From Vicinamibacteria bacterium (GTDB lineage: Bacteria > Acidobacteriota > Vicinamibacteria > Marinacidobacterales > Marinacidobacteraceae), in contig OY821641.1 in assembly GCA_963555995.3 (NCBI GenBank), forward strand, positions 864,001 to 928,000: 64,000 nucleotides of DNA. The letters are read 5' to 3'. Below the pieces are notes generated by a model. The model saw nothing but the letters and a program-made list of their open reading frames with translations, made no database searches and had not been told where the DNA came from. Position numbers and translations under genes: made by a program. Each line of letters begins with the position of its first letter. Positions within the stretch are counted from its first letter, which is position 1. This document shows, one piece after another, positions 1 to 64,000 of the stretch.

Positions 1-2279
1 CGGGCGAAGAGGTGTTCGGTGACGAACGGAGTCACGGGATGGAGCAGATGCAGGGTGTCGCTCAGGACGCCTCCCAGGGTGGCGGCGGTCCGCCGCGCCG
101 CCTCCGGCCCGGAGCGGAGCCGCACCTTGGCCAACTCCACGTACCAGTCGCAGAAGTCGTTCCACACGAACCGGTAGAGGACGGCGCCCACGGCGGCGAA
201 ATCGAAGCTGTCCAGGGCCCTTCGGACCTCGCTCGCGCAGGCGTTCGCCCGGGAAACGATCCAGCGGTCCTCGGCCTGCGGCTCGCCCAGCGGGCCTTCG
301 TCGTCGATCTCGTCCAGAGCGATGAGGGCGAAGCGGGACGCATTCCAGAGCTTGGTGAGGAAGCGGCGGCCGATCTCGTGGAACTTCGACAGCGAGAGGC
401 GCATCTCCTGTCCCTCGGAGCAGAGCCGCACCAGGGTGAACCGCAGCGCGTCGGCCCCGACGCCCTCGAAACCGTCCGGGAAGTTCCGCTCCACCCGGCG
501 GAGCAGTTCCTTCATGTTGGTGGGGCGCGCCTCCTCCACCGGCCGCTTGAGTTCCGCCAGGGTGGCCCCGTTGATCACCGCGAGGGGATCCACTCCGTTC
601 CCCTTGCTCTTGCTCATGACGGCGCCGCGTTCGTCGAGCACGGTGGGATGGATGTAGACGTCGCGGTAAGGCAGCCGGTCCGTCATCTCGATCCCGGCGA
701 AGTTCATCCGCGCGACCCAGAAGAAGAGGATCCCCTTGTCGGTGGACAGCACCGAGGTCGGGAAGTAACGGGCGAGATCGGGTGTGTCATCGGGCCACCC
801 CAGGGTGCTCATCGGCCAGAGCCAGGAACTGAACCAGGTGTCGAGCACGTCTTCGTCCTGACGCCAGGCGCCCGGATCGGCGAGCACCTCGGCGGGCGTT
901 TCGACCCCGACGGCGACTTCACCGGTCTCCCGGTGGTGCCAGGCCGGGATGCGATGTCCCCACCAGATCTGCCGGCTGATCGTCCAGTCCCGGATTTCGA
1001 TGAGCCAGCGCGCGTAGACCTGCTCCCAGCGGGCCGGATGGAACCGGAGTTCGCCCTCGCGCACCTTCTCCCATCCAGCTTCTCCCTTCTCGAAGCCGCT
1101 GCGGCGGAGCGCCCGGTCCGCGAGCGGCCGCATCCGGACGAACCACTGGTCGGAGAGGCGGTACTCGATCGGCGCCCCCGAACGCTGCGCCCGGCCGAGC
1201 GGCACCTGGTGGGGGGTCACCGCCTGGAGAAGGCCGGCGGCTTCCAGCGCCTCGACGGCTTCCCGGCGCGCCTCGTAGCGGTCGAGCCCGCGGAACGCCT
1301 CCGGCGCCGCATCGTTCAGGGTCGCGTCCTCGTTCATCACGTTCAGCGGCTCGAGGCCGTGACGCTCCCCGATCTCGAAGTCGTGCGGATCGTGGGCGGG
1401 GGTGATCTTCAGGCATCCGGTCCCGAACTCCCGTTCCACCCCGGAGTCGGCGATGACCGGAATCACGCGGCCGGTGAGCGGAAGCTGGACGCGCCGGCCG
1501 ATGAACCCGCGGTAGCGGGCGTCCTCGGGGTGGACGGCGACGGCGACGTCCCCGAAGAGCGTCTCCGGCCGGGTGGTGGCGACCGTGAGGTGATGGCGGG
1601 GATCGTCGGCGAGCGGATAGCGGATGCTCCACAGGTGGCCCGGTTCTCCTTCCGGCGCCGTCTCGACCTCGTCGTCGGAGAGCGCGGTCCGGTCCACCGG
1701 GCACCAGTTGACCACCCGTTTGCCCCGATAGATCAGTCCACGGTCATAGAGCGCCTTGAAGACCGTCCGCACCGCGCGCGAAAGCCCCTCGTCCATCGTG
1801 AAGCGGGTGCGGCGGTAGTCGCACGAAGCGCCGAGCTTGCGAAGCTGCTCCAGGATGACGCCCCCGAACTCTTCCCGCCATTCCCAGACCCGGGCGATGA
1901 AGGCGTCGCGTCCCAGTTCCCGGTAGTCGACGCCCTCGGCATCGAGGTGCTTGCGGACCACGGTCTGGGTGGAGATACCCGCGTGGTCGGTCCCCGGGAC
2001 CCAGAGCGCGTCCCGGCCTTCCATCCGGCGGTAGCGGATGAGCACGTCCTGGATCGTGTTGTTGAGCGCGTGCCCCATGTGGAGCCGGCCCGTGATGTTC
2101 GGAGGGGGGATGACGATGGTGAACGGCTCCCGGCGCGGGTCGCCGTCCGGGCGGGTCCGTCCCCCCGGGTCCACCTCCGTCTCGAAGGCCCGCGCGCTTT
2201 CCCACCGGTCCCAGCCCTCGGCCTCGACAGCCGCCGGGTCGAGGCGGGTCGCAAGGCCGGCCGCCGGCCCGCTGCTCAT
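1..2279 (-). CDS. valS: Valine--tRNA ligase (3' end runs off the window)
   Basis: Manual minus-strand translation from ATG at 2279 gives PPPNITGRLHMGHAL (HIGH motif), PGTDHAGIST, WTISRQIWWGHRIP, DVLDTWFSS and VMSKSKGN. It is absent from the ORF track because it has no stop in the window. Confidence 0.96.
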   Translation of the reverse strand, partial: MSSGPAAGLATRLDPAAVEAEGWDRWESARAFETEVDPGGRTRPDGDPRREPFTIVIPPPNITGRLHMGHALNNTIQDVLIRYRRMEGRDALWVPGTDHAGISTQTVVRKHLDAEGVDYRELGRDAFIARVWEWREEFGGVILEQLRKLGASCDYRRTRFTMDEGLSRAVRTVFKALYDRGLIYRGKRVVNWCPVDRTALSDDEVETAPEGEPGHLWSIRYPLADDPRHHLTVATTRPETLFGDVAVAVHPEDARYRGFIGRRVQLPLTGRVIPVIADSGVEREFGTGCLKITPAHDPHDFEIGERHGLEPLNVMNEDATLNDAAPEAFRGLDRYEARREAVEALEAAGLLQAVTPHQVPLGRAQRSGAPIEYRLSDQWFVRMRPLADRALRRSGFEKGEAGWEKVREGELRFHPARWEQVYARWLIEIRDWTISRQIWWGHRIPAWHHRETGEVAVGVETPAEVLADPGAWRQDEDVLDTWFSSWLWPMSTLGWPDDTPDLARYFPTSVLSTDKGILFFWVARMNFAGIEMTDRLPYRDVYIHPTVLDERGAVMSKSKGNGVDPLAVINGATLAELKRPVEEARPTNMKELLRRVERNFPDGFEGVGADALRFTLVRLCSEGQEMRLSLSKFHEIGRRFLTKLWNASRFALIALDEIDDEGPLGEPQAEDRWIVSRANACASEVRRALDSFDFAAVGAVLYRFVWNDFCDWYVELAKVRLRSGPEAARRTAATLGGVLSDTLHLLHPVTPFVTEHLFA

Positions 2280-2291
2280 TCCCGCCGCCCG

Positions 2292-3455
2292 CTACCGGCC
2301 GACGGCGGCGACGAGCGCTCCCGCGCGATCGGTGCTCTCCCAGGGGAATCCCGGGGTCTCGTGACCGAAGTGGCCGCCCCTGGCGGTGTTCTCGTAGATG
2401 GGCCGGCGCAGGTCGAAGTGGGCGATGATTTCCGCGGGAGTCAGGCCGAAGACCTCGCGAACGGCGCGCTCGATGGCCGCGTCGTCCGCCTCGCCGGTAC
2501 CAAAGGTGTCCACCCGGACCGAGACCGGCTCCGCGCGGCCGATCGCGTAGGCGATCTGCACCTCCGCCCGGCGCGCCAGTTGCGCGGCGACGATGTTCTT
2601 GGCGATCGAGCGGGCCATGTAGGCCGCCGAGCGGTCCACCTTCGTCGGGTCCTTGCCGGAAAAGGCGCCGCCGCCGTGACGGGCCATCCCGCCGTAGGTG
2701 TCAACGATAATCTTCCGGCCCGTGAGTCCGCAGTCGGCCGCCGGGCCGCCCTCCACGAACTTGCCGGTCGGATTGACGAGGACCGCCGGCGAGCCGCCGC
2801 GAAACCCCTCCGCGAGCACCGGGAGCACCACCTTTTCCTCGATGTCGCGGACGACGCGAGCCGTAGCCTCTTCCGCGTGCTGGGAAGACGCGACGACGGT
2901 GGGGACCGATTCGGGGTCCCCGGCGCCGTTGTAGGCCACCGTGACCTGCGCCTTTCCGTCCGGGCCCAGGTACGGGATCTCGCCGCTGGTGCGGGCCTCG
3001 GTCAGGCGCCTCGTGATCCGGTGGGCCAGCATGATCGGCAGCGGCATCAGCTCCGGCGTCTCGTCGCAGGCGAACCCGAACATCATTCCCTGGTCCCCCG
3101 CGCCCCCCGAGTCCACGCCCATCGCGATGTCCGCGGTCTGCCGGCCCAGGTGGATCTGGACCTCGACCGTGTCGGCGTCGAAGTTGTCGTCCCTCCCGGT
3201 GTATCCGATGCGCCGGATCGTCCGGCGGACCACGGTTTCGAGTTCGCTCCGCGAGGGCCCGTTCCGCGCCGCCGCTTCCCCGGCGATCACCGCGCGGCCG
3301 GCGGTGACGAGCGTCTCACAGGCGACCCGGGCCAAGGGGTCCCGGGTCAGGTAGGTGTCGAGGATGGCGTCGGAAACCTGGTCGGCGACCTTGTCCGGAT
3401 GGCCTTCGGTCACCGACTCCGAGGTAAAGAGCCGCAGGTCGCGGTGTTGTTGCAC
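2292..3455 (-). CDS. metK: S-adenosylmethionine synthase
   Basis: [33 protein letters not shown] and [19 protein letters not shown] motifs. Confidence 0.98.
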
Positions 3456-3557
3456 GCTAACGGGACGCCTTCCTCGCTTCGGGGTCTGGAACGGTCGTGA
3501 GAGGCGATCTTCGCCGTTCGCCTCGGGATTCGCCGTCTGGGAGAGCGCGGCATGTTA

Positions 3558-3738
3558 ACAGCCTGTGGCAAAACCCACGCGGCGTTCGACGGGCGATGCA
3601 TCCCGGCTGAACCGCGCCTCTGCGAGGCGCTCTGCGTTGCGTTTCGGTCGGAATACACCCGGTATTCCTCCCTCACGCGCCTTGTCAGCCGGGCGCCTCG
3701 CCCGTCTCGGCGCTCACGTGGGTTTCACCACAGGCTGT
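3558..3738 (+). mobile_element. 181-bp MITE, copy 1 (TIR RCAGCCTGTG, TA on both flanks)
   Basis: TA|ACAGCCTGTGG...CCACAGGCTGT|TA. Nearly the same sequence and identical length at 11429-11609 and 32235-32415. No transposase is encoded. Confidence 0.85.
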
Positions 3739-3808
3739 TAGCAGCCCGGTTTCGGTCGGAATCCGTGGCGCGGAGCCACCCTTCCGCCGCCGGATCGGGA
3801 GCGAATCG

Positions 3809-4942
3809 GTGACGGCAGGCGCCCCCCGGCCCACCGCCGTCATCCTCCTGGCCGGCAAGTCGCAGCGGACCTGGCCGCTAACCGCCGACTTTCCCAAACC
3901 GCTCCTGCCGCTCTGGGGCCGCCCGCTCACCGAGCGCGTGCTCGACCAGTTGCGCGGGGTCGTGGACACCGCGGTGCTGGTGGTCGGGTATCGGAAGGAG
4001 CGCATCCTCGACCACTTCGGGACGCGCTACGCGGGCATCCGCCTCGTTCCGGTCGAGCAGCAGAGCGCCCGCGGGACGGCCGACGCGCTGCGGGTCGCGG
4101 CCGCCGCCGTCCGCGGACCGGTCCTCGTTCTCAACGGCGACGACTTCTACCACCACGACGACCTGGCGCGGGTGAGCGAGCACCCGACGGCGATCCTCTG
4201 CCAGGAGGCCAGCGATCCCTGGAACCGGGCGACGGTCACCGTGACCGCAGACGACTGGCTGGTGGACGTCCAGGAGAAGCCTCCCGCGGCCCGGCCCTGG
4301 GAACTCAGCAGCGTGGGGGCCTATTCGCTCAGGCGGGAAGACCTCGACCACCTTGGCGAAGTCCGGGAGAGCGTGCGCGGCGAACTCGAGCTCCCGGACC
4401 TCATTCGGATCCTGGCGCGCTCTCCCGGGGTGCGCGCGGTGCGCGCCCGGCGTCCCTGGATCCCGTTGACCTATCCGTGGGACGTCATCGGACGGATCGT
4501 GCCCCTCTTCGGCGGGAATCCTCCGGGCGAAGGAGCCCGAGCGCTCGGCTTCGAGACCAGCACGGGGGAGATGGGCGAAGGGGCCGTCTTCGTCGGGGAG
4601 GGAGCATCCGTTCATCCCGACGCCCGCCTGCTCGGACCGGTGGAGCTCGGCGCCGGCGCCCGCATCGCCGCCGGGGCGGTGGTGGAACGGGCGGTGCTGA
4701 TGGAGGGGGCGAGCGTGGGGGCCGGAGCGATCGTCCGGGACAGCGTGCTTGGCCGCGGCGCCTCGGTTGGAGAGGGCGCCCGCCTCCGGTCGGGCCCGGT
4801 CGAGCGGATCGAGGTGCTCGGCCACACCGCACGCGTCGGAGTTCCCGTCGTTGGGGCCTGCCTGGGAGCGGGCGCCGGGGTCGCCGCGGGATCCGAGACG
4901 CCTCCCGGCACTCTGCTGGGCCCGGGCGAGGGCTTCGGTTAG
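3809..4942 (+). CDS. Sugar-1-phosphate nucleotidyltransferase with C-terminal hexapeptide (LbH) repeats, GlmU-like
   Basis: ILLAGKSQRTWPLT...PKPLLP, GTADA, VLNGD, EKP and RGELELPD motifs, followed by VGxGAxV hexapeptide repeats. Confidence 0.85.
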   Translation: MTAGAPRPTAVILLAGKSQRTWPLTADFPKPLLPLWGRPLTERVLDQLRGVVDTAVLVVGYRKERILDHFGTRYAGIRLVPVEQQSARGTADALRVAAAAVRGPVLVLNGDDFYHHDDLARVSEHPTAILCQEASDPWNRATVTVTADDWLVDVQEKPPAARPWELSSVGAYSLRREDLDHLGEVRESVRGELELPDLIRILARSPGVRAVRARRPWIPLTYPWDVIGRIVPLFGGNPPGEGARALGFETSTGEMGEGAVFVGEGASVHPDARLLGPVELGAGARIAAGAVVERAVLMEGASVGAGAIVRDSVLGRGASVGEGARLRSGPVERIEVLGHTARVGVPVVGACLGAGAGVAAGSETPPGTLLGPGEGFG

Positions 4943-7209
4943 CGACGCTGCAAGAGCAGGAAGACGGAAGCGAGCCCGAAGAAGAGGTTCGGCGACCACG
5001 CCGCCAGCACCGGGTCGAGCAGTTCCGCGTTCCCGATGGAGCGGAAGAACTGGGTGGCGACCAGATAGACGATCGCGATCGCGAAGGCGATGGCGGCGCT
5101 CGCCCAGGCGCTCTGATTCGTCCTCCGGAACGCGAACGGGAGCCCGATGAGCACCGTGACCAGCGAGGCGAAGGGCAGGGAGGTCTTGGTCTCCAGGGCC
5201 ACGTGGAGCACCGGATCGCGGTGACCGGCCGCCTCGATGGTTTCGATGCGTTCCTCGAGGTCGCGATAGGGGAGGTGGTCGGTCGCCAGGTCCTCCCTGA
5301 GGAGCGCATCGGGTACGGAGACGTCCGGAATCTCCTGGACGGCGAACGGTTCGGCGGCCCGGCCGCCGTGGAGGTCGCGCTCCCAGCCTCCGATCCCGGT
5401 CCAGGTCGCTTCCGCCGCCGACCAGTGGGCGGAAGCCGCATAGCTGCGGGCGGCAAGCGAGGCGCTGTCCGGACCGAGCCGGAACACCGAGAGTCCGCTG
5501 AGGACCAGGTTGTCCGCGTCGAAGTCGTCGTAGTGGTAGATCTGGCCCTCGGGTCCCATCCCCCAGTGCCGCTCCAGCGGATTGACGGTGCGCCGGGCCT
5601 CGCCGCGGATGCGGGCGCCCGTATCCTCGGCTTCGGGCGCCGTCCGGGGGATCAGCCGTTCCTGCAGCCCGAAGCCCGCGCCGCTCACGAGCAGTCCGGT
5701 GGCGAGCGCCGGGACCACGAGGCGCGCGCGGCTGATCCCCCCGGCGAGGAACGCGGTCACCTCGTTGTGCCGGCTCAGGAGGCCGAAGGTGACGAGCGTC
5801 GCCGTGAGGGTCGCGAGCGGCAGCATCTGGGCCGTGAACGCGGGAATCGAGAGACCCAGGTAGCGAAGCACGGTGGTGGTGGCGATGTCCCGCTCGAAGG
5901 CGTCGCCGATTACCGCGTTCAGCAGGCCGATCAGCTCCCACGAGAGCAGCGCCGCCAGCGCGATGACGAGGAACGTGAGGTAGCGGGTGACGACGTAGCG
6001 GTCGAGGATCGTGGGCAGTCCCGGCGGGCGCCAGCGGCGTACGGCCGAACGGCGGCGGGGGACGAACCGCCGGAGCCGGCCGAGGAAGCGGCGGACCGCC
6101 TCCAGGGGGTGCAGCTCGCGGGAAGCCAGCGCCAGCAGGACGACGCCGGCGGCCACGGTCACGATGTTGGCCCCCCACATGGCGATCCAGGGCGACAACT
6201 CCTCCGCCGCTGCGAGCTGCTCGCCGAACATGTTCGGGGCGTACCAGGCGAGGATCACGAGGATCGCCACGGCGAACGATCCGGCGCGCGTCGGTCCCGC
6301 CGACGGGCGGATCCCGATGCCCAGGCCGAGCAGTCCGAAGGCGAGACAGGCGAAGGGAAAGGCGAACTTCTTGTGGATCTCGACCAGGTAGATCGGGTGG
6401 TCGGTGCCCTCGTAGGCGGCCACCAGGTCCGGCAGCCGCATGGCGCGGGCGCTGCGGCTCGGACTCGGCGTCTCCGGGCCGAACACCTCCTCGGCATCGA
6501 GCGGGAGGCGGATCCGTTCCGCGCGCTGGATGCGGTACTGCCCCGGATCGTCGAGCCCGGCGTTGTGGACCTCCACGCCGGTGAGTTCGAGGAACGCCAG
6601 ACGCTCCGCGGGGACGGTCACCAGCCGGCCGCGGTCGGCGACGAAGATGGTCGGTTCGTCGGCGCGCGCGGTGTCGGCGAGAAAGACACGCCTCCAGCCG
6701 TCCTCGCCCGGAGGCACGGCTCCCACGAGCAGGACCCGGCCGTCGAGGAGCTCGTCGTAGAACATGCGAGGCTCGATCTCGGTGCGGAGCCGGGAGCTCA
6801 GGAGTTCGTCTCTCAGTTCGACGAACCGCTGGTTCGCCGGCGGGACGACCTCCAGCATCAGCAGCAGGCACAGGCCGAAGGCAGCGCCCGCCGCGGTCCC
6901 GATCGGGACGAGGAGACGCCAGGGAGAGATCCCGCCGGCCCGCATCGCGATCAGCTCGTGTCCGCTGGAGAGCCGGTTCAGCGCCAGCAGGATCCCGAGC
7001 AGCAGGGCGCTCGGGACGGCCACGGCGAGGAGCGCCGGAATCAACTGGGCGAAGGCCAGCCCCACGGTTTCCGGGTTCGCGCCCTGGGTGACGATCAACT
7101 CGATGTTGACGATCAGTTCGTTCAGCAGCAGCGCGAACAGGAAGACGCCGGTCCCGAGGAATACGCCGGGGGCGATGAGCCGGAGGATGTAGCGGCTGAG
7201 GAGACCCAC
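4939..7209 (-). CDS. lptF/lptG: Fused LptF-LptG LPS export ABC permease
   Basis: Two tandem YjgP/YjgQ repeats (LSRYILR...ELIAMRAGGIS; ILDRYV...NEVTAFLAGGIS; LAAWSPN). Start placed at GTG 7209; the ORF track extends to 7413 through a repeat. Confidence 0.9.
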   Translation of the reverse strand: MGLLSRYILRLIAPGVFLGTGVFLFALLLNELIVNIELIVTQGANPETVGLAFAQLIPALLAVAVPSALLLGILLALNRLSSGHELIAMRAGGISPWRLLVPIGTAAGAAFGLCLLLMLEVVPPANQRFVELRDELLSSRLRTEIEPRMFYDELLDGRVLLVGAVPPGEDGWRRVFLADTARADEPTIFVADRGRLVTVPAERLAFLELTGVEVHNAGLDDPGQYRIQRAERIRLPLDAEEVFGPETPSPSRSARAMRLPDLVAAYEGTDHPIYLVEIHKKFAFPFACLAFGLLGLGIGIRPSAGPTRAGSFAVAILVILAWYAPNMFGEQLAAAEELSPWIAMWGANIVTVAAGVVLLALASRELHPLEAVRRFLGRLRRFVPRRRSAVRRWRPPGLPTILDRYVVTRYLTFLVIALAALLSWELIGLLNAVIGDAFERDIATTTVLRYLGLSIPAFTAQMLPLATLTATLVTFGLLSRHNEVTAFLAGGISRARLVVPALATGLLVSGAGFGLQERLIPRTAPEAEDTGARIRGEARRTVNPLERHWGMGPEGQIYHYDDFDADNLVLSGLSVFRLGPDSASLAARSYAASAHWSAAEATWTGIGGWERDLHGGRAAEPFAVQEIPDVSVPDALLREDLATDHLPYRDLEERIETIEAAGHRDPVLHVALETKTSLPFASLVTVLIGLPFAFRRTNQSAWASAAIAFAIAIVYLVATQFFRSIGNAELLDPVLAAWSPNLFFGLASVFLLLQRR

Positions 7210-7239
7210 GGCGGACCCCCCGGATTCTAGGAAACGGCC

Positions 7240-7290
7240 CGGAACGCCAATTTCCAGACCGGCACGCGCGGCGCTCCGCGCCGCGCACCG
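7240..7290 (+). repeat. Degenerate REP-like copy related to the 23200-23370 repeats
   Basis: GGAACGCCAATTTCCAGACCGGCACGCGCGGCGCTCCGCG resembles GGAACGCCGGTCTCCAGACCGGCACGCGCGGCGCTCCGCG at ~23269. Confidence 0.6.
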
Positions 7291-7505
7291 CACATCGCCC
7301 TGAACCCGGATGGCGTACCAGCACGGTGCTCGATCCATTCCGGCCCCGGACGGTTTCCCGCGCAGGGACCCGGATCGCGGACCCACCGCATCTTGGGGGT
7401 GCGTCGCCCTCAAGGCACAACATGTTGTGGACGGCCCCGGCGACCGCCTACAATACAGTCGGCGTTCGGCGGCGCCGCAGCCACAATCTTCAGGGTGACC
7501 AGCGA

Positions 7506-10500
7506 GTGAGGATCGAGCGGCTCGAGATCGCCGGGTTCAAGAGCTTCGCCGAACCGGTGACACTCGAGTTCGGACAGGGCGCCACCGCGGTGGTGGGGCC
7601 GAACGGCTGCGGCAAGAGCAACATCGCGGACGCGGTCTTCTGGGTGCTCGGCGAGTTGGGCGCCGGCACCATCCGGGCGCGGGGGAAGGAGCTCATCTTC
7701 AGCGGGAGCGCTCTCCGGGAACCCCTCGGGGTCGCCGAGGTACGGCTGCACGTCAGCGGCGCCCGGGGTTCACGCCCGACCGAGGCCCAAAACGGCGCCG
7801 CGGGCAACGGTGCGGATTCCGTCGCCGGAAACGGCGCCTCGCCCGCGGGCGGCGCGCTCCCGGAGACCCCGTGCAACGGCGCCGCTGCCGGAACCGCGCC
7901 CGAAAACGGCGCGGCGGCCGGCGGGTTGCAGCGCGACGTGGTGGTCGGGCGCCGGGTGGACGCCAGCGGACAGTCGGTCTACGAGATGGACGGCCGCCGG
8001 TGCACCCGGCGGGACATCCGGCGGCTGTTCGCCGGCACCGGACTCGGTCCCGGGTCCTACGCGCTGATCGAGCAGGGGCGCGCCAACGAGGTGCTCAGCC
8101 GCAAGCCCGCCGATCTGCGGCTGCTGGTGGACGAAGCGGTGGGGCTCGGCGCCTACCGCCTGAACCGGCGGGAGAGCGAGGCGAACCTGCGGGCGGCCGA
8201 GAAGGCGCTCGAGCGGGTACGCGAGCGGCTGCGGGAACTGGACCGCTTCATCCGGGTGGCGCGGCGCGACTCGCGAACCGCGACCCGGGTCCGGGAAGCC
8301 TCGGATCAGGCGCGGCTGCTCGGCGTTGCCGAAAAGGCGGCGCGGCGCGAGGAACTCCTCACCCGCATCCGCGAGAACGCCGCTCCGGGAGAGGCCCTCG
8401 GCGCGGAGCGCGCCCGGCGGTCCCGGAGCCTTCGGGCCTTCGAACGGTTCGTGGAGGCGCTTCGGGAGCAGGTCGCCGGCACCGAAGTCGAACTTCGCGA
8501 AGCCACCCGGGAGATCGGGGACCTGAGGGCGCGCCGGGCCCACGCGGCGGCGCTCCTCGACGAAGGCGCCCGCGCCGCCGAGGGCCGCGCCGCGCAGGTC
8601 TCCCGTCTGGACACGGAGGCCACCACGCTCGGCGCCCGGCTGGACGATCTCGAAACCGAGCGGAAGGAGAGCGAGCGGCGCGCCGGGGAGTTCCCCGACC
8701 GGCTCGCCGAGCTGACCGAGGCGGCCGCCGCGCGGGCGGCGGCCAGGGATCGCGCGCTGGGCGAGGAACGCGAGGCCCACGCCCTCCTGTGGGAACTGCG
8801 GCGGGAAGTGGATCGCCTGCGGGCGAGCGTCCGGTCGTTCCGCTTGTCACGGGACCAGTACGCGGCCCGGCGCGAGCGGCTGTCGGCGGCCGGACTGGGA
8901 CTCGCGGGGAGCCGCCGGGAACTCGCCGCCCGCCTCGATCACGCGACCGGGGGCCTCTCCGCGGCGCGGGAGCGGGTCCGGGCGCAGGAGGACGAGATCA
9001 GCGGGTTGCGTGGCCGGTTGGAGACCGCCGAGGCGGCGTGGCGCGCCGCGACCGCCGCGGCGGAGGCGGCGCGCGGCGAGGAGGCTCAGGCCGAGAAGGA
9101 CCAGGCCGCCCTGTCGGCCCGCCGCCGGTCGCTCGAGGCGCTGGTCGCTTCGCGCAACCAACTGGGGGAAGGCGCCGCGAAACTCGTCGAGGCGGCCCAC
9201 CGCCGCGGGCTCGCGCCGGGCGGCGCGCTCGGAGAGTTGGTGGAGGTGGATCCGGGATACGAGCTGGCGGCGGAACGGCTCCTCGGCGTTCACCGGATCC
9301 GGATCGAGCGCGTGGCCGACGTCGCGGAACTCGTCGAGGAACTGGGCGGCCCGGAGGCCGGTCCGTCCGAGGTCCTGGTATCCGAGCTGCTCGACGCCTG
9401 CGGTTCTCGGGAGCGGCCGGCGTCCGGCGGGGCCGACCGGTTGGGCGACCATCTGAAACCGGCGGATGCGAGGCTTGGTCCGGTCATTCCGGACGCGGTG
9501 GTCACCACCGATCTCGCGGAGGCGCTCGCCGCCTTCCTGAAGGAACCCGGCGCCTACGTGGCGCGGGACGGGGCCAGCGTGACGCCCCCGGGAGTCGTGC
9601 GGTTCGGACGGGGCGGGCCGGGCGAGGGTTTCCTGAGCACGCGGCGCGAAGTGGCCGAACTCGAAGCCAGGGAGCGTGAGGGAGCCCGGCGGTTGGCCCG
9701 GCTGGCCCGCGCCTCGGCTGGCGCCCGGGCGGCGGCGGACAAGGCGCGATCCGCGGTCGAAGGACTGGGGCAGACGCTCGCGCGGGCGGAGAACCTCGCC
9801 CACCGGCTCCAGCTCGACGCGGACCGGCGCGAGGAAACCGTCGAAGATGTCTCGAAGCGGATCGAAGAACTGGAAGCGGAGGTCTCCCGTCACGGCGAGG
9901 AAGCGGAGGGCAACGAGGAGGCGGACGCCCGCGCGGCCGAGCTCCTCGCCCGCGACGAGGCGCGACTCGGGGAAGCGTCCCGCGAACTCGGCGAGCGGGA
10001 GGGGACCCATGCGGCCCTCCGGCGCGAGCTGGAGGCCCGCGAGGGCGAATGGCGCGACGCGGACCGTGAACTGGCGCGCCAGAACGCGGTGGCCGACGAG
10101 GTCGCGGGCCGGGCGCGCGCCCTGGCGCGGCAGGTTCGGGACGACCGCCAGCGGCTGGAACGGATCCGCGCCGAGCGCGCGGCGGCCGGCCGCGACGAAG
10201 AGGAATGGCGGACGCGGCGGGCCTCCGCCGTGCGCGAACGGGAGGCGGCCGAAACCGCCGTCCGGGACCGGGAAGCCCGGGAAGCGGCGCTGGCGGGCGT
10301 GGCCGCGGACCTGCGGACCCGCCTTGAAGGCGCCGTGGAGGCGGCGCGTCTCAGGACGGCGGAGCTCCGCGACCTCGAAGAGAGGTTGCACGAGCTCCGA
10401 TCGGGAACCCAGGAAGCCCAGGGGCTCCTGCGGGAGCTGGAGGACGAGTTCCAGCGCTCCCGCGGACGTTCGCTCGCCGAGGAGGCCGCGCGCCTGCCGG

Positions 10501-11429
10501 CGTCGCTCCAGGGCCGGTCCCGCGAAGCGCTCGCGGAGGAGGTTTCCCAGGTGCAGGACCGCATCCGGCAACTCGGTCCGGTGAACGAGATCGCCGAAGC
10601 GCGGCTCCGCGAACTGCAGGCGGAACGCCGCGAGCCCGAATCGAACCTCCAGGACGTGGAAGCGGGGATCGCCGACGGCCTTGCCGCGATCCGCCGCCAG
10701 GACCGGGAGGCCCGCCGCATCTTCCGCGAGGGTTTCGAAGCGGTCAGCGCCGGGTTCGACGAGGCCTTCCGGCAACTCTTCGGGGGCGGCCGCGCCGAAC
10801 TGCGGCTGGTCGCGACGCCCGGCCCTCCCGGCCTCCAGGAGTCGGAAGACGCGGCGCAAGGGACCGGCCGGGGCGCTGATCCCGCGGGCGGGGATCCCGG
10901 AGCGCCGGCTTCCGCGAGCTCGGGAAACGGGGTCGGCGAAGCGGCGGATGCGGGGCTTGCCGGAGAGTTCGAGGCCTGGAACGGCGGGCGGTCGCTCGCG
11001 CCGGAAATGCCGGTGGACGCCCAGTTCGGGGTGGAGATCGTGGCCCAGCCGCCCGGCAAGAAGCTGCAGAGCGTCCGCCTCCTCTCGGGCGGGGAAAAGG
11101 CCATGACGGCCATTGCCTTCCTCATCGCGCTCTTCCGGTATCGTCCGGCGCCCTTCTGCCTCCTGGACGAAGTGGATGCTCCGCTCGACGATGCGAACGT
11201 GCAGCGGTTCGCGTCCATGCTGGACGAACTCAAGCGGGATACGCAGCTCGTGGTCATCACCCACAACCGGCTGACCATGGAGGCGTGCGAGCATCTCTAT
11301 GGAGTCACGATGGAGGAGCCCGGTGTCTCCCGGCTGATCTCGATGCAGCTCGGCGCCGACGTGGAGAACTGGATCGCCGCGGCGGCGGACCCGGACCGCG
11401 CGGACGGCGCCGCCGCCCTGTCCGCTTAG
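7506..11429 (+). CDS. smc: Chromosome partition protein Smc
   Basis: GFKSF, Walker A GPNGCGKS, Q-loop IEQG, long coiled coils, LGPVN, signature LSGGE, Walker B LLDEVDAPLD and ITH. Start placed at GTG 7506. Confidence 0.93.
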   Translation: MRIERLEIAGFKSFAEPVTLEFGQGATAVVGPNGCGKSNIADAVFWVLGELGAGTIRARGKELIFSGSALREPLGVAEVRLHVSGARGSRPTEAQNGAAGNGADSVAGNGASPAGGALPETPCNGAAAGTAPENGAAAGGLQRDVVVGRRVDASGQSVYEMDGRRCTRRDIRRLFAGTGLGPGSYALIEQGRANEVLSRKPADLRLLVDEAVGLGAYRLNRRESEANLRAAEKALERVRERLRELDRFIRVARRDSRTATRVREASDQARLLGVAEKAARREELLTRIRENAAPGEALGAERARRSRSLRAFERFVEALREQVAGTEVELREATREIGDLRARRAHAAALLDEGARAAEGRAAQVSRLDTEATTLGARLDDLETERKESERRAGEFPDRLAELTEAAAARAAARDRALGEEREAHALLWELRREVDRLRASVRSFRLSRDQYAARRERLSAAGLGLAGSRRELAARLDHATGGLSAARERVRAQEDEISGLRGRLETAEAAWRAATAAAEAARGEEAQAEKDQAALSARRRSLEALVASRNQLGEGAAKLVEAAHRRGLAPGGALGELVEVDPGYELAAERLLGVHRIRIERVADVAELVEELGGPEAGPSEVLVSELLDACGSRERPASGGADRLGDHLKPADARLGPVIPDAVVTTDLAEALAAFLKEPGAYVARDGASVTPPGVVRFGRGGPGEGFLSTRREVAELEAREREGARRLARLARASAGARAAADKARSAVEGLGQTLARAENLAHRLQLDADRREETVEDVSKRIEELEAEVSRHGEEAEGNEEADARAAELLARDEARLGEASRELGEREGTHAALRRELEAREGEWRDADRELARQNAVADEVAGRARALARQVRDDRQRLERIRAERAAAGRDEEEWRTRRASAVREREAAETAVRDREAREAALAGVAADLRTRLEGAVEAARLRTAELRDLEERLHELRSGTQEAQGLLRELEDEFQRSRGRSLAEEAARLPASLQGRSREALAEEVSQVQDRIRQLGPVNEIAEARLRELQAERREPESNLQDVEAGIADGLAAIRRQDREARRIFREGFEAVSAGFDEAFRQLFGGGRAELRLVATPGPPGLQESEDAAQGTGRGADPAGGDPGAPASASSGNGVGEAADAGLAGEFEAWNGGRSLAPEMPVDAQFGVEIVAQPPGKKLQSVRLLSGGEKAMTAIAFLIALFRYRPAPFCLLDEVDAPLDDANVQRFASMLDELKRDTQLVVITHNRLTMEACEHLYGVTMEEPGVSRLISMQLGADVENWIAAAADPDRADGAAALSA

Positions 11430-11609
11430 CAGCCTGTGCCAAAAGTCACGCGGCATTCGAAGGGCGATGCATCCCGGCTGAACCGGGCCGCTCCGCGCCC
11501 CTCATCGTTGCGTTTCGGTCGGAATACACCCGGTATTCCTCCCTCACGCGCCTTGTCAGCCGGGCGCCTCACCCTTCTCGGTGCTCACGTCACTTTCACC
11601 ACAGGCTGC
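11429..11609 (+). mobile_element. 181-bp MITE, copy 2, overlapping the smc stop codon
   Basis: TA|GCAGCCTGTG...CACAGGCTGC|TA. The smc TAG is made of the flanking TA plus the first base of the element. Confidence 0.85.
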
Positions 11610-11618
11610 TAACCGCCT

Positions 11619-12641
11619 GTGACTGGCGTCGGGCGCGCGGGAGGAGCGGCCCGCCTGCCCCGGCGGGCGATGGTGTTCGCCGCCGGACGGGGCGAGCGGC
11701 TGGGTCCCCTGACCAGGGACCGGGCCAAACCGGCGCTTCCCTTCTGCGGGGCGCCCCTGCTGACCCGGCTGCTGCGCTGGCTCACCGCCGCCGGGGTGAA
11801 CGACGTGGTCGTGAACCTCCACCACCGTCCGGAAACGCTGGAACCGCTCCTGGTTGCGGCGGAGCGCACCATGCCCGGCCTCGCCATCGGGCGGTCGCCC
11901 GAGCCGGAACTGCTCGGCACTTCGGGCGGGCTGTCGCGCGCCGCGGCGCGCTTCGGACTCGGAAGCGACGCCGGCGGGCCGCTGCTCGTCCTGAACGGCG
12001 ACACGCTCCCCACCTTCGACCTCCGGGCGATGGCCCGTTTCCACGGGGCGGCGGGTGGTGAAGCCACTCTGCTCTCCGACCCGGAACCGGGTCCGGAGTT
12101 CGCCGGCGAGCGCCGCCTGGAGACCGGCGAGGACGGCGTCATCACCGGGCTGAGCGGACCGGGAGGACCGGGACTCGGCTTTTCGGGCGTGTGGCTGCTG
12201 GAGCCGGCGGCGCTCCGCCACCTGCACGGCGGCCCGGGAGGTCTCTCGCGGGACCTCCTGCCCGGGCTGATCGCCGCAGGGACGGCGCGGGCCTTCCCGA
12301 GCCGGGCCCCGTGGTTCGAAATCGGGACTCCGCGGCGCTACCTCGAGGCCTCCCGGCGCGCGCTGGAAGACGGAGCGCTGCCCGAGACCCGGACCGGGCC
12401 GGCAGGGACCGGGCCGGTTCGCAAGGAGGAGGGCGCCGGGGGGCGCCGACCGGAACTGATCGGCGCGGGGAGCGCCATCGGCGAAGCGGCGCGCGTCGAG
12501 GGGTCGCTGCTTCTCGAAGGCGTCCGGATCGGGGCGCGCGCCGTCGTCCGGGACTCGATCGTGGCCGCCTCGGAAAGCGTGCCGGCCGGCGCCCGGATCG
12601 AGGCCGCGCTCTTCGCCGACGGCGCTGCGATGCCGCTATGA
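11619..12641 (+). CDS. NDP-sugar synthase, MurU / mannose-1-P guanylyltransferase-like
   Basis: AMVFAAGRGERLGPLT...KPALP, NLHH, LLGTSGG, VLNGD and WFEIGT motifs; adjacent to an AmgK-like kinase. Confidence 0.8.
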   Translation: MTGVGRAGGAARLPRRAMVFAAGRGERLGPLTRDRAKPALPFCGAPLLTRLLRWLTAAGVNDVVVNLHHRPETLEPLLVAAERTMPGLAIGRSPEPELLGTSGGLSRAAARFGLGSDAGGPLLVLNGDTLPTFDLRAMARFHGAAGGEATLLSDPEPGPEFAGERRLETGEDGVITGLSGPGGPGLGFSGVWLLEPAALRHLHGGPGGLSRDLLPGLIAAGTARAFPSRAPWFEIGTPRRYLEASRRALEDGALPETRTGPAGTGPVRKEEGAGGRRPELIGAGSAIGEAARVEGSLLLEGVRIGARAVVRDSIVAASESVPAGARIEAALFADGAAMPL

Positions 12642-12669
12642 CGACGGTCCTTTCTGCGGGAGCCCCGCC

Positions 12670-13797
12670 GTGCCGGTAGGCGTGATCGCCCCGAAGGCGC
12701 CGGGTTCGGACGCCCGGACGCGGCTGGACGTCTTTCTGCGCCGGTCCCGCAGCCTGGCCCCCGACCTCCGCACCGGGGTAGCGGTCGAGCCGCTCGTGAA
12801 GGAGGCCGGCGAGCGGGTCTATTTCCGGATTCGGCCCGCGCGCCGAACGCCCGCGGCCGCCGGGGAGCAGGAGGTGGCGACGGTCGTGCTCTGCGTCATG
12901 GCCGAGCCGTACGCGCCGGGTTCGCTGCCGTTCGCGAACTCCACCCTGCTCTACCGGGAACTGGGAGTCCGGACGCCCCGGATCCTGGAAGAGGCTCCGG
13001 AACTCGGAGTGATCGCTCTCGAGGACCTGGGGGACGAACTCCTGCAGGTGGTGGCGGCCGGGGGCGGCGCTGACGCGGCGGTGCTCTACGACGAAGCCGT
13101 GGACATCATCGCCCGGATCCAGCGGGAAGGGGCGCGCCTCGCCGGGACGCCGGCGGCGAGCGGCTTCCGGGCCTTTTCCGCCCGGCTCGACGCCGAGCTC
13201 TTCTCGCGCGAACTGCGGTTCTTCGCCGAGCACTTCCTGGGCGGGTACCCCGGTCTCAAGCTGAGCGGGCCGGCGCGCGGCGAGCTCGAGTCCCTGTTCG
13301 CGGCGCTCGCGGAGGAAGCGGCCGGCGGTCCGGCGGCGCTGGCCCACCGGGACTTCCACTCGCGCAACCTGATCGCCGGCGACGATCCCGCCGCGTCCGG
13401 CGCGCCCCGCGTTCTCCGGGTGATTGATCACCAGGACTCCCGCATCGGACCGCGCTTCTACGACCTGATGTCGCTGGTCCGCGATCCGTACGTGGCGGGC
13501 GGCGGCGTCCCACCGCCGCCGTTTCGGGAACCGGACCTGGTCGCCCGCTTTCGGGATGCGGCCGGGGTTCGCGGAAGTCCCTCGGAGCTGCTCGCCGAAC
13601 TCGACGCGGTCGCGCTCCAGCGGAACCTCAAGGCGCTCGGGACCTACGGGTTCCAGGTTGCCCGCCGGGGCAACGACGTCTACCGCGCCTACGTCGCCCC
13701 GACCCTGCGCATGGTCCGCGAGAACCTCGAGCGCCACTCGGGGCGCGCCGACCGGCGGCGCCTCGGGCTTCTCCTCGCGGACATCCCCGCCGGCTGA
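12670..13797 (+). CDS. Aminoglycoside phosphotransferase-family kinase, AmgK-like
   Basis: [25 protein letters not shown], GPxxYDLxSL and [10 protein letters not shown], which are characteristic of AmgK/APH kinases. Confidence 0.85.
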
Positions 13798-13825
13798 AAC
13801 GTACACTCCCGCCCCGGCGGATTCC

Positions 13826-15187
13826 ATGACTGAGCAACCCCCTGACCCCACGCCGGCGGGATCCTGGAAGGACCGGCGCCTCCCGACGATCGCGTCCCTC
13901 AACCGGAAGCTGGCCCCGGACACCACCGACGCGGGAGTGCCGGCCACCCTGCGGGGATGGCTGGCCGGGCGGCGCTCGAGCGGCAAGCTGCTGTTCCTGA
14001 ACTTCCGGGACGGTTCGGGTTTCGCGCAGGTCGTCGTCGCGAAGGCGGCGGTTCCCGCCGAGGCCTTCGAGAGCGCCCGGCACGCTCCGCTGGAGAGCGC
14101 CGTCGAGATTGCCGGCGCCGCGTTTCGGGAGCCGCGCGCCCCCGGAGGGATGGAGGTCCGCGCGTCGGGCTTCCGGATCCTCCACGCCGCCGATCCCTAT
14201 CCGATCACGCCCAAGGAACACGGCGCCTCGTTCCTGCTGGACCACCGGCACCTGTGGCTCCGGTCCCGAAAACAGCACGCGCTCCTGCGGATCCGCGACG
14301 AGGTCCTGTACTCGTTCCGCGAGTACCTGCGGGAACAGGAGTTCGTGAACGCCGACACGCCGATCTTCACTCCGAACGCCTGCGAGGGGACGACCACGCT
14401 CTTCGAGACCCGCTACTTCGACCGCCAGGCGTACCTGAGCCAGAGCGGCCAGCTCTACAACGAGGCCGTGGCCATGTCGGTGGGGCGGACCTATTGCCTG
14501 GGGCCCACGTTCCGGGCCGAGAAGTCGAAGACCCGCCGGCATCTCATCGAGTTCTGGATGCTGGAGCCGGAGGTCGCCTTCGCGGAACTGCCGGACATCA
14601 TGGACCTCGCCGAGGGGCTGATCTGCCACGCGGTCTCCCGGGTGCTGGAGAACCGCGCCGCGGAGCTCGAGATCCTCGAGCGCGACCCCGGGCCCCTGCG
14701 CCGGATCCGGGCGCCGTTCCCCCGGGTCACCTACGACGAGGCGGCGGAGATCCTGGCCCGCAAGGGGACTGGCTTCACGCCGGGAGACGACTTCGGGGCG
14801 CAGGACGAGACGGCGCTCACCGAGGACCTCGACCGGCCGCTCTGCGTGACCCACTTTCCCGCCGCCATCAAGGCGTTCTACATGGAGCCCGATCCGGAAC
14901 GTCCCGACCGGGTCCTCTGCCTCGACATCATCGCGCCCGAGGGCTACGGCGAGGTGGTCGGCGGCGGCCAGCGCATCCACGACCAGGAACTCCTGCGCCG
15001 GCGGGTCCGGGAACACGGCCTGCCCGAGGACGCCTTCGAGTGGTATCTCGACCTCCGCCGCTACGGAACGACGCCCCACTCCGGGTTCGGGCTCGGCATC
15101 GAACGGTTCGTCGCCTGGATGTCCGGCCTGTCGCACCTCCGGGAAGCGATCCCGTTCCCGCGCACGCTCTACCGCCTGGCGCCATGA
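13826..15187 (+). CDS. asnS: Asparagine--tRNA ligase
   Basis: [48 protein letters not shown] and [11 protein letters not shown]. Confidence 0.95.
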
Positions 15188-16569
15188 CGCCCGTCCGGAC
15201 TCCTCGCGTAGGGCTCGTGAGCCTCGGCTGCGCGAAGAACCTGCTCGACAGCGAGGTCATGGCCGGCGTCCTCACGAACCGGGGTTTCGAGATGACCGCC
15301 GATCCGGCGAGCGCCGACGCGCTGGTTGTGAACACCTGCGGGTTCATCGGCCCGGCCAAGGAAGAGGGGATCAACACGATCCTGGACCTCGCCCGCCTCA
15401 AGCGCGAGGGCCGCTGCCGCCGGCTGGTGGTCGCCGGATGCCTGGCGCAGCGCTACGCGGGGGAACTCGCCCGCGAGATCCCCGAGATTGACGCGGTGAT
15501 CGGGCTTGACGAGGTCGAGCGCATCGCCGACGTGCTGGCCGCCCCCGGGCGCCGCACCCCGCCGCTCCGGGCCGACCAGTCGGTCACCTGGCTCTACGAC
15601 CACACCACGCCCCGCATCCGCTCGACTCCGTCCCACACCGCCTACATCAAGGTGGCGGAGGGATGCGACTACCCCTGTTCCTTCTGCGTGATCCCGCAGA
15701 TCCGCGGGCATTTCCGCAGCCGCGATCCGGATTCGGTGCTCGCCGAGGCGGCCTCGCTCGCCGCGACGGGGACCCGGGAACTGGTGCTGGTGGCCCAGGA
15801 CACGACGGCCTACGGCACGGACCTCGGCATCCGGCGCGGGCTCGCGCGGCTGTTGCGCGCACTGGCCGGGGTCGAGGGCATCGCCTGGGTGCGGTTCCTC
15901 TACGCCTACCCGACGACGCTCGATGACGAGGTGCTGTCGGCGATGGCGGAGGTCCCCGAGGTCTGCCGCTACGTGGACATCCCATTGCAGCACGCGAGCC
16001 GGCGGGTCCTCCGGGACATGCGCCGTCCCGGAAACCGGCAAAGCAACGAACGCCTGCTGGCGAGGATCCGCGACGCGGTTCCCGGCGTCGCGATTCGGAG
16101 CACCTTCATCGTCGGGTTTCCGGGGGAGACCGAAGACGAGTTCCGGGAACTCTTCGATTTCGTGGAAGCGGCGCGCTTCGACGCGATGGGGGCGTTCGTC
16201 TATTCCAACGAGGAGTCCGCGACGTCGTACGTGGAGGAGGAAGTGGTCTCGGAGACGGAGAAGGAAGACCGCCGGGCCCGCCTGATGGAGTTGCAGCGCG
16301 GCATCGCGCTGGCGCGGCACCGCGAAATGGTCGGGAGCGTCCTGCCGGTGCTGGTGGATGGGGCCGCCGAGGAAAGCGAGCTGCTCACGGCCGGCCGCAC
16401 CGAGGGGCAGGCGCCCGACGTGGATGCCCGGGTCCTCATCGTGGACGGGGACGCGCCGGCGGGCCGGTTCGTGGACGTGGAGATCACCGAAGCGCATCCC
16501 GAGGACCTGGTGGGTCACGCGCTCCCGGGCGGCGCCGCGGAAACGGTGCGGGCCACCGCGACCGCGTGA
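15184..16569 (+). CDS. rimO: Ribosomal protein S12 methylthiotransferase
   Basis: [19 protein letters not shown], radical [19 protein letters not shown] and a C-terminal TRAM domain ([11 protein letters not shown]). ATGA overlap with asnS. Confidence 0.95.
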
Positions 16570-16688
16570 ACCGGGCCGCGTGACGCTTTCGACGGACGCC
16601 TGACCGGATTCCGCCGGGGCCTGTCGGCGGGTCCCGGCCGGTTCCCGCGGCGGCGAATCGCCCGTTCTGCGGCGATTTCGGCGTGGGG

Positions 16689-16740
16689 TATACTCAGTCG
16701 TTCGGGTGCGGCCGGGGTGGGGTCGCTCCCGTTTTTCTTT
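16689..16740 (+). promoter_or_regulatory. Putative -10 box and hairpin/U-tract leader of the rimP-nusA-infB operon
   Basis: TATACT at 16689-16694 followed by GGGGTGGGGTCGCTCCCGTTTTTCTTT, which resembles the weak terminator-like leaders upstream of rimP in other bacteria. Confidence 0.5.
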
Positions 16741-16805
16741 CCGGACCCGTCGCGCTTCGGTGCGGCGGGTTTTCTCCGATTCCCCAATCTCGAGAGGCTC
16801 TACGC

Positions 16806-17348
16806 ATTTCGCAGGAAGAAACCGACCCGCCGCTCCTTCGTCAGGCGGGCGACGACCTCACCGCAGACATCGAAAGACTGGCCCGAAGGGCGGCGGCGAG
16901 TGCTCAGGTCGAGTTGGCATGGATCGAGATCAAGGGACCCCGCAGCGGCCGGCGCGTACGCGTCTTCATCGAGCGGCCCGACGATCCAGTCGGGCTGGGC
17001 GATTGCGAGCGGGTGAACGAGAAGCTCTCGGCGCTGCTCGATCTGGAGGATCCGATCCCCGGTTCCTACACGTTGGAAGTGAGCACCCCGGGGCTCGACC
17101 GCCCGTTGCACTCGGTCGAGGAATGCCGGCGGTTCCTCGGGCGTCGGGTCCGGATTCGCCACCGGACGGAGAGCCGGCCGGACACGGTGACCGGAACCCT
17201 CCAGGCGGTGAACGCGGACGCCGTCCTCTGCCTGAATGGGCCCGGCGGCGAGCGGCGGATCGCCTGGAACGCGGTGGTCGCCGCTCGTCTCGCTCCGGAC
17301 TACGCCGCCCTGCTCGGAAGAAGTCCCGGCGAACGGAGGCGCCCGTAG
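16806..17348 (+). CDS. rimP: Ribosome maturation factor RimP (start uncertain, possibly ATT 16806)
   Basis: VRVFIE, DCERV, LD.EDPIPGSYTLEVSTPGLDRPL; located directly upstream of nusA. Confidence 0.9.
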   Translation: MSQEETDPPLLRQAGDDLTADIERLARRAAASAQVELAWIEIKGPRSGRRVRVFIERPDDPVGLGDCERVNEKLSALLDLEDPIPGSYTLEVSTPGLDRPLHSVEECRRFLGRRVRIRHRTESRPDTVTGTLQAVNADAVLCLNGPGGERRIAWNAVVAARLAPDYAALLGRSPGERRRP

Positions 17349-17353
17349 ATCTG

Positions 17354-18742
17354 ATGGCCGCCATCGAGGAACTCGCCGTGGAGGTGGACCGCGCCGAAAT
17401 CATCGCTGGCGTGGAGCAGGCGGCGGGCCTCGCCGCGTCGCAGAGCAGCGGCCGTTCCCTGAGCGCCCGCCTCGACGCCGGCGAGGGGCGCCTGGTCTGC
17501 TACGCCCGCAAGCGGGTGGCCGCCGAGGTTCAGGATCCCGAGACCCAGGTCGCGGTCAGCGCCGCGCCCGAAGGGTCGTCTCCCGGCGAGCTAGTGGAAA
17601 TCCCCGTTCCTTTCGGGACCGCCGCCCGCAGCGCGGCGAGGGCGGCCCGCGCCGTGCTCGAAGCGCGGCTGGGCGCCGCCCGGATGCTCGCCCGCGCCGA
17701 GCGCTACCGGGATCGCGTCGGCAAGCTGGAAACGGCCACCGTCGCTCGCCGCGAGGGGCAGGACCTCATCGTCAACCTGGGACCGGTCGAGGGCCGGCTG
17801 CCCGCCGAGGAGCAGAGCCGCCACGAGGTCTTCAACCCCGAGGACACCATCCGGGTCGCGGTTCACTCCATCGAACCCCACGATCCTCCCGTCATCCTTT
17901 CCCGGATCGCCCCGTCCGTCCTGGCGGGATTGATCGAGCGCGAGACGCCGGAAGTCCGCCGCGGCGTCGTCCGGGTCCGGGGGGTCGCGCGCCATCCGGG
18001 ACTCCGGGCCAAGGTGGCGGTGTCCAGCGCGGCCCCCGACGTGGATCCGGTAGCCGCCTGCCTCGGGCCGGGAGGCTCCCGCATTCGCGCGGTGAGCCGG
18101 GAACTTCGCGGGGAACGGGTGGACGTGGTCCTGTGGAACGAGCGGGTGGAGAAGTTCGCGCGGAACGCGCTGCGTCCGGCGGAAGTGCTCGACATCCGGC
18201 GAGTGGACGAGGAGTCCGGCGAGGGAGCCTCACGGAGGCTGCGCCAGGACGGTGGGCTGCTGGTCACGGTTTCCGAAGCCGAGTTGCCCCGCACCCTCGG
18301 AAAGCGCGGCCAGAACGTCCGCCTCGCGTCCGAACTGCTCGGGATCCCCATCGAAGTCGTGGCCGAGGGAGCATCTCCGCGGGAGGACGCGCGGCGGGAC
18401 CGGCGCGGCCCCCGCGAAGGGGCGCCTTCCCGGCGCGGCCCCCGCGACGGGCGTTCTCCGGGACGCGGTCCCCGCGATGGGCGTTCTCCGGGACGCGGCC
18501 CCCGCGACGGGCGTTCTCCGGGACGCGGCCCCCGCGACGGGCGTTCTCCGGAACGCGGCCCCCGCGATTCCCGTTCTCCCCGGCGCGGTCCCCGTGACGG
18601 GGAGTCATCCCGGCGGGGTCCCGACCGGGGGCGCGGCGGCCCCCCGCGGCGCCATGGTCCGCGGGATCACCGGCCGGGTCCCGCGCGGGACGATCGGTCG
18701 GGGCGGGCGCGGCAGCCCGCGCCGGAGGCACGGGACCGTTAG
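17354..18742 (+). CDS. nusA: Transcription factor NusA with repetitive Arg/Gly-rich C-terminal tail
   Basis: S1 domain (VILSR), ETPEV, ARHPGLRAKVAV, VDPVAACLGPGGSRI, ELRGERVDVV and GKRGQNVRLAS. Confidence 0.93.
   Translation: MAAIEELAVEVDRAEIIAGVEQAAGLAASQSSGRSLSARLDAGEGRLVCYARKRVAAEVQDPETQVAVSAAPEGSSPGELVEIPVPFGTAARSAARAARAVLEARLGAARMLARAERYRDRVGKLETATVARREGQDLIVNLGPVEGRLPAEEQSRHEVFNPEDTIRVAVHSIEPHDPPVILSRIAPSVLAGLIERETPEVRRGVVRVRGVARHPGLRAKVAVSSAAPDVDPVAACLGPGGSRIRAVSRELRGERVDVVLWNERVEKFARNALRPAEVLDIRRVDEESGEGASRRLRQDGGLLVTVSEAELPRTLGKRGQNVRLASELLGIPIEVVAEGASPREDARRDRRGPREGAPSRRGPRDGRSPGRGPRDGRSPGRGPRDGRSPGRGPRDGRSPERGPRDSRSPRRGPRDGESSRRGPDRGRGGPPRRHGPRDHRPGPARDDRSGRARQPAPEARDR
18401..18630 (+). 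repeat. Coding tandem repeat, 30 bp x ~7.5 (RGPRDGRSPG)
   Basis: GGACGCGGCCCCCGCGACGGGCGTTCTCCG and variants repeated in frame within nusA. Confidence 0.9.
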
Positions 18743-21454
18743 ATGCCGTCCACCGTCAGGGTCAGCGACCTCGCCAAGGAGGTCGGGATGGAGCCGGGTG
18801 AACTCCTCCGGGTCCTGCAGACCGACTTCAGTCTGAGAGTCCGGACCGTCTCGTCGTCCATCGGGGACAGCGACGCCCGGAAGGTCAGGAACCGGCTCCG
18901 CCTGCAGCAGCGGCGGGCGTCGCGCCCCGACCGCCGGCTCCAGGCCGCCGAGAACATCCGGCGCGCCGCCGAGCAGCGCCGTCTGCGGGAAGCCGCGGAA
19001 GCGAAGGCGCGCGGCGAAGCCGAGCGGAAGGCGCGGGAGGAGGCCGAGGCGAAGGCGCGGGAGGAAGCCGAAGCGAAGGCGCGCGCCGAGGAAGAGGAGG
19101 CCGCGCGGCAGGCCGCCGAAGCGGCCGCCGCCGAGCGGCGCGCGGAAGCCGAGCGCCGGGCCGCCGAGGCGGCCGCCAGGGAACCCGAAGCCGAAGCGGC
19201 CCCGGAACCCGCCGAGCCCGCCGGAGCGCCGCCAAAGGCCGCCCCCGAGGCCCGCGCGGAGGAGATCGCGGTCCGTACGACGCCGGCCGAAGCGCCGGCC
19301 CGCCCCGAGCGAATGGCGGCGGCTGCCGACAAACCGGCGGCACCGGCCGCCCCGGCGGCGCCGCGCCGCCTCGAGACCAGGAGCATCGCGTCCACCGCGG
19401 GCCCCGCCCAGTTCCGGCCCGGAGCCACCGACCGCAAGATCGTGCCGGCCGTGACCCGGCCGGTCCGCAGGGCCACCCCGCCGCGGATCCGGGCCACGCC
19501 GCCGCCGCTCAGGAGAACGCCGTCGGGGCCGCCCAAGGCCCAGCGCCCCGCTCCGGGCCGGCGGTCCAAGGGACGGCGGCGCCAGGCGCCGGCGGAGACC
19601 CCCGAGGCTCTGGAGGGCTTCGACAGCCCGCTGCCGCCGGGGTTGCGCCAGGCGGTGACCCGGGAATACCGGACCACGGCCTCGGTCACGCTGAACGACG
19701 GGATCACCGTGAAGGGTCTCGCGGAAGCCATGAGCATCCCGACCGTCGAGGTGATCAAGGCGCTGCTGCTCCAGCACGGAGTGGCGGCCTCCATCAACCA
19801 GCCGCTCGATACGGAGATCGCCACCAAGCTGGTCCTGCGCTACGGGGGGACCATCGCCGAGGCCGGGGCCGCGCCGGCCGAGACGCCCGCCGGCAAGGCG
19901 CCGGCGGCCGGCCGCGAGGAGGAAGACCGGAAGAAGGAGGATCTGGTCGAGCGGGCTCCGGTGGTCACCGTGATGGGTCACGTGGACCACGGGAAGACGA
20001 GCCTCCTCGACGCCATCCGCAGCGCCCGGGTGGTGGACAGCGAGGCGGGCGGCATCACCCAGCACATGAGCGCCTACACGGTGGAAACGAACGGCCACCG
20101 GCTCGTCTTCCTGGACACCCCGGGGCACGAGGCCTTCACCAAGATGCGGGCTCGCGGCGCCGGCGTCACCGACGTGGTGATCCTGGTGGTGGCGGCGGAT
20201 GACGGCGTCAAGGAACAGACCATCGAAGCGCTGAACCACGCTCGCGCGGCCGGAGTGCCGATCGTGGTGGCGGTGAACAAGATGGACAAGCCGGCGGCCG
20301 ATCCCGACCTCGTCATGCGTCAACTGGCGGAGCGCGAGGTGACTCCCGAGGACTGGGGCGGCGACTCCATCTTCTGCCAGGTATCCGCGAAGACCCACGA
20401 CGGGCTCCCCGAACTGCTGCAGTCCGTGCTCGACGTGGCGGAACTCGAGGAACCCACCGCGAACCCGCGGGGACCCGCCCAGGGCGTGGTCCTCGAGGCC
20501 CGGAAGGACAAGGGCCGCGGCCCGGTGGCCCAGTTCCTGGTCCAGGAGGGCACGCTGTCCATCGGCGACACGGTGAGCGCCGGCGCGGCCTGGGGCAAGG
20601 TGCGGGCGCTCCTCGACGAGTCGGGGCGGCGGATGAAGAAGGCGCTTCCGTCCACGCCCTGCGAGGTGCTCGGACTCACCGAGGTGCCGGTGGTCGGCGA
20701 CCCGTTCTCGGCCACCCGGACGCCGGCGGACGCGCGGCGCGCGGCGGAGGAGAAGAAGGAAGAAACCCGCCTGCAGTTGATCGAGGGACGCCAGCGGCTG
20801 AACCTCCAGAACCTGCACGCCCAGATGAGCGGCGGCCTGAAGGAACTCTCGATCGTGGTGAAGGCGGATGTCGGGGGAACCGTGGAGGCGGTCCGGGACG
20901 CGCTGGAACGGCTTTCGACGGACGACGTCAAGGTCCGGGTGATCCACGCCGGCGCGGGCGCGGTCTCGGAGAGCGACGTGAATCTGGCGTCGGCGACCGA
21001 GTCCATCATCGTCGCCTTCGGCGTTCGCCCGGATCCCCAGGCGCAGCGGCTGGCCGAGCAGGAGAAGGTCGAGATCCGCGGCCACACGGTCATCTACCAC
21101 CTCGTCGAGGAGATGGAGAAGGCGCTCGCGGGACTCCTGGAACCGGAGACCGAGATCGTCGAACTCGGCAAGATCGAGGTGCGGCGCACGTTCCAGGTGC
21201 CGCGAGTGGGGATCGTGGCCGGTTCCTACGTCCTCGCGGGCACGGTTCCGAGGAACTCCCGGGTGCGGCTGGTCCGCGACGGGCGGTTGGTGCACACCGG
21301 ACGCATCGGCAGCCTCCGCCGGTTCAAGGAAGACGTTTCCCAGGTCCGCGAGGGCTTCGAGTGCGGTGTCGGAATCGCCGGCTACAACGACGTGAAGATC
21401 GGCGACATCATCGAGGCGTTCCGCGAGGAGCAGGTCCGTCCGGCCGCCGACTGA
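18743..21454 (+). CDS. infB: Translation initiation factor IF-2
   Basis: [48 protein letters not shown] and GFECG. Confidence 0.98.
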
Positions 21455-21497
21455 ACCCGGTGCGCGGCCCGGCTCCCTGCTGGCAATAATTCATCTC

Positions 21498-21806
21498 GTG
21501 ACCGGGCCCGGCACGCGGGTGGGGCTCCTCCGCATCTCCCTGCGCCTCCCCTACGCGCGGTCGCGGAAGGATCGGCGCAGCGTGGTCCGGTCGCTGTCGG
21601 ACCGGCTGCGCGCCCGCTGCCTGGTGGCGGTCGCCGAAACCGGAGATCCGGAGATGCTCCGGGAGGCGGAGGTTTCCGTGGTCGCCGTCGGCCTCGGGGA
21701 AGCGGTGGTGAACGCCCGGCTGGAGACGGCGCGCAACATCGCCGTTCGCGCGTACCCTTCGGAGGTGGCGGACACCGCGATCGAGTGGCTGGCCGTCCAG
21801 GAGTAG
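21498..21806 (+). CDS. DUF503 (YlxP-like) protein
   Basis: VGLLRISLRLP..RSRKDRRSVVRSL..RLR...VAVAE pattern in the conserved position between infB and rbfA. Confidence 0.85.
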   Translation: MTGPGTRVGLLRISLRLPYARSRKDRRSVVRSLSDRLRARCLVAVAETGDPEMLREAEVSVVAVGLGEAVVNARLETARNIAVRAYPSEVADTAIEWLAVQE

Positions 21807-21822
21807 GAGTGGCTGCTAGCCG

Positions 21823-22248
21823 ATGAGAACCGGGGGAAGGCGCGAACGGGTCGCCGAGGCGATCCGGCGGGAGGTGGCGGGCATCCTGCGGTTCGAACTG
21901 GCGGACCCCCGGGTCGGGCGCGCGACGGTGACCCGCGTCGAGCTGACGGGCGACCTCACCGTGGCCCGGGTCTACGTTTCGGTCTACGGCAGCGAAGCCG
22001 ACCGGAAGGAGACGCTCGCCGTCCTCGGTCGGGCGCGGGGCCGGGTGCGGACGCTGCTGGGGTCCAGGGTCCGGCTGCGCGCGACCCCGGAGGTCCGGTT
22101 CGTGTTCGACCCGTCGGTCGAGTTCTCGATCCGGCTGGAGCAGATCCTCGACCGGGAGCGCGCCGCCCGCCCCCGGACGGCGGGGGACGAGTCCCGGGAG
22201 GGAGGCGAGCGGGGCGAGCCCGCCGGCCCCGGCGAGGAGACGAACTGA
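21823..22248 (+). CDS. rbfA: Ribosome-binding factor A
   Basis: RVAEAIRRE, DPRV, TVTRVELTGDL..ARVYVS and LRATPEVRFVFD. Confidence 0.95.
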   Translation: MRTGGRRERVAEAIRREVAGILRFELADPRVGRATVTRVELTGDLTVARVYVSVYGSEADRKETLAVLGRARGRVRTLLGSRVRLRATPEVRFVFDPSVEFSIRLEQILDRERAARPRTAGDESREGGERGEPAGPGEETN

Positions 22249-23195
22249 TCTCCGGCCTCCTCCTCGTGGACAAGGACGAGGGACTCACCTCCTTCGCGGT
22301 CGTGCGGCGCATCCGGGCGACCCTCGGCGGCGTCCGGGCCGGTCATGCCGGTTCCCTCGATCCCTTCGCGACCGGACTGCTGCCCGTCTGCGTGGGCCGG
22401 GCGACCCGGCTGGTCCGGTTCGTGGCCGCGGGCGCCAAGCGGTATCGCGCCCGGGTGCGTTTCGGGCAGGCCACCGATACCGACGACGCGACCGGGCAGC
22501 CGCTGGGCGCTCCCGCCGCCTGCCCGGAATCGTCCGCGATCGGGCGGGTGCTCCCGGAGTTCCTCGGCGCGATCGACCAGGTCCCGCCGCGCTACTCGGC
22601 GAAACAGGTTGGGGGCCGCCGGGCATACCGTCTGGCGCGCGCGGGCCGTCCCCTGCGGCTGGCCCCGAGCCGGGTCCGGGTGGATGAACTGGATCTGCTC
22701 GGCTACGACGGGAGGGTGGCGGAGTTCGCCTGCCAGGTGGGGCCGGGCACGTACATCCGCGCGCTCGCCCGGGACCTCGGCGAACGTCTCGGCGGCGCGG
22801 CGCACCTCGCCGCGCTGCGGCGCACCGGCGTGGGGCCGTTCGAAGTGTCGGCCGCGGCCCGGCTCGACGAGCTGCCGGACCGGGACGCCATCACCGCGCG
22901 TCTCCTCGACCCGCTCTCGGCCCTCACGGGGATGCCGCGACTGCCCGTATCGGAGGCGGAGTCCCGGCTCCTGGGGCACGGCCGGCGGCTCCCGTACCGC
23001 GCGCCCGCCGAGGGCGCCGGCCGGCCCGCGGGCCCGCCATCCGAAGGCGAGGTCCGTTGCGCGGTGGCGTCCCCCGACCCGCCCTCGGGTTCGGCCGGCG
23101 CGGGCGGCCCGGCGCTGATTGCCGTGGTCTCGGCCGCGCCGGACGGCTGGTGCCCGTTGGTGGTCTGGAACCCGAGCGGGAGCGACCGCGCATGA
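22245..23195 (+). CDS. truB: tRNA pseudouridine(55) synthase (probable CTG start at 22245; first GTG at 22266)
   Basis: [43 protein letters not shown] and [10 protein letters not shown]. Confidence 0.93.
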
Positions 23196-23199
23196 GCCT

Positions 23200-23370
23200 T
23201 GGCACGCCGGTCTCCAGACCGGCGCGCGCCGCGCTCCGCACTGCGCACGTCGCGACCTGCCCACGCCTGGAACGCCGGTCTCCAGACCGGCACGCGCGGC
23301 GCTCCGCGCTGCGCACGTCGCAACCCACCCACGCCTGGAACCCCGATCCCCAGACCGGCACGCGGCATGT
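23200..23370 (+). repeat. Three tandem REP-like hairpin units (GCCGGTCTCCAGACCGGC type)
   Basis: Palindrome at ~23206 and ~23274, with a degenerate third copy at ~23340; period about 68-70 bp. Confidence 0.75.
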
Positions 23371-23548
23371 CCTTGCCGGTGTGGTAAGGTGCGCCGCGAA
23401 CGACAAGCCGACCGGGGGATTGCGATCACGAAGACCGAGCGTCTTGGCCGGCGGGCAGCGAGCCCGGCAGACCGAACCATTCATCAGGCGGCATAGCGAA
23501 CACACAAGTAGCGCCGGCCCGGCTGGCGGCAAACAGGGAAACAGGGAA

Positions 23549-23818
23549 TTGGCACTCACACCGACATCACGGCGCGCCATCGTCGAGAAGTACCGGCGGC
23601 ACGAAACGGACGCCGGTTCACCGGAGGTCCAGGTCGCGCTCCTGACGGCGCGGATCACCGGACTGGCGGACCACTTCGGCGATCATCGGAAGGACCACGC
23701 CTCGCGGCGGGGCCTGCTCCGCATGGTCAGCCGGCGCCGGCGCCTCCTGGACTATCTGCGGCGGGAAGACGTGGAGCGGTATCGAACCCTGATCACTTCC
23801 CTCGGCCTCAGAAAGTAG
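23549..23818 (+). CDS. rpsO: 30S ribosomal protein S15
   Basis: TTG start; [33 protein letters not shown] and LGLRK. Confidence 0.96.
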
Positions 23819-23911
23819 TCCGGCGCGCATCCACTTGCCGGCAGGCCGCCCAGGCCAACGAACGCCGCGGACCCGAAGCGGACTCCCGGCACCAGAGAAG
23901 GAAGAAAGAAC

Positions 23912-26080
23912 TTGATTGAAACGGTACAGACCCGGATCGGCAGCAACGATCTGATCATCGAGACCGGGCGGATCGCCCGGCAGGCCGCGGGAGCGGTGAC
24001 CGTCCGCCTCGGCGACACGGTCGTCCTCGCCGCGGTGACGGCGTCCCGCAGCGATCGGCCGGACGTTGATTTCCTGCCGCTGGCGGTGGACTATCGGGAG
24101 AGCTTCTACGCGGCGGGCCGGATCCCGGGCGGTTTCTTCAAGCGCGAAGGCCGGCCCAACGAGAAGGAGATCCTCACCTGCCGCCTGATTGACCGTCCGC
24201 TGCGGCCGCTGTTCCCGAGCGGCTGGCGCCGCGAGACACAGGTCACCTGTCTGCTGGTGTCCACGGACCGCGAAAACGATTCCGACGTCCTGGCGATTAC
24301 CGGAGCGGCGGCGGCGCTCGGGATTTCCGACCTCCCCTTCGACACCTCCATCGGTGCGGTGCGGGTCGGTCTCGTGGACGACGAGTTCGTCCTCTGTCCG
24401 ACGTTCTCCGACCTGGATCGCTCGGCGCTGAATCTCGTCGTGGCCGGTTCCGACGACGCCATCGTGATGGTCGAGGCGGGCGCCGAAGACGTGCCCGAGT
24501 CCCGGATGGTGGAAGCGCTCAGCTTCGCCCACGAGGGAATCCGCCGCATCGTCGGCATCCAGCAGGAACTCGTGAGCCGGCTGCAGCCGAAGAAGCAGGT
24601 GGTGGTGGCGAAGGATCCGGACCCGGCCCTGGCCACCGAGATCGCGGACGGATTCCGCGAACGGCTGAAGGACGCCTTGCAGACCCCGGGCAAGCTCGCG
24701 GCCTCCCGCGCCGTGGACGAGGTCAAGACGGCCATCGCCGCCAGCCTCGAAGATCGGAGCGACGAAGAGCGTTCCGCCGCCTCCGGCATCGTCAAGGCGA
24801 TGGAGGAGGACATCCTCCGCTGCACGATCCTCGAGGACGGAAAGCGTCTGGACGGGAGGGCCTTCGACGAGATCCGCTCGTTGTCCTGCGATGTCGGCTT
24901 TCTCCCCCGGACGCACGGTTCCGCCGTTTTCACCCGCGGGGAGACGCAGGCGCTCGTGGTCACCACCCTGGCGCCCCTCAGCGAGAGCCAGCGCCTCGAC
25001 TGGGTGCACGGTTCCGGGGAGAAGCGCTTCCTCCTGCACTACAACTTCCCGGCCTTCTCCGTGGGAGAAGCCCGGATGATGCGCGGTCCGGGCCGGCGCG
25101 AAATCGGGCACGGGGCCCTCGCCGAGCGCGCCCTGCTGCCCGCGATCCCCGGCGAGGAGCAGTTCAACTACGCCATCCGGGTGGTCTCCGACACCCTCGA
25201 GTCCAACGGATCGAGCTCCATGGCGGCGGTGACCGGAGGTTGCCTGTCGCTCATGGACGCCGGCGTGCCGCTCAAGGCGCCCATCGCCGGCATCGCGATG
25301 GGCCTCATCACCCGCGGCGACGAGTACCGGGTGCTGACCGACATCGCGGGGGCCGAAGACCACTACGGAGACATGGACTTCAAGGTCGCGGGCACCGCGA
25401 ACGGGATCACCGCGCTGCAGATGGACATCAAGATCTCCGGGCTGCGGCTCGACATCGTCACCGACGCCCTCGAGCAGGCGCGGCGGGCGCGCATCGAGAT
25501 CCTGAAGGCCATGGCGGCCGCGATCCCCGCTCCCCGGAGCGAAACCTCCCAGTACGCGCCGGCGATCCTCACCATGAAGATCCCGGTGCGGAAGATCCGG
25601 GAGGTCATCGGACCGGGCGGCAAGACGATTCGGGGGATCACCGACGAGACCGGAGCGCGGGTGGACGTCTCGGACGACGGGACCATCCACATCGCCGGGC
25701 TCGACGCCAAGTCCACGGCGCGGGCGAAGGAGCGGATCGAGTCCATCGCGGTGAGCCAGCTCCCCGAGGTCGGCCGCGACTACCACGGGGTCGTGAAGAC
25801 GATCGTGGACTTCGGCGCCTTCGTGGAGATCCTTCCGGGAACCGACGGACTGCTCCACATCTCGGAGATCGCGGACCGCCACGTGAACAGCGTGCGGGAC
25901 GAGCTCCAGGAGGGTGACGAGGTCGAGGTCCGGGTCATCGAGGTGGACGGCAACGGCCGGACGCGCCTCTCCTGCAAGGACATCATCCGCGAGCGGGCGG
26001 GCCTGCCGCCGCTGCCGCCCCGGCCGCCGAGGCGGCGCGGCGGCCGCGACCGCGGCGACCGCGGCGACCGCCGGCGGTAG
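23912..26080 (+). CDS. pnp: Polyribonucleotide nucleotidyltransferase
   Basis: IETG.IARQA, GRIPGGFFKREGRP, RTHGSAVFTRGETQ, RREIGHG, SNGSSSMA and DMDFKVAGT, plus KH and S1 domains. Confidence 0.98.
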   Translation: MIETVQTRIGSNDLIIETGRIARQAAGAVTVRLGDTVVLAAVTASRSDRPDVDFLPLAVDYRESFYAAGRIPGGFFKREGRPNEKEILTCRLIDRPLRPLFPSGWRRETQVTCLLVSTDRENDSDVLAITGAAAALGISDLPFDTSIGAVRVGLVDDEFVLCPTFSDLDRSALNLVVAGSDDAIVMVEAGAEDVPESRMVEALSFAHEGIRRIVGIQQELVSRLQPKKQVVVAKDPDPALATEIADGFRERLKDALQTPGKLAASRAVDEVKTAIAASLEDRSDEERSAASGIVKAMEEDILRCTILEDGKRLDGRAFDEIRSLSCDVGFLPRTHGSAVFTRGETQALVVTTLAPLSESQRLDWVHGSGEKRFLLHYNFPAFSVGEARMMRGPGRREIGHGALAERALLPAIPGEEQFNYAIRVVSDTLESNGSSSMAAVTGGCLSLMDAGVPLKAPIAGIAMGLITRGDEYRVLTDIAGAEDHYGDMDFKVAGTANGITALQMDIKISGLRLDIVTDALEQARRARIEILKAMAAAIPAPRSETSQYAPAILTMKIPVRKIREVIGPGGKTIRGITDETGARVDVSDDGTIHIAGLDAKSTARAKERIESIAVSQLPEVGRDYHGVVKTIVDFGAFVEILPGTDGLLHISEIADRHVNSVRDELQEGDEVEVRVIEVDGNGRTRLSCKDIIRERAGLPPLPPRPPRRRGGRDRGDRGDRRR

Positions 26081-26088
26081 AACGGTCT

Positions 26089-26259
26089 GGGAGCGCCGGT
26101 CTTCAGACCGGCATCGTCCCCCGCAGGGGGACGAAACTCCCGTGGCTGTTTCGCCGCCCGGCGCACCGCTTCACGGTATGGCGGTACACCATTCCCCGGA
26201 CTGACCACGGGAGTTTCGCCCGCTCCGCGGGCGATGCCGCTCTGGAGAGCGGCGCTCCC
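26089..26259. repeat. REPIN-like element (inverted REP pair with internal inverted repeats)
   Basis: GGGAGCGCCGGTCTTCAGACCGGC ... GCCGCTCTGGAGAGCGGCGCTCCC, with internal GAAACTCCCGTGG/CCACGGGAGTTTC. Confidence 0.75.
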
Positions 26260-26333
26260 GGAGTCTCGCGGCCTGCCTTCCGCCGCGCCAAATCACCGGT
26301 CCCCTCCGCCCGCTTCCTCCGTAGAATTCCCGG

Positions 26334-27239
26334 ATGGCCGAAGCAGTTCTCACGACCGCCCTGGAGGGCGTCGCCCTCCGTTCCCGCGGCAAGGTCCGCG
26401 ACATCTACGCCGTCGGCGATCACCTCCTGCTGGTGACCACCGACCGGGTCTCGGCCTTCGACGTCGTGCTCCCCGAGGGGATTCCCGAGAAGGGCCGGGT
26501 GCTGAACAGCCTGAGCGCCTGGTGGCTGCGGCGCACCGAGCACATCGTCCCCAACCACCTCGTCACCGACGACGTGGATGAGTACCCCGAGGTGCTGGCG
26601 CCGGCGAAGGGAATGCTGGACGGCCGTTCCATGCTGGTGCGCCGCCTGAACCCGATCCCCTTCGAGTGCGTGATGCGCGGGTTCCTCTACGGTTCCGGCT
26701 GGAAGGAGTACGGGAGGGAGGGCAGCGTGTGCGGCATCTCCCTGCCGGGCGGGATGCAGCTCGCCGAGCGTTTCCCCGAGCCCCTCTTCACGCCGGCCAC
26801 CAAGGCCGAGGACGGCCACGACGAGAACGTGAGCGAGGACTTCATGGCGAACGCGCTGGGTCGGGAGCTGACCACCCGCCTCCACGCGATCTCCCGGGAG
26901 ATCTACGCGAGCGGGGTGGCGTGGGCCGCCGAGCGGGGCATCATCATCGCGGACACCAAGTTCGAGTTCGGACACGACGACGACGGGAAGCTGTACGTCA
27001 TTGACGAGGTGCTGACCCCGGACTCCTCGCGCTTCTGGCCCGCCGACGAATACGCTCCCGGGAAGCTCCAGTCCAGCTTCGACAAGCAGTACGTCCGCGA
27101 CTACCTGGAGACGGTGGACTGGAACAAGGAGCCGCCGGCGCCGCACCTGCCCGGCGAGATCGTCCGGGGGACGACCGAGCGGTTCCTGAGCGCCTATCGC
27201 CAGATCACCGGTTCCTCCCTGCCGGCGCCGCGCTACTGA
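26334..27239 (+). CDS. purC: SAICAR synthetase
   Basis: GKVRDIY, TDRVSAFD, FTPATKA, IIADTKFEFG, DEVLTPDSSRFW and SFDKQYVRD. Confidence 0.97.
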   Translation: MAEAVLTTALEGVALRSRGKVRDIYAVGDHLLLVTTDRVSAFDVVLPEGIPEKGRVLNSLSAWWLRRTEHIVPNHLVTDDVDEYPEVLAPAKGMLDGRSMLVRRLNPIPFECVMRGFLYGSGWKEYGREGSVCGISLPGGMQLAERFPEPLFTPATKAEDGHDENVSEDFMANALGRELTTRLHAISREIYASGVAWAAERGIIIADTKFEFGHDDDGKLYVIDEVLTPDSSRFWPADEYAPGKLQSSFDKQYVRDYLETVDWNKEPPAPHLPGEIVRGTTERFLSAYRQITGSSLPAPRY

Positions 27240-27273
27240 CCCGCCGCCCGGGGACCCTCCGGCCGCTTCCGGG

Positions 27274-28188
27274 TCAGTCCCGGCCGGCGAGCCGCACCCG
27301 GACGGAGCCGTCGCCGGTCCGCAGGTGGATGCGGGGTCCCGACCCGCCGCCCAGCGTGGCGAGCGCCAGCGGCCCCTCCCGCCGCCAGTCGGCAACGTCG
27401 CGGCCGTCGTCCGCATCCGGCCTTCCCACCGCCGTCAACGCGGCGTCGGCGGTTCGGGGCAGGATGAGCCGCACCGAGCCGCTGACCGTCCGCAGGAACC
27501 ACTCGCCGGCCGGCGCGGGACCACCCCCGCGGACGTTGATCTCGATCCGTCCGTCGCCCGTCACCGCGGTGACCTGCCGCAGCCGTCCCTCGAGCTCGAT
27601 GCGTCCGTCGCCGCTCTCGGCCCGGACGCTCCCCTCGAGGTCCTTCCCCTCGATCCTGCCGTCGGCGGTGCGCAGCCGGATCGGGTCCTCCGCCGGCCCC
27701 GCCGGCGACCGGAGGCCGTCCGCGACGATGCGGCCGGAGGCGGAGGTGGCCCGGACGGGGCCGGTGAGGCCCTCCAGGGCGATCCTCCCCGACCCGGTCC
27801 GGACATCCACCGCCGTGCCCGGCGGGACCGCGATGCGCAAGCGGAGGGCGAGCTCCTCCCACGGCCGGAAGACGCCGGCGGTGGCGTCGCGGCCGGTGAT
27901 GGTCAGCGCGCCCGTATCCGGGTCGCGCTCGAAATCAACGACGAGGGCTTCGAGCGCCGCCCGCGCGGCCTCCCGCGTAGGCGCCTCGGCGGTGCGCCGG
28001 ACCTCGACCTCGAACTCGGCGCCGAGGTGTTCCCGGACGCTCAGCGAACCCCGGTCCAGGCGGACCGCGAGCTCGGACGCCCCGGGACGGCGGACCGTCT
28101 CCACGGCCGTCTGGTCCACGCCGGGAAGACAGCCCCACGCGAAAACGCCTGCCCCGAAGGCGAGGAGCCGGGCAGCGGAACGCCTCAC
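27274..28188 (-). CDS. DUF4097 beta-strand repeat protein, possible lipoprotein
   Basis: Repeated T.SG.I motifs (RTGSGRI, TSASGRI, RTADGRI, ESGDGRI, VTGDGRI); signal peptide ending FAWGC. Start at GTG 28188. Confidence 0.75.
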   Translation of the reverse strand: MRRSAARLLAFGAGVFAWGCLPGVDQTAVETVRRPGASELAVRLDRGSLSVREHLGAEFEVEVRRTAEAPTREAARAALEALVVDFERDPDTGALTITGRDATAGVFRPWEELALRLRIAVPPGTAVDVRTGSGRIALEGLTGPVRATSASGRIVADGLRSPAGPAEDPIRLRTADGRIEGKDLEGSVRAESGDGRIELEGRLRQVTAVTGDGRIEINVRGGGPAPAGEWFLRTVSGSVRLILPRTADAALTAVGRPDADDGRDVADWRREGPLALATLGGGSGPRIHLRTGDGSVRVRLAGRD

Positions 28189-29903
28189 CGGTCTTCCCCC
28201 GCGGGCGGAACCGTCCGGACCGTGATGTCCCCGGCCCCGGTCGCAATCGTCACGCGCTCGGCGCCGGACCCGGCGCGGCCTTCCCACCGCGGCCTCCCGT
28301 CTGTCGCGCGCCGCTCCAGGGGGAACTCGCTGTCCACCTCCCCGCCATCCGTCGCGGCGGAAAGCGCGAACGATCCCGCGGACGGAAGCGCCAGCCGGAC
28401 GTCCCCGCGTCCGGTAACCAGCGCGACGTGTCCGCCCAGCGCGTCCGTGGCCACGTCCACCTCCGCGTCTCCGCTCGTTACCGACAGGGTGTCCCCGAAC
28501 CCGCGGACGGTGATGGCGCCGGCGTCCCCCGTGAACGCGGCCGGTCCCGAGAGCCGCGAGGCCCGTACTTCGCCGCGGCCGCTGGCCGCGGTCAGTCGCC
28601 CGGCGATGTCATCGAGAACCAGGAGACCGCCGGCTGCCTGAATCGCCACCCCGGAGCGGGCCCCCCGCACCTCCAGCTCGGCGGAGTCGGTCCGGATCTC
28701 GAGGGGACCTTCGATGGACATGGCCACCACGTCGCCGAACTCGGAGCCGAGCACCGCGGAGCCGCCGATCCGTTCGAGGCGGATGGGCGCGATCCGGGTC
28801 TCGATCCCGAGCGGGCCGAACGAATCCTCGACCGCCACGGGCGCGTTCCGGCCGCGCACCGTGACCGAAGACTCCGCTCCCGAGATCCACACCGGAGCGC
28901 CCTCCGCGTCCACCGTCGCGGCCCCGGCGACCCCATCCACCTCGACGGGCGCGCGCCGCGCCGAGATCTCGAGGGCGCCTTCGATCCCCGAGGCCCACGC
29001 CGCCCCGTTGCGCACCGTGAGCGAGACCGGGCCGGCCGTACCCCGGACCTCCACGGGGCCGCTTTCGGTCCGGGCTTCCACCCCCGCGAACGGGCCGGCG
29101 ATGCGCACCGATCCTTCCTCGGTGACGGCGGAGATCCGGACACCCGGAGGAAAGGTTGCGAGCAGTTCGAGCGCGACTTCGGACGTCCCCGCATCTTCGA
29201 CCCGGACGGGAAACTGCCGGGTCCCCGGGTCGGGAGGGCCGGTGCGGAGCCGTACCGCATCCGCCCGCGCGGCGGCCTCGTCGCCGTCCGCCGCCCAGAC
29301 GCGCTTCACGAGCCGCAGCCGGCCCTCGACGCCCGCCGCGGGCGGAACGTCCTCGCTGTCGGTCTCCGGATCGGCGGCCGCGGCGGCCGCGGGTGCGGCG
29401 GCGGCCGCTTCCACCCGGATGTTGCCGGCGGGCAGCGAAATCAGGACCTCCACCTCTCCCCCGGCCAGGGAGGACGTTGGGAGGGAAACGGACTCCTCCG
29501 TCACGAAGGCATGCACGGGGGACGACCCCGATTGCTGTTCGATCAGACGGCGCACTTCCGTCACGCGGGGCTCCAGTCCCTGGCTCTCGACGGCGCGCTG
29601 GGCCAGCGTGACGACGGTGCCGCCGAGGATGAGGAGCAGCAGCAGGAAGACCTCCCCGAACCCGAGGCCGGCCCGCCCCGTCCGCAGCCGGGTGACGACC
29701 TTCCCGGCGCCCCACGCCACCAGCAGGAGCGGCCACCAGACCGCCGCCAGCGGCAGCGCGTCGAGGAGAACGAGCGCCAGGGGCGTGTCCGTCAGGTTGA
29801 CCCAGAGGAACAGGCCTCCCGCAACGATCAACCCGATCCCGAAGGCGGCGCCGCATCCGCCCCCGGAACGCGGCGGGGTTGCCGCCGCTCCCGAGTCCGT
29901 CAT
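28185..29903 (-). CDS. Membrane-anchored DUF4097 protein with N-terminal LiaF/DUF5668-like TM region
   Basis: N-terminal GLIVAGGLFL...WWPLLLVAWG TM hairpins, then many T..G.V beta repeats. Confidence 0.75.
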   Translation of the reverse strand: MTDSGAAATPPRSGGGCGAAFGIGLIVAGGLFLWVNLTDTPLALVLLDALPLAAVWWPLLLVAWGAGKVVTRLRTGRAGLGFGEVFLLLLLILGGTVVTLAQRAVESQGLEPRVTEVRRLIEQQSGSSPVHAFVTEESVSLPTSSLAGGEVEVLISLPAGNIRVEAAAAAPAAAAAADPETDSEDVPPAAGVEGRLRLVKRVWAADGDEAAARADAVRLRTGPPDPGTRQFPVRVEDAGTSEVALELLATFPPGVRISAVTEEGSVRIAGPFAGVEARTESGPVEVRGTAGPVSLTVRNGAAWASGIEGALEISARRAPVEVDGVAGAATVDAEGAPVWISGAESSVTVRGRNAPVAVEDSFGPLGIETRIAPIRLERIGGSAVLGSEFGDVVAMSIEGPLEIRTDSAELEVRGARSGVAIQAAGGLLVLDDIAGRLTAASGRGEVRASRLSGPAAFTGDAGAITVRGFGDTLSVTSGDAEVDVATDALGGHVALVTGRGDVRLALPSAGSFALSAATDGGEVDSEFPLERRATDGRPRWEGRAGSGAERVTIATGAGDITVRTVPPAGEDR

Positions 29904-30100
29904 GGAGGGGGCGGCGCGCCGGACGCGGGTCCGGAACCGGAGCCGCGGTCCCGGAGCACCAGCCGCACGCCGACCGCGATCAGGATGAGCGGCCAGAAAC
30001 GAACGAGATCGCCCAGATCAACGAGGTCGAGGTTGGACAGCAGGAAGACGATCCCGATGACGATCAGGATCGGTCCCGACCAGTTGTCCTTGCGAGCCAT
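29900..30100 (-). CDS. Small LiaI/LiaF-like (DUF5668) membrane protein
   Basis: ILIVIGIVFLLSNL...FWPLILIAVG; SD sequence GAGGAGG upstream. Confidence 0.8.
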   Translation of the reverse strand: MARKDNWSGPILIVIGIVFLLSNLDLVDLGDLVRFWPLILIAVGVRLVLRDRGSGSGPASGAPPPP

Positions 30101-30188
30101 GGCTAGTGTGCCTCCTCGTCCCCCGCGGGTTTGCCGTGAAGATGGGGTTTCGGCGAAATGTCAACAAGCGCATGTTGCGCCGCCGGCC

Positions 30189-30350
30189 GGGAGCGCCGGT
30201 CTTCAGACCGGCGCGCGCTGCGCCACCGCGCAGCGCACGGCACAACGCTGACCTGTGGGGTGGCGTCGTGTTCTCCGTCATCACCGCGAACCGCGGCACG
30301 ACATCCGCGGGCCTGCGGCCCGCGGTGCCGGTCTGAAGACCGGCGCTCCC
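30189..30350. repeat. REPIN-like element, main family
   Basis: Inverted GGGAGCGCCGGTCTTCAGACCGGC pair. The spacer is shared with the copies at 36567, 40790, 51056, 55608 and 59385. Confidence 0.8.
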
Positions 30351-30398
30351 AGCCGTCTCCATCGTTTTTCGTGTTGGCGGAGTGTGCAGGAGGACCGG

Positions 30399-30908
30399 TC
30401 ATGAGGGTCTCGCGGGCTGCCGGTCCGTCGCGCCCGGCGGGGACGGTGGTCCGCCCGCGGCCGGGGCCGTCTCCGGTCGTTCGGCCGGCGGGGCGGCCCC
30501 CGGAGCCCCTGCCGGCGCGCCGGCGGACCCGGGCAGCACGGGCGGTCCCCGGTAGAGCCGGAATCCGATCCAGACCAGCAGGAGGGGCCAGAACCGCAGG
30601 GCCCCCGGAATCAGCGCGAGCGTCGCGAGCACGCCGGCCGCCATCAGTCCGGTGGCCCAGTTCCGGTCCAGCGAGACGGCCGCCGGCCGGCCCTCGGCGT
30701 GCGCCCGCACGATCTCCTCGGCGGTCCGGATCGCGTTCACGACGCCGAAGATCCAGACGGCCAGCACGAAGGGGACCAGTTCTTCCCGGAGGAGGGCGAT
30801 GAACGCCCCGGCGAGCGCCAGTCCGCGCGCCGTCGCTCCGGCATAGAGATGACCGAGGCCGGGGAACAGCACGGAGAGGACTCCGGCGAGTCCCGGTGAA
30901 CGGTTCAT
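30399..30908 (-). CDS. Membrane protein (PGLGHLY motif plus LiaF-like TM region)
   Basis: SPGLAGVLSVLFPGLGHLYAG and FWPLLLVWIG; co-oriented within the ECF operon. Confidence 0.7.
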   Translation of the reverse strand: MNRSPGLAGVLSVLFPGLGHLYAGATARGLALAGAFIALLREELVPFVLAVWIFGVVNAIRTAEEIVRAHAEGRPAAVSLDRNWATGLMAAGVLATLALIPGALRFWPLLLVWIGFRLYRGPPVLPGSAGAPAGAPGAAPPAERPETAPAAGGPPSPPGATDRQPARPS

Positions 30909-31510
30909 GGGGAGACTTCTCCTTGCGGGTCGCCGCCGGGGGCCGGGCCGGCGTCCGCTGCGGGGGCGGACAGCAGTTCGTCACGGTGACGGGTCGCCCG
31001 TTCCAGGTCCCGGAGCCGGTCTTCCAGCCGTCCGATCTGGTCTTCGAGCGCGAAGGAAACCGAGGCGCGGAGCACGCCGAACTCGGCCAGCGCCCGGTCG
31101 GTCTGGCGATTCGCGGCCGCCCGCAGGCTGCTGACCCCGTCGGATGCCCGGGGGAGCGATTTGAGCGCTCCCCGGACCAGCGGGGGCTGGAAGAACAGCA
31201 GCATGGCGGCCGCCGCCGCGGCGGCGAGCCAGGTGGGCCAGTAGTGCGTCCGCCGGACGTAGCGCGAGCGGAAGCTCGGCAGCGTCGCGGCCAGGATGCG
31301 CCCCTGGAGGTCCGGCGGCGGGGTTTCCGCCCCGGCGGCGAAGTCCGCGAGACCCCGGCGCACCGCCCGGACCTCGCCGTAGAGACGGGCGAGCTCGGGA
31401 TCCTCCGCCAGCCGGGCCCGCACCCGCTGCGCCTCGTCCGGGCCGAGTTCTCCCGCGGCGAGCGCGGACACCAGGTCCCGGAGGCGGTCGTCCGCACGGG
31501 CGCCGGTCAT
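30905..31510 (-). CDS. Transmembrane anti-sigma factor
   Basis: Overlaps the sigma stop codon; ASD-like N-terminus (LVSALAAGEL..DEA.RV...L), PPPDL..RIL and a single TM helix. Confidence 0.75.
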   Translation of the reverse strand: MTGARADDRLRDLVSALAAGELGPDEAQRVRARLAEDPELARLYGEVRAVRRGLADFAAGAETPPPDLQGRILAATLPSFRSRYVRRTHYWPTWLAAAAAAAMLLFFQPPLVRGALKSLPRASDGVSSLRAAANRQTDRALAEFGVLRASVSFALEDQIGRLEDRLRDLERATRHRDELLSAPAADAGPAPGGDPQGEVSP

Positions 31511-32106
31511 CGGCCGCCTCCCGCGCCGGTCCGCACGGGTCCGCCGCGGCCCAGCGCGCGCCGGTCCCGCGCGAGCGTCCGGCGGGCGCGGTGGATGCGG
31601 GACTTCACGGTCCCGAGCGGGATGGCCAGCCGCTCCGCGATCTCGGGATAGTCGCAGTCCAGCAGGTCCCGCAGGATGAGCGGCTCCGACAGCTCGGGCG
31701 GCAGCCGGTCGAGCAGTTCCCGGATCCTCCCCGCCTCCTCGCGCCGTTCGGCGATCGCGTCCGGCTGCCAGGCCGCCGGCACGGGAGCTTCCGGGATCTC
31801 CTCGTCGGGCAGCAGCAGCGGCGTCCGCCGCCGGCGCCGGTAGGCGTCAATGGCCACGTTGGTGGCCACCTGCCGCACCCAGGCGCCCAGCGCGCCGCTC
31901 GGGCGATAGCTGGGCAACACGTTCACGAGCCGCAGGAAGACGTCCTGGGTGAGTTCGTCGGCGTCGTCCGGGGTCGCCGCGAAGCGGTAGGCGATGTGCC
32001 AGACCGGCGTGCGGAAACGGTCCACGAACGCGCGCCAGCCGTCCTCGTGACCGGAGAGGCACTGGCGAACGAGTTGGGCATCGGAGATCTGTACGGGGGA
32101 ATCCAA
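31507..32106 (-). CDS. ECF RNA polymerase sigma factor (RpoE/SigW-like); start approximate
   Basis: SDAQLV..CL.G...W, DADELTQDVF, W...VATN.AID and YPEIAERLAIPLGTVKSRIHRAR. Confidence 0.92.
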   Translation of the reverse strand: MDSPVQISDAQLVRQCLSGHEDGWRAFVDRFRTPVWHIAYRFAATPDDADELTQDVFLRLVNVLPSYRPSGALGAWVRQVATNVAIDAYRRRRRTPLLLPDEEIPEAPVPAAWQPDAIAERREEAGRIRELLDRLPPELSEPLILRDLLDCDYPEIAERLAIPLGTVKSRIHRARRTLARDRRALGRGGPVRTGAGGGR

Positions 32107-32143
32107 TGGCGGCGCTTCGGTCTTCTCCCCGTCAACCGACCAT

Positions 32144-32170
32144 AACGAAACCGGGCGTTCGCCGGTTCTC
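32144..32170 (-). promoter_or_regulatory. Putative ECF-type autoregulatory promoter
   Basis: The minus strand reads GAGAAC-N17-CGTT just upstream of the sigma gene, matching the general ECF AAC/CGT pattern. Confidence 0.4.
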
Positions 32171-32234
32171 GATTCCCGGGACCGGGGCTTTCGGGATCCC
32201 TCCGGAGTGGGGATTCGGCCAGCTTCGGGGCTTA

Positions 32235-32415
32235 GCAGCCTGTGGTGGAACCCACGTGAGCGCCGAGAGCGGTGAGGCGCCCGGCTGACAAGGCGCGTGA
32301 GGGAGGAATACCGGGTGTATTCCGACCGAAACGCAACGCAGAGCGCCTCGTAGAGGCGCGGTTCAGCCGGGATGCATCGCCGCTCGAACGCCGCGTGGGT
32401 TTCACCACAGGCTGT
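32235..32415 (-). mobile_element. 181-bp MITE, copy 3 (reverse orientation), overlapping the nrdR stop codon
   Basis: TA|GCAGCCTGTGG...CCACAGGCTGT|TA. It is close to the reverse complement of copy 1, and the nrdR TAA uses the TA plus the terminal base of the element. Confidence 0.85.
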
Positions 32416-32906
32416 TAGCGGGTCTTCCGAACCTTCTTCCGCCGCTTGGCGGGCGCCCGCTTGCGCAGCAGGGCCTCGACCTCCTTCACGAAGTCGCGGG
32501 TGTCCTGGAAGTCGCGGTACACCGACGCGAAGCGGACGAAGGCCACGTGGTCCTCCCGCTTCAGTTCCTCCATCAGCACTTCGCCGATCTCGGCGGCGCT
32601 GAGTTCGCGGTCGGGACTCTTGGCCACCTGCGCGCCGACCCGGTCGGCGATGGCCTCGATCTTCTCCTCCGCGACCCGCGTTCCGCACGCCTTCTTGAGT
32701 CCCGACAGCACCTTGGCCCGGTCGAAGACCTCCCGGTCGCCGTTCTTCTTGACCACCATGCACGGGATTTCCTCGACCGCCTCGTAGCTGGTGAACCGCT
32801 TCCCGCACCGGATGCACTCGCGCCGGCGGCGAATGACCTCGCCCTCCCGGCTCTCCCGGGAATCCACGACCCGGTCTTCGGGATTGCCGCAGTACGGGCA
32901 CTTCAC
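32415..32906 (-). CDS. nrdR: Transcriptional repressor NrdR
   Basis: MKCPYC, VVDSR, IRRRRECIRCGKRFTSYE, ATP cone and AFVRFASVY. Confidence 0.97.
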   Translation of the reverse strand: MKCPYCGNPEDRVVDSRESREGEVIRRRRECIRCGKRFTSYEAVEEIPCMVVKKNGDREVFDRAKVLSGLKKACGTRVAEEKIEAIADRVGAQVAKSPDRELSAAEIGEVLMEELKREDHVAFVRFASVYRDFQDTRDFVKEVEALLRKRAPAKRRKKVRKTR

Positions 32907-33829
32907 GATGGTTGCTCCACGGTGCGGGCAGCGTACATGTTCTCGATGGTCCGGGCCGGCTCCCGGAGGGCGATGTCCATCTCCATCCCGGCCCAGGTCG
33001 CCGCGCGGGGGACGAGGCCGACGATCTCCGAGTGGACGACCCCGGTACCGGCGGCGCCCGCCTCCGCGAGGACGCGGCCGAACGCGTCCGCCAGCGAGGT
33101 CCGGCGCCAGTCGAGCAGGTTCATCGAGACCTGCGCGAGGACCCGGCGCCCCCCGGGATCGTCCTGCCGCACCCCGATCGCCCGGAGCGCGGGAAGACCT
33201 CCCCCGCTCGTGCGGATCCGTCCGGCGATGGCCCGCGCGATGCCCACGTCGGACGTGTCGAGGTTGACGTTGAAGGCGATGAGCGGCTGCCGCGCGCCGA
33301 CGGCGACCCCGCCGGCCGACGGGTGGAGGGCGGCGGGGCCGTAGTCGGGACGGATCTCCCCCCGGGCGAGGCGGTCCGCGAGGCCGCGGAGTCCGCCCTG
33401 CCGAATCCGGGGCAGCGCGCGCCGGCCGGGCTCGGCTTCCCCGTAGAGGAAGACGGGCACCGACCGGCCGGCGCCGATCTCTTCGGCCAGCGAGACGGCG
33501 AGGCGCACCGCCTCCTCCATGGCGGTCGCTCCCAGCGGCACGATCGGGAGGACGTCGAGGGCGCCGATGCGCGGGTGTTCGCCGCGGTGGCGGCGCAGGT
33601 CAATGCGGCGGATGGCGGTCTCGAGGAGGGCGCGCGCGGAGGAACGCAGTTCCGCGGCGCTCCCGGCGAGGGTGAGGACCGAGCGGTGGTGGGAAGGGTC
33701 CGCGTGCACGTCGAGAAGCGGCCGCCCGGCCGCGTCCGCAAGCAGGCGGAGTGTCCGCTCGGACCGTCCCTCGCTGAAGTTCGGGACCGCCTCGAGCAGC
33801 GCGTTCGGGGCCGGTGCGTCGTTGCCCAT
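32903..33829 (-). CDS. ftcD: Glutamate formiminotransferase (stand-alone FT domain)
   Basis: EAVPNFSEGR, D.SHHRSV.T, IDLR.H.GEHPRIGA.DV.P, GAR..LIAFNVNL, QVSMNL and SEIVGLVP. Confidence 0.9.
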   Translation of the reverse strand: MGNDAPAPNALLEAVPNFSEGRSERTLRLLADAAGRPLLDVHADPSHHRSVLTLAGSAAELRSSARALLETAIRRIDLRRHRGEHPRIGALDVLPIVPLGATAMEEAVRLAVSLAEEIGAGRSVPVFLYGEAEPGRRALPRIRQGGLRGLADRLARGEIRPDYGPAALHPSAGGVAVGARQPLIAFNVNLDTSDVGIARAIAGRIRTSGGGLPALRAIGVRQDDPGGRRVLAQVSMNLLDWRRTSLADAFGRVLAEAGAAGTGVVHSEIVGLVPRAATWAGMEMDIALREPARTIENMYAARTVEQPS

Positions 33830-33966
33830 CCAGCCCTCCTCGCCGGGCCCGTTTCGGGCGAAATCCGACCGTTCCGTCCCGGAGGCCGGCAGTATAGTTT
33901 CGCTGTTCCCCACCACCCCCGGTGCCGGGTTCCACCCATGATTCGTGTTTTCCCCGGTTCCGCTTT

Positions 33967-35016
33967 GTGAGCCCGGACGATCGGGGAGAGGGCGCCGCCG
34001 GGTCCGGTCCGGAAGCAGGGGCCGGCGTCGCGAGACCCGATCCCGGGCCGGGCCAAACCGGGGGAGCGACCGCCGCCGGGGAGGCGGAGGGGCAGCGGGA
34101 GGCCGGCGCGCGCGAACGGGTCGAGGAGGCGCTCCGCCGCCGGGCCGCGCGCGCCGCGGAGGCATCCGATGCCCCTCGCGACGGGGAACCGACCGCCGCC
34201 CGGCCTCCTGCTCCGGAGGCCGCCGCCGGCGAACACTGGAGTCGGACCGTCCGGAGGCGCGTGGCGGAACGAGACGGCGCACCGGCCGCGGAAGGGGAGG
34301 GTGCGGGCGGGCGTTCCCCTGCCGCTCCGGCCGAGGAAGTCCGCGAACGGGTCGAGCGCCGCCTCCGGGAAGCCGAGGAGCGCCGCAGCCGGAGCGCCGT
34401 CGCCGCCGGCCCGGCGGGAGGGCCGGCCCCGGCGAGTCCGCCGCGGGCCGCCGCCGGTCCCGGGCCCGAGGACCTGCCGCTCCGGCCCGATGGCGCGCCC
34501 GATTGGGAGACGCCCCCGGCCGAACCCGGAGCGGCGTCCGCGCTCGCCGGGGAGACCCTGCCGCCGGAGCGTCCGTCGCGGCTCGCCGCCTTCATCGCGA
34601 CCTGTGCGTTCCTCGGGCGGGTCCCGATCGCGCCGGGAACCGCCGGTGCGGCCGCCGGCCTGGCCGCGTTTCTCCTGACGCGGAATCTGCCGGGCGTGCT
34701 CCCGGTGGCCCTGTTCGGGGCGGCGGTGGCGGTCGGCCTCTGGGCCGGCGCGCGTCACGCCAAGGACCTTCGCCAGCCGGATCCGCGTTCGGTGGTGGTG
34801 GACGAGTTCTGCGGCATGTGGCTCGCGCTCGTCGGCACGAACCCCTCGGTTCTGGTCATGGTGGCGGCTTTCGTGGCGTTCCGCTTCCTGGACATCGTGA
34901 AGCCGCCTCCCGTGCGGCAGGCCGAGCGGCTTCCGGGCGGGATCGGGATCATGGCCGACGACCTGGTCGCGGGCGGCGTCGTGCGCCTGGCGCTCCTGCT
35001 CGCCCTGGGCATGTGA
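33967..35016 (+). CDS. pgpA: Phosphatidylglycerophosphatase A with a long N-terminal low-complexity extension (start uncertain)
   Basis: C-terminal APGTAG, DPRSVVVDEFCG, FRFLDIVKP and GIMADDLVAG motifs. Confidence 0.85.
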   Translation: MSPDDRGEGAAGSGPEAGAGVARPDPGPGQTGGATAAGEAEGQREAGARERVEEALRRRAARAAEASDAPRDGEPTAARPPAPEAAAGEHWSRTVRRRVAERDGAPAAEGEGAGGRSPAAPAEEVRERVERRLREAEERRSRSAVAAGPAGGPAPASPPRAAAGPGPEDLPLRPDGAPDWETPPAEPGAASALAGETLPPERPSRLAAFIATCAFLGRVPIAPGTAGAAAGLAAFLLTRNLPGVLPVALFGAAVAVGLWAGARHAKDLRQPDPRSVVVDEFCGMWLALVGTNPSVLVMVAAFVAFRFLDIVKPPPVRQAERLPGGIGIMADDLVAGGVVRLALLLALGM

Positions 35017-36317
35017 CGAGCGGCGGGGCTCTGCCGCCCGGTGCGGCCGTGGTGGCGGTCGGCACCGAACTCCTCGCGCCCGGCCGCACCGACCGCAACA
35101 CCCCGCTGCTGAAGGAGCGGCTCGCGGACCTGGGAGTGCCGGTGCTGTTCTCGGCGGTCGTTCCCGACGAACGGGCGATCATGGAGGAGACCCTCAAGAC
35201 GGCCCTCGGCCGCCACCGGTACGTGCTGGTCTGCGGCGGGCTCGGCCCCACCACCGATGACCTGACGCGTTTCGCGGCGGCGAGCGTCCTCGGGGTCCGG
35301 CTGATCGAGGACGCGGCCTCGCTTGCGAGCATCGAAGCGCGGTTCCGGAACCGCGGGATCGAGATGCCGGAAGTGAACCGGCGGCAGGCCCTGATTCCCG
35401 AAGGAGCGGCGGCGCTGCCCAATCCGGCGGGGACCGCGCCGGGAGTCCTGGCGCGCACCGGCGCCGGCGCGTGGCTCGTGCTCCTCCCGGGGCCGCCGGC
35501 CGAACTGGCCGCGATGTTCGACGCCGAGGTGCGTCCGCGTCTCGCGCGCGCCACCGGAGGTGTCGAGGGTCCCGTCCGCGAGACCCTGATGGTCGCCGGA
35601 CTGCCCGAATCGGTCCTGCAGGAACGGATTCTGGATCTCACCCCGGCGCCGGAGGCGCCGGACCGGCTCGCGATCCTCGCTTCCGGCGGCGAGATCGAGA
35701 TCCGGGTCACCGGACGCGCCGGACGGGCGGCGGAAGTCCGGGGGCTCGCGGATCGAATGGCGGAACGGCTCGGACCGGCGGTCTTTGGCCGGACCGCCGG
35801 GGAGCATCTGGAGCATGCGGTGGGACGGCTGCTGGAGCGGCGGGGAGAACGCGCCGCGTTCGCCGAGTCGCTCACCGGCGGCCTGATCACCGAGCGGTTG
35901 ACCCGCGTGCCGGGATCCTCGGGGTGGTTCGACGTGGGCGTGGTGGCCTATGCCAACGAGGCCAAGCGGGATCTGCTGGCGGTTCCGGAAGAAGCGCTCC
36001 GGGCGCACGGAGCGGTCAGCGAAGCGGTGGCGACGGCAATGGCCGACGGTGCGCGCCGCCGCTCCGGCAACACCTGGGGAGTCGCGGTTACCGGGATCGC
36101 CGGTCCGGGGGGAGGGAGCGCGGAAAAACCGGTGGGTCTCGTCTGGGTCGCGGTCAGCGGCCCGGTGTCCCGCACCCGGCGGTTCCGCCTGCCGGGAGAC
36201 CGGTCGCTCGTGCGGCAACTCACCGCGACGGCGGCGCTCGACCTGCTGCGCCGGAGCATCGTAGCGGCCGGCGGACAACGCGGCGGGAGGGCCGACGCTG
36301 GCGATGCACCCGGCTGA
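35013..36317 (+). CDS. cinA: CinA (MoCF-like domain plus NMN deamidase PncC domain)
   Basis: VGTELL, GGLGPTTDDLT, NPAGTAPG, LPGPPAE, AESLTGG, PGSSGWF, HGAVSE, TGIAGP and KPVGLV. Confidence 0.93.
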   Translation: MTSGGALPPGAAVVAVGTELLAPGRTDRNTPLLKERLADLGVPVLFSAVVPDERAIMEETLKTALGRHRYVLVCGGLGPTTDDLTRFAAASVLGVRLIEDAASLASIEARFRNRGIEMPEVNRRQALIPEGAAALPNPAGTAPGVLARTGAGAWLVLLPGPPAELAAMFDAEVRPRLARATGGVEGPVRETLMVAGLPESVLQERILDLTPAPEAPDRLAILASGGEIEIRVTGRAGRAAEVRGLADRMAERLGPAVFGRTAGEHLEHAVGRLLERRGERAAFAESLTGGLITERLTRVPGSSGWFDVGVVAYANEAKRDLLAVPEEALRAHGAVSEAVATAMADGARRRSGNTWGVAVTGIAGPGGGSAEKPVGLVWVAVSGPVSRTRRFRLPGDRSLVRQLTATAALDLLRRSIVAAGGQRGGRADAGDAPG

Positions 36318-36729
36318 CCCGGTTGCTGTGAAAACGCCGTCTGGGCGAAAGGTCAACCAGCGCAAGTCGCGCCGCCGGCTGGGACCGCCGGTCTTCAGAC
36401 CGGCACTGGCGATGCGCCGGGCTGACCCGGCTGCCGGGCGAAAGCTCAACCAGCGCAAGTTGCGCCGCCGGCTGGGAGCGCCGGTCTTCAGACCGGCACT
36501 GGCGATGCGCCGGGCTGACCCGGCTGCCGGGCGAATGGTCAACCAGCGCAAGTTGCGCCGCCGGCTGGGAGCGCCGGTCTTCAGACCGGCACACGCTGCG
36601 CGGCAGCGCAGCGCACGGCACGACTCCGGTCGGCGCGGTGGCGCCCCGCGCCCGGTTCATCACCGCGGGCAGCGACACGACATCCGCGGGCCTTCGGCCC
36701 GCTGTGCCGCTCTGAAGAGCGGCGCTCCC
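36300..36729. repeat. Three tandem ~93-bp REP units ending in a REPIN (36567-36729)
   Basis: GCCGGTCTTCAGACCGGC hairpins at ~36381, 36474 and 36567; closing GCCGCTCTGAAGAGCGGCGCTCCC at 36706-36729. Confidence 0.85.
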
Positions 36730-36803
36730 AGCCGTTTCCGCCGTTCTCCTGCCCGGTGGGGTGCGCGCGAGGGTGCGACAGGCGGTTGAGGCCGGCTGTA
36801 CCA

Positions 36804-37460
36804 ATGCGAGGGTCCGGGCCGATCCCGCGAAAGCGCGGGGTAGCAGCCCCGGCGCCGCGGCTCTTCGCGGCGCTGCCGCTCCCCGAATCGCTCCGCCGGG
36901 AACTCCTTGCCGCCTCGGGAGCGGTCGCCGGCCTGCTCCCGCCCTCCGTCTTCCGCCGGGTCCCTCCCGGGAACCTCCACCTGACCCTGCGCTTCTTCGG
37001 CCCGGAAGGGGGTCCCGTGGAGCGCGGGCGCATCGCGGCGCTCCTCCGCGCGCGCCTCGAGACCCGCCCCCCGGGGCCGCTGACCCTGAAGGCCGGGGAG
37101 ATCTCGGCCTTCGGCTCGCTCCGCCGCGCCCGGATCGTCTGGGTGGGGCTCGCCGAGCCGGCGGTTCCGGAGGGTGCGCCGGGACGGCTCCCGCGCCTCC
37201 AGACCGAGGTCGAGGCGGTGGCGCGCGAACTCGGCCTGCCTCCCGAAACGCGGCCCTTCGTTCCCCACGTGACCCTGGGGCGGTTGCGCGCTCCCGCGCG
37301 GCTGTCGGCCCGCGGCCTGAGCGCCGCCGTGCCGCGGGCGCCGGACGCCGCCTGGTCCGCCGCGTTCCCCGTGACGGAGCTCGGTCTCTTCGCCAGTTCC
37401 CTCCGCCCCGGCGGGGCGGTGTACGAACGCCTCGACCGGCTCCCCCTCGCCGGACCCTGA
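36804..37460 (+). CDS. thpR: RNA 2',3'-cyclic phosphodiesterase (2H family)
   Basis: RLFAAL, NLHLTLRF and FVPHVTLGR (two HxT motifs); canonical position after cinA. Confidence 0.9.
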   Translation: MRGSGPIPRKRGVAAPAPRLFAALPLPESLRRELLAASGAVAGLLPPSVFRRVPPGNLHLTLRFFGPEGGPVERGRIAALLRARLETRPPGPLTLKAGEISAFGSLRRARIVWVGLAEPAVPEGAPGRLPRLQTEVEAVARELGLPPETRPFVPHVTLGRLRAPARLSARGLSAAVPRAPDAAWSAAFPVTELGLFASSLRPGGAVYERLDRLPLAGP

Positions 37461-37470
37461 CCGGACGCGG

Positions 37471-38610
37471 CTATTCGCGCCGCTCGGCGAGCCGGAAGTC
37501 GGCGAGGAGATCGGGGCCGAGGCAGGCGTAGCGCGCCGAGCGGTGCTCGGGCTGGGCGGGGGGCAACTCGCGGTGGCCCCCGGCCGGCGCCCGGGTGGCG
37601 TCGAAGAGTCCGGTTCCCTCGGCGCGGCCGAGGAAGCGCGGCGCCAGGTAGAGCACCAGGCGGTCGGCCAGCCCCTGCTGCAGGAAGGCCGAGGTGAGGC
37701 GGGGACCCGCCTCCACCAGCAGGGTGTGCGCGCCGCGGCGGGCCACTTCCGCCAGCACCGGTTCGAGCGCGATCGGCTGGGCGACGCCCGCGGCCGGGGC
37801 GCCCGCGGCGCGCTCCACGGCGGCCTCGACCACTTCGACGCCCCGGTCCTCGAGGCGGCGGCGGGTGGCCGGAGGCGCCCCGGGTGCGCAGATGACGAGC
37901 ACCGGGTCCCGATCGAGTCCCCGCAGGATGCGCGCCTCGGGGGAGATCCGCAGGCTCGGGTCGAGGACCACCCGGAGCAGGGGACGCGAACCGCGCCGCG
38001 GCCGGGGCGTCAGCAGGGGGTCGTCGGCCGTCACGGTCGCGATCCCGGTGAGGATGGCGTCGTTCTCCCGGCGCAGCACCCGCCCGTGGCGGCGGGTGCG
38101 GGGCCGGGTGATCCAGCGGGTCCCCGGCGGGGCCATGACCCCGTCCACGGAAACCGCCGCCTTCACCGTGACCCAGGGGGCGCCGGTCAGGAGGAACTTG
38201 AAGAACGACGGATTCAGGTCCTGCGCTTCCTCGCGGAGGACGTCCGTCGTCACCTCGACGCCGGCGGACCGGAGGCGGTCAAACCCGCCGCCGCGCACCC
38301 GCGGGTCGGGGTCGGGATGGGCGGCGACGACCCGCCGCACTCCCGAGGCGATGATCCGCTCGGCGCACGGTGGGGTCCGTCCGACGTGACAGCAGGGTTC
38401 CAGGTTGACGTAGAGCGTCGCGCCGCGCGCCGCGCGCCCCACCTTGAGCACCTGCGCTTCCGCGTGCGGGCGTCCGGCGCGGGCGTGGAAGCCCTCGGCG
38501 AGCACCCGCCCGTCGCGGACCAGGACGGCGCCCACCGCCGGATTGGGCGGCGCGGTGTACTGCCCGAGCCGGGCGAGCTCGAGGGCCCGGCGCATGAAGC
38601 GGTCGTCCAC
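37471..38610 (-). CDS. ribD: Bifunctional riboflavin deaminase/reductase
   Basis: MRRALELA, PNPAVGAV, HAE, NLEPCCH.GRTPPC, G..TV.ADDPLLT and LLVEAG. Start at GTG 38610. Confidence 0.95.
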   Translation of the reverse strand: MDDRFMRRALELARLGQYTAPPNPAVGAVLVRDGRVLAEGFHARAGRPHAEAQVLKVGRAARGATLYVNLEPCCHVGRTPPCAERIIASGVRRVVAAHPDPDPRVRGGGFDRLRSAGVEVTTDVLREEAQDLNPSFFKFLLTGAPWVTVKAAVSVDGVMAPPGTRWITRPRTRRHGRVLRRENDAILTGIATVTADDPLLTPRPRRGSRPLLRVVLDPSLRISPEARILRGLDRDPVLVICAPGAPPATRRRLEDRGVEVVEAAVERAAGAPAAGVAQPIALEPVLAEVARRGAHTLLVEAGPRLTSAFLQQGLADRLVLYLAPRFLGRAEGTGLFDATRAPAGGHRELPPAQPEHRSARYACLGPDLLADFRLAERRE

Positions 38611-38676
38611 GGAGCGGATCGTATGGGCACGGCCGCCGGCTTGCGCGGCGGGAACGGATCGGGCAATCTCAGCCGC

Positions 38677-39300
38677 ATGTTCACGGGACTGGTCAGCGCG
38701 GTGGGAGACGTGCAGGCGGTGCGGGACCTCGAAACCGGACGGCTGCTCACCATCGGGCACGGCGGCGGCGCGTTCGCGGGGCTCGCCGCCGGTGACAGCG
38801 TCGCGGTGTCCGGGGCCTGCCTGACCGCGGTGGCGGTCCAGCCCGCGTCCGCGTCCTTCGAAGTCGCGGCGGAGACGCTCTCGCTGACGACGCTGGGCGG
38901 CCTGGGACCGGGGAGCCGGGTCAACCTGGAGTTGCCGCTGCGGGCCTCCGACCGGCTGGGCGGGCACTTCGTCCAGGGGCACGTGGACGGCCGCGGCGAG
39001 GTGGTCGAAGCGGGGGGACCGGACGACGACTACCGGATCAGGATCCGGCACGGCGAGCCCCGCTGGATCGTCCGCAAGGGTTCCGTCGCCGTGGACGGCG
39101 TCAGCCTGACGGTGGCCTCCGCCTCGCCGGGCGAGGCGTGTTTCGAGGTCATGCTGATCCCCCACACGCGCGCCGCCACCACCCTCGGGGCGCTCCGGAA
39201 CGGGGACCCGGTCAATCTCGAATACGACATCCTCGCCAAGTACGTCGGCGCGCTCGTCTCGAATCCCGCGTGGAGGCCGGCAGGAACGGGCGAAGGCTAG
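38677..39300 (+). CDS. ribE: Riboflavin synthase (alpha chain)
   Basis: MFTGLV start, GDSVAVSGACLT, VNLE, GGHFVQGHVD, KGSVAVDGVSLTV and IPHT. Confidence 0.96.
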   Translation: MFTGLVSAVGDVQAVRDLETGRLLTIGHGGGAFAGLAAGDSVAVSGACLTAVAVQPASASFEVAAETLSLTTLGGLGPGSRVNLELPLRASDRLGGHFVQGHVDGRGEVVEAGGPDDDYRIRIRHGEPRWIVRKGSVAVDGVSLTVASASPGEACFEVMLIPHTRAATTLGALRNGDPVNLEYDILAKYVGALVSNPAWRPAGTGEG

Positions 39301-39355
39301 ACTTTCTCGTCGAGACGGTTACCGAACCAGGGCCCCCGGGGTCCGACGAGGTGTT

Positions 39356-40591
<1,236 letters not shown>

Positions 40592-40627
40592 CGCACCGCA
40601 GCACCGGCCCGGATGGCGCCGCCGGCT

Positions 40628-40949
40628 TGGAGCGCCGGCTTCAGCCGGCACAGCCCGCCGGAGGCGGGCGGCGGGAAGGACCTCATCTGCGGTGATGGCG
40701 CGAAGGCCGGGAACGCCGGCTTCAGCCGGCACAGCCTGCCGGAGGCAGGCGGCGGGAAGGACCTCATCTGCCGTGATGGCACGAAGGCCTGGAACGCCGG
40801 TCTCCAGACCGGCACCCGCTGCGCGAAGCGCAGCGGACTGCACGACGCCGATCCGCGCAAAGGCGTTCGACTCTCGGTCCATCACGGCAAACAGCAACAC
40901 GACATCCGCGGCCCGGCGGGCCGCTGTGCCGGCTGAAGCCGGCGCTCCA
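40628..40949. repeat. Tandem ~81-bp REP units plus a REPIN (40790-40949)
   Basis: GGARCGCCGGCTTCAGCCGGC twice, GGAACGCCGGTCTCCAGACCGGC, and a closing GCCGGCTGAAGCCGGCGCTCCA. Confidence 0.8.
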
Positions 40950-41026
40950 AGCCGGGGTCAACACCGACGCTCCTCCTCCCCATTGGTACGATTCCACCAC
41001 TCCACACCCCCGAAGGGAGCGACTCC

Positions 41027-41599
41027 TTGGCCAACACCTACGCGACGAACGAGTTCCGCAGCGGGCTGAAGGTCCTGCTCGATTCCGATCCGTGCGTCCT
41101 GCTCGACTGCGAGTTCGTGAAGCCCGGCAAGGGGCAGGCGTTCACCCGCATCCGCTACCGGAACCTCAAGACCGGCCGGGTCCTCGACAAGACCTTCAAG
41201 TCGGGCGAGAAGGTGGAAGCGGCCGACGTGCTGGACACCGAGATGGAGTTCCTCTACAGCGACGGCGGCGACTGGCACTTCATGGACCCGAACACCTACG
41301 AGCAGTACTCGGCCAGCCGGGAATCGCTCGGCGGTCACGAGAAGTGGCTGCTCCAGGGCATGAGCTGCGGCATCACCCTCTACAACGACGCCATCCTGCT
41401 CGTCCACCCGCCGCACTTCGTGGACCTCAAGGTGGTGGAGACCGAACCGGGGATCCGGGGCGACACCGCCACCGGAGGCTCCAAGAATGCCACGCTCGAA
41501 ACGGGAGCGGTGGTCCGCGTTCCGCTGTTCATCGAGGTGGACGAGACGCTCCGCCTCGACACCCGCACCGGCGAGTACGTCTCCCGGGTAAAGAACTGA
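41027..41599 (+). CDS. efp: Elongation factor P
   Basis: [20 protein letters not shown] and [14 protein letters not shown]...[10 protein letters not shown]. Confidence 0.97.
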
Positions 41600-42543
41600 C
41601 CGGCGCGGACCGCACCGGCCGGGGCCCCTCCGCCCCCGTCGCGGCGCTCCGCGAGCGCGCCCGGCTGGTCGCCCGGCTGCGGGGCTTCCTGACCGCGCGC
41701 GGCTACCTGGAGGTGGAGACGCCCATCCTCGGGCCGCACGCCACGCCCGACCGGCACCTGGAGTCGGTCCCCGCGGCGGGCGGCTTCCTCCACACCTCGC
41801 CGGAGTTCCCCATGAAGCGCCTGCTGGCGGCGGGCAGCGGCCCCATCTTCCAGATCGTGAAGTGCTTCCGGGCCGGGGAGGCCGGCCGCCGGCACGCCGT
41901 CGAGTTCACGATGGCCGAGTGGTACCGCCTCGGCCCGCTCCCGGGACTGCTGTCGGAGATGGACCTCCTCCTCGGCGACCTGCTGGGAACGCCGCGCGCG
42001 GAGGTCCGCACCTACCGGGACCTCTTCCTCGCCGCGGTCGGCGCCGACCCCCTCGCGGCCCCCGACGAACGCCTGCTGACCCTCGCCGAGGCGCACGGCC
42101 ACCCGGGCCGGCCCGACGACCGCGCCGCCGCGCTCGATTTCCTGTTCACGCGGCTCGTCGAGCCCGGCCTGGGGGCCGAGGCGCCGGCCATCGTGACCCG
42201 GTTCCCGGCCCCCTTGGCGGCGCTCGCCCGGCTGAGCGACGACGACCCCCGCACCGCGGAGCGCTTCGAGGTCTTCCGGGCCGGACTCGAGCTCGCGAAC
42301 GGCTACGACGAGCTCCAGGACCCGGCGGAGCACCGCCGCCGCTTCGCCGCCGAGAACGAGGCCCGCGCCCGCCTCGGCAAGCCCCCCGCCGCCCCGGACG
42401 AACGTTTCCTGGCGTCCCTTGAAGCGCCCGGCCTGCCCCGCGCCTCTGGCGTCGCCCTCGGCGTGGACCGGCTGGTGATGGCGGCGCTCGGCGCGTCGCG
42501 GCTCGACGAGGTGGTCTCCTTCCGCGAGACGCCCGGCCGCTGA
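41596..42543 (+). CDS. epmA: EF-P lysine aminoacylase EpmA/GenX (probable non-canonical CTG start)
   Basis: RA.L...LR.F....[37 protein letters not shown]....[10 protein letters not shown] and GVALGVDRL; lacks an anticodon domain; directly follows efp. Confidence 0.92.
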
Positions 42544-42609
42544 ATCCAACCCCCCCTGGTCCCGCGCGCCCCGGTACACTGACGGGCTGTTTCCCGGAGG
42601 GACCTCTCG

Positions 42610-45600
42610 ATGCACACTGGACGATTTCTTCGCACTTCGGCGGCCGCCGCCATGGCCGTCCTGCTCGCCGCGCCGCTCGCGCTCGGGCAGGGGAGCCATC
42701 GCGACTACGACGAGCACTTCGATGAAGCGAACGTCACGGTTCCGCCGGAGTACACCGAGGACATGCGGTTCCGCTCCGTCGGTTTCACCCGCGGCGGGCG
42801 CTCCACCGCGGCGACGGGAGTTCCGGGCGATCCGCTGACCTACTACTTCGGCGGCACCGGGGGCGGCGTCTTCAAGACGACCGACGCGGGGATCAACTGG
42901 ACGAACGTGAGCGACGGCTTCTTCGGCGTGGGCTCGGTGGGCTCCATCCGGGTGGCCCCCTCGGACACCAACGTCATCTACGTGGGCACCGGCTCCACCT
43001 CCACCCGGGGGAACATCTCGGTCGGGGACGGCATGTACCGCTCCGACGACGCGGGCCGGACCTGGGAGCACATCGGACTCCGGCACGCCGGCCAGATCGG
43101 CGCCCTCGCGATCCACCCGGAGGATTCCGACCTCGTGTACGCGGCGGCGCTCGGCTACATCTTCGGCCCCAACGACGAGCGCGGCATCTACCGGACGAAG
43201 GACGGCGGCGAGACCTGGGAGCAGGTGCTCCACATCTCCGACCGCACCGGTTTCGTGGAGATCCAGATGGATCCCAACAACCCGCGCATCCTCTACGCGG
43301 GCGCCTGGCGCGCCGAGCGGAAGCCGTGGACCATGATCTCGGGCAGCGAGGACGGCGGGATCTTCCGCAGCCGCGATGGCGGGGACACCTGGGAGCGGGT
43401 CGAGAACGGGCTTCCCACCGGCATGATCGGGAAGACCGCGGTCGCCATTTCGGCGGCGAACTCGGACCGCGTCTGGGTTCTCCTCGAAGCCGAAGGGGAG
43501 CGCGGCGGGCTGTACCGCTCGGACGACGGCGGCGAATCGTTCACCCGGATCAACGGCGACGCGGCCCTCCGGCAGCGTCCCTGGTACTACATCCACCTCT
43601 ACGCCGACACCCACGACGAGAACACCGTGTACGTGCTGAACGTGGCCTTCCACAAGTCCATTGACGGGGGACGGACGTTCCCCGAGCGCATCCGGGTGCC
43701 GCACGGCGACAACCACGATCTCTGGATCAACCCGGACAACCCGATGAACATGATCAACGCCAACGACGGCGGCGCCAACGTGTCGTTCGACGGCGGAAAG
43801 AGCTGGACCGACCAGATGGGGCAGGAGACCTCCGAGATGTACCGGGTGTACGTGGACGACCAGTGGCCCTACCGGATCTACGGTTCGCAGCAGGACAACA
43901 GCACCATCTCGGTGCCGTCCCGCGGCGGCTTCAGCGTGACGCCGGACTGGTACCAGGTCGGCGGCTGCGAGAGCGGCCACATCGCGGTGGACCCGCGCGA
44001 CCCGGACATCATCTACGCGGGCTGCTACGGCGGCTCCATCACCCGGGTGAACCGGAAGACAGGCGAGTTCCGGCAGATCCTCCACTACCCGCAGCTCCAG
44101 CTCGGCCAGGCGGCGCGGGACCTCAACTACCGCTTCCAGTGGAACGCGCCGATCCGGCTGTCGCCCCACGACCCGGACATCCTCTACCACGCCTCGCAGG
44201 TGGTCCACATGTCCCGCGACCAGGGCCAGAGCTGGCGGGTGATCAGCCCCGACCTGACCACCAACAACCCCGAGCACCAGGACTACGCCGGGGGGCCGAT
44301 CACCCGCGACGGCACCGGCGTCGAGGTCTACAACACCCTCTTCTCGTTCGAGGAGTCGCCCCACACGCCCGCCGAGCTGTGGGCGGGCAGCGACGACGGC
44401 CGCGTCCACATCTCGCGTGACCGCGGCGACACGTGGACCGAGATCACCCCCGCGGACATGCCCGAAGGGGGCACCGTCAACGTCATCGAGATGTCCTCGC
44501 ACGACCCCGCGCGGGTGTTCATCGCGGTGTACCGCTACCGGGAGAATGACTTCCGGCCCTACATCTTCCGGACGAACGACTCCGGCGCGAGCTGGGACCT
44601 GCTGACCGACGGCACGAACGGCATCCCGCCGACGCACTTCACCCGCGCCATCCGCGAGGACCACGACAAGAAGGGACTGCTCTACGCGGGGACCGAGTTC
44701 GGGCTCTACGTCTCCTTCGACGACGGCGTCCACTGGCAGCGCTTCCAGAACAACCTCCCAATCAGCCCGATCACCGACCTGCAGGTGCACCGCAAGGACC
44801 TGGTGATCGCGACCCAGGGCCGGTCCTTCTGGGTGCTCGACGACCTCAGCCCGCTCCACCAGATCACCGACGAGACGATGGCCGCGGACTCCGTCCTCTA
44901 CGCCCCCCGCACCGCCTACCGGGGCGGCTTCGGCGGCGGCGCCGACATCCGGTACCACCTCAAGGAGCAACCCGAGTCGGCCATCACCCTCGAGATCCTG
45001 GACTCCGACGGCAACCCGGTGCGCAAGGTCACCGGCCAACCCGGCGCGGCGGCCCCGACTGGTCCCGTCTCCCCCTTCGCGGCCTTCTTCGGCGGCGGCC
45101 CGGGCGCCCGGCTCCCGGCCGCGGCGGGGCTCAACGCGTTCCGCTGGAACCTGCGCAGCGAGGGCATCCAGCGCCCCGCCGGCGTCGTCCACTGGGGCGG
45201 CACCCCGGGCCTCTCGGTCCTCCCGGGCGCCTACGAGGTCCGGCTGACCGTCGGCGAGGAGACCCACACCCAGCCGCTCGAAGTGGCGCTCAACCCGAAC
45301 CTCTCCTCCACCGCCGAGGACCTCGCGAAACAGCGCGAGCTCGGCGAGACCGTCGCCGGCGAGATCACCAAGCTCTTCGACGCGCTCACCCGGCTCCGCG
45401 ACGTCAAGACCCAGGCCGGAGACATCGTCGGCCGCCTCACGAAGGCCGGGAAGGCCGACGAAGAGCTCGGCGCCCTCAGCAAGGCGCTCACCGACCGCCT
45501 CACCGAGATCGAGGAGACCATCACCCAGACGAACAGCAAGTCCTCCCAGGACCCGATCAACTTCCCCCCGCAGATTGACAACCAGCTGGTCACCCTCTAC

Positions 45601-45789
45601 GGCTACATCGTCCAGGGCGACTACGAACCCACCGCCGGCGCCTACGAACGCTTCGACGACCTCAAGCCCGGCCTCGACGCCATCCACACCGACCTCGAAG
45701 CCGCCATGACCGAACACCTCACCCCCTTCAACGCCCGCGTAGCCACCCTCGGCATCCCCGCCGTCCTAGTCGCCACCGAGGAGAACTGA
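42610..45789 (+). CDS. Secreted VPS10/BNR (Asp-box) beta-propeller glycosyl hydrolase-like protein
   Basis: Signal peptide and many S/T.DGG.TW Asp boxes; GG.WK-like, H.D.H.LWI.P and Y..Y...QDN motifs. Confidence 0.85.
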   Translation: MHTGRFLRTSAAAAMAVLLAAPLALGQGSHRDYDEHFDEANVTVPPEYTEDMRFRSVGFTRGGRSTAATGVPGDPLTYYFGGTGGGVFKTTDAGINWTNVSDGFFGVGSVGSIRVAPSDTNVIYVGTGSTSTRGNISVGDGMYRSDDAGRTWEHIGLRHAGQIGALAIHPEDSDLVYAAALGYIFGPNDERGIYRTKDGGETWEQVLHISDRTGFVEIQMDPNNPRILYAGAWRAERKPWTMISGSEDGGIFRSRDGGDTWERVENGLPTGMIGKTAVAISAANSDRVWVLLEAEGERGGLYRSDDGGESFTRINGDAALRQRPWYYIHLYADTHDENTVYVLNVAFHKSIDGGRTFPERIRVPHGDNHDLWINPDNPMNMINANDGGANVSFDGGKSWTDQMGQETSEMYRVYVDDQWPYRIYGSQQDNSTISVPSRGGFSVTPDWYQVGGCESGHIAVDPRDPDIIYAGCYGGSITRVNRKTGEFRQILHYPQLQLGQAARDLNYRFQWNAPIRLSPHDPDILYHASQVVHMSRDQGQSWRVISPDLTTNNPEHQDYAGGPITRDGTGVEVYNTLFSFEESPHTPAELWAGSDDGRVHISRDRGDTWTEITPADMPEGGTVNVIEMSSHDPARVFIAVYRYRENDFRPYIFRTNDSGASWDLLTDGTNGIPPTHFTRAIREDHDKKGLLYAGTEFGLYVSFDDGVHWQRFQNNLPISPITDLQVHRKDLVIATQGRSFWVLDDLSPLHQITDETMAADSVLYAPRTAYRGGFGGGADIRYHLKEQPESAITLEILDSDGNPVRKVTGQPGAAAPTGPVSPFAAFFGGGPGARLPAAAGLNAFRWNLRSEGIQRPAGVVHWGGTPGLSVLPGAYEVRLTVGEETHTQPLEVALNPNLSSTAEDLAKQRELGETVAGEITKLFDALTRLRDVKTQAGDIVGRLTKAGKADEELGALSKALTDRLTEIEETITQTNSKSSQDPINFPPQIDNQLVTLYGYIVQGDYEPTAGAYERFDDLKPGLDAIHTDLEAAMTEHLTPFNARVATLGIPAVLVATEEN

Positions 45790-45835
45790 CCCACAGTGCC
45801 CCCGCAGCGCCGTGAGTGAAGAAGGACGCGCCGGC

Positions 45836-46110
45836 TTGGAACGCCGGCTTCAGCCGGCATCGTCCCGCGCCAGCGGGGCGACCGCGTCGCGGTTGGCTGT
45901 CCGGCCCCGCGACGAGACAGCTTGGAGCGCCGACCTCCGGTCGGCATCGCGCGGAAGCGCGAAACAGGAGGAACCACTCCGGAGTTCGGTCCTTCCCGCC
46001 GCCCGCCTTCGGCGGGCTGTGCCGACCGGAGGTCGGCGTTCCAAGCCGGCAGCGCCATCACGGCGCTCGGCCGACCCGCGGGACTGCACTTACACAGCAA
46101 ACCTGCGCCA
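45836..46110. repeat. REP cluster (GCCGGCTTCAGCCGGC and GCCGACCTCCGGTCGGC hairpins)
   Basis: TGGAACGCCGGCTTCAGCCGGC at ~45838; inverted pair TGGAGCGCCGACCTCCGGTCGGC / GCCGACCGGAGGTCGGCGTTCCA at ~45923-46043. Confidence 0.75.
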
Positions 46111-46176
46111 TGGTGCTGCGCGATGCCCGGTTGGGGCGGCCGGGGAGACGGAGCCGATGACCCGAGGAGTCGAAGA

Positions 46177-46572
46177 ATGGACGATTTAATCGCTGCCATC
46201 GTGGATGTGCGCGACAAGCTCCGCCGGGGCGTGTTTTCCAACGAAGATCAGGTATCGAAGGGAGTGGTCATGCGACTGCTTCAGCAACTCGGCTGGGATG
46301 TCTACGACCCGACCCAAGTGAGTTCCGAGTTCAAGATTGGCAACAGGAAGGTGGATTACGCCTTGAGGCACGGACCCTTGGGATCCGCCGTTCTGATTGA
46401 GGTCAAGGATGTGGGCAAAGCAACCCCGGCGGGCGAAGATCAGCTCTTTGACTACTGCTTCCGCGAAGGTGTCCCACTGGCGGTGTTGACCGATGGTGGC
46501 GTGTGGAACTTCTACCGGTCGGCTGGCCGGGGCAGCTACGAGCAGAGGCGCTTCGCCGTAACGGCCCTAGAG
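46177..46572 (+). pseudogene. HsdR_N-like PD-(D/E)xK nuclease, 5' part, interrupted by IS256
   Basis: NE..V...V...LL..LGW, EF....RKVDYAL, LIEVK, QLF.Y and LTDG..W.FY; the reading frame runs into the IS end. Confidence 0.8.
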
Positions 46573-47963
46573 GAGAGCTATGTCCGAAAGTGGGTGACGG
46601 CATGATCAGGCGGCGGCGCGGGTTTCGGTTTCGTCGGCCTGGATGCCGTCGGTGAACTGGACGCCCTCGATGACCTGGGTCAGTTTGTCGTAGCCGTTGA
46701 GCCGACGCCAGGTTTCGCTGGCGGCGGTGACCAGCTTGAAGACCATCGCCAGCGCGGTTCGGTGGGAGAGGCATCCCTTGCTGCGAACGGTGCGATGGCG
46801 GACGGTGGCGAACACGCTCTCGATGGGGTTGGTGGTGCGGATGTGCTGCCAGTGCTCGGCGGGGAAGTCGTAGAACGCGAGCAGCGCCTCCTGGTCCTTG
46901 GTCAGGCAACGAACGGCTTCCCCGTATTTCGCCTGGTATTTGGCGGCGAAGGTGTCGAGCGCCTTCTCCGCCTTCTTGCGGCTCTCCGCCATCCAGATCT
47001 GGTGGAGGTCCTGCTTCGCGTTGCGTTGCCGGGACTTGGGCAACTTGTTCAGCACGTTCGCCGTCTTGTGGACCCAGCAGCGCTGCCGGCGGGTCTTGGG
47101 GAAGACCTCGTCCAGCGCCTTCCAGAAGCCCAGCGCACCATCCCCGATCGCCAGCTCCGGGGAGACTTCGAGGCCGCGCCCACGCAGGTCCACCAGTAGC
47201 TCCCGCCAACTCTGGGCGCTCTCCCGGAACCCGGCCTGGAACCCCAACAGTTCCTTCTTGCCCTCCGGGGTGGCGCCGATGAGCACCAGAACGCACTGCT
47301 TCTCGTCTTCCAGCCGGCCCTGCAGGTAGATCCCGTCCGCCCAGACGTAGACATACCGCCGACCCGAGAGATCCCGCCCCCGCCAGCGCTCGTGCTCCGC
47401 CTCCCATGCCGACTTCAGCCGGCCGATCACCCCCGGCGACAGCCCCGATGCCCCCGAGCCCAACAGCTCCGACAGCGCCTCCCCGAAGTCCCCGCTCGAA
47501 ACCCCCAGCAGATACAGCGTCGGCAGCGCCGCGTCCAGCGAGCGCGTCCGCCGCGCGAACCGCGGCAGAAGCCTCGACGAGAACCGAATCCGGTCCTCCC
47601 CGCTGTCCCCGCGATCCCGGACCTTCGGCCGCCGCACCGGAACCGGCCCGATCCCCGTCAGGATCGTCCGCTCCGGGCCGTGGCCGTGACGCACCAGACG
47701 CCGAACTCCGGTTGCCGTCCGATGATCCTCGTACGCCGCCAGCAGGGCAGCCACCTCCGCCTCCACGGCGTGCCGCACCAACTCGCGGGCGCCCGCTCGA
47801 AGAACCTCCGTCAGCGGGTCCTCAACCCCCTCTGGCGAGGGAAGGCGAACAACAGTACTCTCCTTCATGGCGTATCACTCCTCCTTGGAGATGTGGAAGG
47901 TCAGCAACCCCCACGATACGCCACCCCCTTCTCAGCCGTCACCCACTTTCGGACATAGCTCCC
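46573..47963 (-). mobile_element. IS256-family insertion sequence
   Basis: About 29-bp terminal inverted repeats (GAGAGCTATGTCCGAAAGTGGGTGACGGC / GCCGTCACCCACTTTCGGACATAGCTCCC) enclosing the transposase. No target duplication is visible. Confidence 0.92.
46606..47868 (-). CDS. IS256 (Mutator-type) DDE transposase
   Basis: YVYVWADG, GFRES..SW, IGDGALGFW, QRCWVHK, F.DFPAEHW.HIRTTNPIES. Confidence 0.96.
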   Translation of the reverse strand: MKESTVVRLPSPEGVEDPLTEVLRAGARELVRHAVEAEVAALLAAYEDHRTATGVRRLVRHGHGPERTILTGIGPVPVRRPKVRDRGDSGEDRIRFSSRLLPRFARRTRSLDAALPTLYLLGVSSGDFGEALSELLGSGASGLSPGVIGRLKSAWEAEHERWRGRDLSGRRYVYVWADGIYLQGRLEDEKQCVLVLIGATPEGKKELLGFQAGFRESAQSWRELLVDLRGRGLEVSPELAIGDGALGFWKALDEVFPKTRRQRCWVHKTANVLNKLPKSRQRNAKQDLHQIWMAESRKKAEKALDTFAAKYQAKYGEAVRCLTKDQEALLAFYDFPAEHWQHIRTTNPIESVFATVRHRTVRSKGCLSHRTALAMVFKLVTAASETWRRLNGYDKLTQVIEGVQFTDGIQADETETRAAA

Positions 47964-48618
47964 ATCACGGTGCGCCGAGACGCTGAGCCGCTATCTCGCT
48001 TTCGAGGCTGTTCGGTCGGGTCAGTTCGAGAAAGACGTGCAGGGTGACTACGAGGGGCACCAGCGTCAGATCGTGGCGAAGGAACAGATTCCGGACGTGT
48101 TCCGACTGTTGATCGAAGGGGCGGACGTACGCGTCGTTGCCGCAATTGCGGAGGAGGTGGAGGAGCACTGCGGTATTCGTCCGGAGGAGGAGACGGTTCG
48201 TCGCTATCTGCGGCGTGTGGTTCTGTCCAATCCGGAGCCGAGGCCCGTGCCAACACCACAACCCGGTCCTACGCTTGGTAAGCGTCCGGAACTGACCGTT
48301 GGTGGTGAGACGAAAACCTTCCGGACCAACCGGGAATGCCTGATTGAGGTCTTTGAGACTCTGGCGACACGTGATCCGACGTTTTGCGAGCGTTACAGCA
48401 CCAGACGCGTTCACGTGCGTCGACGTCGTCAAGACTTGTCGCCGAGGCAACAGAAATACGCGCAGCAACTCCGGAGTGGCTGGTGGATCGGGACAGGTGG
48501 CCAGATCGAAACGAAGTACCAGCAAGTGCGAACTGCCTGTGATGTGGCGGGGATCGAATACGAACGTGATCTGACGGTACTGTTCGTCAAGGGGCCGAAA
48601 TGGAGCCGTGCCCGTTGA
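47964..48618 (+). pseudogene. 3' part of the IS-interrupted nuclease gene (linker plus putative SeqA-C-like domain)
   Basis: Open frame from 47965 (SRCAETLSRYLAFEAVRSG...) to the stop at 48618; lower GC like the 5' part. Confidence 0.7.
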
Positions 48619-48745
48619 AGTGAATCCGGAGTAGCTTGCGCAACGCGGCGGCCTGCCGACTCCAAGGCCGCCTAGGCGTCACCACTGGTATTCGGCCCGC
48701 ACCTGAACACACGACCCGGAAGGAGATGAGGGGCAGGAGTGAGCG

Positions 48746-48925
48746 ATGAGCCCGCGCATCGCACGCCGGAGCGCGCCGGGGCGACTCGGAGCGATAGTCG
48801 GAACGCGCTTCGCGGCTGGCCGCGCCCTCCATCCGGACCTGATCCGGCCGCCCCGGGTCCAAGTTCGGCAATGTCTTCGGTATCGTCAGTCCCGCCACTG
48901 CCGCCTTCGAAACGGCCCCGACCGA
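48746..48925 (+). pseudogene. Frameshifted 5' remnant of the LD-carboxypeptidase gene
   Basis: 48833-48925 aligns by eye with 53266-53357 (PDLIRPPR...VFGIVSPATAAFET) with one extra base. Confidence 0.7.
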
Positions 48926-48985
48926 TTCGCGGCTCCCTCAATCCGGGGGCCGGTGTAGTGTCTTCCGCCGGAGAGGCCCCGCCAT

Positions 48986-49264
48986 TTGAGGAAATCAGAT
49001 TCGCCCGCGCAGACCGGCTCGGAACCGATTCCCGGGTCATTCCGTCCGGGTCGGCTCTTTGGGAGTACGTTGGATGGCGTGCGGGTCATTGCCTCGTTCG
49101 CCGTCAATCTCTTTGGTTCCGGCTCTCGGGGCCGGTACGAGTCCTGGTACCGGCCGACAAGCCTCGCCGGCGACTTCGAGCGCGTTGGCCAGGACTTCTG
49201 GGCGGCTATCGAAGCGAATGGCCCACGCGTTGAAGAAGTTGAAGAAGAACAGAGGGTCCGGTAG
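48986..49264 (+). CDS. Small hypothetical protein (LAGDFERVGQDFW motif); start uncertain
   Basis: Plausible amphipathic helix and acidic tail; lower GC than the core genes. Confidence 0.45.
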   Translation: MRKSDSPAQTGSEPIPGSFRPGRLFGSTLDGVRVIASFAVNLFGSGSRGRYESWYRPTSLAGDFERVGQDFWAAIEANGPRVEEVEEEQRVR

Positions 49265-49375
49265 CGAGCGCCCACTCGCGCGAGAACCGTCGCCGGGTTC
49301 GTCCGTTGGGGTCGGCCCGGATCCTTCGGGCTCCACGATTGGCGATCCACCGCGCCGTTGATGTGGGGCGGGACC

Positions 49376-50401
49376 TCAGTCGGAGCGTCGCGCGCGGTAG
49401 GCCTGGTCGGGGTGGTTGGGGTTCTCCGGATACTTGAGGACCAACGCGCCCTCGTCCACCAGCACGCGGAGGTGGCGCTGGACGAGGCTCGGCTGGTGCA
49501 TCTGGAGCCAGCGCGCCAGGTCGGCGGCCGTGGTCCACTCGCGGAACTGGCAGATCTGCTGGATCAAGGGGTGCAGGACCTGCCGCGGTGTCCGCTGACC
49601 GAGTGCCAGCACGTTGGGTCGCAGAACCGGTGGCAAGCCTTCGAGGCGTGCTTCCCGTACGGCCCCGGGCGTCCTGGACTCCGCCTCGGCCGGGGCGGGG
49701 GAGCGTTCGGCCTTCTCCGGGGTGGGCGCCGGAACCGGAGCGCGCGGCTCCGGTTCGGAAGGCTCCTCCTCGGGAGGTTCCGGTGCGGGCTGCGGCGGCG
49801 GACGGCTGGGGACCTCCGGGCGGGGTGCGGGTTCTGGCGCGGGCTTCCGCGTTTCGGCGGTCGACGCTCTGCCGGCCGGGGGAAGGGGCTTCGCCGCCGG
49901 CTGGTCCTGTTCCCCCGAGTCGTCGCGGCTCTCCCGCTCGGGGAGGATGGACAGGGGCTCGTCGGCGTGGGAGCGGGGGCCGAAGAAGGAGAGGAACGTC
50001 CGCAGTACTCCGGCGCCCGCCTCCATCTGCGCGCCGATCCGTTTGCCGGCGTCCCCCGTCTCCTTGATCGCCTCCTGGGTTCTGGTGGACTTGCCCTCGG
50101 GGTCGCGGAACGCGCGCGCTCCGGCGGCGGTCCGGGCGCCCAGCGCCTGGAGCAGCGCGCCGACCCAGGCCAGCGCGCGGGCGAGGTGGCGGAGCGCCTT
50201 GACGGTCGGTTCGCGCTGCCTCTTGAGGAACGTCCACATCTTCGGGATGCGGGAGAACAGGAAGGGGACCCAGCTCCACGCTTGGCGGAGCCGGGGACGG
50301 GGTTTGCGAACCCAGGCGCGGATCGCCTCAAGACCGGGAGGTGGCTCCTCCGGCTCCTGAAACAGGCGGAAACGGGAGGGATCGTCGGCCACGGACTCCA
50401 T
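49376..50401 (-). CDS. Hypothetical protein: amphipathic N-terminus, Pro/Glu linker, C-terminal winged HTH (Fic-like C-terminal type)
   Basis: C-terminal I.QIC..REWTT..DLARWL......L...HLR.LVDEG.L.LKYPENPNHPDQAY pattern, recalled from the tails of Fic and AlbA/ATP-binding proteins. Confidence 0.65.
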   Translation of the reverse strand: MESVADDPSRFRLFQEPEEPPPGLEAIRAWVRKPRPRLRQAWSWVPFLFSRIPKMWTFLKRQREPTVKALRHLARALAWVGALLQALGARTAAGARAFRDPEGKSTRTQEAIKETGDAGKRIGAQMEAGAGVLRTFLSFFGPRSHADEPLSILPERESRDDSGEQDQPAAKPLPPAGRASTAETRKPAPEPAPRPEVPSRPPPQPAPEPPEEEPSEPEPRAPVPAPTPEKAERSPAPAEAESRTPGAVREARLEGLPPVLRPNVLALGQRTPRQVLHPLIQQICQFREWTTAADLARWLQMHQPSLVQRHLRVLVDEGALVLKYPENPNHPDQAYRARRSD

Positions 50402-50436
50402 GCGTCAGCGCGCCGTGGAATCGTACCGGTTGTCGA

Positions 50437-50921
50437 GGGAACTCCACGCACTAACCGACTCGGAGGGTGGGAAGTCCACGCATTACGGGGGTCTGTGGGC
50501 GGGGAACTCCATGCATTGGGAGAGCCGGTTGGCGGGAACTCCCAGCACTGGCCGGATCTGCGGACGGGAGGTCCACGCACTGCGGGGGTCTGTTGACCGG
50601 GGACTCCATGCAGTAGGAGAGCCGGTTGGCGGGAACTCCCAGCACTGGCCGGATCTGTGGGCGGGAGGTCCACGCACTGCGGGGGTCCGTTGGCGGGGGA
50701 CTCCATGCAGTAGGAGAGCCGGTTGGCGGGGACTCCCAGCACTGGCCGGGTCTGCGGGCGGGAAGTCCACGCACTGCGGGGGTCTGTTGGCGAGGGACTC
50801 CATGCAGTAGGAGAGCCGGTTGGCGGGAACTCCCAGCACTGGCCGGGTCTCCGGGCGGGAACTCCACGCACTACGAAGGTCTGCTGGTGGGGGACTCCAT
50901 GCATTAGGAGACTCGGTTGGC
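50437..50921. repeat. Tandem array of 15 units of 32/33 bp forming a 97-bp higher-order repeat (x5)
   Basis: Core GGGRACTCC(A/C)NGCA. Equivalent units start at 50437, 50534, 50631, 50728 and 50825. Confidence 0.92.
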
Positions 50922-51055
50922 GCAACGGGGAGCGAAACTCCCAGCGCTGATTTGTCGCGTGGTGGAACGCCGCGCTTAATGGGGCAACGCCACATGGCCA
51001 GCTGCCGAAAAAGAGTCCTGTGGTTCCGCCAGGGGCCGCGAGGGCGCCAGCGGCT

Positions 51056-51323
51056 TGGAGCGCCGGCTTCAGCCGGCACCCGCTGCGCGGAGCGCAGCGG
51101 ACTGCACGACGGAGGCCCGCGCGATGGCGTTCGACCCCTGGTCCATCACCGCAAACAGCGCGACGACGTCCGCGGGCCTTTGGCCCGCGGTGCCGGCTGA
51201 AGCCGGCGTTCCAAGCCGTTTCCGCCACAACGCCACACGGATTGGCGCAACGCGATGCGGCCACGTAACACCGGGAGTGTCGCCCGCTGTGCGGGCGATG
51301 CCGGTCTGAAGACCGGCGCTCCC
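51056..51323. repeat. REPIN (51056-51213) plus a solo REP (~51300-51323)
   Basis: TGGAGCGCCGGCTTCAGCCGGC...GCCGGCTGAAGCCGGCGTTCCA, then GCCGGTCTGAAGACCGGCGCTCCC. Confidence 0.8.
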
Positions 51324-51360
51324 CCCTGGCGCCGGTCGCGCGGATGGATAATCCCGGTTG

Positions 51361-52665
51361 ATGACTCGGGACGTGCTTTCCGAACTGCTGCGGGACGGGG
51401 AGAACTCCGGGGTGGAGTTCAAGCGGGACAGCGTGACGCCGGAGAAGCTCGCCCGGGAGATGGCGGCGCTGCTGAACCTCGAAGGCGGGGTGATCCTGCT
51501 GGGGGTCGAGGACGACGGCGCGGTCTCCGGGCTCCGGCGCGATCCGAAGAAACGCGAGGAATGGGTGATGGAGGTGGCCAGGACCCATCTCCGCCCGGGC
51601 GTCATTCCCTTCTGGGAGACCAGCGAGATGCCGGACGGCAACGTCGTCGGGGTGATCTCCCTGCCCGCCGACGCCCCCGACAAGCCGTACAAGGCGAAGC
51701 GCGGCTCGGCGTGGATGACGCAGGTGCGGGTGGGCACGACGACCCGCGACGCCAGCGACGACGAGGAGATGCGCCTCTACGCGCAGTCCCGGCGGCTGCT
51801 CTATGACCACAAGCCGGTTCCGGGCGCGATGCTCGACGACTACGACATGCGGCGGCTCACCAACTACTTCCGCGACATCCGGCAGCAGGAATGTCCGGAA
51901 CTCGCAGACCTCGAGGGCTGGTCGCGGTTGCTTGTGAACGTCGATCTCGCCTTCGAGGATCGCGGCCGGGCGCTTCCCAGCGTCGGTGGACTGCTGCTGT
52001 TCGGCAAGGACCCCAATCGGTGTCTTCCCCAGGCAGGTATTACCGCCGTCGCGTTCGGCGGGGTCGAGAAGGACTACGACATCAAGGCGCGCGCGTTCCT
52101 GCGCGGTCCGCTGGTTTCGCTGTTCGCTCCGGACGACGATCCGTACCGGGGCCGCTACCCGAAGCTCGCGAGATCCTTTTCCGAGCCGGCGGCGGTCATC
52201 GAGGTCGGAGTGATCGAGAAGGCGCTCGACTTCGTGGCGCGGGCGACCGACGTGGAGGGTTTCGTGGACCGAACCGGACGCCGCCGGGAGCGCTGGGACT
52301 ATCCGCTGGATGCGGTGCGCGAAGCGGTCGTGAACGCTGTCGCCCACCGGGACTACACCATCGGCGGGACGGACATCGAACTGGCGATCTACCCGGATCG
52401 CCTGGAGGTCATTTCGCCGGGCCGGCTACCGAACACGGCGACCGTGGAGAAGCTGCGCCTCGGATACCGGTCTCTTCGGAACGACGTGATCCGCGATTTG
52501 CTGACCGCCTACGGTTACATCGAGGCGCTCGGCCTCGGCATTCCGCGCAAGATCATTGCGGGGATGCACGATCACAACGGCACCGATCCGGATCTGATCG
52601 AGGAGGAGAGCCGCTTCATCGTGCGCCTTTGGAAGGAGCGCGAGTCCCACGGCGACCGAGGTTGA
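51361..52665 (+). CDS. Schlafen/AlbA_2 domain plus HATPase_c_4 (RecG C-terminal-like) protein
   Basis: GENSGVEFKRD, A.LLN.EGG.ILLGVEDDG, REAVVNAVAHRDY, DRLEVISPG.LP, RN and E.LG.GI motifs. Confidence 0.88.
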   Translation: MTRDVLSELLRDGENSGVEFKRDSVTPEKLAREMAALLNLEGGVILLGVEDDGAVSGLRRDPKKREEWVMEVARTHLRPGVIPFWETSEMPDGNVVGVISLPADAPDKPYKAKRGSAWMTQVRVGTTTRDASDDEEMRLYAQSRRLLYDHKPVPGAMLDDYDMRRLTNYFRDIRQQECPELADLEGWSRLLVNVDLAFEDRGRALPSVGGLLLFGKDPNRCLPQAGITAVAFGGVEKDYDIKARAFLRGPLVSLFAPDDDPYRGRYPKLARSFSEPAAVIEVGVIEKALDFVARATDVEGFVDRTGRRRERWDYPLDAVREAVVNAVAHRDYTIGGTDIELAIYPDRLEVISPGRLPNTATVEKLRLGYRSLRNDVIRDLLTAYGYIEALGLGIPRKIIAGMHDHNGTDPDLIEEESRFIVRLWKERESHGDRG

Positions 52666-52732
52666 GGAACCAGCGGAACGGATCGAGGCGCCATCGGATC
52701 GCGGATCGCGGCATCCGTCGTCGCGGCGGCCG

Positions 52733-53186
52733 GGCTGCGCGACCTTCATCTGGGGGACGTTAGGATTGCCGCGTGGGTCGCTTGGACCCTGATGCTTCCG
52801 CGCCGTGCGGAACGGACACCTTGATGCTTGACGATTCCATGAACCCGGAGGGGTTCGATGGCCGGCAACCGGCTGGAGGAAGTGTGAAGAGGAAAGACTG
52901 GATTCCGTTCGTTTCGCTCGGAGTCTTCATGGCGGTGATGAACCTCACCATCGCAGGGTTCGGTTTCGAGCGGATCAACCGGATCGAGGTCCGGATAGAC
53001 CGGCTCGATGCCCGCATAGACCGGATCGAGGCGCGGATCGAGGCACGCATGGATCGCCTCGAGGACAAACTGAGCGCTCTGGAACAGCGGGTCTCCCGGA
53101 TCGAGGGCGTCCTGAGGATCCGGCTCGACCCGACCGAGCCGCCCGCGGACGGTGTCTCCGGCGCGCCACCGGAGTAGCGGCGCCCC
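52733..53186 (+). repeat. Direct repeat copy 1 (promoter, leader and small ORF) upstream of the LD-carboxypeptidase
   Basis: Near-identical to 54249-54686 across the leader and TM-coding part. Confidence 0.9.
52884..53177 (+). CDS. Small TM plus coiled-coil protein, copy 1 (97 aa)
   Basis: GGAGGA SD then GTG; hydrophobic WIPFVSLGVFMAVMNLTIAGFGF, heptads RIDRLDA/RIDRIEA and VSRIEG. Confidence 0.75.
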   Translation: MKRKDWIPFVSLGVFMAVMNLTIAGFGFERINRIEVRIDRLDARIDRIEARIEARMDRLEDKLSALEQRVSRIEGVLRIRLDPTEPPADGVSGAPPE

Positions 53187-54207
53187 CCGGCTCACCCGGC
53201 GTGCCGCGATGGGGCTCCTCGGCGGCGCGTTGTCGGCCCCGCTGGCGGTGGCGCGAGTTGCGCAACCGGACCTCATCCGGCCGCCGCGTATCCGGCCCGG
53301 CGACGTGTTCGGCATCGTCAGCCCCGCCACCGCCGCCTTCGAGACCGACCCGACCGAGATCTTCGCGGACGCCTTCCGGGCGGTCGGGCTCGAACCGCGG
53401 CTCGGGTCGAACTACTACCGGCGGCGCGGCTACTTCGCCGGGAGCGACGCCGAGCGGGCGGCGGACATCATGGAGTTCTTCGCCGACTCCGAGGTGAAAG
53501 GCGTCTTCGCCCGGGGCGGCTGGGGGTCGGCGCGCGTCCTGCCGCACCTCGACTACGGCGTGATCCGGGCGAATCCCAAGGTCCTGCTCGGCTACAGCGA
53601 CGCCACCGCGCTCCTCACCGGGGTCCACGCGAAGACGGGGCTGATCGTCATGCACGGCCCCGGGCCGGGGAACCGCTTCTCGACCGAACACTTCCGCCGG
53701 ACCCTGATGGAAGGCGAAGCGGACCTGCTGGAGAACCCGGTAGGGGACCCCGGGAACCACATCGTGCCGCGGGAGCACCGGGTCCGCACCATCACCGGCG
53801 GGCGGGTGACGGGACCGCTGCTCGGCGGCAACCTGACGGTGCTGACCGCGATCATGGGGTCGGAGTACCTGCCGGACTTCACCGGCTCGATCCTCTTCCT
53901 CGAGGACGTGGACGAGGCGGTGTACCGGGTGGACCGGATGCTGACCACCCTGAAGCTCGCCGGGGTGCTGGACCGGATCGCGGGGTTCATCTTCGGGCGC
54001 TGCACGGACTGCGACCCGGGATCGGGGTTCGGCTCGCTCACCCTGGAGCAGGTGCTCGAGGACCACATCGCTCCGCTCGGCATCCCGGCCTTCCGGGGGA
54101 GCATGATCGGTCACATCCCCGAGCAGTTCACGCTTCCCATCGGGGGCCGCGCGGAAATGGACGCCGACCACGGCACGATTCGCCTCCTCGAGCCCGCCGT
54201 CGGGTAA
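53152..54207 (+). CDS. S66-family LD-carboxypeptidase (LdcA/MccF-like) with Tat-like signal
   Basis: LTRRAAMGLLG, GIVSPA, AGSD.ERA.D, RGGWGS.R, GYSDAT (nucleophile Ser), GGNL, LFLEDV.E and GH...Q..LPIG. Confidence 0.92.
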   Translation: MSPARHRSSGAPRLTRRAAMGLLGGALSAPLAVARVAQPDLIRPPRIRPGDVFGIVSPATAAFETDPTEIFADAFRAVGLEPRLGSNYYRRRGYFAGSDAERAADIMEFFADSEVKGVFARGGWGSARVLPHLDYGVIRANPKVLLGYSDATALLTGVHAKTGLIVMHGPGPGNRFSTEHFRRTLMEGEADLLENPVGDPGNHIVPREHRVRTITGGRVTGPLLGGNLTVLTAIMGSEYLPDFTGSILFLEDVDEAVYRVDRMLTTLKLAGVLDRIAGFIFGRCTDCDPGSGFGSLTLEQVLEDHIAPLGIPAFRGSMIGHIPEQFTLPIGGRAEMDADHGTIRLLEPAVG

Positions 54208-54248
54208 GGCTGCCCCCCAACCGGTTCCGCCGGCGGCGTCTTCCGGAC

Positions 54249-54686
54249 GGCTGCGCGGCCTTCACCCGCGGGTGGTGAGGTTAGGATTGCCGGGTGGGTC
54301 GCTTGGACCCTGACGCTTCCGCGCCGTGCGGAACGGACACCTTGATGCTTGACGATTCCATGAACCCGGAGGGGTTCGATGGCCGGCAACCGGCTGGAGG
54401 AAGCGTGAAGAGGAAAGACTGGATTCCGTTCGTTTCGCTCGGAGTCTTCATGGCGGTGATGAACCTCACCATCGCAGGGTTCGGTTTTGAGCGGATCAAC
54501 CGGCTCGAGGCCCGGATGGACCGGATCGAGGCGCGCATGGACCGCCTGGAGGAAAGGCTGAGCGCCCTGGAACAGCGGGTCTCCCGGATCGAGGGCGTCC
54601 TGATGATCCGCGTGGGTCCGACCGAGCCGGATCCCGCGCCGCCCGCGGACGGCGCCTCCGGCGCGCCACCGGAATAGCGGCGCCCG
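54249..54686 (+). repeat. Direct repeat copy 2, downstream of the LD-carboxypeptidase
   Basis: See 52733-53186. Confidence 0.9.
54405..54677 (+). CDS. Small TM plus coiled-coil protein, copy 2 (90 aa)
   Basis: Same N-terminus as copy 1 with a shorter coiled coil. Confidence 0.75.
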   Translation: MKRKDWIPFVSLGVFMAVMNLTIAGFGFERINRLEARMDRIEARMDRLEERLSALEQRVSRIEGVLMIRVGPTEPDPAPPADGASGAPPE

Positions 54687-54754
54687 CCGTTCCACCGGCG
54701 GGCCGGCCCACCGGGAGGGCTGACCAGCGGTTCACGCCGACTCGGCGCGTTGTC

Positions 54755-54791
54755 TTGACAGAACGATATAACTAGGGTTATAGTTATATTG
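54755..54791 (+). promoter_or_regulatory. Sigma70 promoter with overlapping ArsR operator palindrome
   Basis: TTGACA (54755-54760), N18, TATAGT (54779-54784); inverted repeat ATATAACTA-N6-TAGTTATAT in a locally AT-rich patch. Confidence 0.85.
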
Positions 54792-54793
54792 TC

Positions 54794-55180
54794 ATGACGA
54801 CAACGGCCCCGCTCAACGAGGAACTCGCGGCGACGAGTCTGGGGGCGCTCGGGAACCCGACGCGCCTGCGGCTCTACCGGCTGCTGGTAAGGGCCGGACC
54901 GTCCGGTCTCCCCGTGGGGACGCTCGTCCGGACGCTCGGCGCGCCGGCTTCCACGCTCGCCCACCACCTCGCCTGCCTGACCCGGGCCGGCCTCGTGGAG
55001 CAGGAGCAGCGGGGACGGGAGGTGCGTTCGCGTCCCGATTTCGCCGCCATGACCCGGCTCATGGACTTTCTGACCGCCGAATGCTGCACGGGTGCGCCTT
55101 CGGCCCCCGCGACGGAGGAAACCGACGGTGTCCCGACTGCAACTTGCCCTGAATGTGACGAACCTCGAGAAGGCGATTGA
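54794..55180 (+). CDS. arsR: ArsR/SmtB-family repressor (C-terminal CC type)
   Basis: ALGNPTRLRLYRLLV.AG..G..VG, STLAHHL..L..AGLV and FLTAECC. Confidence 0.9.
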   Translation: MTTTAPLNEELAATSLGALGNPTRLRLYRLLVRAGPSGLPVGTLVRTLGAPASTLAHHLACLTRAGLVEQEQRGREVRSRPDFAAMTRLMDFLTAECCTGAPSAPATEETDGVPTATCPECDEPREGD

Positions 55181-55568
55181 CTTCTACTCGCGGATGTTCG
55201 CGACCGCGCCGGCGAAGGTGAAGCCCGGCTACGCGAACTTCGCCATCAGCGACCCGCCGCTGAAACTCGTGCTCTTCGAGGGTTCGGAGGGGGCGACGAT
55301 CAACCACCTGGGCGTGGAGGTGGAGGCGACCCGGCAGGTGCGGGCGGCCGAGGGACGGCTGCGGGAGTCGGGGCTCGAGACGACCGGAGTGGAGGACACC
55401 GTGTGCTGCTACGCGGAGAAGACGGAAACCTGGGTGACCGATCCGGACGGGGCGCGCTGGGAGTGGTACGTGAAGTCGCGGGACGCGGAGCGGTTGCAGA
55501 ATGTGGTGATTTCGGCGGACGGGGCCGACGTGGGGGCGGACATCGCGAAACAGACCTGCTGTACCTGA
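55128..55568 (+). CDS. ArsI/CadI-family VOC metalloenzyme
   Basis: SRLQLALNV, KPGYANF...DPPLKLVL, NHLGVEV and CCYA...TWV.DPDG..WE.Y (vicinal Cys pair). Confidence 0.9.
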   Translation: MSRLQLALNVTNLEKAIDFYSRMFATAPAKVKPGYANFAISDPPLKLVLFEGSEGATINHLGVEVEATRQVRAAEGRLRESGLETTGVEDTVCCYAEKTETWVTDPDGARWEWYVKSRDAERLQNVVISADGADVGADIAKQTCCT

Positions 55569-55570
55569 CG

Positions 55571-56285
55571 GCGCACCCCGCCGGGCATGAAAGCGGCGGG
55601 AACGGCTGGGAGCGCCGCTCTTCAGAGCGGCACAGCGGGCCGAAGGCGCGCGGATGTCGTATCGCTGTCTGCGGGGATGAACGGACAGCAGAGCACCACC
55701 GCGCCGCTCGACATGGCGCCGTGCGCTGCGCTATCGCGCAGCGCGTGCCGGTCTGCCGTTGTGAACGGCCCCACCGGGAGAAACCCCCATGTGCGTGTCC
55801 TGTTGCGCACCCCACCGGGCATGAAGACGGCGGGAACGGCTGGGAGCGCCGCTCTTCAGAGCGGCACAGCGGGCCGAAGGCGCGCGGATGTCGTATCGCT
55901 GTCTGCGGGGATGAACGGACAGCAGAGCACCGCCGCGCCGCTCGACATGGCGCCGTGCGCTGCGCTATCGCGCAGCGCGTGCCGGTCTGCCGTTGTGAAC
56001 GGCCCCACCGGGAGAAACCCCCATGTGCGTGTCCTGTTGCGCACCCCGCCGGGCATGAAAGCGGCGGGAACGGCTGGGAGCGCCGCTCTTCAGAGCGGCA
56101 CAGCGGGCCGAAGGCGCGCGGATGTCGTATCGCTGTCTGCGGGGATGAACGGACAGCAGAGCACCGCCGCGCCGCTCGACATGGCGCCGTGCGCTGCGCT
56201 ATCGCGCAGCGCGTGCCGGTCTGAAGACCGGCGCTCCCAGCCAGCGGCGCAACGGATGCTGGTTGCATTTTCACAGCAACTGCTA
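55571..56285. repeat. Triplicated 234-bp REPIN-derived tandem repeat
   Basis: Units start at 55571, 55805 and 56039. Each opens with GGGAGCGCCGCTCTTCAGAGCGGC; only the last has the full closing REP (56215-56238). Confidence 0.9.
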
Positions 56286-57698
56286 GGCCCGTGCTTCTAC
56301 AGCGAGTTCGATGCGGTGCGGAAGCGCCGGCTGCCCCGGAGCGCGGGCGACGTTCGCGGTTGACGGGAGGCGTTGGCGAAGGACGGCCAGCACGTCCGGC
56401 CAATCTTTCTCGTGGGAACGCGCTTCGACCCGAGCGGTGTCCGTGATTTCGGCGGCGAGGGACTGGAGGGCGCCTTCGACCCGGTCGAGCACGAAGTGGG
56501 TCTGCGCCCGGACGTGGTCGCCGCCGATGGGGCGGCCGCGATGGGTGGGGGTGACCCCGGCAATCCGGATTTCGTTCCCGGCGCGGACCGCTTCCGCGAA
56601 ACCCGCCTCCGGGTCCAGTTCCACTCCGCGCGCCGTTTCCCGCACCGCGTAGGGCGCCGGGAAGTGGGTGACGTGGTGGTGGAGGTCTCCCGATGCGGTC
56701 AGGTAGGGCGGCCTCCGGTATTCGTCCCCGCAGTCGCCGGGAATCGGGTCGAGCCCGGCCTGCGCCTCGGCGAGTTCCGCGCGGGACCGCTCGTCGAGCG
56801 CGAAGTCGAAGAGCCGCAGGTTGTCCGCGACGTGGGTCCGTTCCCCGGGACGGGCTCCGACGATCACCCCGGCCACCGCCGGCGCTTCCAGCACGTGGCG
56901 CGCGGCCACGTTGGCGATGGACACGCCGTAGTGGTCCGCGACCCGGCGCGCGGCGCGCAGCACCGCCTGGAAGCGGTCCCAGCCGCCCGCCTGGTCCATG
57001 AAGCGGCGGTATTTCATCTGCGACCAGGTGAGCGCATCGTCCATCGGAGGTTCCGGAGCGTCGAGCCAGCGGTCGCTCAGCAGCCCCCCGGCCAGCGTCC
57101 CGTACGCCAGCAGGCCGACGCCGTGGCGCCCGCAGACCTCGGTCATCCGCCCCGCGGCCCGGCGGTCCACCAGCGAGTAGCAGACCTGGTTCGAGACGAG
57201 GGGGATGCCGCTCCGGAGCGCGAGATCGAGATGGACCGCGTCGAAGTTGGTGACCCCGAGGTGACGGATCCGGCCCGAATCCCGGATCTCCATCAGGTGG
57301 AACAGGCAGTCCAGCCAGCCGGGGTGGGGATAGCTCCACGCGTGGAACTGGAGGAGGTCGAGGCGCTCCGTTCCGATCCGGTCGAGCGATCGCCGGACCG
57401 CGTCTTCCACCTCCGGGCGGGAGGCGACCCCGGGCTCGGGCACCCACTTGGTGAACACCCGAACTTCGGGACGGCGTCGGTGCAGGGCGCCGGCGATCAG
57501 CTCCGCCGAGCCGTAGTGGTCGGCGACGTCGAACGTGGCGAAGCCGGCGTCCACCGCGGGTTCGAGCGCCCGGGCCGCCCCCTCCGTTTCGAGCGCGGTC
57601 CCGCCCCGCTCCTGGTCGGCGACCTGCCAGAGCCCGGTCAGGACCCGGGAGACCTCCAGCCCGGCGGCCAGCCGGGCGCGCTCCACCGGCCCGCTCAC
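56283..57698 (-). CDS. Aldo/keto reductase fused to a C-terminal RidA/YjgF-like domain
   Basis: GLWQ, FDVADHYG.AE, FTKW, DLLQFH, GVTNFD, SNQV.YSL.DRR and YGTLAGG; tail AVRAGN.I.IAG...AQT.FVLD..E.AL. Start at GTG 57698. Confidence 0.85.
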   Translation of the reverse strand: MSGPVERARLAAGLEVSRVLTGLWQVADQERGGTALETEGAARALEPAVDAGFATFDVADHYGSAELIAGALHRRRPEVRVFTKWVPEPGVASRPEVEDAVRRSLDRIGTERLDLLQFHAWSYPHPGWLDCLFHLMEIRDSGRIRHLGVTNFDAVHLDLALRSGIPLVSNQVCYSLVDRRAAGRMTEVCGRHGVGLLAYGTLAGGLLSDRWLDAPEPPMDDALTWSQMKYRRFMDQAGGWDRFQAVLRAARRVADHYGVSIANVAARHVLEAPAVAGVIVGARPGERTHVADNLRLFDFALDERSRAELAEAQAGLDPIPGDCGDEYRRPPYLTASGDLHHHVTHFPAPYAVRETARGVELDPEAGFAEAVRAGNEIRIAGVTPTHRGRPIGGDHVRAQTHFVLDRVEGALQSLAAEITDTARVEARSHEKDWPDVLAVLRQRLPSTANVARAPGQPALPHRIELAVEARA

Positions 57699-59200
57699 TC
57701 GGGCGGCAGGCTTCGGAACAGGCGGTCGGTGTCCACCCCGCGCCGCCGGAGCCGCCCCATCTCCCGGAGGTAGATCAGCGAGGCGATCCCCATCACGAGC
57801 AGCCACACCCAGGTCGAGTGGAAGTACCAGGCGGCCGTCTCGGTGGTGAGGTCCTTGACGATGTGGAGGACCAGGAACAGTCCGAGAATCGCCGCGCCCC
57901 CGCCGCCCACGAGCACCTGCGCGGGCCTCCCCAGCACCTTCACGCCGGCGGCGAGGTCCGGGTTGCGTCGGGGCAGGGTGACCAGCGAGAGGCAGATGAG
58001 CCCGAAGTTGACGAGCATCGACGTCACCAGGATGTCGATCCCCAGGAAGAAGTCGCCCGCGAGGTGGCTCCCCAGGATCCCCACCGTCGCCATCGTTCCG
58101 CTCAGCAGGATCGCCACCCAGGGGGTGTGGAAGCTCCGGTGGACGGCGGCCACCCCCTTGGGGAAGATGCCGTCCTCGGCCCAGGCGAACATCATGCGGG
58201 AGACGGCGAGCAGCATCGCGGGGAGGTCGTTGATGAGCGCCACCGCGGCCCCGGCGAGGATCGCGGCGGTGCCGGCCGCCGGGAGCAGGTAGCCGAGCAG
58301 TCCCGGCGCGGTCACGTCGCGGAGGGCCGCTTCTTCGGCGACGAACTGCCACGGCACGGCGTGGTACATCGCGGCGGTGAACAGGAAGTAGAACCCGCCG
58401 ACCGAAGCGATGGCGATCCCGATGGCCAGCGGGATGTTGCGGCCGGGGTTCTTCGCCTCGCCGCCCGCCTGCGCGATCGAGTCGAACCCGATGAAGGTGG
58501 AAAAGAGCACCACCGCGGCGGCCACGAACGGGACGAGCTGGAGCGGCGTGGCCGGCGCGTCCGGGACCGACCGGCCCTCGCTCGCCAGCAGCGCGGCGGC
58601 GAAGTCCCCGTGGTCGAAGGCGAAGCCGCTGACGATCACCACCCCGCCCAGCGCGAACATCAGGAACATCATGGGGACGAGGGTCCGCTCGTAGAGCTTC
58701 AGTCCCCGCACGTTCACCAGCACGAAGGTCCAGAGGAAGGCGATCGAGATGCCGACCCGCACCGGGCCGCGCTCGAGGGCGCCGGCGACCGCGGCGTAGC
58801 CGAGCGCGCCGGCCATGTCGCGGATGAAGGGAACGAGCAGGTACGACACCACGCCGATGGCGATGGACAGCCCGAACCACTGGGAGAAGCTGGCGATGAA
58901 CCCCCACCAGGGGCTGAGCGCGCGGCTCGCGTACACGTAGCTGCCCCCGGCGCGGGGCATCGCCGATCCCAGGCTGCCGTAGGCGAGCGCCGCGAGCACC
59001 GCCGGGAGCGCGGCGAAGAGGTAGGCCGGCAGGACGTATGGGCCGATGTCCGGAAGGCCGCGCAGCAGCATGAACGGCATCACGTTGATCGCCGCCCCCA
59101 GCATCGAGCAGATCCCGGTGGCGGCGAGCCCCATGAGCCCGAGGTTCCGCGCCAGCCCGGTGGCGGAACGCGCTGCTCCTTCCCGGCGCCCGTTCGTCAT
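57695..59200 (-). CDS. APC-family amino acid permease
   Basis: LARNLG, LGAAI, PRAGGSYVY, FIGFD...GGEAKNP.RNIP, SR..FAWAEDG.FP and about 12 TM helices. Confidence 0.92.
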   Translation of the reverse strand: MTNGRREGAARSATGLARNLGLMGLAATGICSMLGAAINVMPFMLLRGLPDIGPYVLPAYLFAALPAVLAALAYGSLGSAMPRAGGSYVYASRALSPWWGFIASFSQWFGLSIAIGVVSYLLVPFIRDMAGALGYAAVAGALERGPVRVGISIAFLWTFVLVNVRGLKLYERTLVPMMFLMFALGGVVIVSGFAFDHGDFAAALLASEGRSVPDAPATPLQLVPFVAAAVVLFSTFIGFDSIAQAGGEAKNPGRNIPLAIGIAIASVGGFYFLFTAAMYHAVPWQFVAEEAALRDVTAPGLLGYLLPAAGTAAILAGAAVALINDLPAMLLAVSRMMFAWAEDGIFPKGVAAVHRSFHTPWVAILLSGTMATVGILGSHLAGDFFLGIDILVTSMLVNFGLICLSLVTLPRRNPDLAAGVKVLGRPAQVLVGGGGAAILGLFLVLHIVKDLTTETAAWYFHSTWVWLLVMGIASLIYLREMGRLRRRGVDTDRLFRSLPPE

Positions 59201-59239
59201 TTCCCGCTCACCATATCGCCGAACCGCGCTCCCGTGGCG

Positions 59240-59610
59240 CTCCGGTGGTTTGCGGTGCAAATGCAGTCCCGCGAGTCCGCGTCGGAGCGCCGGCCTCCGG
59301 CCGGCATCGCGCGGCAGCGCGAAACCCGCGCATGATGGAGTTCTCCTGCACACCCCGCCGGTCCTGAAAACGGCAGAGACGGCTGGGAGCGCCGGTCTTC
59401 AGACCGGCACAGCGGGCCGAAGGCCCGCGGATGTCGTGTCGCTGTCGGCGGTGATGAACCGGGAGCAGAGCGCCACCGCGCCGGCCACCGTCGTGCCGTG
59501 CGCTGCGCTGTCGCGGAGCGCGTGCCGGTCTGAAGACCGGCGCTCCCAGCCGGCGGCGCGACCCACGCTGGTTGACCCTTCGCCCAGACTGCACCTTCAC
59601 AGCAGACCCG
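59240..59610. repeat. REP (GCCGGCCTCCGGCCGGC) plus REPIN (59385-59547) with conserved flank
   Basis: Same spacer and the same ~60-bp flank as the 30.1, 36.3 and 56.2 kb copies. Confidence 0.8.
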
Positions 59611-59682
59611 CGCTGAGGGCGCTCCTCCCCGTGAACGCGGCCAGTCTCTTGACGCCCTTCGCCGCGGGAAGCGCGGCTCCTC

Positions 59683-60456
59683 CTAGCGCGAGGCCGCTTC
59701 GGCCGGCTCGGTGGTCCATTCCGCATGTCGCACGCACGCGTCGATGCGAATGCCTCGGACCGTGATCTTGGCGTCGGACCTGTCGGTCGCGATGCGGGCG
59801 ACTTCCTCTTTGTTCACGAAGCACGGTAGGACGGGAGCATCGCTGGAGAAGTGCTCGGTGGACAGATCCGCGATCGATTCGAAGATCGCCGTCGGGATTT
59901 CCAGCAGTTCGTAGCGCCTTGGAATTTCGTTCCCCGTCCGGAACGCCCGCAGCATCACGATGGCATCCACGGCCGCCCGGTAGTCCTCGAACAGGTGGGT
60001 CAGCCGCTCCTTCCGTTCCTTTGCCTTGCGCACATCCTGGATCCACGCTGCTTCGGTGAGCTTCGAGATGTGGGCGCTGTTCTTGGAGAGGTTCCGGGCC
60101 GCCGTGGACTTCAGGGACAGCCTGCGTGGGAGCCCGTCGTCCGGCGTTACTTCGAGGTCCACGAACCTCCTGGTGGGAGAACCCGGCGGATCCAGAGACC
60201 AGCCGACCGATTCGCAGGCGTTGCGGAAGACCGTTTCGAAGCTGGTCAGTTGCAGCGGTTCGCGTGTGGTTCCGTGATGAAGCGACAGCGCCAGACTGAA
60301 GTACTCCATCCAATCCCCGGATTCGGTAATCCAGGTGCCGGACTCCAGGACGCCGGGGCGTGGCGGGTCCGAGAGTGCGTCCACGACGCGGGCCACGAAC
60401 TTGACGCCCGCCGGCGACAGGTGGTCCAGTCTGGCCTTGAGCTGCTGGAGAGTCAC
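59683..60456 (-). CDS. Type II restriction endonuclease, SmaI-like
   Basis: HH...PL....FE, D...LSLKSTAARNLSK...HISKLTE, YELLEIP and CVRHAEW resemble recalled R.SmaI segments; overlaps the MTase stop codon. Confidence 0.7.
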   Translation of the reverse strand: MTLQQLKARLDHLSPAGVKFVARVVDALSDPPRPGVLESGTWITESGDWMEYFSLALSLHHGTTREPLQLTSFETVFRNACESVGWSLDPPGSPTRRFVDLEVTPDDGLPRRLSLKSTAARNLSKNSAHISKLTEAAWIQDVRKAKERKERLTHLFEDYRAAVDAIVMLRAFRTGNEIPRRYELLEIPTAIFESIADLSTEHFSSDAPVLPCFVNKEEVARIATDRSDAKITVRGIRIDACVRHAEWTTEPAEAASR

Positions 60457-61523
60457 GTACTCGCAAGCCGGCGCGCCATCAGCTCGACGTACGCCGGGTT
60501 GAGATCAATGCCGATCCATTTCCGACCGAGATTCCTGGCGGCCACGAGCGTGGTTCCCGATCCGGCATAGGGGTCGAGGACGACGCTGCCTTCGCGGCTG
60601 GTAATGGCGAGACAGCGATGGACGATGGCGAGGGGCATCACGGCGGGGTGGCCCGCCGTTGATCCATTGGCCTTCTGCGGTTCCGTGGGAATCTCCCAGA
60701 TCGTCCTGAGCCTCCGCCGGTTCGGTCCCCGGACCGCTTGCACGTCGTAGAAGTAGTCCTGGCTCTTTGACAGGAGGAACACCGTTTCGTGCGCCTTCGT
60801 GGGACGATCGCGCACGGATTCCGGATGGGCGTTGGGTTTCGCCCAGATGACCTCGGAGCGCAACCACCAACCGGCGTCCTGGAGCGCGAAGGCGATCCGC
60901 CAGGGAACGCCGATCAGGTCCTTGGGCTTCAGGCCGTCCGGGGTCGGCGGACGCACGTTCATCTTGCGGACGCGGTTCTTGCGGTCCGGGGCGCGGTAGC
61001 GGCGATTGCCGGAGGTGTAGGCGTCGCCCACGTTGAGCCAGACGGTTCCGTCGCTTCGCAGCACCCTCCGCAGTTTCCCGAAGACGGCGACGATGCTGTC
61101 CACGTAGTCACTGAGCGACTCGGCGCACCCGACCTGGTGCTCCACCTGGTAGTCCCGGAGCGACCAGTACGGGGGAGAGGTGACCACCGTCTGGACCGAC
61201 TCGTCGGGCAGGATGTCGAGAGCGTTGAGCGCGTCTCCGCAGATGAGCACGGGCTTGTCGATAGCGTTCAGACGCTTCGTCGTGGGCGTTTCAATCCGCT
61301 TGAAGTCCGCCGCTTCCCGAGGACGGGGCAGCGGGGTCAACAGGAGCGGCCCCGCCGGTTCCGTGAACCCCGGGCCGATCGAAGTCTCTCGACCCGCCGT
61401 CGGCGGAGGCGGCGCGGCGACAGGTGTCCGAAGCGCCGGTGGCGTCTCGGGCAGGGTGTTTCCCACGCGACGTTCCCAGCCCGGATTCTGCCCCGGAACG
61501 GCCCTTCGAGCAACCATCGCCAC
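60453..61523 (-). CDS. Beta-class DNA methyltransferase, probably N4-cytosine (true start may be downstream)
   Basis: VTSPPY before DPYAGSGTT; GLKPKDLIGVPWR, PESVRDRPT and H.AVMP. Confidence 0.9.
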   Translation of the reverse strand: MAMVARRAVPGQNPGWERRVGNTLPETPPALRTPVAAPPPPTAGRETSIGPGFTEPAGPLLLTPLPRPREAADFKRIETPTTKRLNAIDKPVLICGDALNALDILPDESVQTVVTSPPYWSLRDYQVEHQVGCAESLSDYVDSIVAVFGKLRRVLRSDGTVWLNVGDAYTSGNRRYRAPDRKNRVRKMNVRPPTPDGLKPKDLIGVPWRIAFALQDAGWWLRSEVIWAKPNAHPESVRDRPTKAHETVFLLSKSQDYFYDVQAVRGPNRRRLRTIWEIPTEPQKANGSTAGHPAVMPLAIVHRCLAITSREGSVVLDPYAGSGTTLVAARNLGRKWIGIDLNPAYVELMARRLAST

Positions 61524-61526
61524 GCC

Positions 61527-63410
61527 TCAGATCACGCCGTGCAGCGGGCCGCCGGGGGCGGCGAGGGTGTCCACCCGGCGGGTGACGGCGGGGTCCTCGA
61601 TCAGCGGGGGGGCGTGGTGGGGCTTGAGGCGGGCGTCGATGAGCACGGGTTCCACGCAGCTCCAGTGCTTGTGGCGGATTGCCGCCCGGCGGCCGTGCAT
61701 GTCGTGCGAGGGGTTGGACCGGGTGAAGGCCACCCAGAGCAGGTTGCGGAGGCTCTCGGCGGCGAAGCCCGGATCGTCGCAGAGGACGACGAGCGGCATC
61801 CCGGTCAGGTCGCTTCCGGCGCGCTCCGCCGCGTCGAGCGCGTCCCAGAGCGGGGCCAGGCCGGCTTCCACGCGTTCGTAGGCGTCGAACCGCGGTCCGC
61901 CCAGGACGAAGATGCCCGGCAGCACCACCGAGAGGCCCGAAAACCCCGGGGGAAGCGCCCCGCCCACTCCCGCCGGAACCTCGCGGGCGAGCGACCGCCG
62001 TTCCGCTCCCGCTCCGGCGATCACCAGCTTCGACCCCGCGTTCAGGCCGGTGCCCGAGTAGTCGAGGGTGTCCATGGTGGTGCGGGTCTGGAAGTGGAGA
62101 TCGGAAGCGAGGTCCACCCGGCGGAGGACGTGGTCCAGCATCGCGGGGATGTCATGCGCCGCGAGGTCGGGCGCGTCCTCGCGGGCCGCGATGAACAGGT
62201 ACTTGGCCAGCGAGCACTGTCCGAAGCCCAGGATCGCGTTGGCGATGGTCCAGAGTTCCTGCGGCCGCCGGCCCGTGAAGGGCGAATAGCGCTCGCTGCC
62301 GACCGCGAGCAGCAGCGGGTGGACCCCGGCGGCGTCCACCGCGTGCACCGAGTGGACGCCCGGCAGCGTGGTGGGGACCATCGGTTCGGTGATCTCGTGG
62401 ATGAGCTGGCCGAAGGTGGTGTCCTCCTGCGGGGGACGGCCCACCACGGTGAGCGGCCAGACCGCTCCGGCCCGGTGGGTCACGGAGGTCACCCGCAGGA
62501 CCGGGAACGGATGGGTCAGGCTGTAGTAGCCGAGGTGGTCCCCGAAGGGGCCCTCGGGGAGGGTGCGGCCGGGGTCCACCCACCCGGTGATGGTGAAGTC
62601 GGCGTCCGCCGAGACCACGAACCCGTCGTCCCGCCGCCGCCACCGGAACCGGCGTCCGGCGAGCATCCCGGCGAAGAGCAGTTCGCTCAGCCCCTCCGGC
62701 AGCGGCATCACCGCGGCGAGGGTGTGGGCGGGCGGCCCGCCCACGAAGATGCTCACCCGGAGCGGCTCGCCGCGGCGCTCGGCGGCGGTGTGGTGGACGC
62801 CGATGCCGCGGTGGATCTGGTAGTGCATCCCGGCTTCGTCCGCGCCGTATGCGCCCCCGGCGAGCTGGATGCGGTACATCCCCACGTTGGAGGAGAGCGG
62901 GGCGCCCAGGGGGCCGCTTCCCGGGGGAACTTCCGGATCTTCCGTGAAGACTTGGGGCAGGGTGATGAAGGAGCCGCCGTCGTCGGGCCACGAGGTGATC
63001 CGGGGGACTTCCGCAAGGGTGATCCGGTGCGCCTGGCTGGGAGCCGAGCGCACGCGGCCGGGCAGCGAATGCACGGCGGCCTCCGCGGCTCGTAGCGGCG
63101 CTGACGGCCGGCTGCGGAGGTCGGAGAAGACCTTCCCCGGCGCCGCCCGGTAGCGGACCGCCGCCTTCGCGCCGTCGAGCCCGTGCCGGAGCAGGAACCG
63201 CGCCCGCTCCATGGTCCCGAAGAGGTTGGAGACGCAGGGAAACGCCGACCCCTTCACGTTCTCGTAGAGGATGGCGGGCGCTCCGGCGGCGTAGGCGCGG
63301 CGCTGGATCTCGGCGACTTCGAGGTGGCCGTCCACCTCGTCGGGCACCCGGACCAGCATCCGGTTGGCTTCGAGGTCGGCGACGGCGTCGGCGAGCGACC
63401 GGTAGGGCAT
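61527..63410 (-). CDS. UbiD-family (prFMN-dependent) decarboxylase, long form
   Basis: SNLFGT, WPDDGG.FITLP, NVGMYR.Q, EGPFGDHLGYY, TVVGRPPQED and DTLDYS. Confidence 0.92.
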   Translation of the reverse strand: MPYRSLADAVADLEANRMLVRVPDEVDGHLEVAEIQRRAYAAGAPAILYENVKGSAFPCVSNLFGTMERARFLLRHGLDGAKAAVRYRAAPGKVFSDLRSRPSAPLRAAEAAVHSLPGRVRSAPSQAHRITLAEVPRITSWPDDGGSFITLPQVFTEDPEVPPGSGPLGAPLSSNVGMYRIQLAGGAYGADEAGMHYQIHRGIGVHHTAAERRGEPLRVSIFVGGPPAHTLAAVMPLPEGLSELLFAGMLAGRRFRWRRRDDGFVVSADADFTITGWVDPGRTLPEGPFGDHLGYYSLTHPFPVLRVTSVTHRAGAVWPLTVVGRPPQEDTTFGQLIHEITEPMVPTTLPGVHSVHAVDAAGVHPLLLAVGSERYSPFTGRRPQELWTIANAILGFGQCSLAKYLFIAAREDAPDLAAHDIPAMLDHVLRRVDLASDLHFQTRTTMDTLDYSGTGLNAGSKLVIAGAGAERRSLAREVPAGVGGALPPGFSGLSVVLPGIFVLGGPRFDAYERVEAGLAPLWDALDAAERAGSDLTGMPLVVLCDDPGFAAESLRNLLWVAFTRSNPSHDMHGRRAAIRHKHWSCVEPVLIDARLKPHHAPPLIEDPAVTRRVDTLAAPGGPLHGVI

Positions 63411-63491
63411 GGGAATGGCTTGGTCTCCCTTACGCCGGTGGCCGGTGAGCGACCCGATGTCCGAACGGGTCGCCCGTCCCAGGATGAACGC

Positions 63492-63728
63492 TCACCATCG
63501 TTTACGCCGGTCGGCGATCACGGTGTCCGCGATTGGCCGACCCCGCATGGGGATCGGCTGGAAGTGGCTGGCCGGCTCTGCTCGTGGGGAGGCGGTACCT
63601 GATTCGCGAGGATCAGACCCCGTTCGACGGTGTTCAACAGCGACGGATGGATCCTCCAGGGGCCGACCGTGGCTTGGCGCAGGCTCACGGGCAGGGCCCG
63701 GTCCCGAGGGTTCGTCATGGGTCTTCAT
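63492..63728 (-). CDS. Small hypothetical protein with antitoxin-like C-terminus
   Basis: Ends in PIPMRGRPIADTVIADRR; SD-like GGGAG upstream. Confidence 0.4.
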   Translation of the reverse strand: MKTHDEPSGPGPAREPAPSHGRPLEDPSVAVEHRRTGSDPRESGTASPRAEPASHFQPIPMRGRPIADTVIADRRKRW

Positions 63729-63859
63729 GGTCTGGCTCCCTGAATGGTCGTTACCGAGTTCGCGTCGAGGACGAGGAAGGATACGGTCCGATGAACACGA
63801 GGAACCCCTCCCCGAAGAATGCCGACGGCCCCGGGACCCCGAAAGTTAGGATGCGGCGC

Positions 63860-64000
63860 GTGGAGAGGAAGACGGTCAGCCTGATCGGGGTGCCGCTGGA
63901 TCTGGGGGCCGGTTGCCGGGGGGTGGACATGGGGCCCTCCGCCATGCGCCGCGCGGGGATCGCATCGCGCCTCGAGCGCCTGGGACACCGGGTCGAGGAC
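63860..64000 (+). CDS. rocF: Arginase (5' part, runs off the window)
   Basis: Manual translation gives VERKTVSLIGVPLDLGAGCRGVDMGPSAMRRAGIASRLERLGHRVED. Confidence 0.88.
   Translation, partial: MERKTVSLIGVPLDLGAGCRGVDMGPSAMRRAGIASRLERLGHRVED

Follow-up and report, generated by a model that had tools for sequence, protein, structure and literature searches.

Winged-helix proteins encoded beside helically phased DNA arrays in Vicinamibacteria: a possible tether between chromosome and membrane

The window (the whole stretch of DNA analysed, 64,000 nucleotides from a Vicinamibacteria bacterium) contains, on its minus strand, a gene for a winged helix-turn-helix (wHTH) protein of 341 amino acids (49376..50401) and, upstream of it, a phased non-coding array (50437..50922, minus strand). 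The protein has three parts, all read on the minus strand. Its N-terminal domain (approximately residues 17-137; 49991..50353) begins with amphipathic helices rich in Trp and Arg, continues as a helical hairpin and is predicted to be a peripheral membrane binder. A disordered proline-rich linker (approximately residues 141-240; 49682..49981), whose length varies across homologues, leads to a C-terminal wHTH related to Fic-like_C (49388..49669), which comprises a recognition helix, a wing and, ahead of helix 1, a basic arm; its model is confident (pLDDT 91-96 for residues 251-340). Beyond the array lie two dispersed palindromic (REP/MITE-like) repeats (51020..51345), present at 202 and 46 genomic loci, unrelated and not part of the module, and then, on the plus strand, a Schlafen/AlbA_2-HATPase_c_4 gene (51361..52665). 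A search for terminal or target-site repeats flanking the module found nothing beyond 8-mers.

An initial annotation of this DNA had described 15 array units of 32 or 33 bp, and this description holds. The cores start from 50437 to 50890 and follow one another at 32, 33, 32, 32, 33, 32, 32, 33, 32, 32, 33, 32, 32 and 33 bp; Tandem Repeats Finder reports 50437-50922 with a period of 97 x 5.0 (89% matches, score 720). The 97-bp higher-order repeat and the alternation of three linker types, each returning every third unit, are likewise confirmed. Read in the orientation of the wHTH gene, the core is approximately TAGTGC(G/A)TGGAGT(T/C)CC. The core as first given, GGGRACTCC(A/C)NGCA, is present but slightly too strict for five of the 15 units, which have GGGA(A/G)GTCCACGCA, or CCCAGCA instead of CCANGCA variants. 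The degenerate unit said to hold the minus-strand ATG of the wHTH gene is indeed in the sequence (50393..50403, minus strand); it lies 46 bp from the first array core, off the 10.7-bp helical phase, and is a possible operator copy. A sixteenth, degenerate core (50933..50946, minus strand), overlooked at first, follows 43 bp on, within a 74-bp element present at 8 loci. That the array is an assembly artefact can be rejected: contigs from run X1, which possibly represents the source sample, match 49300-50548, 50623-50823 and 50817-51077 with zero differences, the whole array being spanned by no single contig. Run X5, from a separate study, covers 50228-50554 with 16 differences, and in run X2 a join of 50549 to 50795 represents a shorter array variant.

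This genome carries six copies of the wHTH gene, and each adjoins a phased array with its own core word; four of these arrays are upstream and two downstream. A further 18 arrays lie elsewhere in the genome without a gene, copies of the same words recurring at many such intergenic sites. Altogether there are about two dozen evenly phased arrays (25 sub-arrays, all on one chromosome) in eight word families, two of which, E and G, have no matching gene found in this genome; one array family also lacks a matching gene in the near-complete genomes G009 and G014. The initial annotation had suggested looking for tandem repeats upstream of homologues of the 49376-50401 protein, and an array adjoins almost all of them: one was scored for 58 of 66 family genes in 19 genomes, or about 55 after removal of doubtful matches, while random windows gave an array in 6 of 150 cases, four of which were family arrays themselves. 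Two family genes, L112 and L036, are without an array. Core words are 15-17 bp long and recur at about 2, 3 or 5 helical turns. Of 208 spacings, 196 fall at 20-22 or 31-33 bp, and the phase is near zero at 10.7 bp; mixed arrays alternate 21 and 32 bp with no intermediate spacings. No relatives were found among viral contigs. Even spacing of the arrays around the chromosome is not robust. Array loci in this genome are spaced more evenly than expected at random (CV 0.47-0.53, P up to 0.0015), but a motif-blind detector gives P 0.05-0.19 here and 0.08-0.24 in G014, where the motif-guided P of 0.02-0.08 ignores an empty 484-kb tail in a test covering the first 2.0 of 3.56 Mb.

Searches of Pfam and NCBIfam assign the N-terminal domain to no family, and PADLOC has no match for the protein. 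An identity with PspM (NCBIfam) was rejected, the match being weak and confined to one of 22 members (E 0.0066); other weak profile matches are coiled-coil and tape-measure noise. With a profile of the domain itself, strong E-values come from the array-associated wHTH family alone. Fold searches return generic helical hairpins only (best Z 10, no gap to unrelated rows) and assign no fold to the domain. In 51 N-terminal domains the best hydrophobic moment has a median of 0.63 (the 95th percentile of controls is 0.57) and the net charge a median of +13, and the typical member is without a transmembrane-grade segment. By these predictions the protein combines a DNA-binding domain with an amphipathic helix and has no transmembrane segment. 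As judged from its sequence, this is a new basic amphipathic domain joined by a proline linker to a wHTH.

The closest wHTH, by profile and by fold, is Fic-like_C (PF21247) of Fic and AlbA_2-HATPase_c_4 proteins. The PF21247 profile scores 15.9 bits (E 0.012) against the protein encoded here and 18.0-23.6 bits against all six paralogues, below its curated cut-off of 27 bits; the best Foldseek row is Fic protein Dde_2494 (4RGL), with an rmsd of 2.1 over 54 columns but an E of 0.014. A profile of the wHTH family also recovers true PF21247 genes, with E 1e-4 to 1e-7. In both groups repeats adjoin the domain. Of 32 Fic or AlbA genes that encode Fic-like_C, 30 have at least three copies of a DNA word just before the domain, compared with 6 of 54 control windows. 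Four of these genes have 11-bp spacings only; since such spacings shift the frame, what repeats is DNA and not peptide, and we infer that the coding repeats before Fic-like_C are DNA sites. We found no paper describing them as such in a literature search that left most subscription journals outside. In the Fic-like_C genes an enzyme is the partner and the repeats, 3-5 of them at 11-12 bp, lie within coding DNA, whereas the array-associated family has longer, dispersed repeats outside coding sequence, at distances of 21 or 32 bp.

Does the word follow the protein? Members of one subfamily have a common word. With overall distance removed, the best 9-residue windows correlate with the word at 0.39 in the basic arm, 0.31 in the recognition helix and 0.30 in the wing (median 0.11 over 198 windows), and one window in the N-terminal domain equals the recognition helix (0.31). 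The word table omits 12 of the 66 genes (no array, contig end, truncated or doubtful), and the tree one further gene that has no N-terminal domain; five word frames were re-aligned in a second pass. The four genes with the word of this locus do not form one clade (p-AU 5.5e-53), yet a P-N wing is common to all. L043, whose word frame like that of L034 remains imperfect, has a recognition helix identical to that of the present protein and a different word. A His/Cys position correlates with the word in 50 of 53 rows, but through only 1-2 independent changes, too few for support in an independent-pairs test; the nesting of L006 as an independent switch was not supported (p-AU 0.34). Physical linkage of gene and array means that much of the match between word and protein follows from shared descent.

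The initial annotation had proposed that the array is a platform bound by the wHTH protein, and arrays that are nearly always adjacent, with a word for each subfamily, argue for this. Because each related wHTH gene adjoins an array with its own word, the proteins likely coat their arrays and may hold them against the membrane. We consider it quite probable that each wHTH binds its own word through the basic arm, recognition helix and wing, and that the array copy beside the gene also limits expression of that gene. A predicted 10-25 copies of the protein would load on one face of the DNA, and the amphipathic N-terminal helices gathered in this way would hold a stretch of chromosome against the inner membrane. 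Given such binding, the chances that the clustered proteins act as a membrane tether are, in our estimate, about even. Through phasing, numerous individually weak amphipathic helices, carried on long linkers, would meet the membrane simultaneously; if so, the gene-free arrays would be additional points of anchorage round the chromosome. The Schlafen gene would have no role. The reading as a whole, in which paralogues bind their own arrays and cluster membrane-binding helices in the manner of RocS, RicO or Noc, is tentative and falls somewhat short of an even chance. A wider speculation can be made, possible but rather doubtful: winged helices of the Fic-like_C type might be self-addressing modules, each evolving with its own phased word and assembling its fused partner there. 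In this Acidobacteriota family it could mean 6-10 orthogonal protein/array pairs per genome, distributed round the chromosome and either pinning all of it to the membrane or parking a membrane toxin on DNA until the genome is cut, with a DNA array as the antitoxin.

This last suggestion touches on the main rival explanation, which we regard as rather unlikely. The N-terminal domain would be a membrane-damaging effector, parked on arrays that serve as its DNA antidote and freed upon loss of the locus or degradation of the chromosome by phage; gene-free arrays would act as an additional sponge or give immunity to copies that come in, and new words would arise as an escape from that immunity. In other proteins the same wHTH is joined to effector domains (Fic and Schlafen). 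The N-terminal domain itself is a basic amphipathic helical hairpin, arrays outlast genes, copy number and subfamily content vary among species, and R-M, PIN, Fic, DarTG and IS genes are frequent near genes and arrays. The patchy distribution, the many specificities and the defence-island neighbours fit a conflict system better than housekeeping. However, a linker of 100-150 residues leaves the membrane within reach of a DNA-bound copy, a sponge does not require strict phasing on one face, many arrays sit between housekeeping genes, the PADLOC match is absent, and matches to pore-toxin and ESCRT-III folds are no better than those to any helical hairpin. It could also be that the basic domain binds nucleic acid or protein rather than lipid. 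If the array were simply an operator through which the gene represses itself, the N-terminal domain would be an oligomerisation hairpin and the gene-free arrays neutral copies spread by recombination with abundant intergenic repeats. Cognate arrays mostly terminate some 100-300 bp upstream of the conserved N-terminal domain, one core overlaps the start codon here, and gene-free arrays lie mostly in convergent intergenic gaps, sometimes adjoining REP-like elements. We nevertheless find this improbable: several subfamilies have downstream arrays only, arrays of 15-60 units are far larger than an operator needs, and in gene-free arrays core and phase are preserved despite diverging linkers, which implies selection.

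Three further explanations are less probable still. An RNA array, its transcript processed to protein-binding RNAs of one unit each on the pattern of type III toxin-antitoxin or guide arrays, would agree with a conserved core between variable linkers and with a word that in most upstream arrays has the sense orientation of the gene. The initial annotation had allowed for a repetitive RNA, but the case is weak: the fold z-score is -1.8, Rfam has no match over 45000-57000, arrays are found in either orientation and also downstream of genes, and scans for sigma-70 promoters and terminators found no consensus. The spacings moreover track the DNA helical repeat, downstream arrays occur in both orientations, and linkers within an array are near-identical copies rather than diverse guides; neither a known RNA family nor unique spacers with an effector, by which CRISPR, TIGR or type III toxin-antitoxin arrays are recognised, were found. 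We therefore rate this explanation as very unlikely. The earlier thought that the array is a decayed S-x-H linker was right about a real relationship to the linker repeats of Fic and AlbA genes, which carry repeats before the same wHTH, but has the direction reversed. A GAC in the linker about 12 bp before the core in four array families resembles the 12+21 spacing of L142, so common ancestry with the coding repeats is plausible. As an account of the array, neutral decay of a coding linker is nonetheless largely refuted: the S-x-H reading uses the strand opposite to that of the wHTH gene, multiples of 3 make up only 62 of 208 spacings, homogenised arrays of 32-bp units are found across species, and a family-gene remnant lies within 1.5 kb of none of the 18 gene-free arrays. 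Finally, the suggestion that the array and wHTH protein control or recruit the Schlafen protein, with the wHTH replacing a missing tail in one defence module, has scarcely any likelihood. The two genes are adjacent and divergent here, and a domain search agrees that the Schlafen protein is SLFN_AlbA_2 plus HATPase_c_4 with no HTH match; its Ex4ExK motif is intact (E15, E20, K22), so that it is a prokaryotic Schlafen by the definition in the available part of PMC13056530, a Slfn domain with an Ex4(E/D)xK motif. In the same part of that source Schlafen-kinase fusions without HTH are the commonest prokaryotic type (34.0%; PMC13056530), and the missing tail therefore needs no partner. The expected co-occurrence with AlbA_2 genes is not conserved: AlbA matches appear in 2 of 21 wide family loci (flanks up to 6 kb), about 2.4 and 5 kb off and with 29-34% identity, and within 1.5 kb of 11 other AlbA homologues (46-89% identity) there is no family gene. 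The two dispersed repeats also separate array and AlbA gene. On this sequence evidence the Schlafen gene is a chance neighbour, and the array belongs with the wHTH gene.

The family may be compared with other known systems. RocS of Streptococcus pneumoniae likewise has a wHTH, a helical oligomerisation region and an amphipathic helix, and a single such helix is insufficient, membrane binding needing multivalency (PMC11500499, available part). It differs in its reversed domain order and MerR-type wHTH, and the same part of that paper describes neither a cognate phased array nor paralogues with different words; family searches found no sequence relationship. RicO/ricS of Staphylococcus aureus (bioRxiv 10.64898/2026.03.06.710092, available part) also joins a sequence-specific DNA-binding domain to an amphipathic helix and bridges several chromosomal sites to the membrane. 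It uses nine single 18-bp sites near the origin, with no repeats, whereas the sites of the present family fall into eight word families and form tandem phased arrays all over the chromosome. In Bacillus subtilis, according to the portions of PMC7333895 and PMC11500499 available, Noc/NBS resembles our family in its N-terminal amphipathic helix and its own dispersed sites, and RacA/ram in binding repetitive centromere-like sequences and tethering the nucleoid; Noc is ParB-like and RacA has a MerR-type fold and uses DivIVA, and neither domain was found here. No Pfam or NCBIfam match indicates homology to RocS, RicO, Noc or RacA.

The arrays themselves, in which direct repeats spaced by whole helical turns adjoin the gene of a putative binding protein, differ from several known repeats. 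Iteron- and parC-type arrays (RepE/iterons, ParR/parC, lambda O) share this layout, with the gene of their binding protein adjacent, and serve autoregulation. Ours are chromosomal, with many copies per genome and GC-rich linkers. An iteron origin or plasmid centromere is a single replicon locus with a Rep or partition NTPase, whereas 25 sub-arrays lie here on one chromosome, and no Rep initiator or partition NTPase (Rep, ParA, ParM, TubZ) occurs among 95 scanned neighbours. REP/BIME repeats form dispersed intergenic clusters, often between convergent genes; the family arrays, in contrast, consist of direct, non-palindromic units in helical phase and are associated with a cognate wHTH gene.

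The present analysis delimits a family of proteins and a dozen or more protein/array pairs; a literature search (most subscription journals lying outside it) found no prior description of them. Such pairs would be a natural code relating wHTH residues to words of 15-17 bp, and possibly a source of orthogonal DNA addresses. In Fic and Schlafen proteins, the short repeats of low complexity that precede the wHTH can be reinterpreted as probable binding sites within the genes of these same proteins. If correct, this would offer a common class of defence effectors a general means of control. And if either the tether or the DNA-antidote model is true, the family would represent a new way of organising a chromosome or of sensing its integrity.

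The array between the wHTH gene (49376..50401, minus strand) and the divergent Schlafen gene is much as the initial annotation described it. Fifteen cores run from 50437 to 50890 at spacings of 32 or 33 bp, with a 97-bp higher-order repeat and three alternating linker types. Degenerate copies of the core overlap the start codon of the wHTH gene and lie at 50933. Contigs assembled from public runs reproduce most of the array, none spanning it whole, and one strain has a shorter version. Two further arrays on the chromosome are built from the same core word, one of 8 and one of about 12 units; they adjoin a type I hsdR and a dehydrogenase gene. This word also forms arrays in 5 of the 24 relatives screened from the same taxonomic family and in none of 16 genomes outside it; a reversed control pattern never gave arrays in the genomes scanned. 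Nearby, REP/MITE-like palindromic elements (51020-51230 and 51265-51345) have 202 and 46 genomic loci, and related tandem clusters lie at 23200-23364, 36343-36592, 40629-40815 and 55571-56223.

The module of wHTH gene and array is conserved. The protein is present in 18 of the 24 other genomes of the family and in none of 16 from two sister families; a search with a wHTH profile yields additional weaker matches, part of which are AlbA fusions. Related records are named Acidobacteria, Vicinamibacteria or Candidatus Marinacidobacterium. Searching 1.1 kb upstream and 0.7 kb downstream of 66 non-redundant family genes from 19 genomes, we scored a phased array at 58, about three of them doubtful (the second gene of locus L128, L104 and L125). 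Only 6 of 150 random control windows scored, 4 of these being family arrays. Of the eight remaining genes, two sit at the edge of a contig, four are accompanied by arrays that are irregular or farther off, and those of L036 and L112 have no array beside them. The sole array clearly off the 21/32 pattern (L126:4415-5492; 54 units, mostly 19 bp apart) has a Fic gene between it and a divergently oriented family gene. At loci L104, L132, L136 and L127, long arrays of up to 60 units abut wHTH fragments lacking the N-domain, in L104 and L132 from a different subfamily, which suggests deletions through arrays by recombination.

Modeling confidently predicts the C-terminal wHTH proposed for the minus-strand gene. 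Five full-length paralogues (26-31% identity) are encoded in the same genome, and beside each lies a phased array of its own whose core word differs from the others; profile searches revealed no further copies there. The N-domain family is narrow: a search of 1.84 billion representatives gave 44 clusters at E up to 1e-10, and profile searches gave it no Pfam or NCBIfam name. Moderately confident models place in it a helix rich in tryptophan and a long helical hairpin, for which fold searches returned only generic matches. It is predicted to be basic and strongly amphipathic, without a transmembrane helix, and between it and the wHTH lies a disordered proline linker. In L010, L029, L036, L039, L049 and L106 the two domains occupy separate reading frames; assembly error, decay and phase variation are candidate causes.

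In the source genome, a motif scan located 233 sites, which make up 25 sub-arrays and fall into 8 word families. Unit spacings are 20-22 or 31-33 bp in 196 of 208 cases, and at 10.7 bp the phase is close to zero. Just 62 of the spacings are divisible by 3. Seven sub-arrays adjoin a family gene. The other 18 are intergenic, often between convergent genes, with no family-gene remnant within 1.5 kb; their neighbors are R-M, Fic, DarTG, IS or housekeeping genes. Arrays persist without a detectable matching gene (word families E and G here, and likewise in the relatives G009 and G014). The E/G loci are G000:C1:114454-114787, 686950-691988 and 2814199-2814600, on the source chromosome; similar words adjoin family genes in G017, G022 and many genus members. 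In the source genome, array loci are spread more evenly than random in motif-guided scans, not significantly so in a motif-blind scan. For the first 2.0 of 3.56 Mb of G014, the motif-blind scan gave P 0.08-0.24 and the motif-guided one P 0.02-0.08, the latter leaving an empty 484-kb tail out of account. The source chromosome also carries 67 repeats of 61-bp period at 1462147-1466199, probably a CRISPR array, and cumulative G minus C falls sharply at about 3.3-3.5 Mb (by about 24,000 within 200 kb), perhaps reflecting an island or very large genes with a strand bias.

Every subfamily shows a characteristic word. Sliding-window partial correlation between word and protein is strongest in the basic arm that precedes helix 1 (0.39); the recognition helix (0.31) and the wing (0.30) come next, against a median of 0.11. 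One N-domain window likewise reaches 0.31, and a second analysis gave a similar picture. For the four genes with the window's word a single clade is rejected, which implies that the word, along with a shared wing, either persisted or was regained, whereas both changed in close sisters. Three things limit this evidence: the co-inheritance of gene and array, a His/Cys-position rule backed by one or two independent changes only, and locus L006, which found no support as a candidate reversion.

The initial annotation raised the possibility that the array is a decayed copy of S-x-H linker repeats. We sampled 32 Fic or AlbA genes with a true Fic-like_C domain (a related wHTH, PF21247): 28 from a 251-genome phylum search and four relatives. 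At least three copies of a DNA word directly precede the domain in 30 of them, versus 6 of 54 control windows, at spacings of 12 bp (55), 11 bp (15), 21 bp (9) and 7 others. In L145, L157, L163 and L165 all spacings are 11 bp: the DNA word repeats and the peptide frame shifts. At locus L142 the spacings follow a 12/21/21 pattern; four non-coding families show an echo of it in a conserved GAC lying about 12 bp ahead of the core. The word also seems to vary with the recognition helix among Fic/AlbA loci of other Acidobacteriota (L144-L171, L140-L143). These short repeats are putative intragenic binding sites, and we infer that wHTHs of the Fic-like_C type bind phased repeats in cis. The S-x-H linkers would then be relatives of the window's array rather than its decayed source.

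The partnership suggested for the Schlafen gene (51361..52665, plus strand) did not hold up. The gene does encode AlbA_2 and HATPase_c_4 without a tail; Schlafen-kinase fusions without a tail are described as the commonest prokaryotic Schlafen type (PMC13056530). AlbA matches occur in 2 of 21 family loci with flanks up to 6 kb, both far from the family gene and 29-34% identical, and no family gene lies within 1.5 kb of any of 11 other AlbA homologues. One of these homologues has an unrelated repeat whose spacings are all divisible by 3. The Schlafen gene is a bystander. Elsewhere in the window, two near-identical small genes (52773-53177 and 54294-54677; hydrophobic N-terminus, 21-bp coiled-coil repeats, weak XhlA/DUF7310 matches, common upstream sequence) flank an LD-carboxypeptidase gene. 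A type I restriction N-terminal-like gene (45922-48618) is apparently split by an insertion sequence (46606-47868), its likely remainder being 48037-48618, and an N4/N6 DNA methyltransferase adjoins a SmaI-like restriction endonuclease (59683-61523).

What might such a module do? Gene-array linkage, phasing, private words and dispersed copies are established. It is quite likely that the wHTH proteins bind the arrays sequence-specifically, probably cooperatively. Phased sites would then set many amphipathic domains on a single DNA face, permitting joint membrane binding, a proposal with modest support. RocS is described as binding membrane through multivalency (PMC11500499), and RicO and Noc as connecting DNA sites to membrane (bioRxiv 10.64898/2026.03.06.710092; PMC7333895). 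The module would act as iteron or parC arrays do and may resemble RocS, RicO or Noc in action, yet the membership tests place it with none of them. The main rival to joint membrane binding is that the protein is a membrane toxin parked on the arrays as a DNA antidote, which agrees with the turnover seen, with the number of specificities and with the effector partners that the same wHTH type has elsewhere. Progressively less likely are arrays serving as operators only, an array acting as RNA, the decayed linker, and a Schlafen module.

A full-text literature search, with most subscription journals outside its scope, returned no description of this gene/array system. It is a real, conserved and new family-level system with a putative function.
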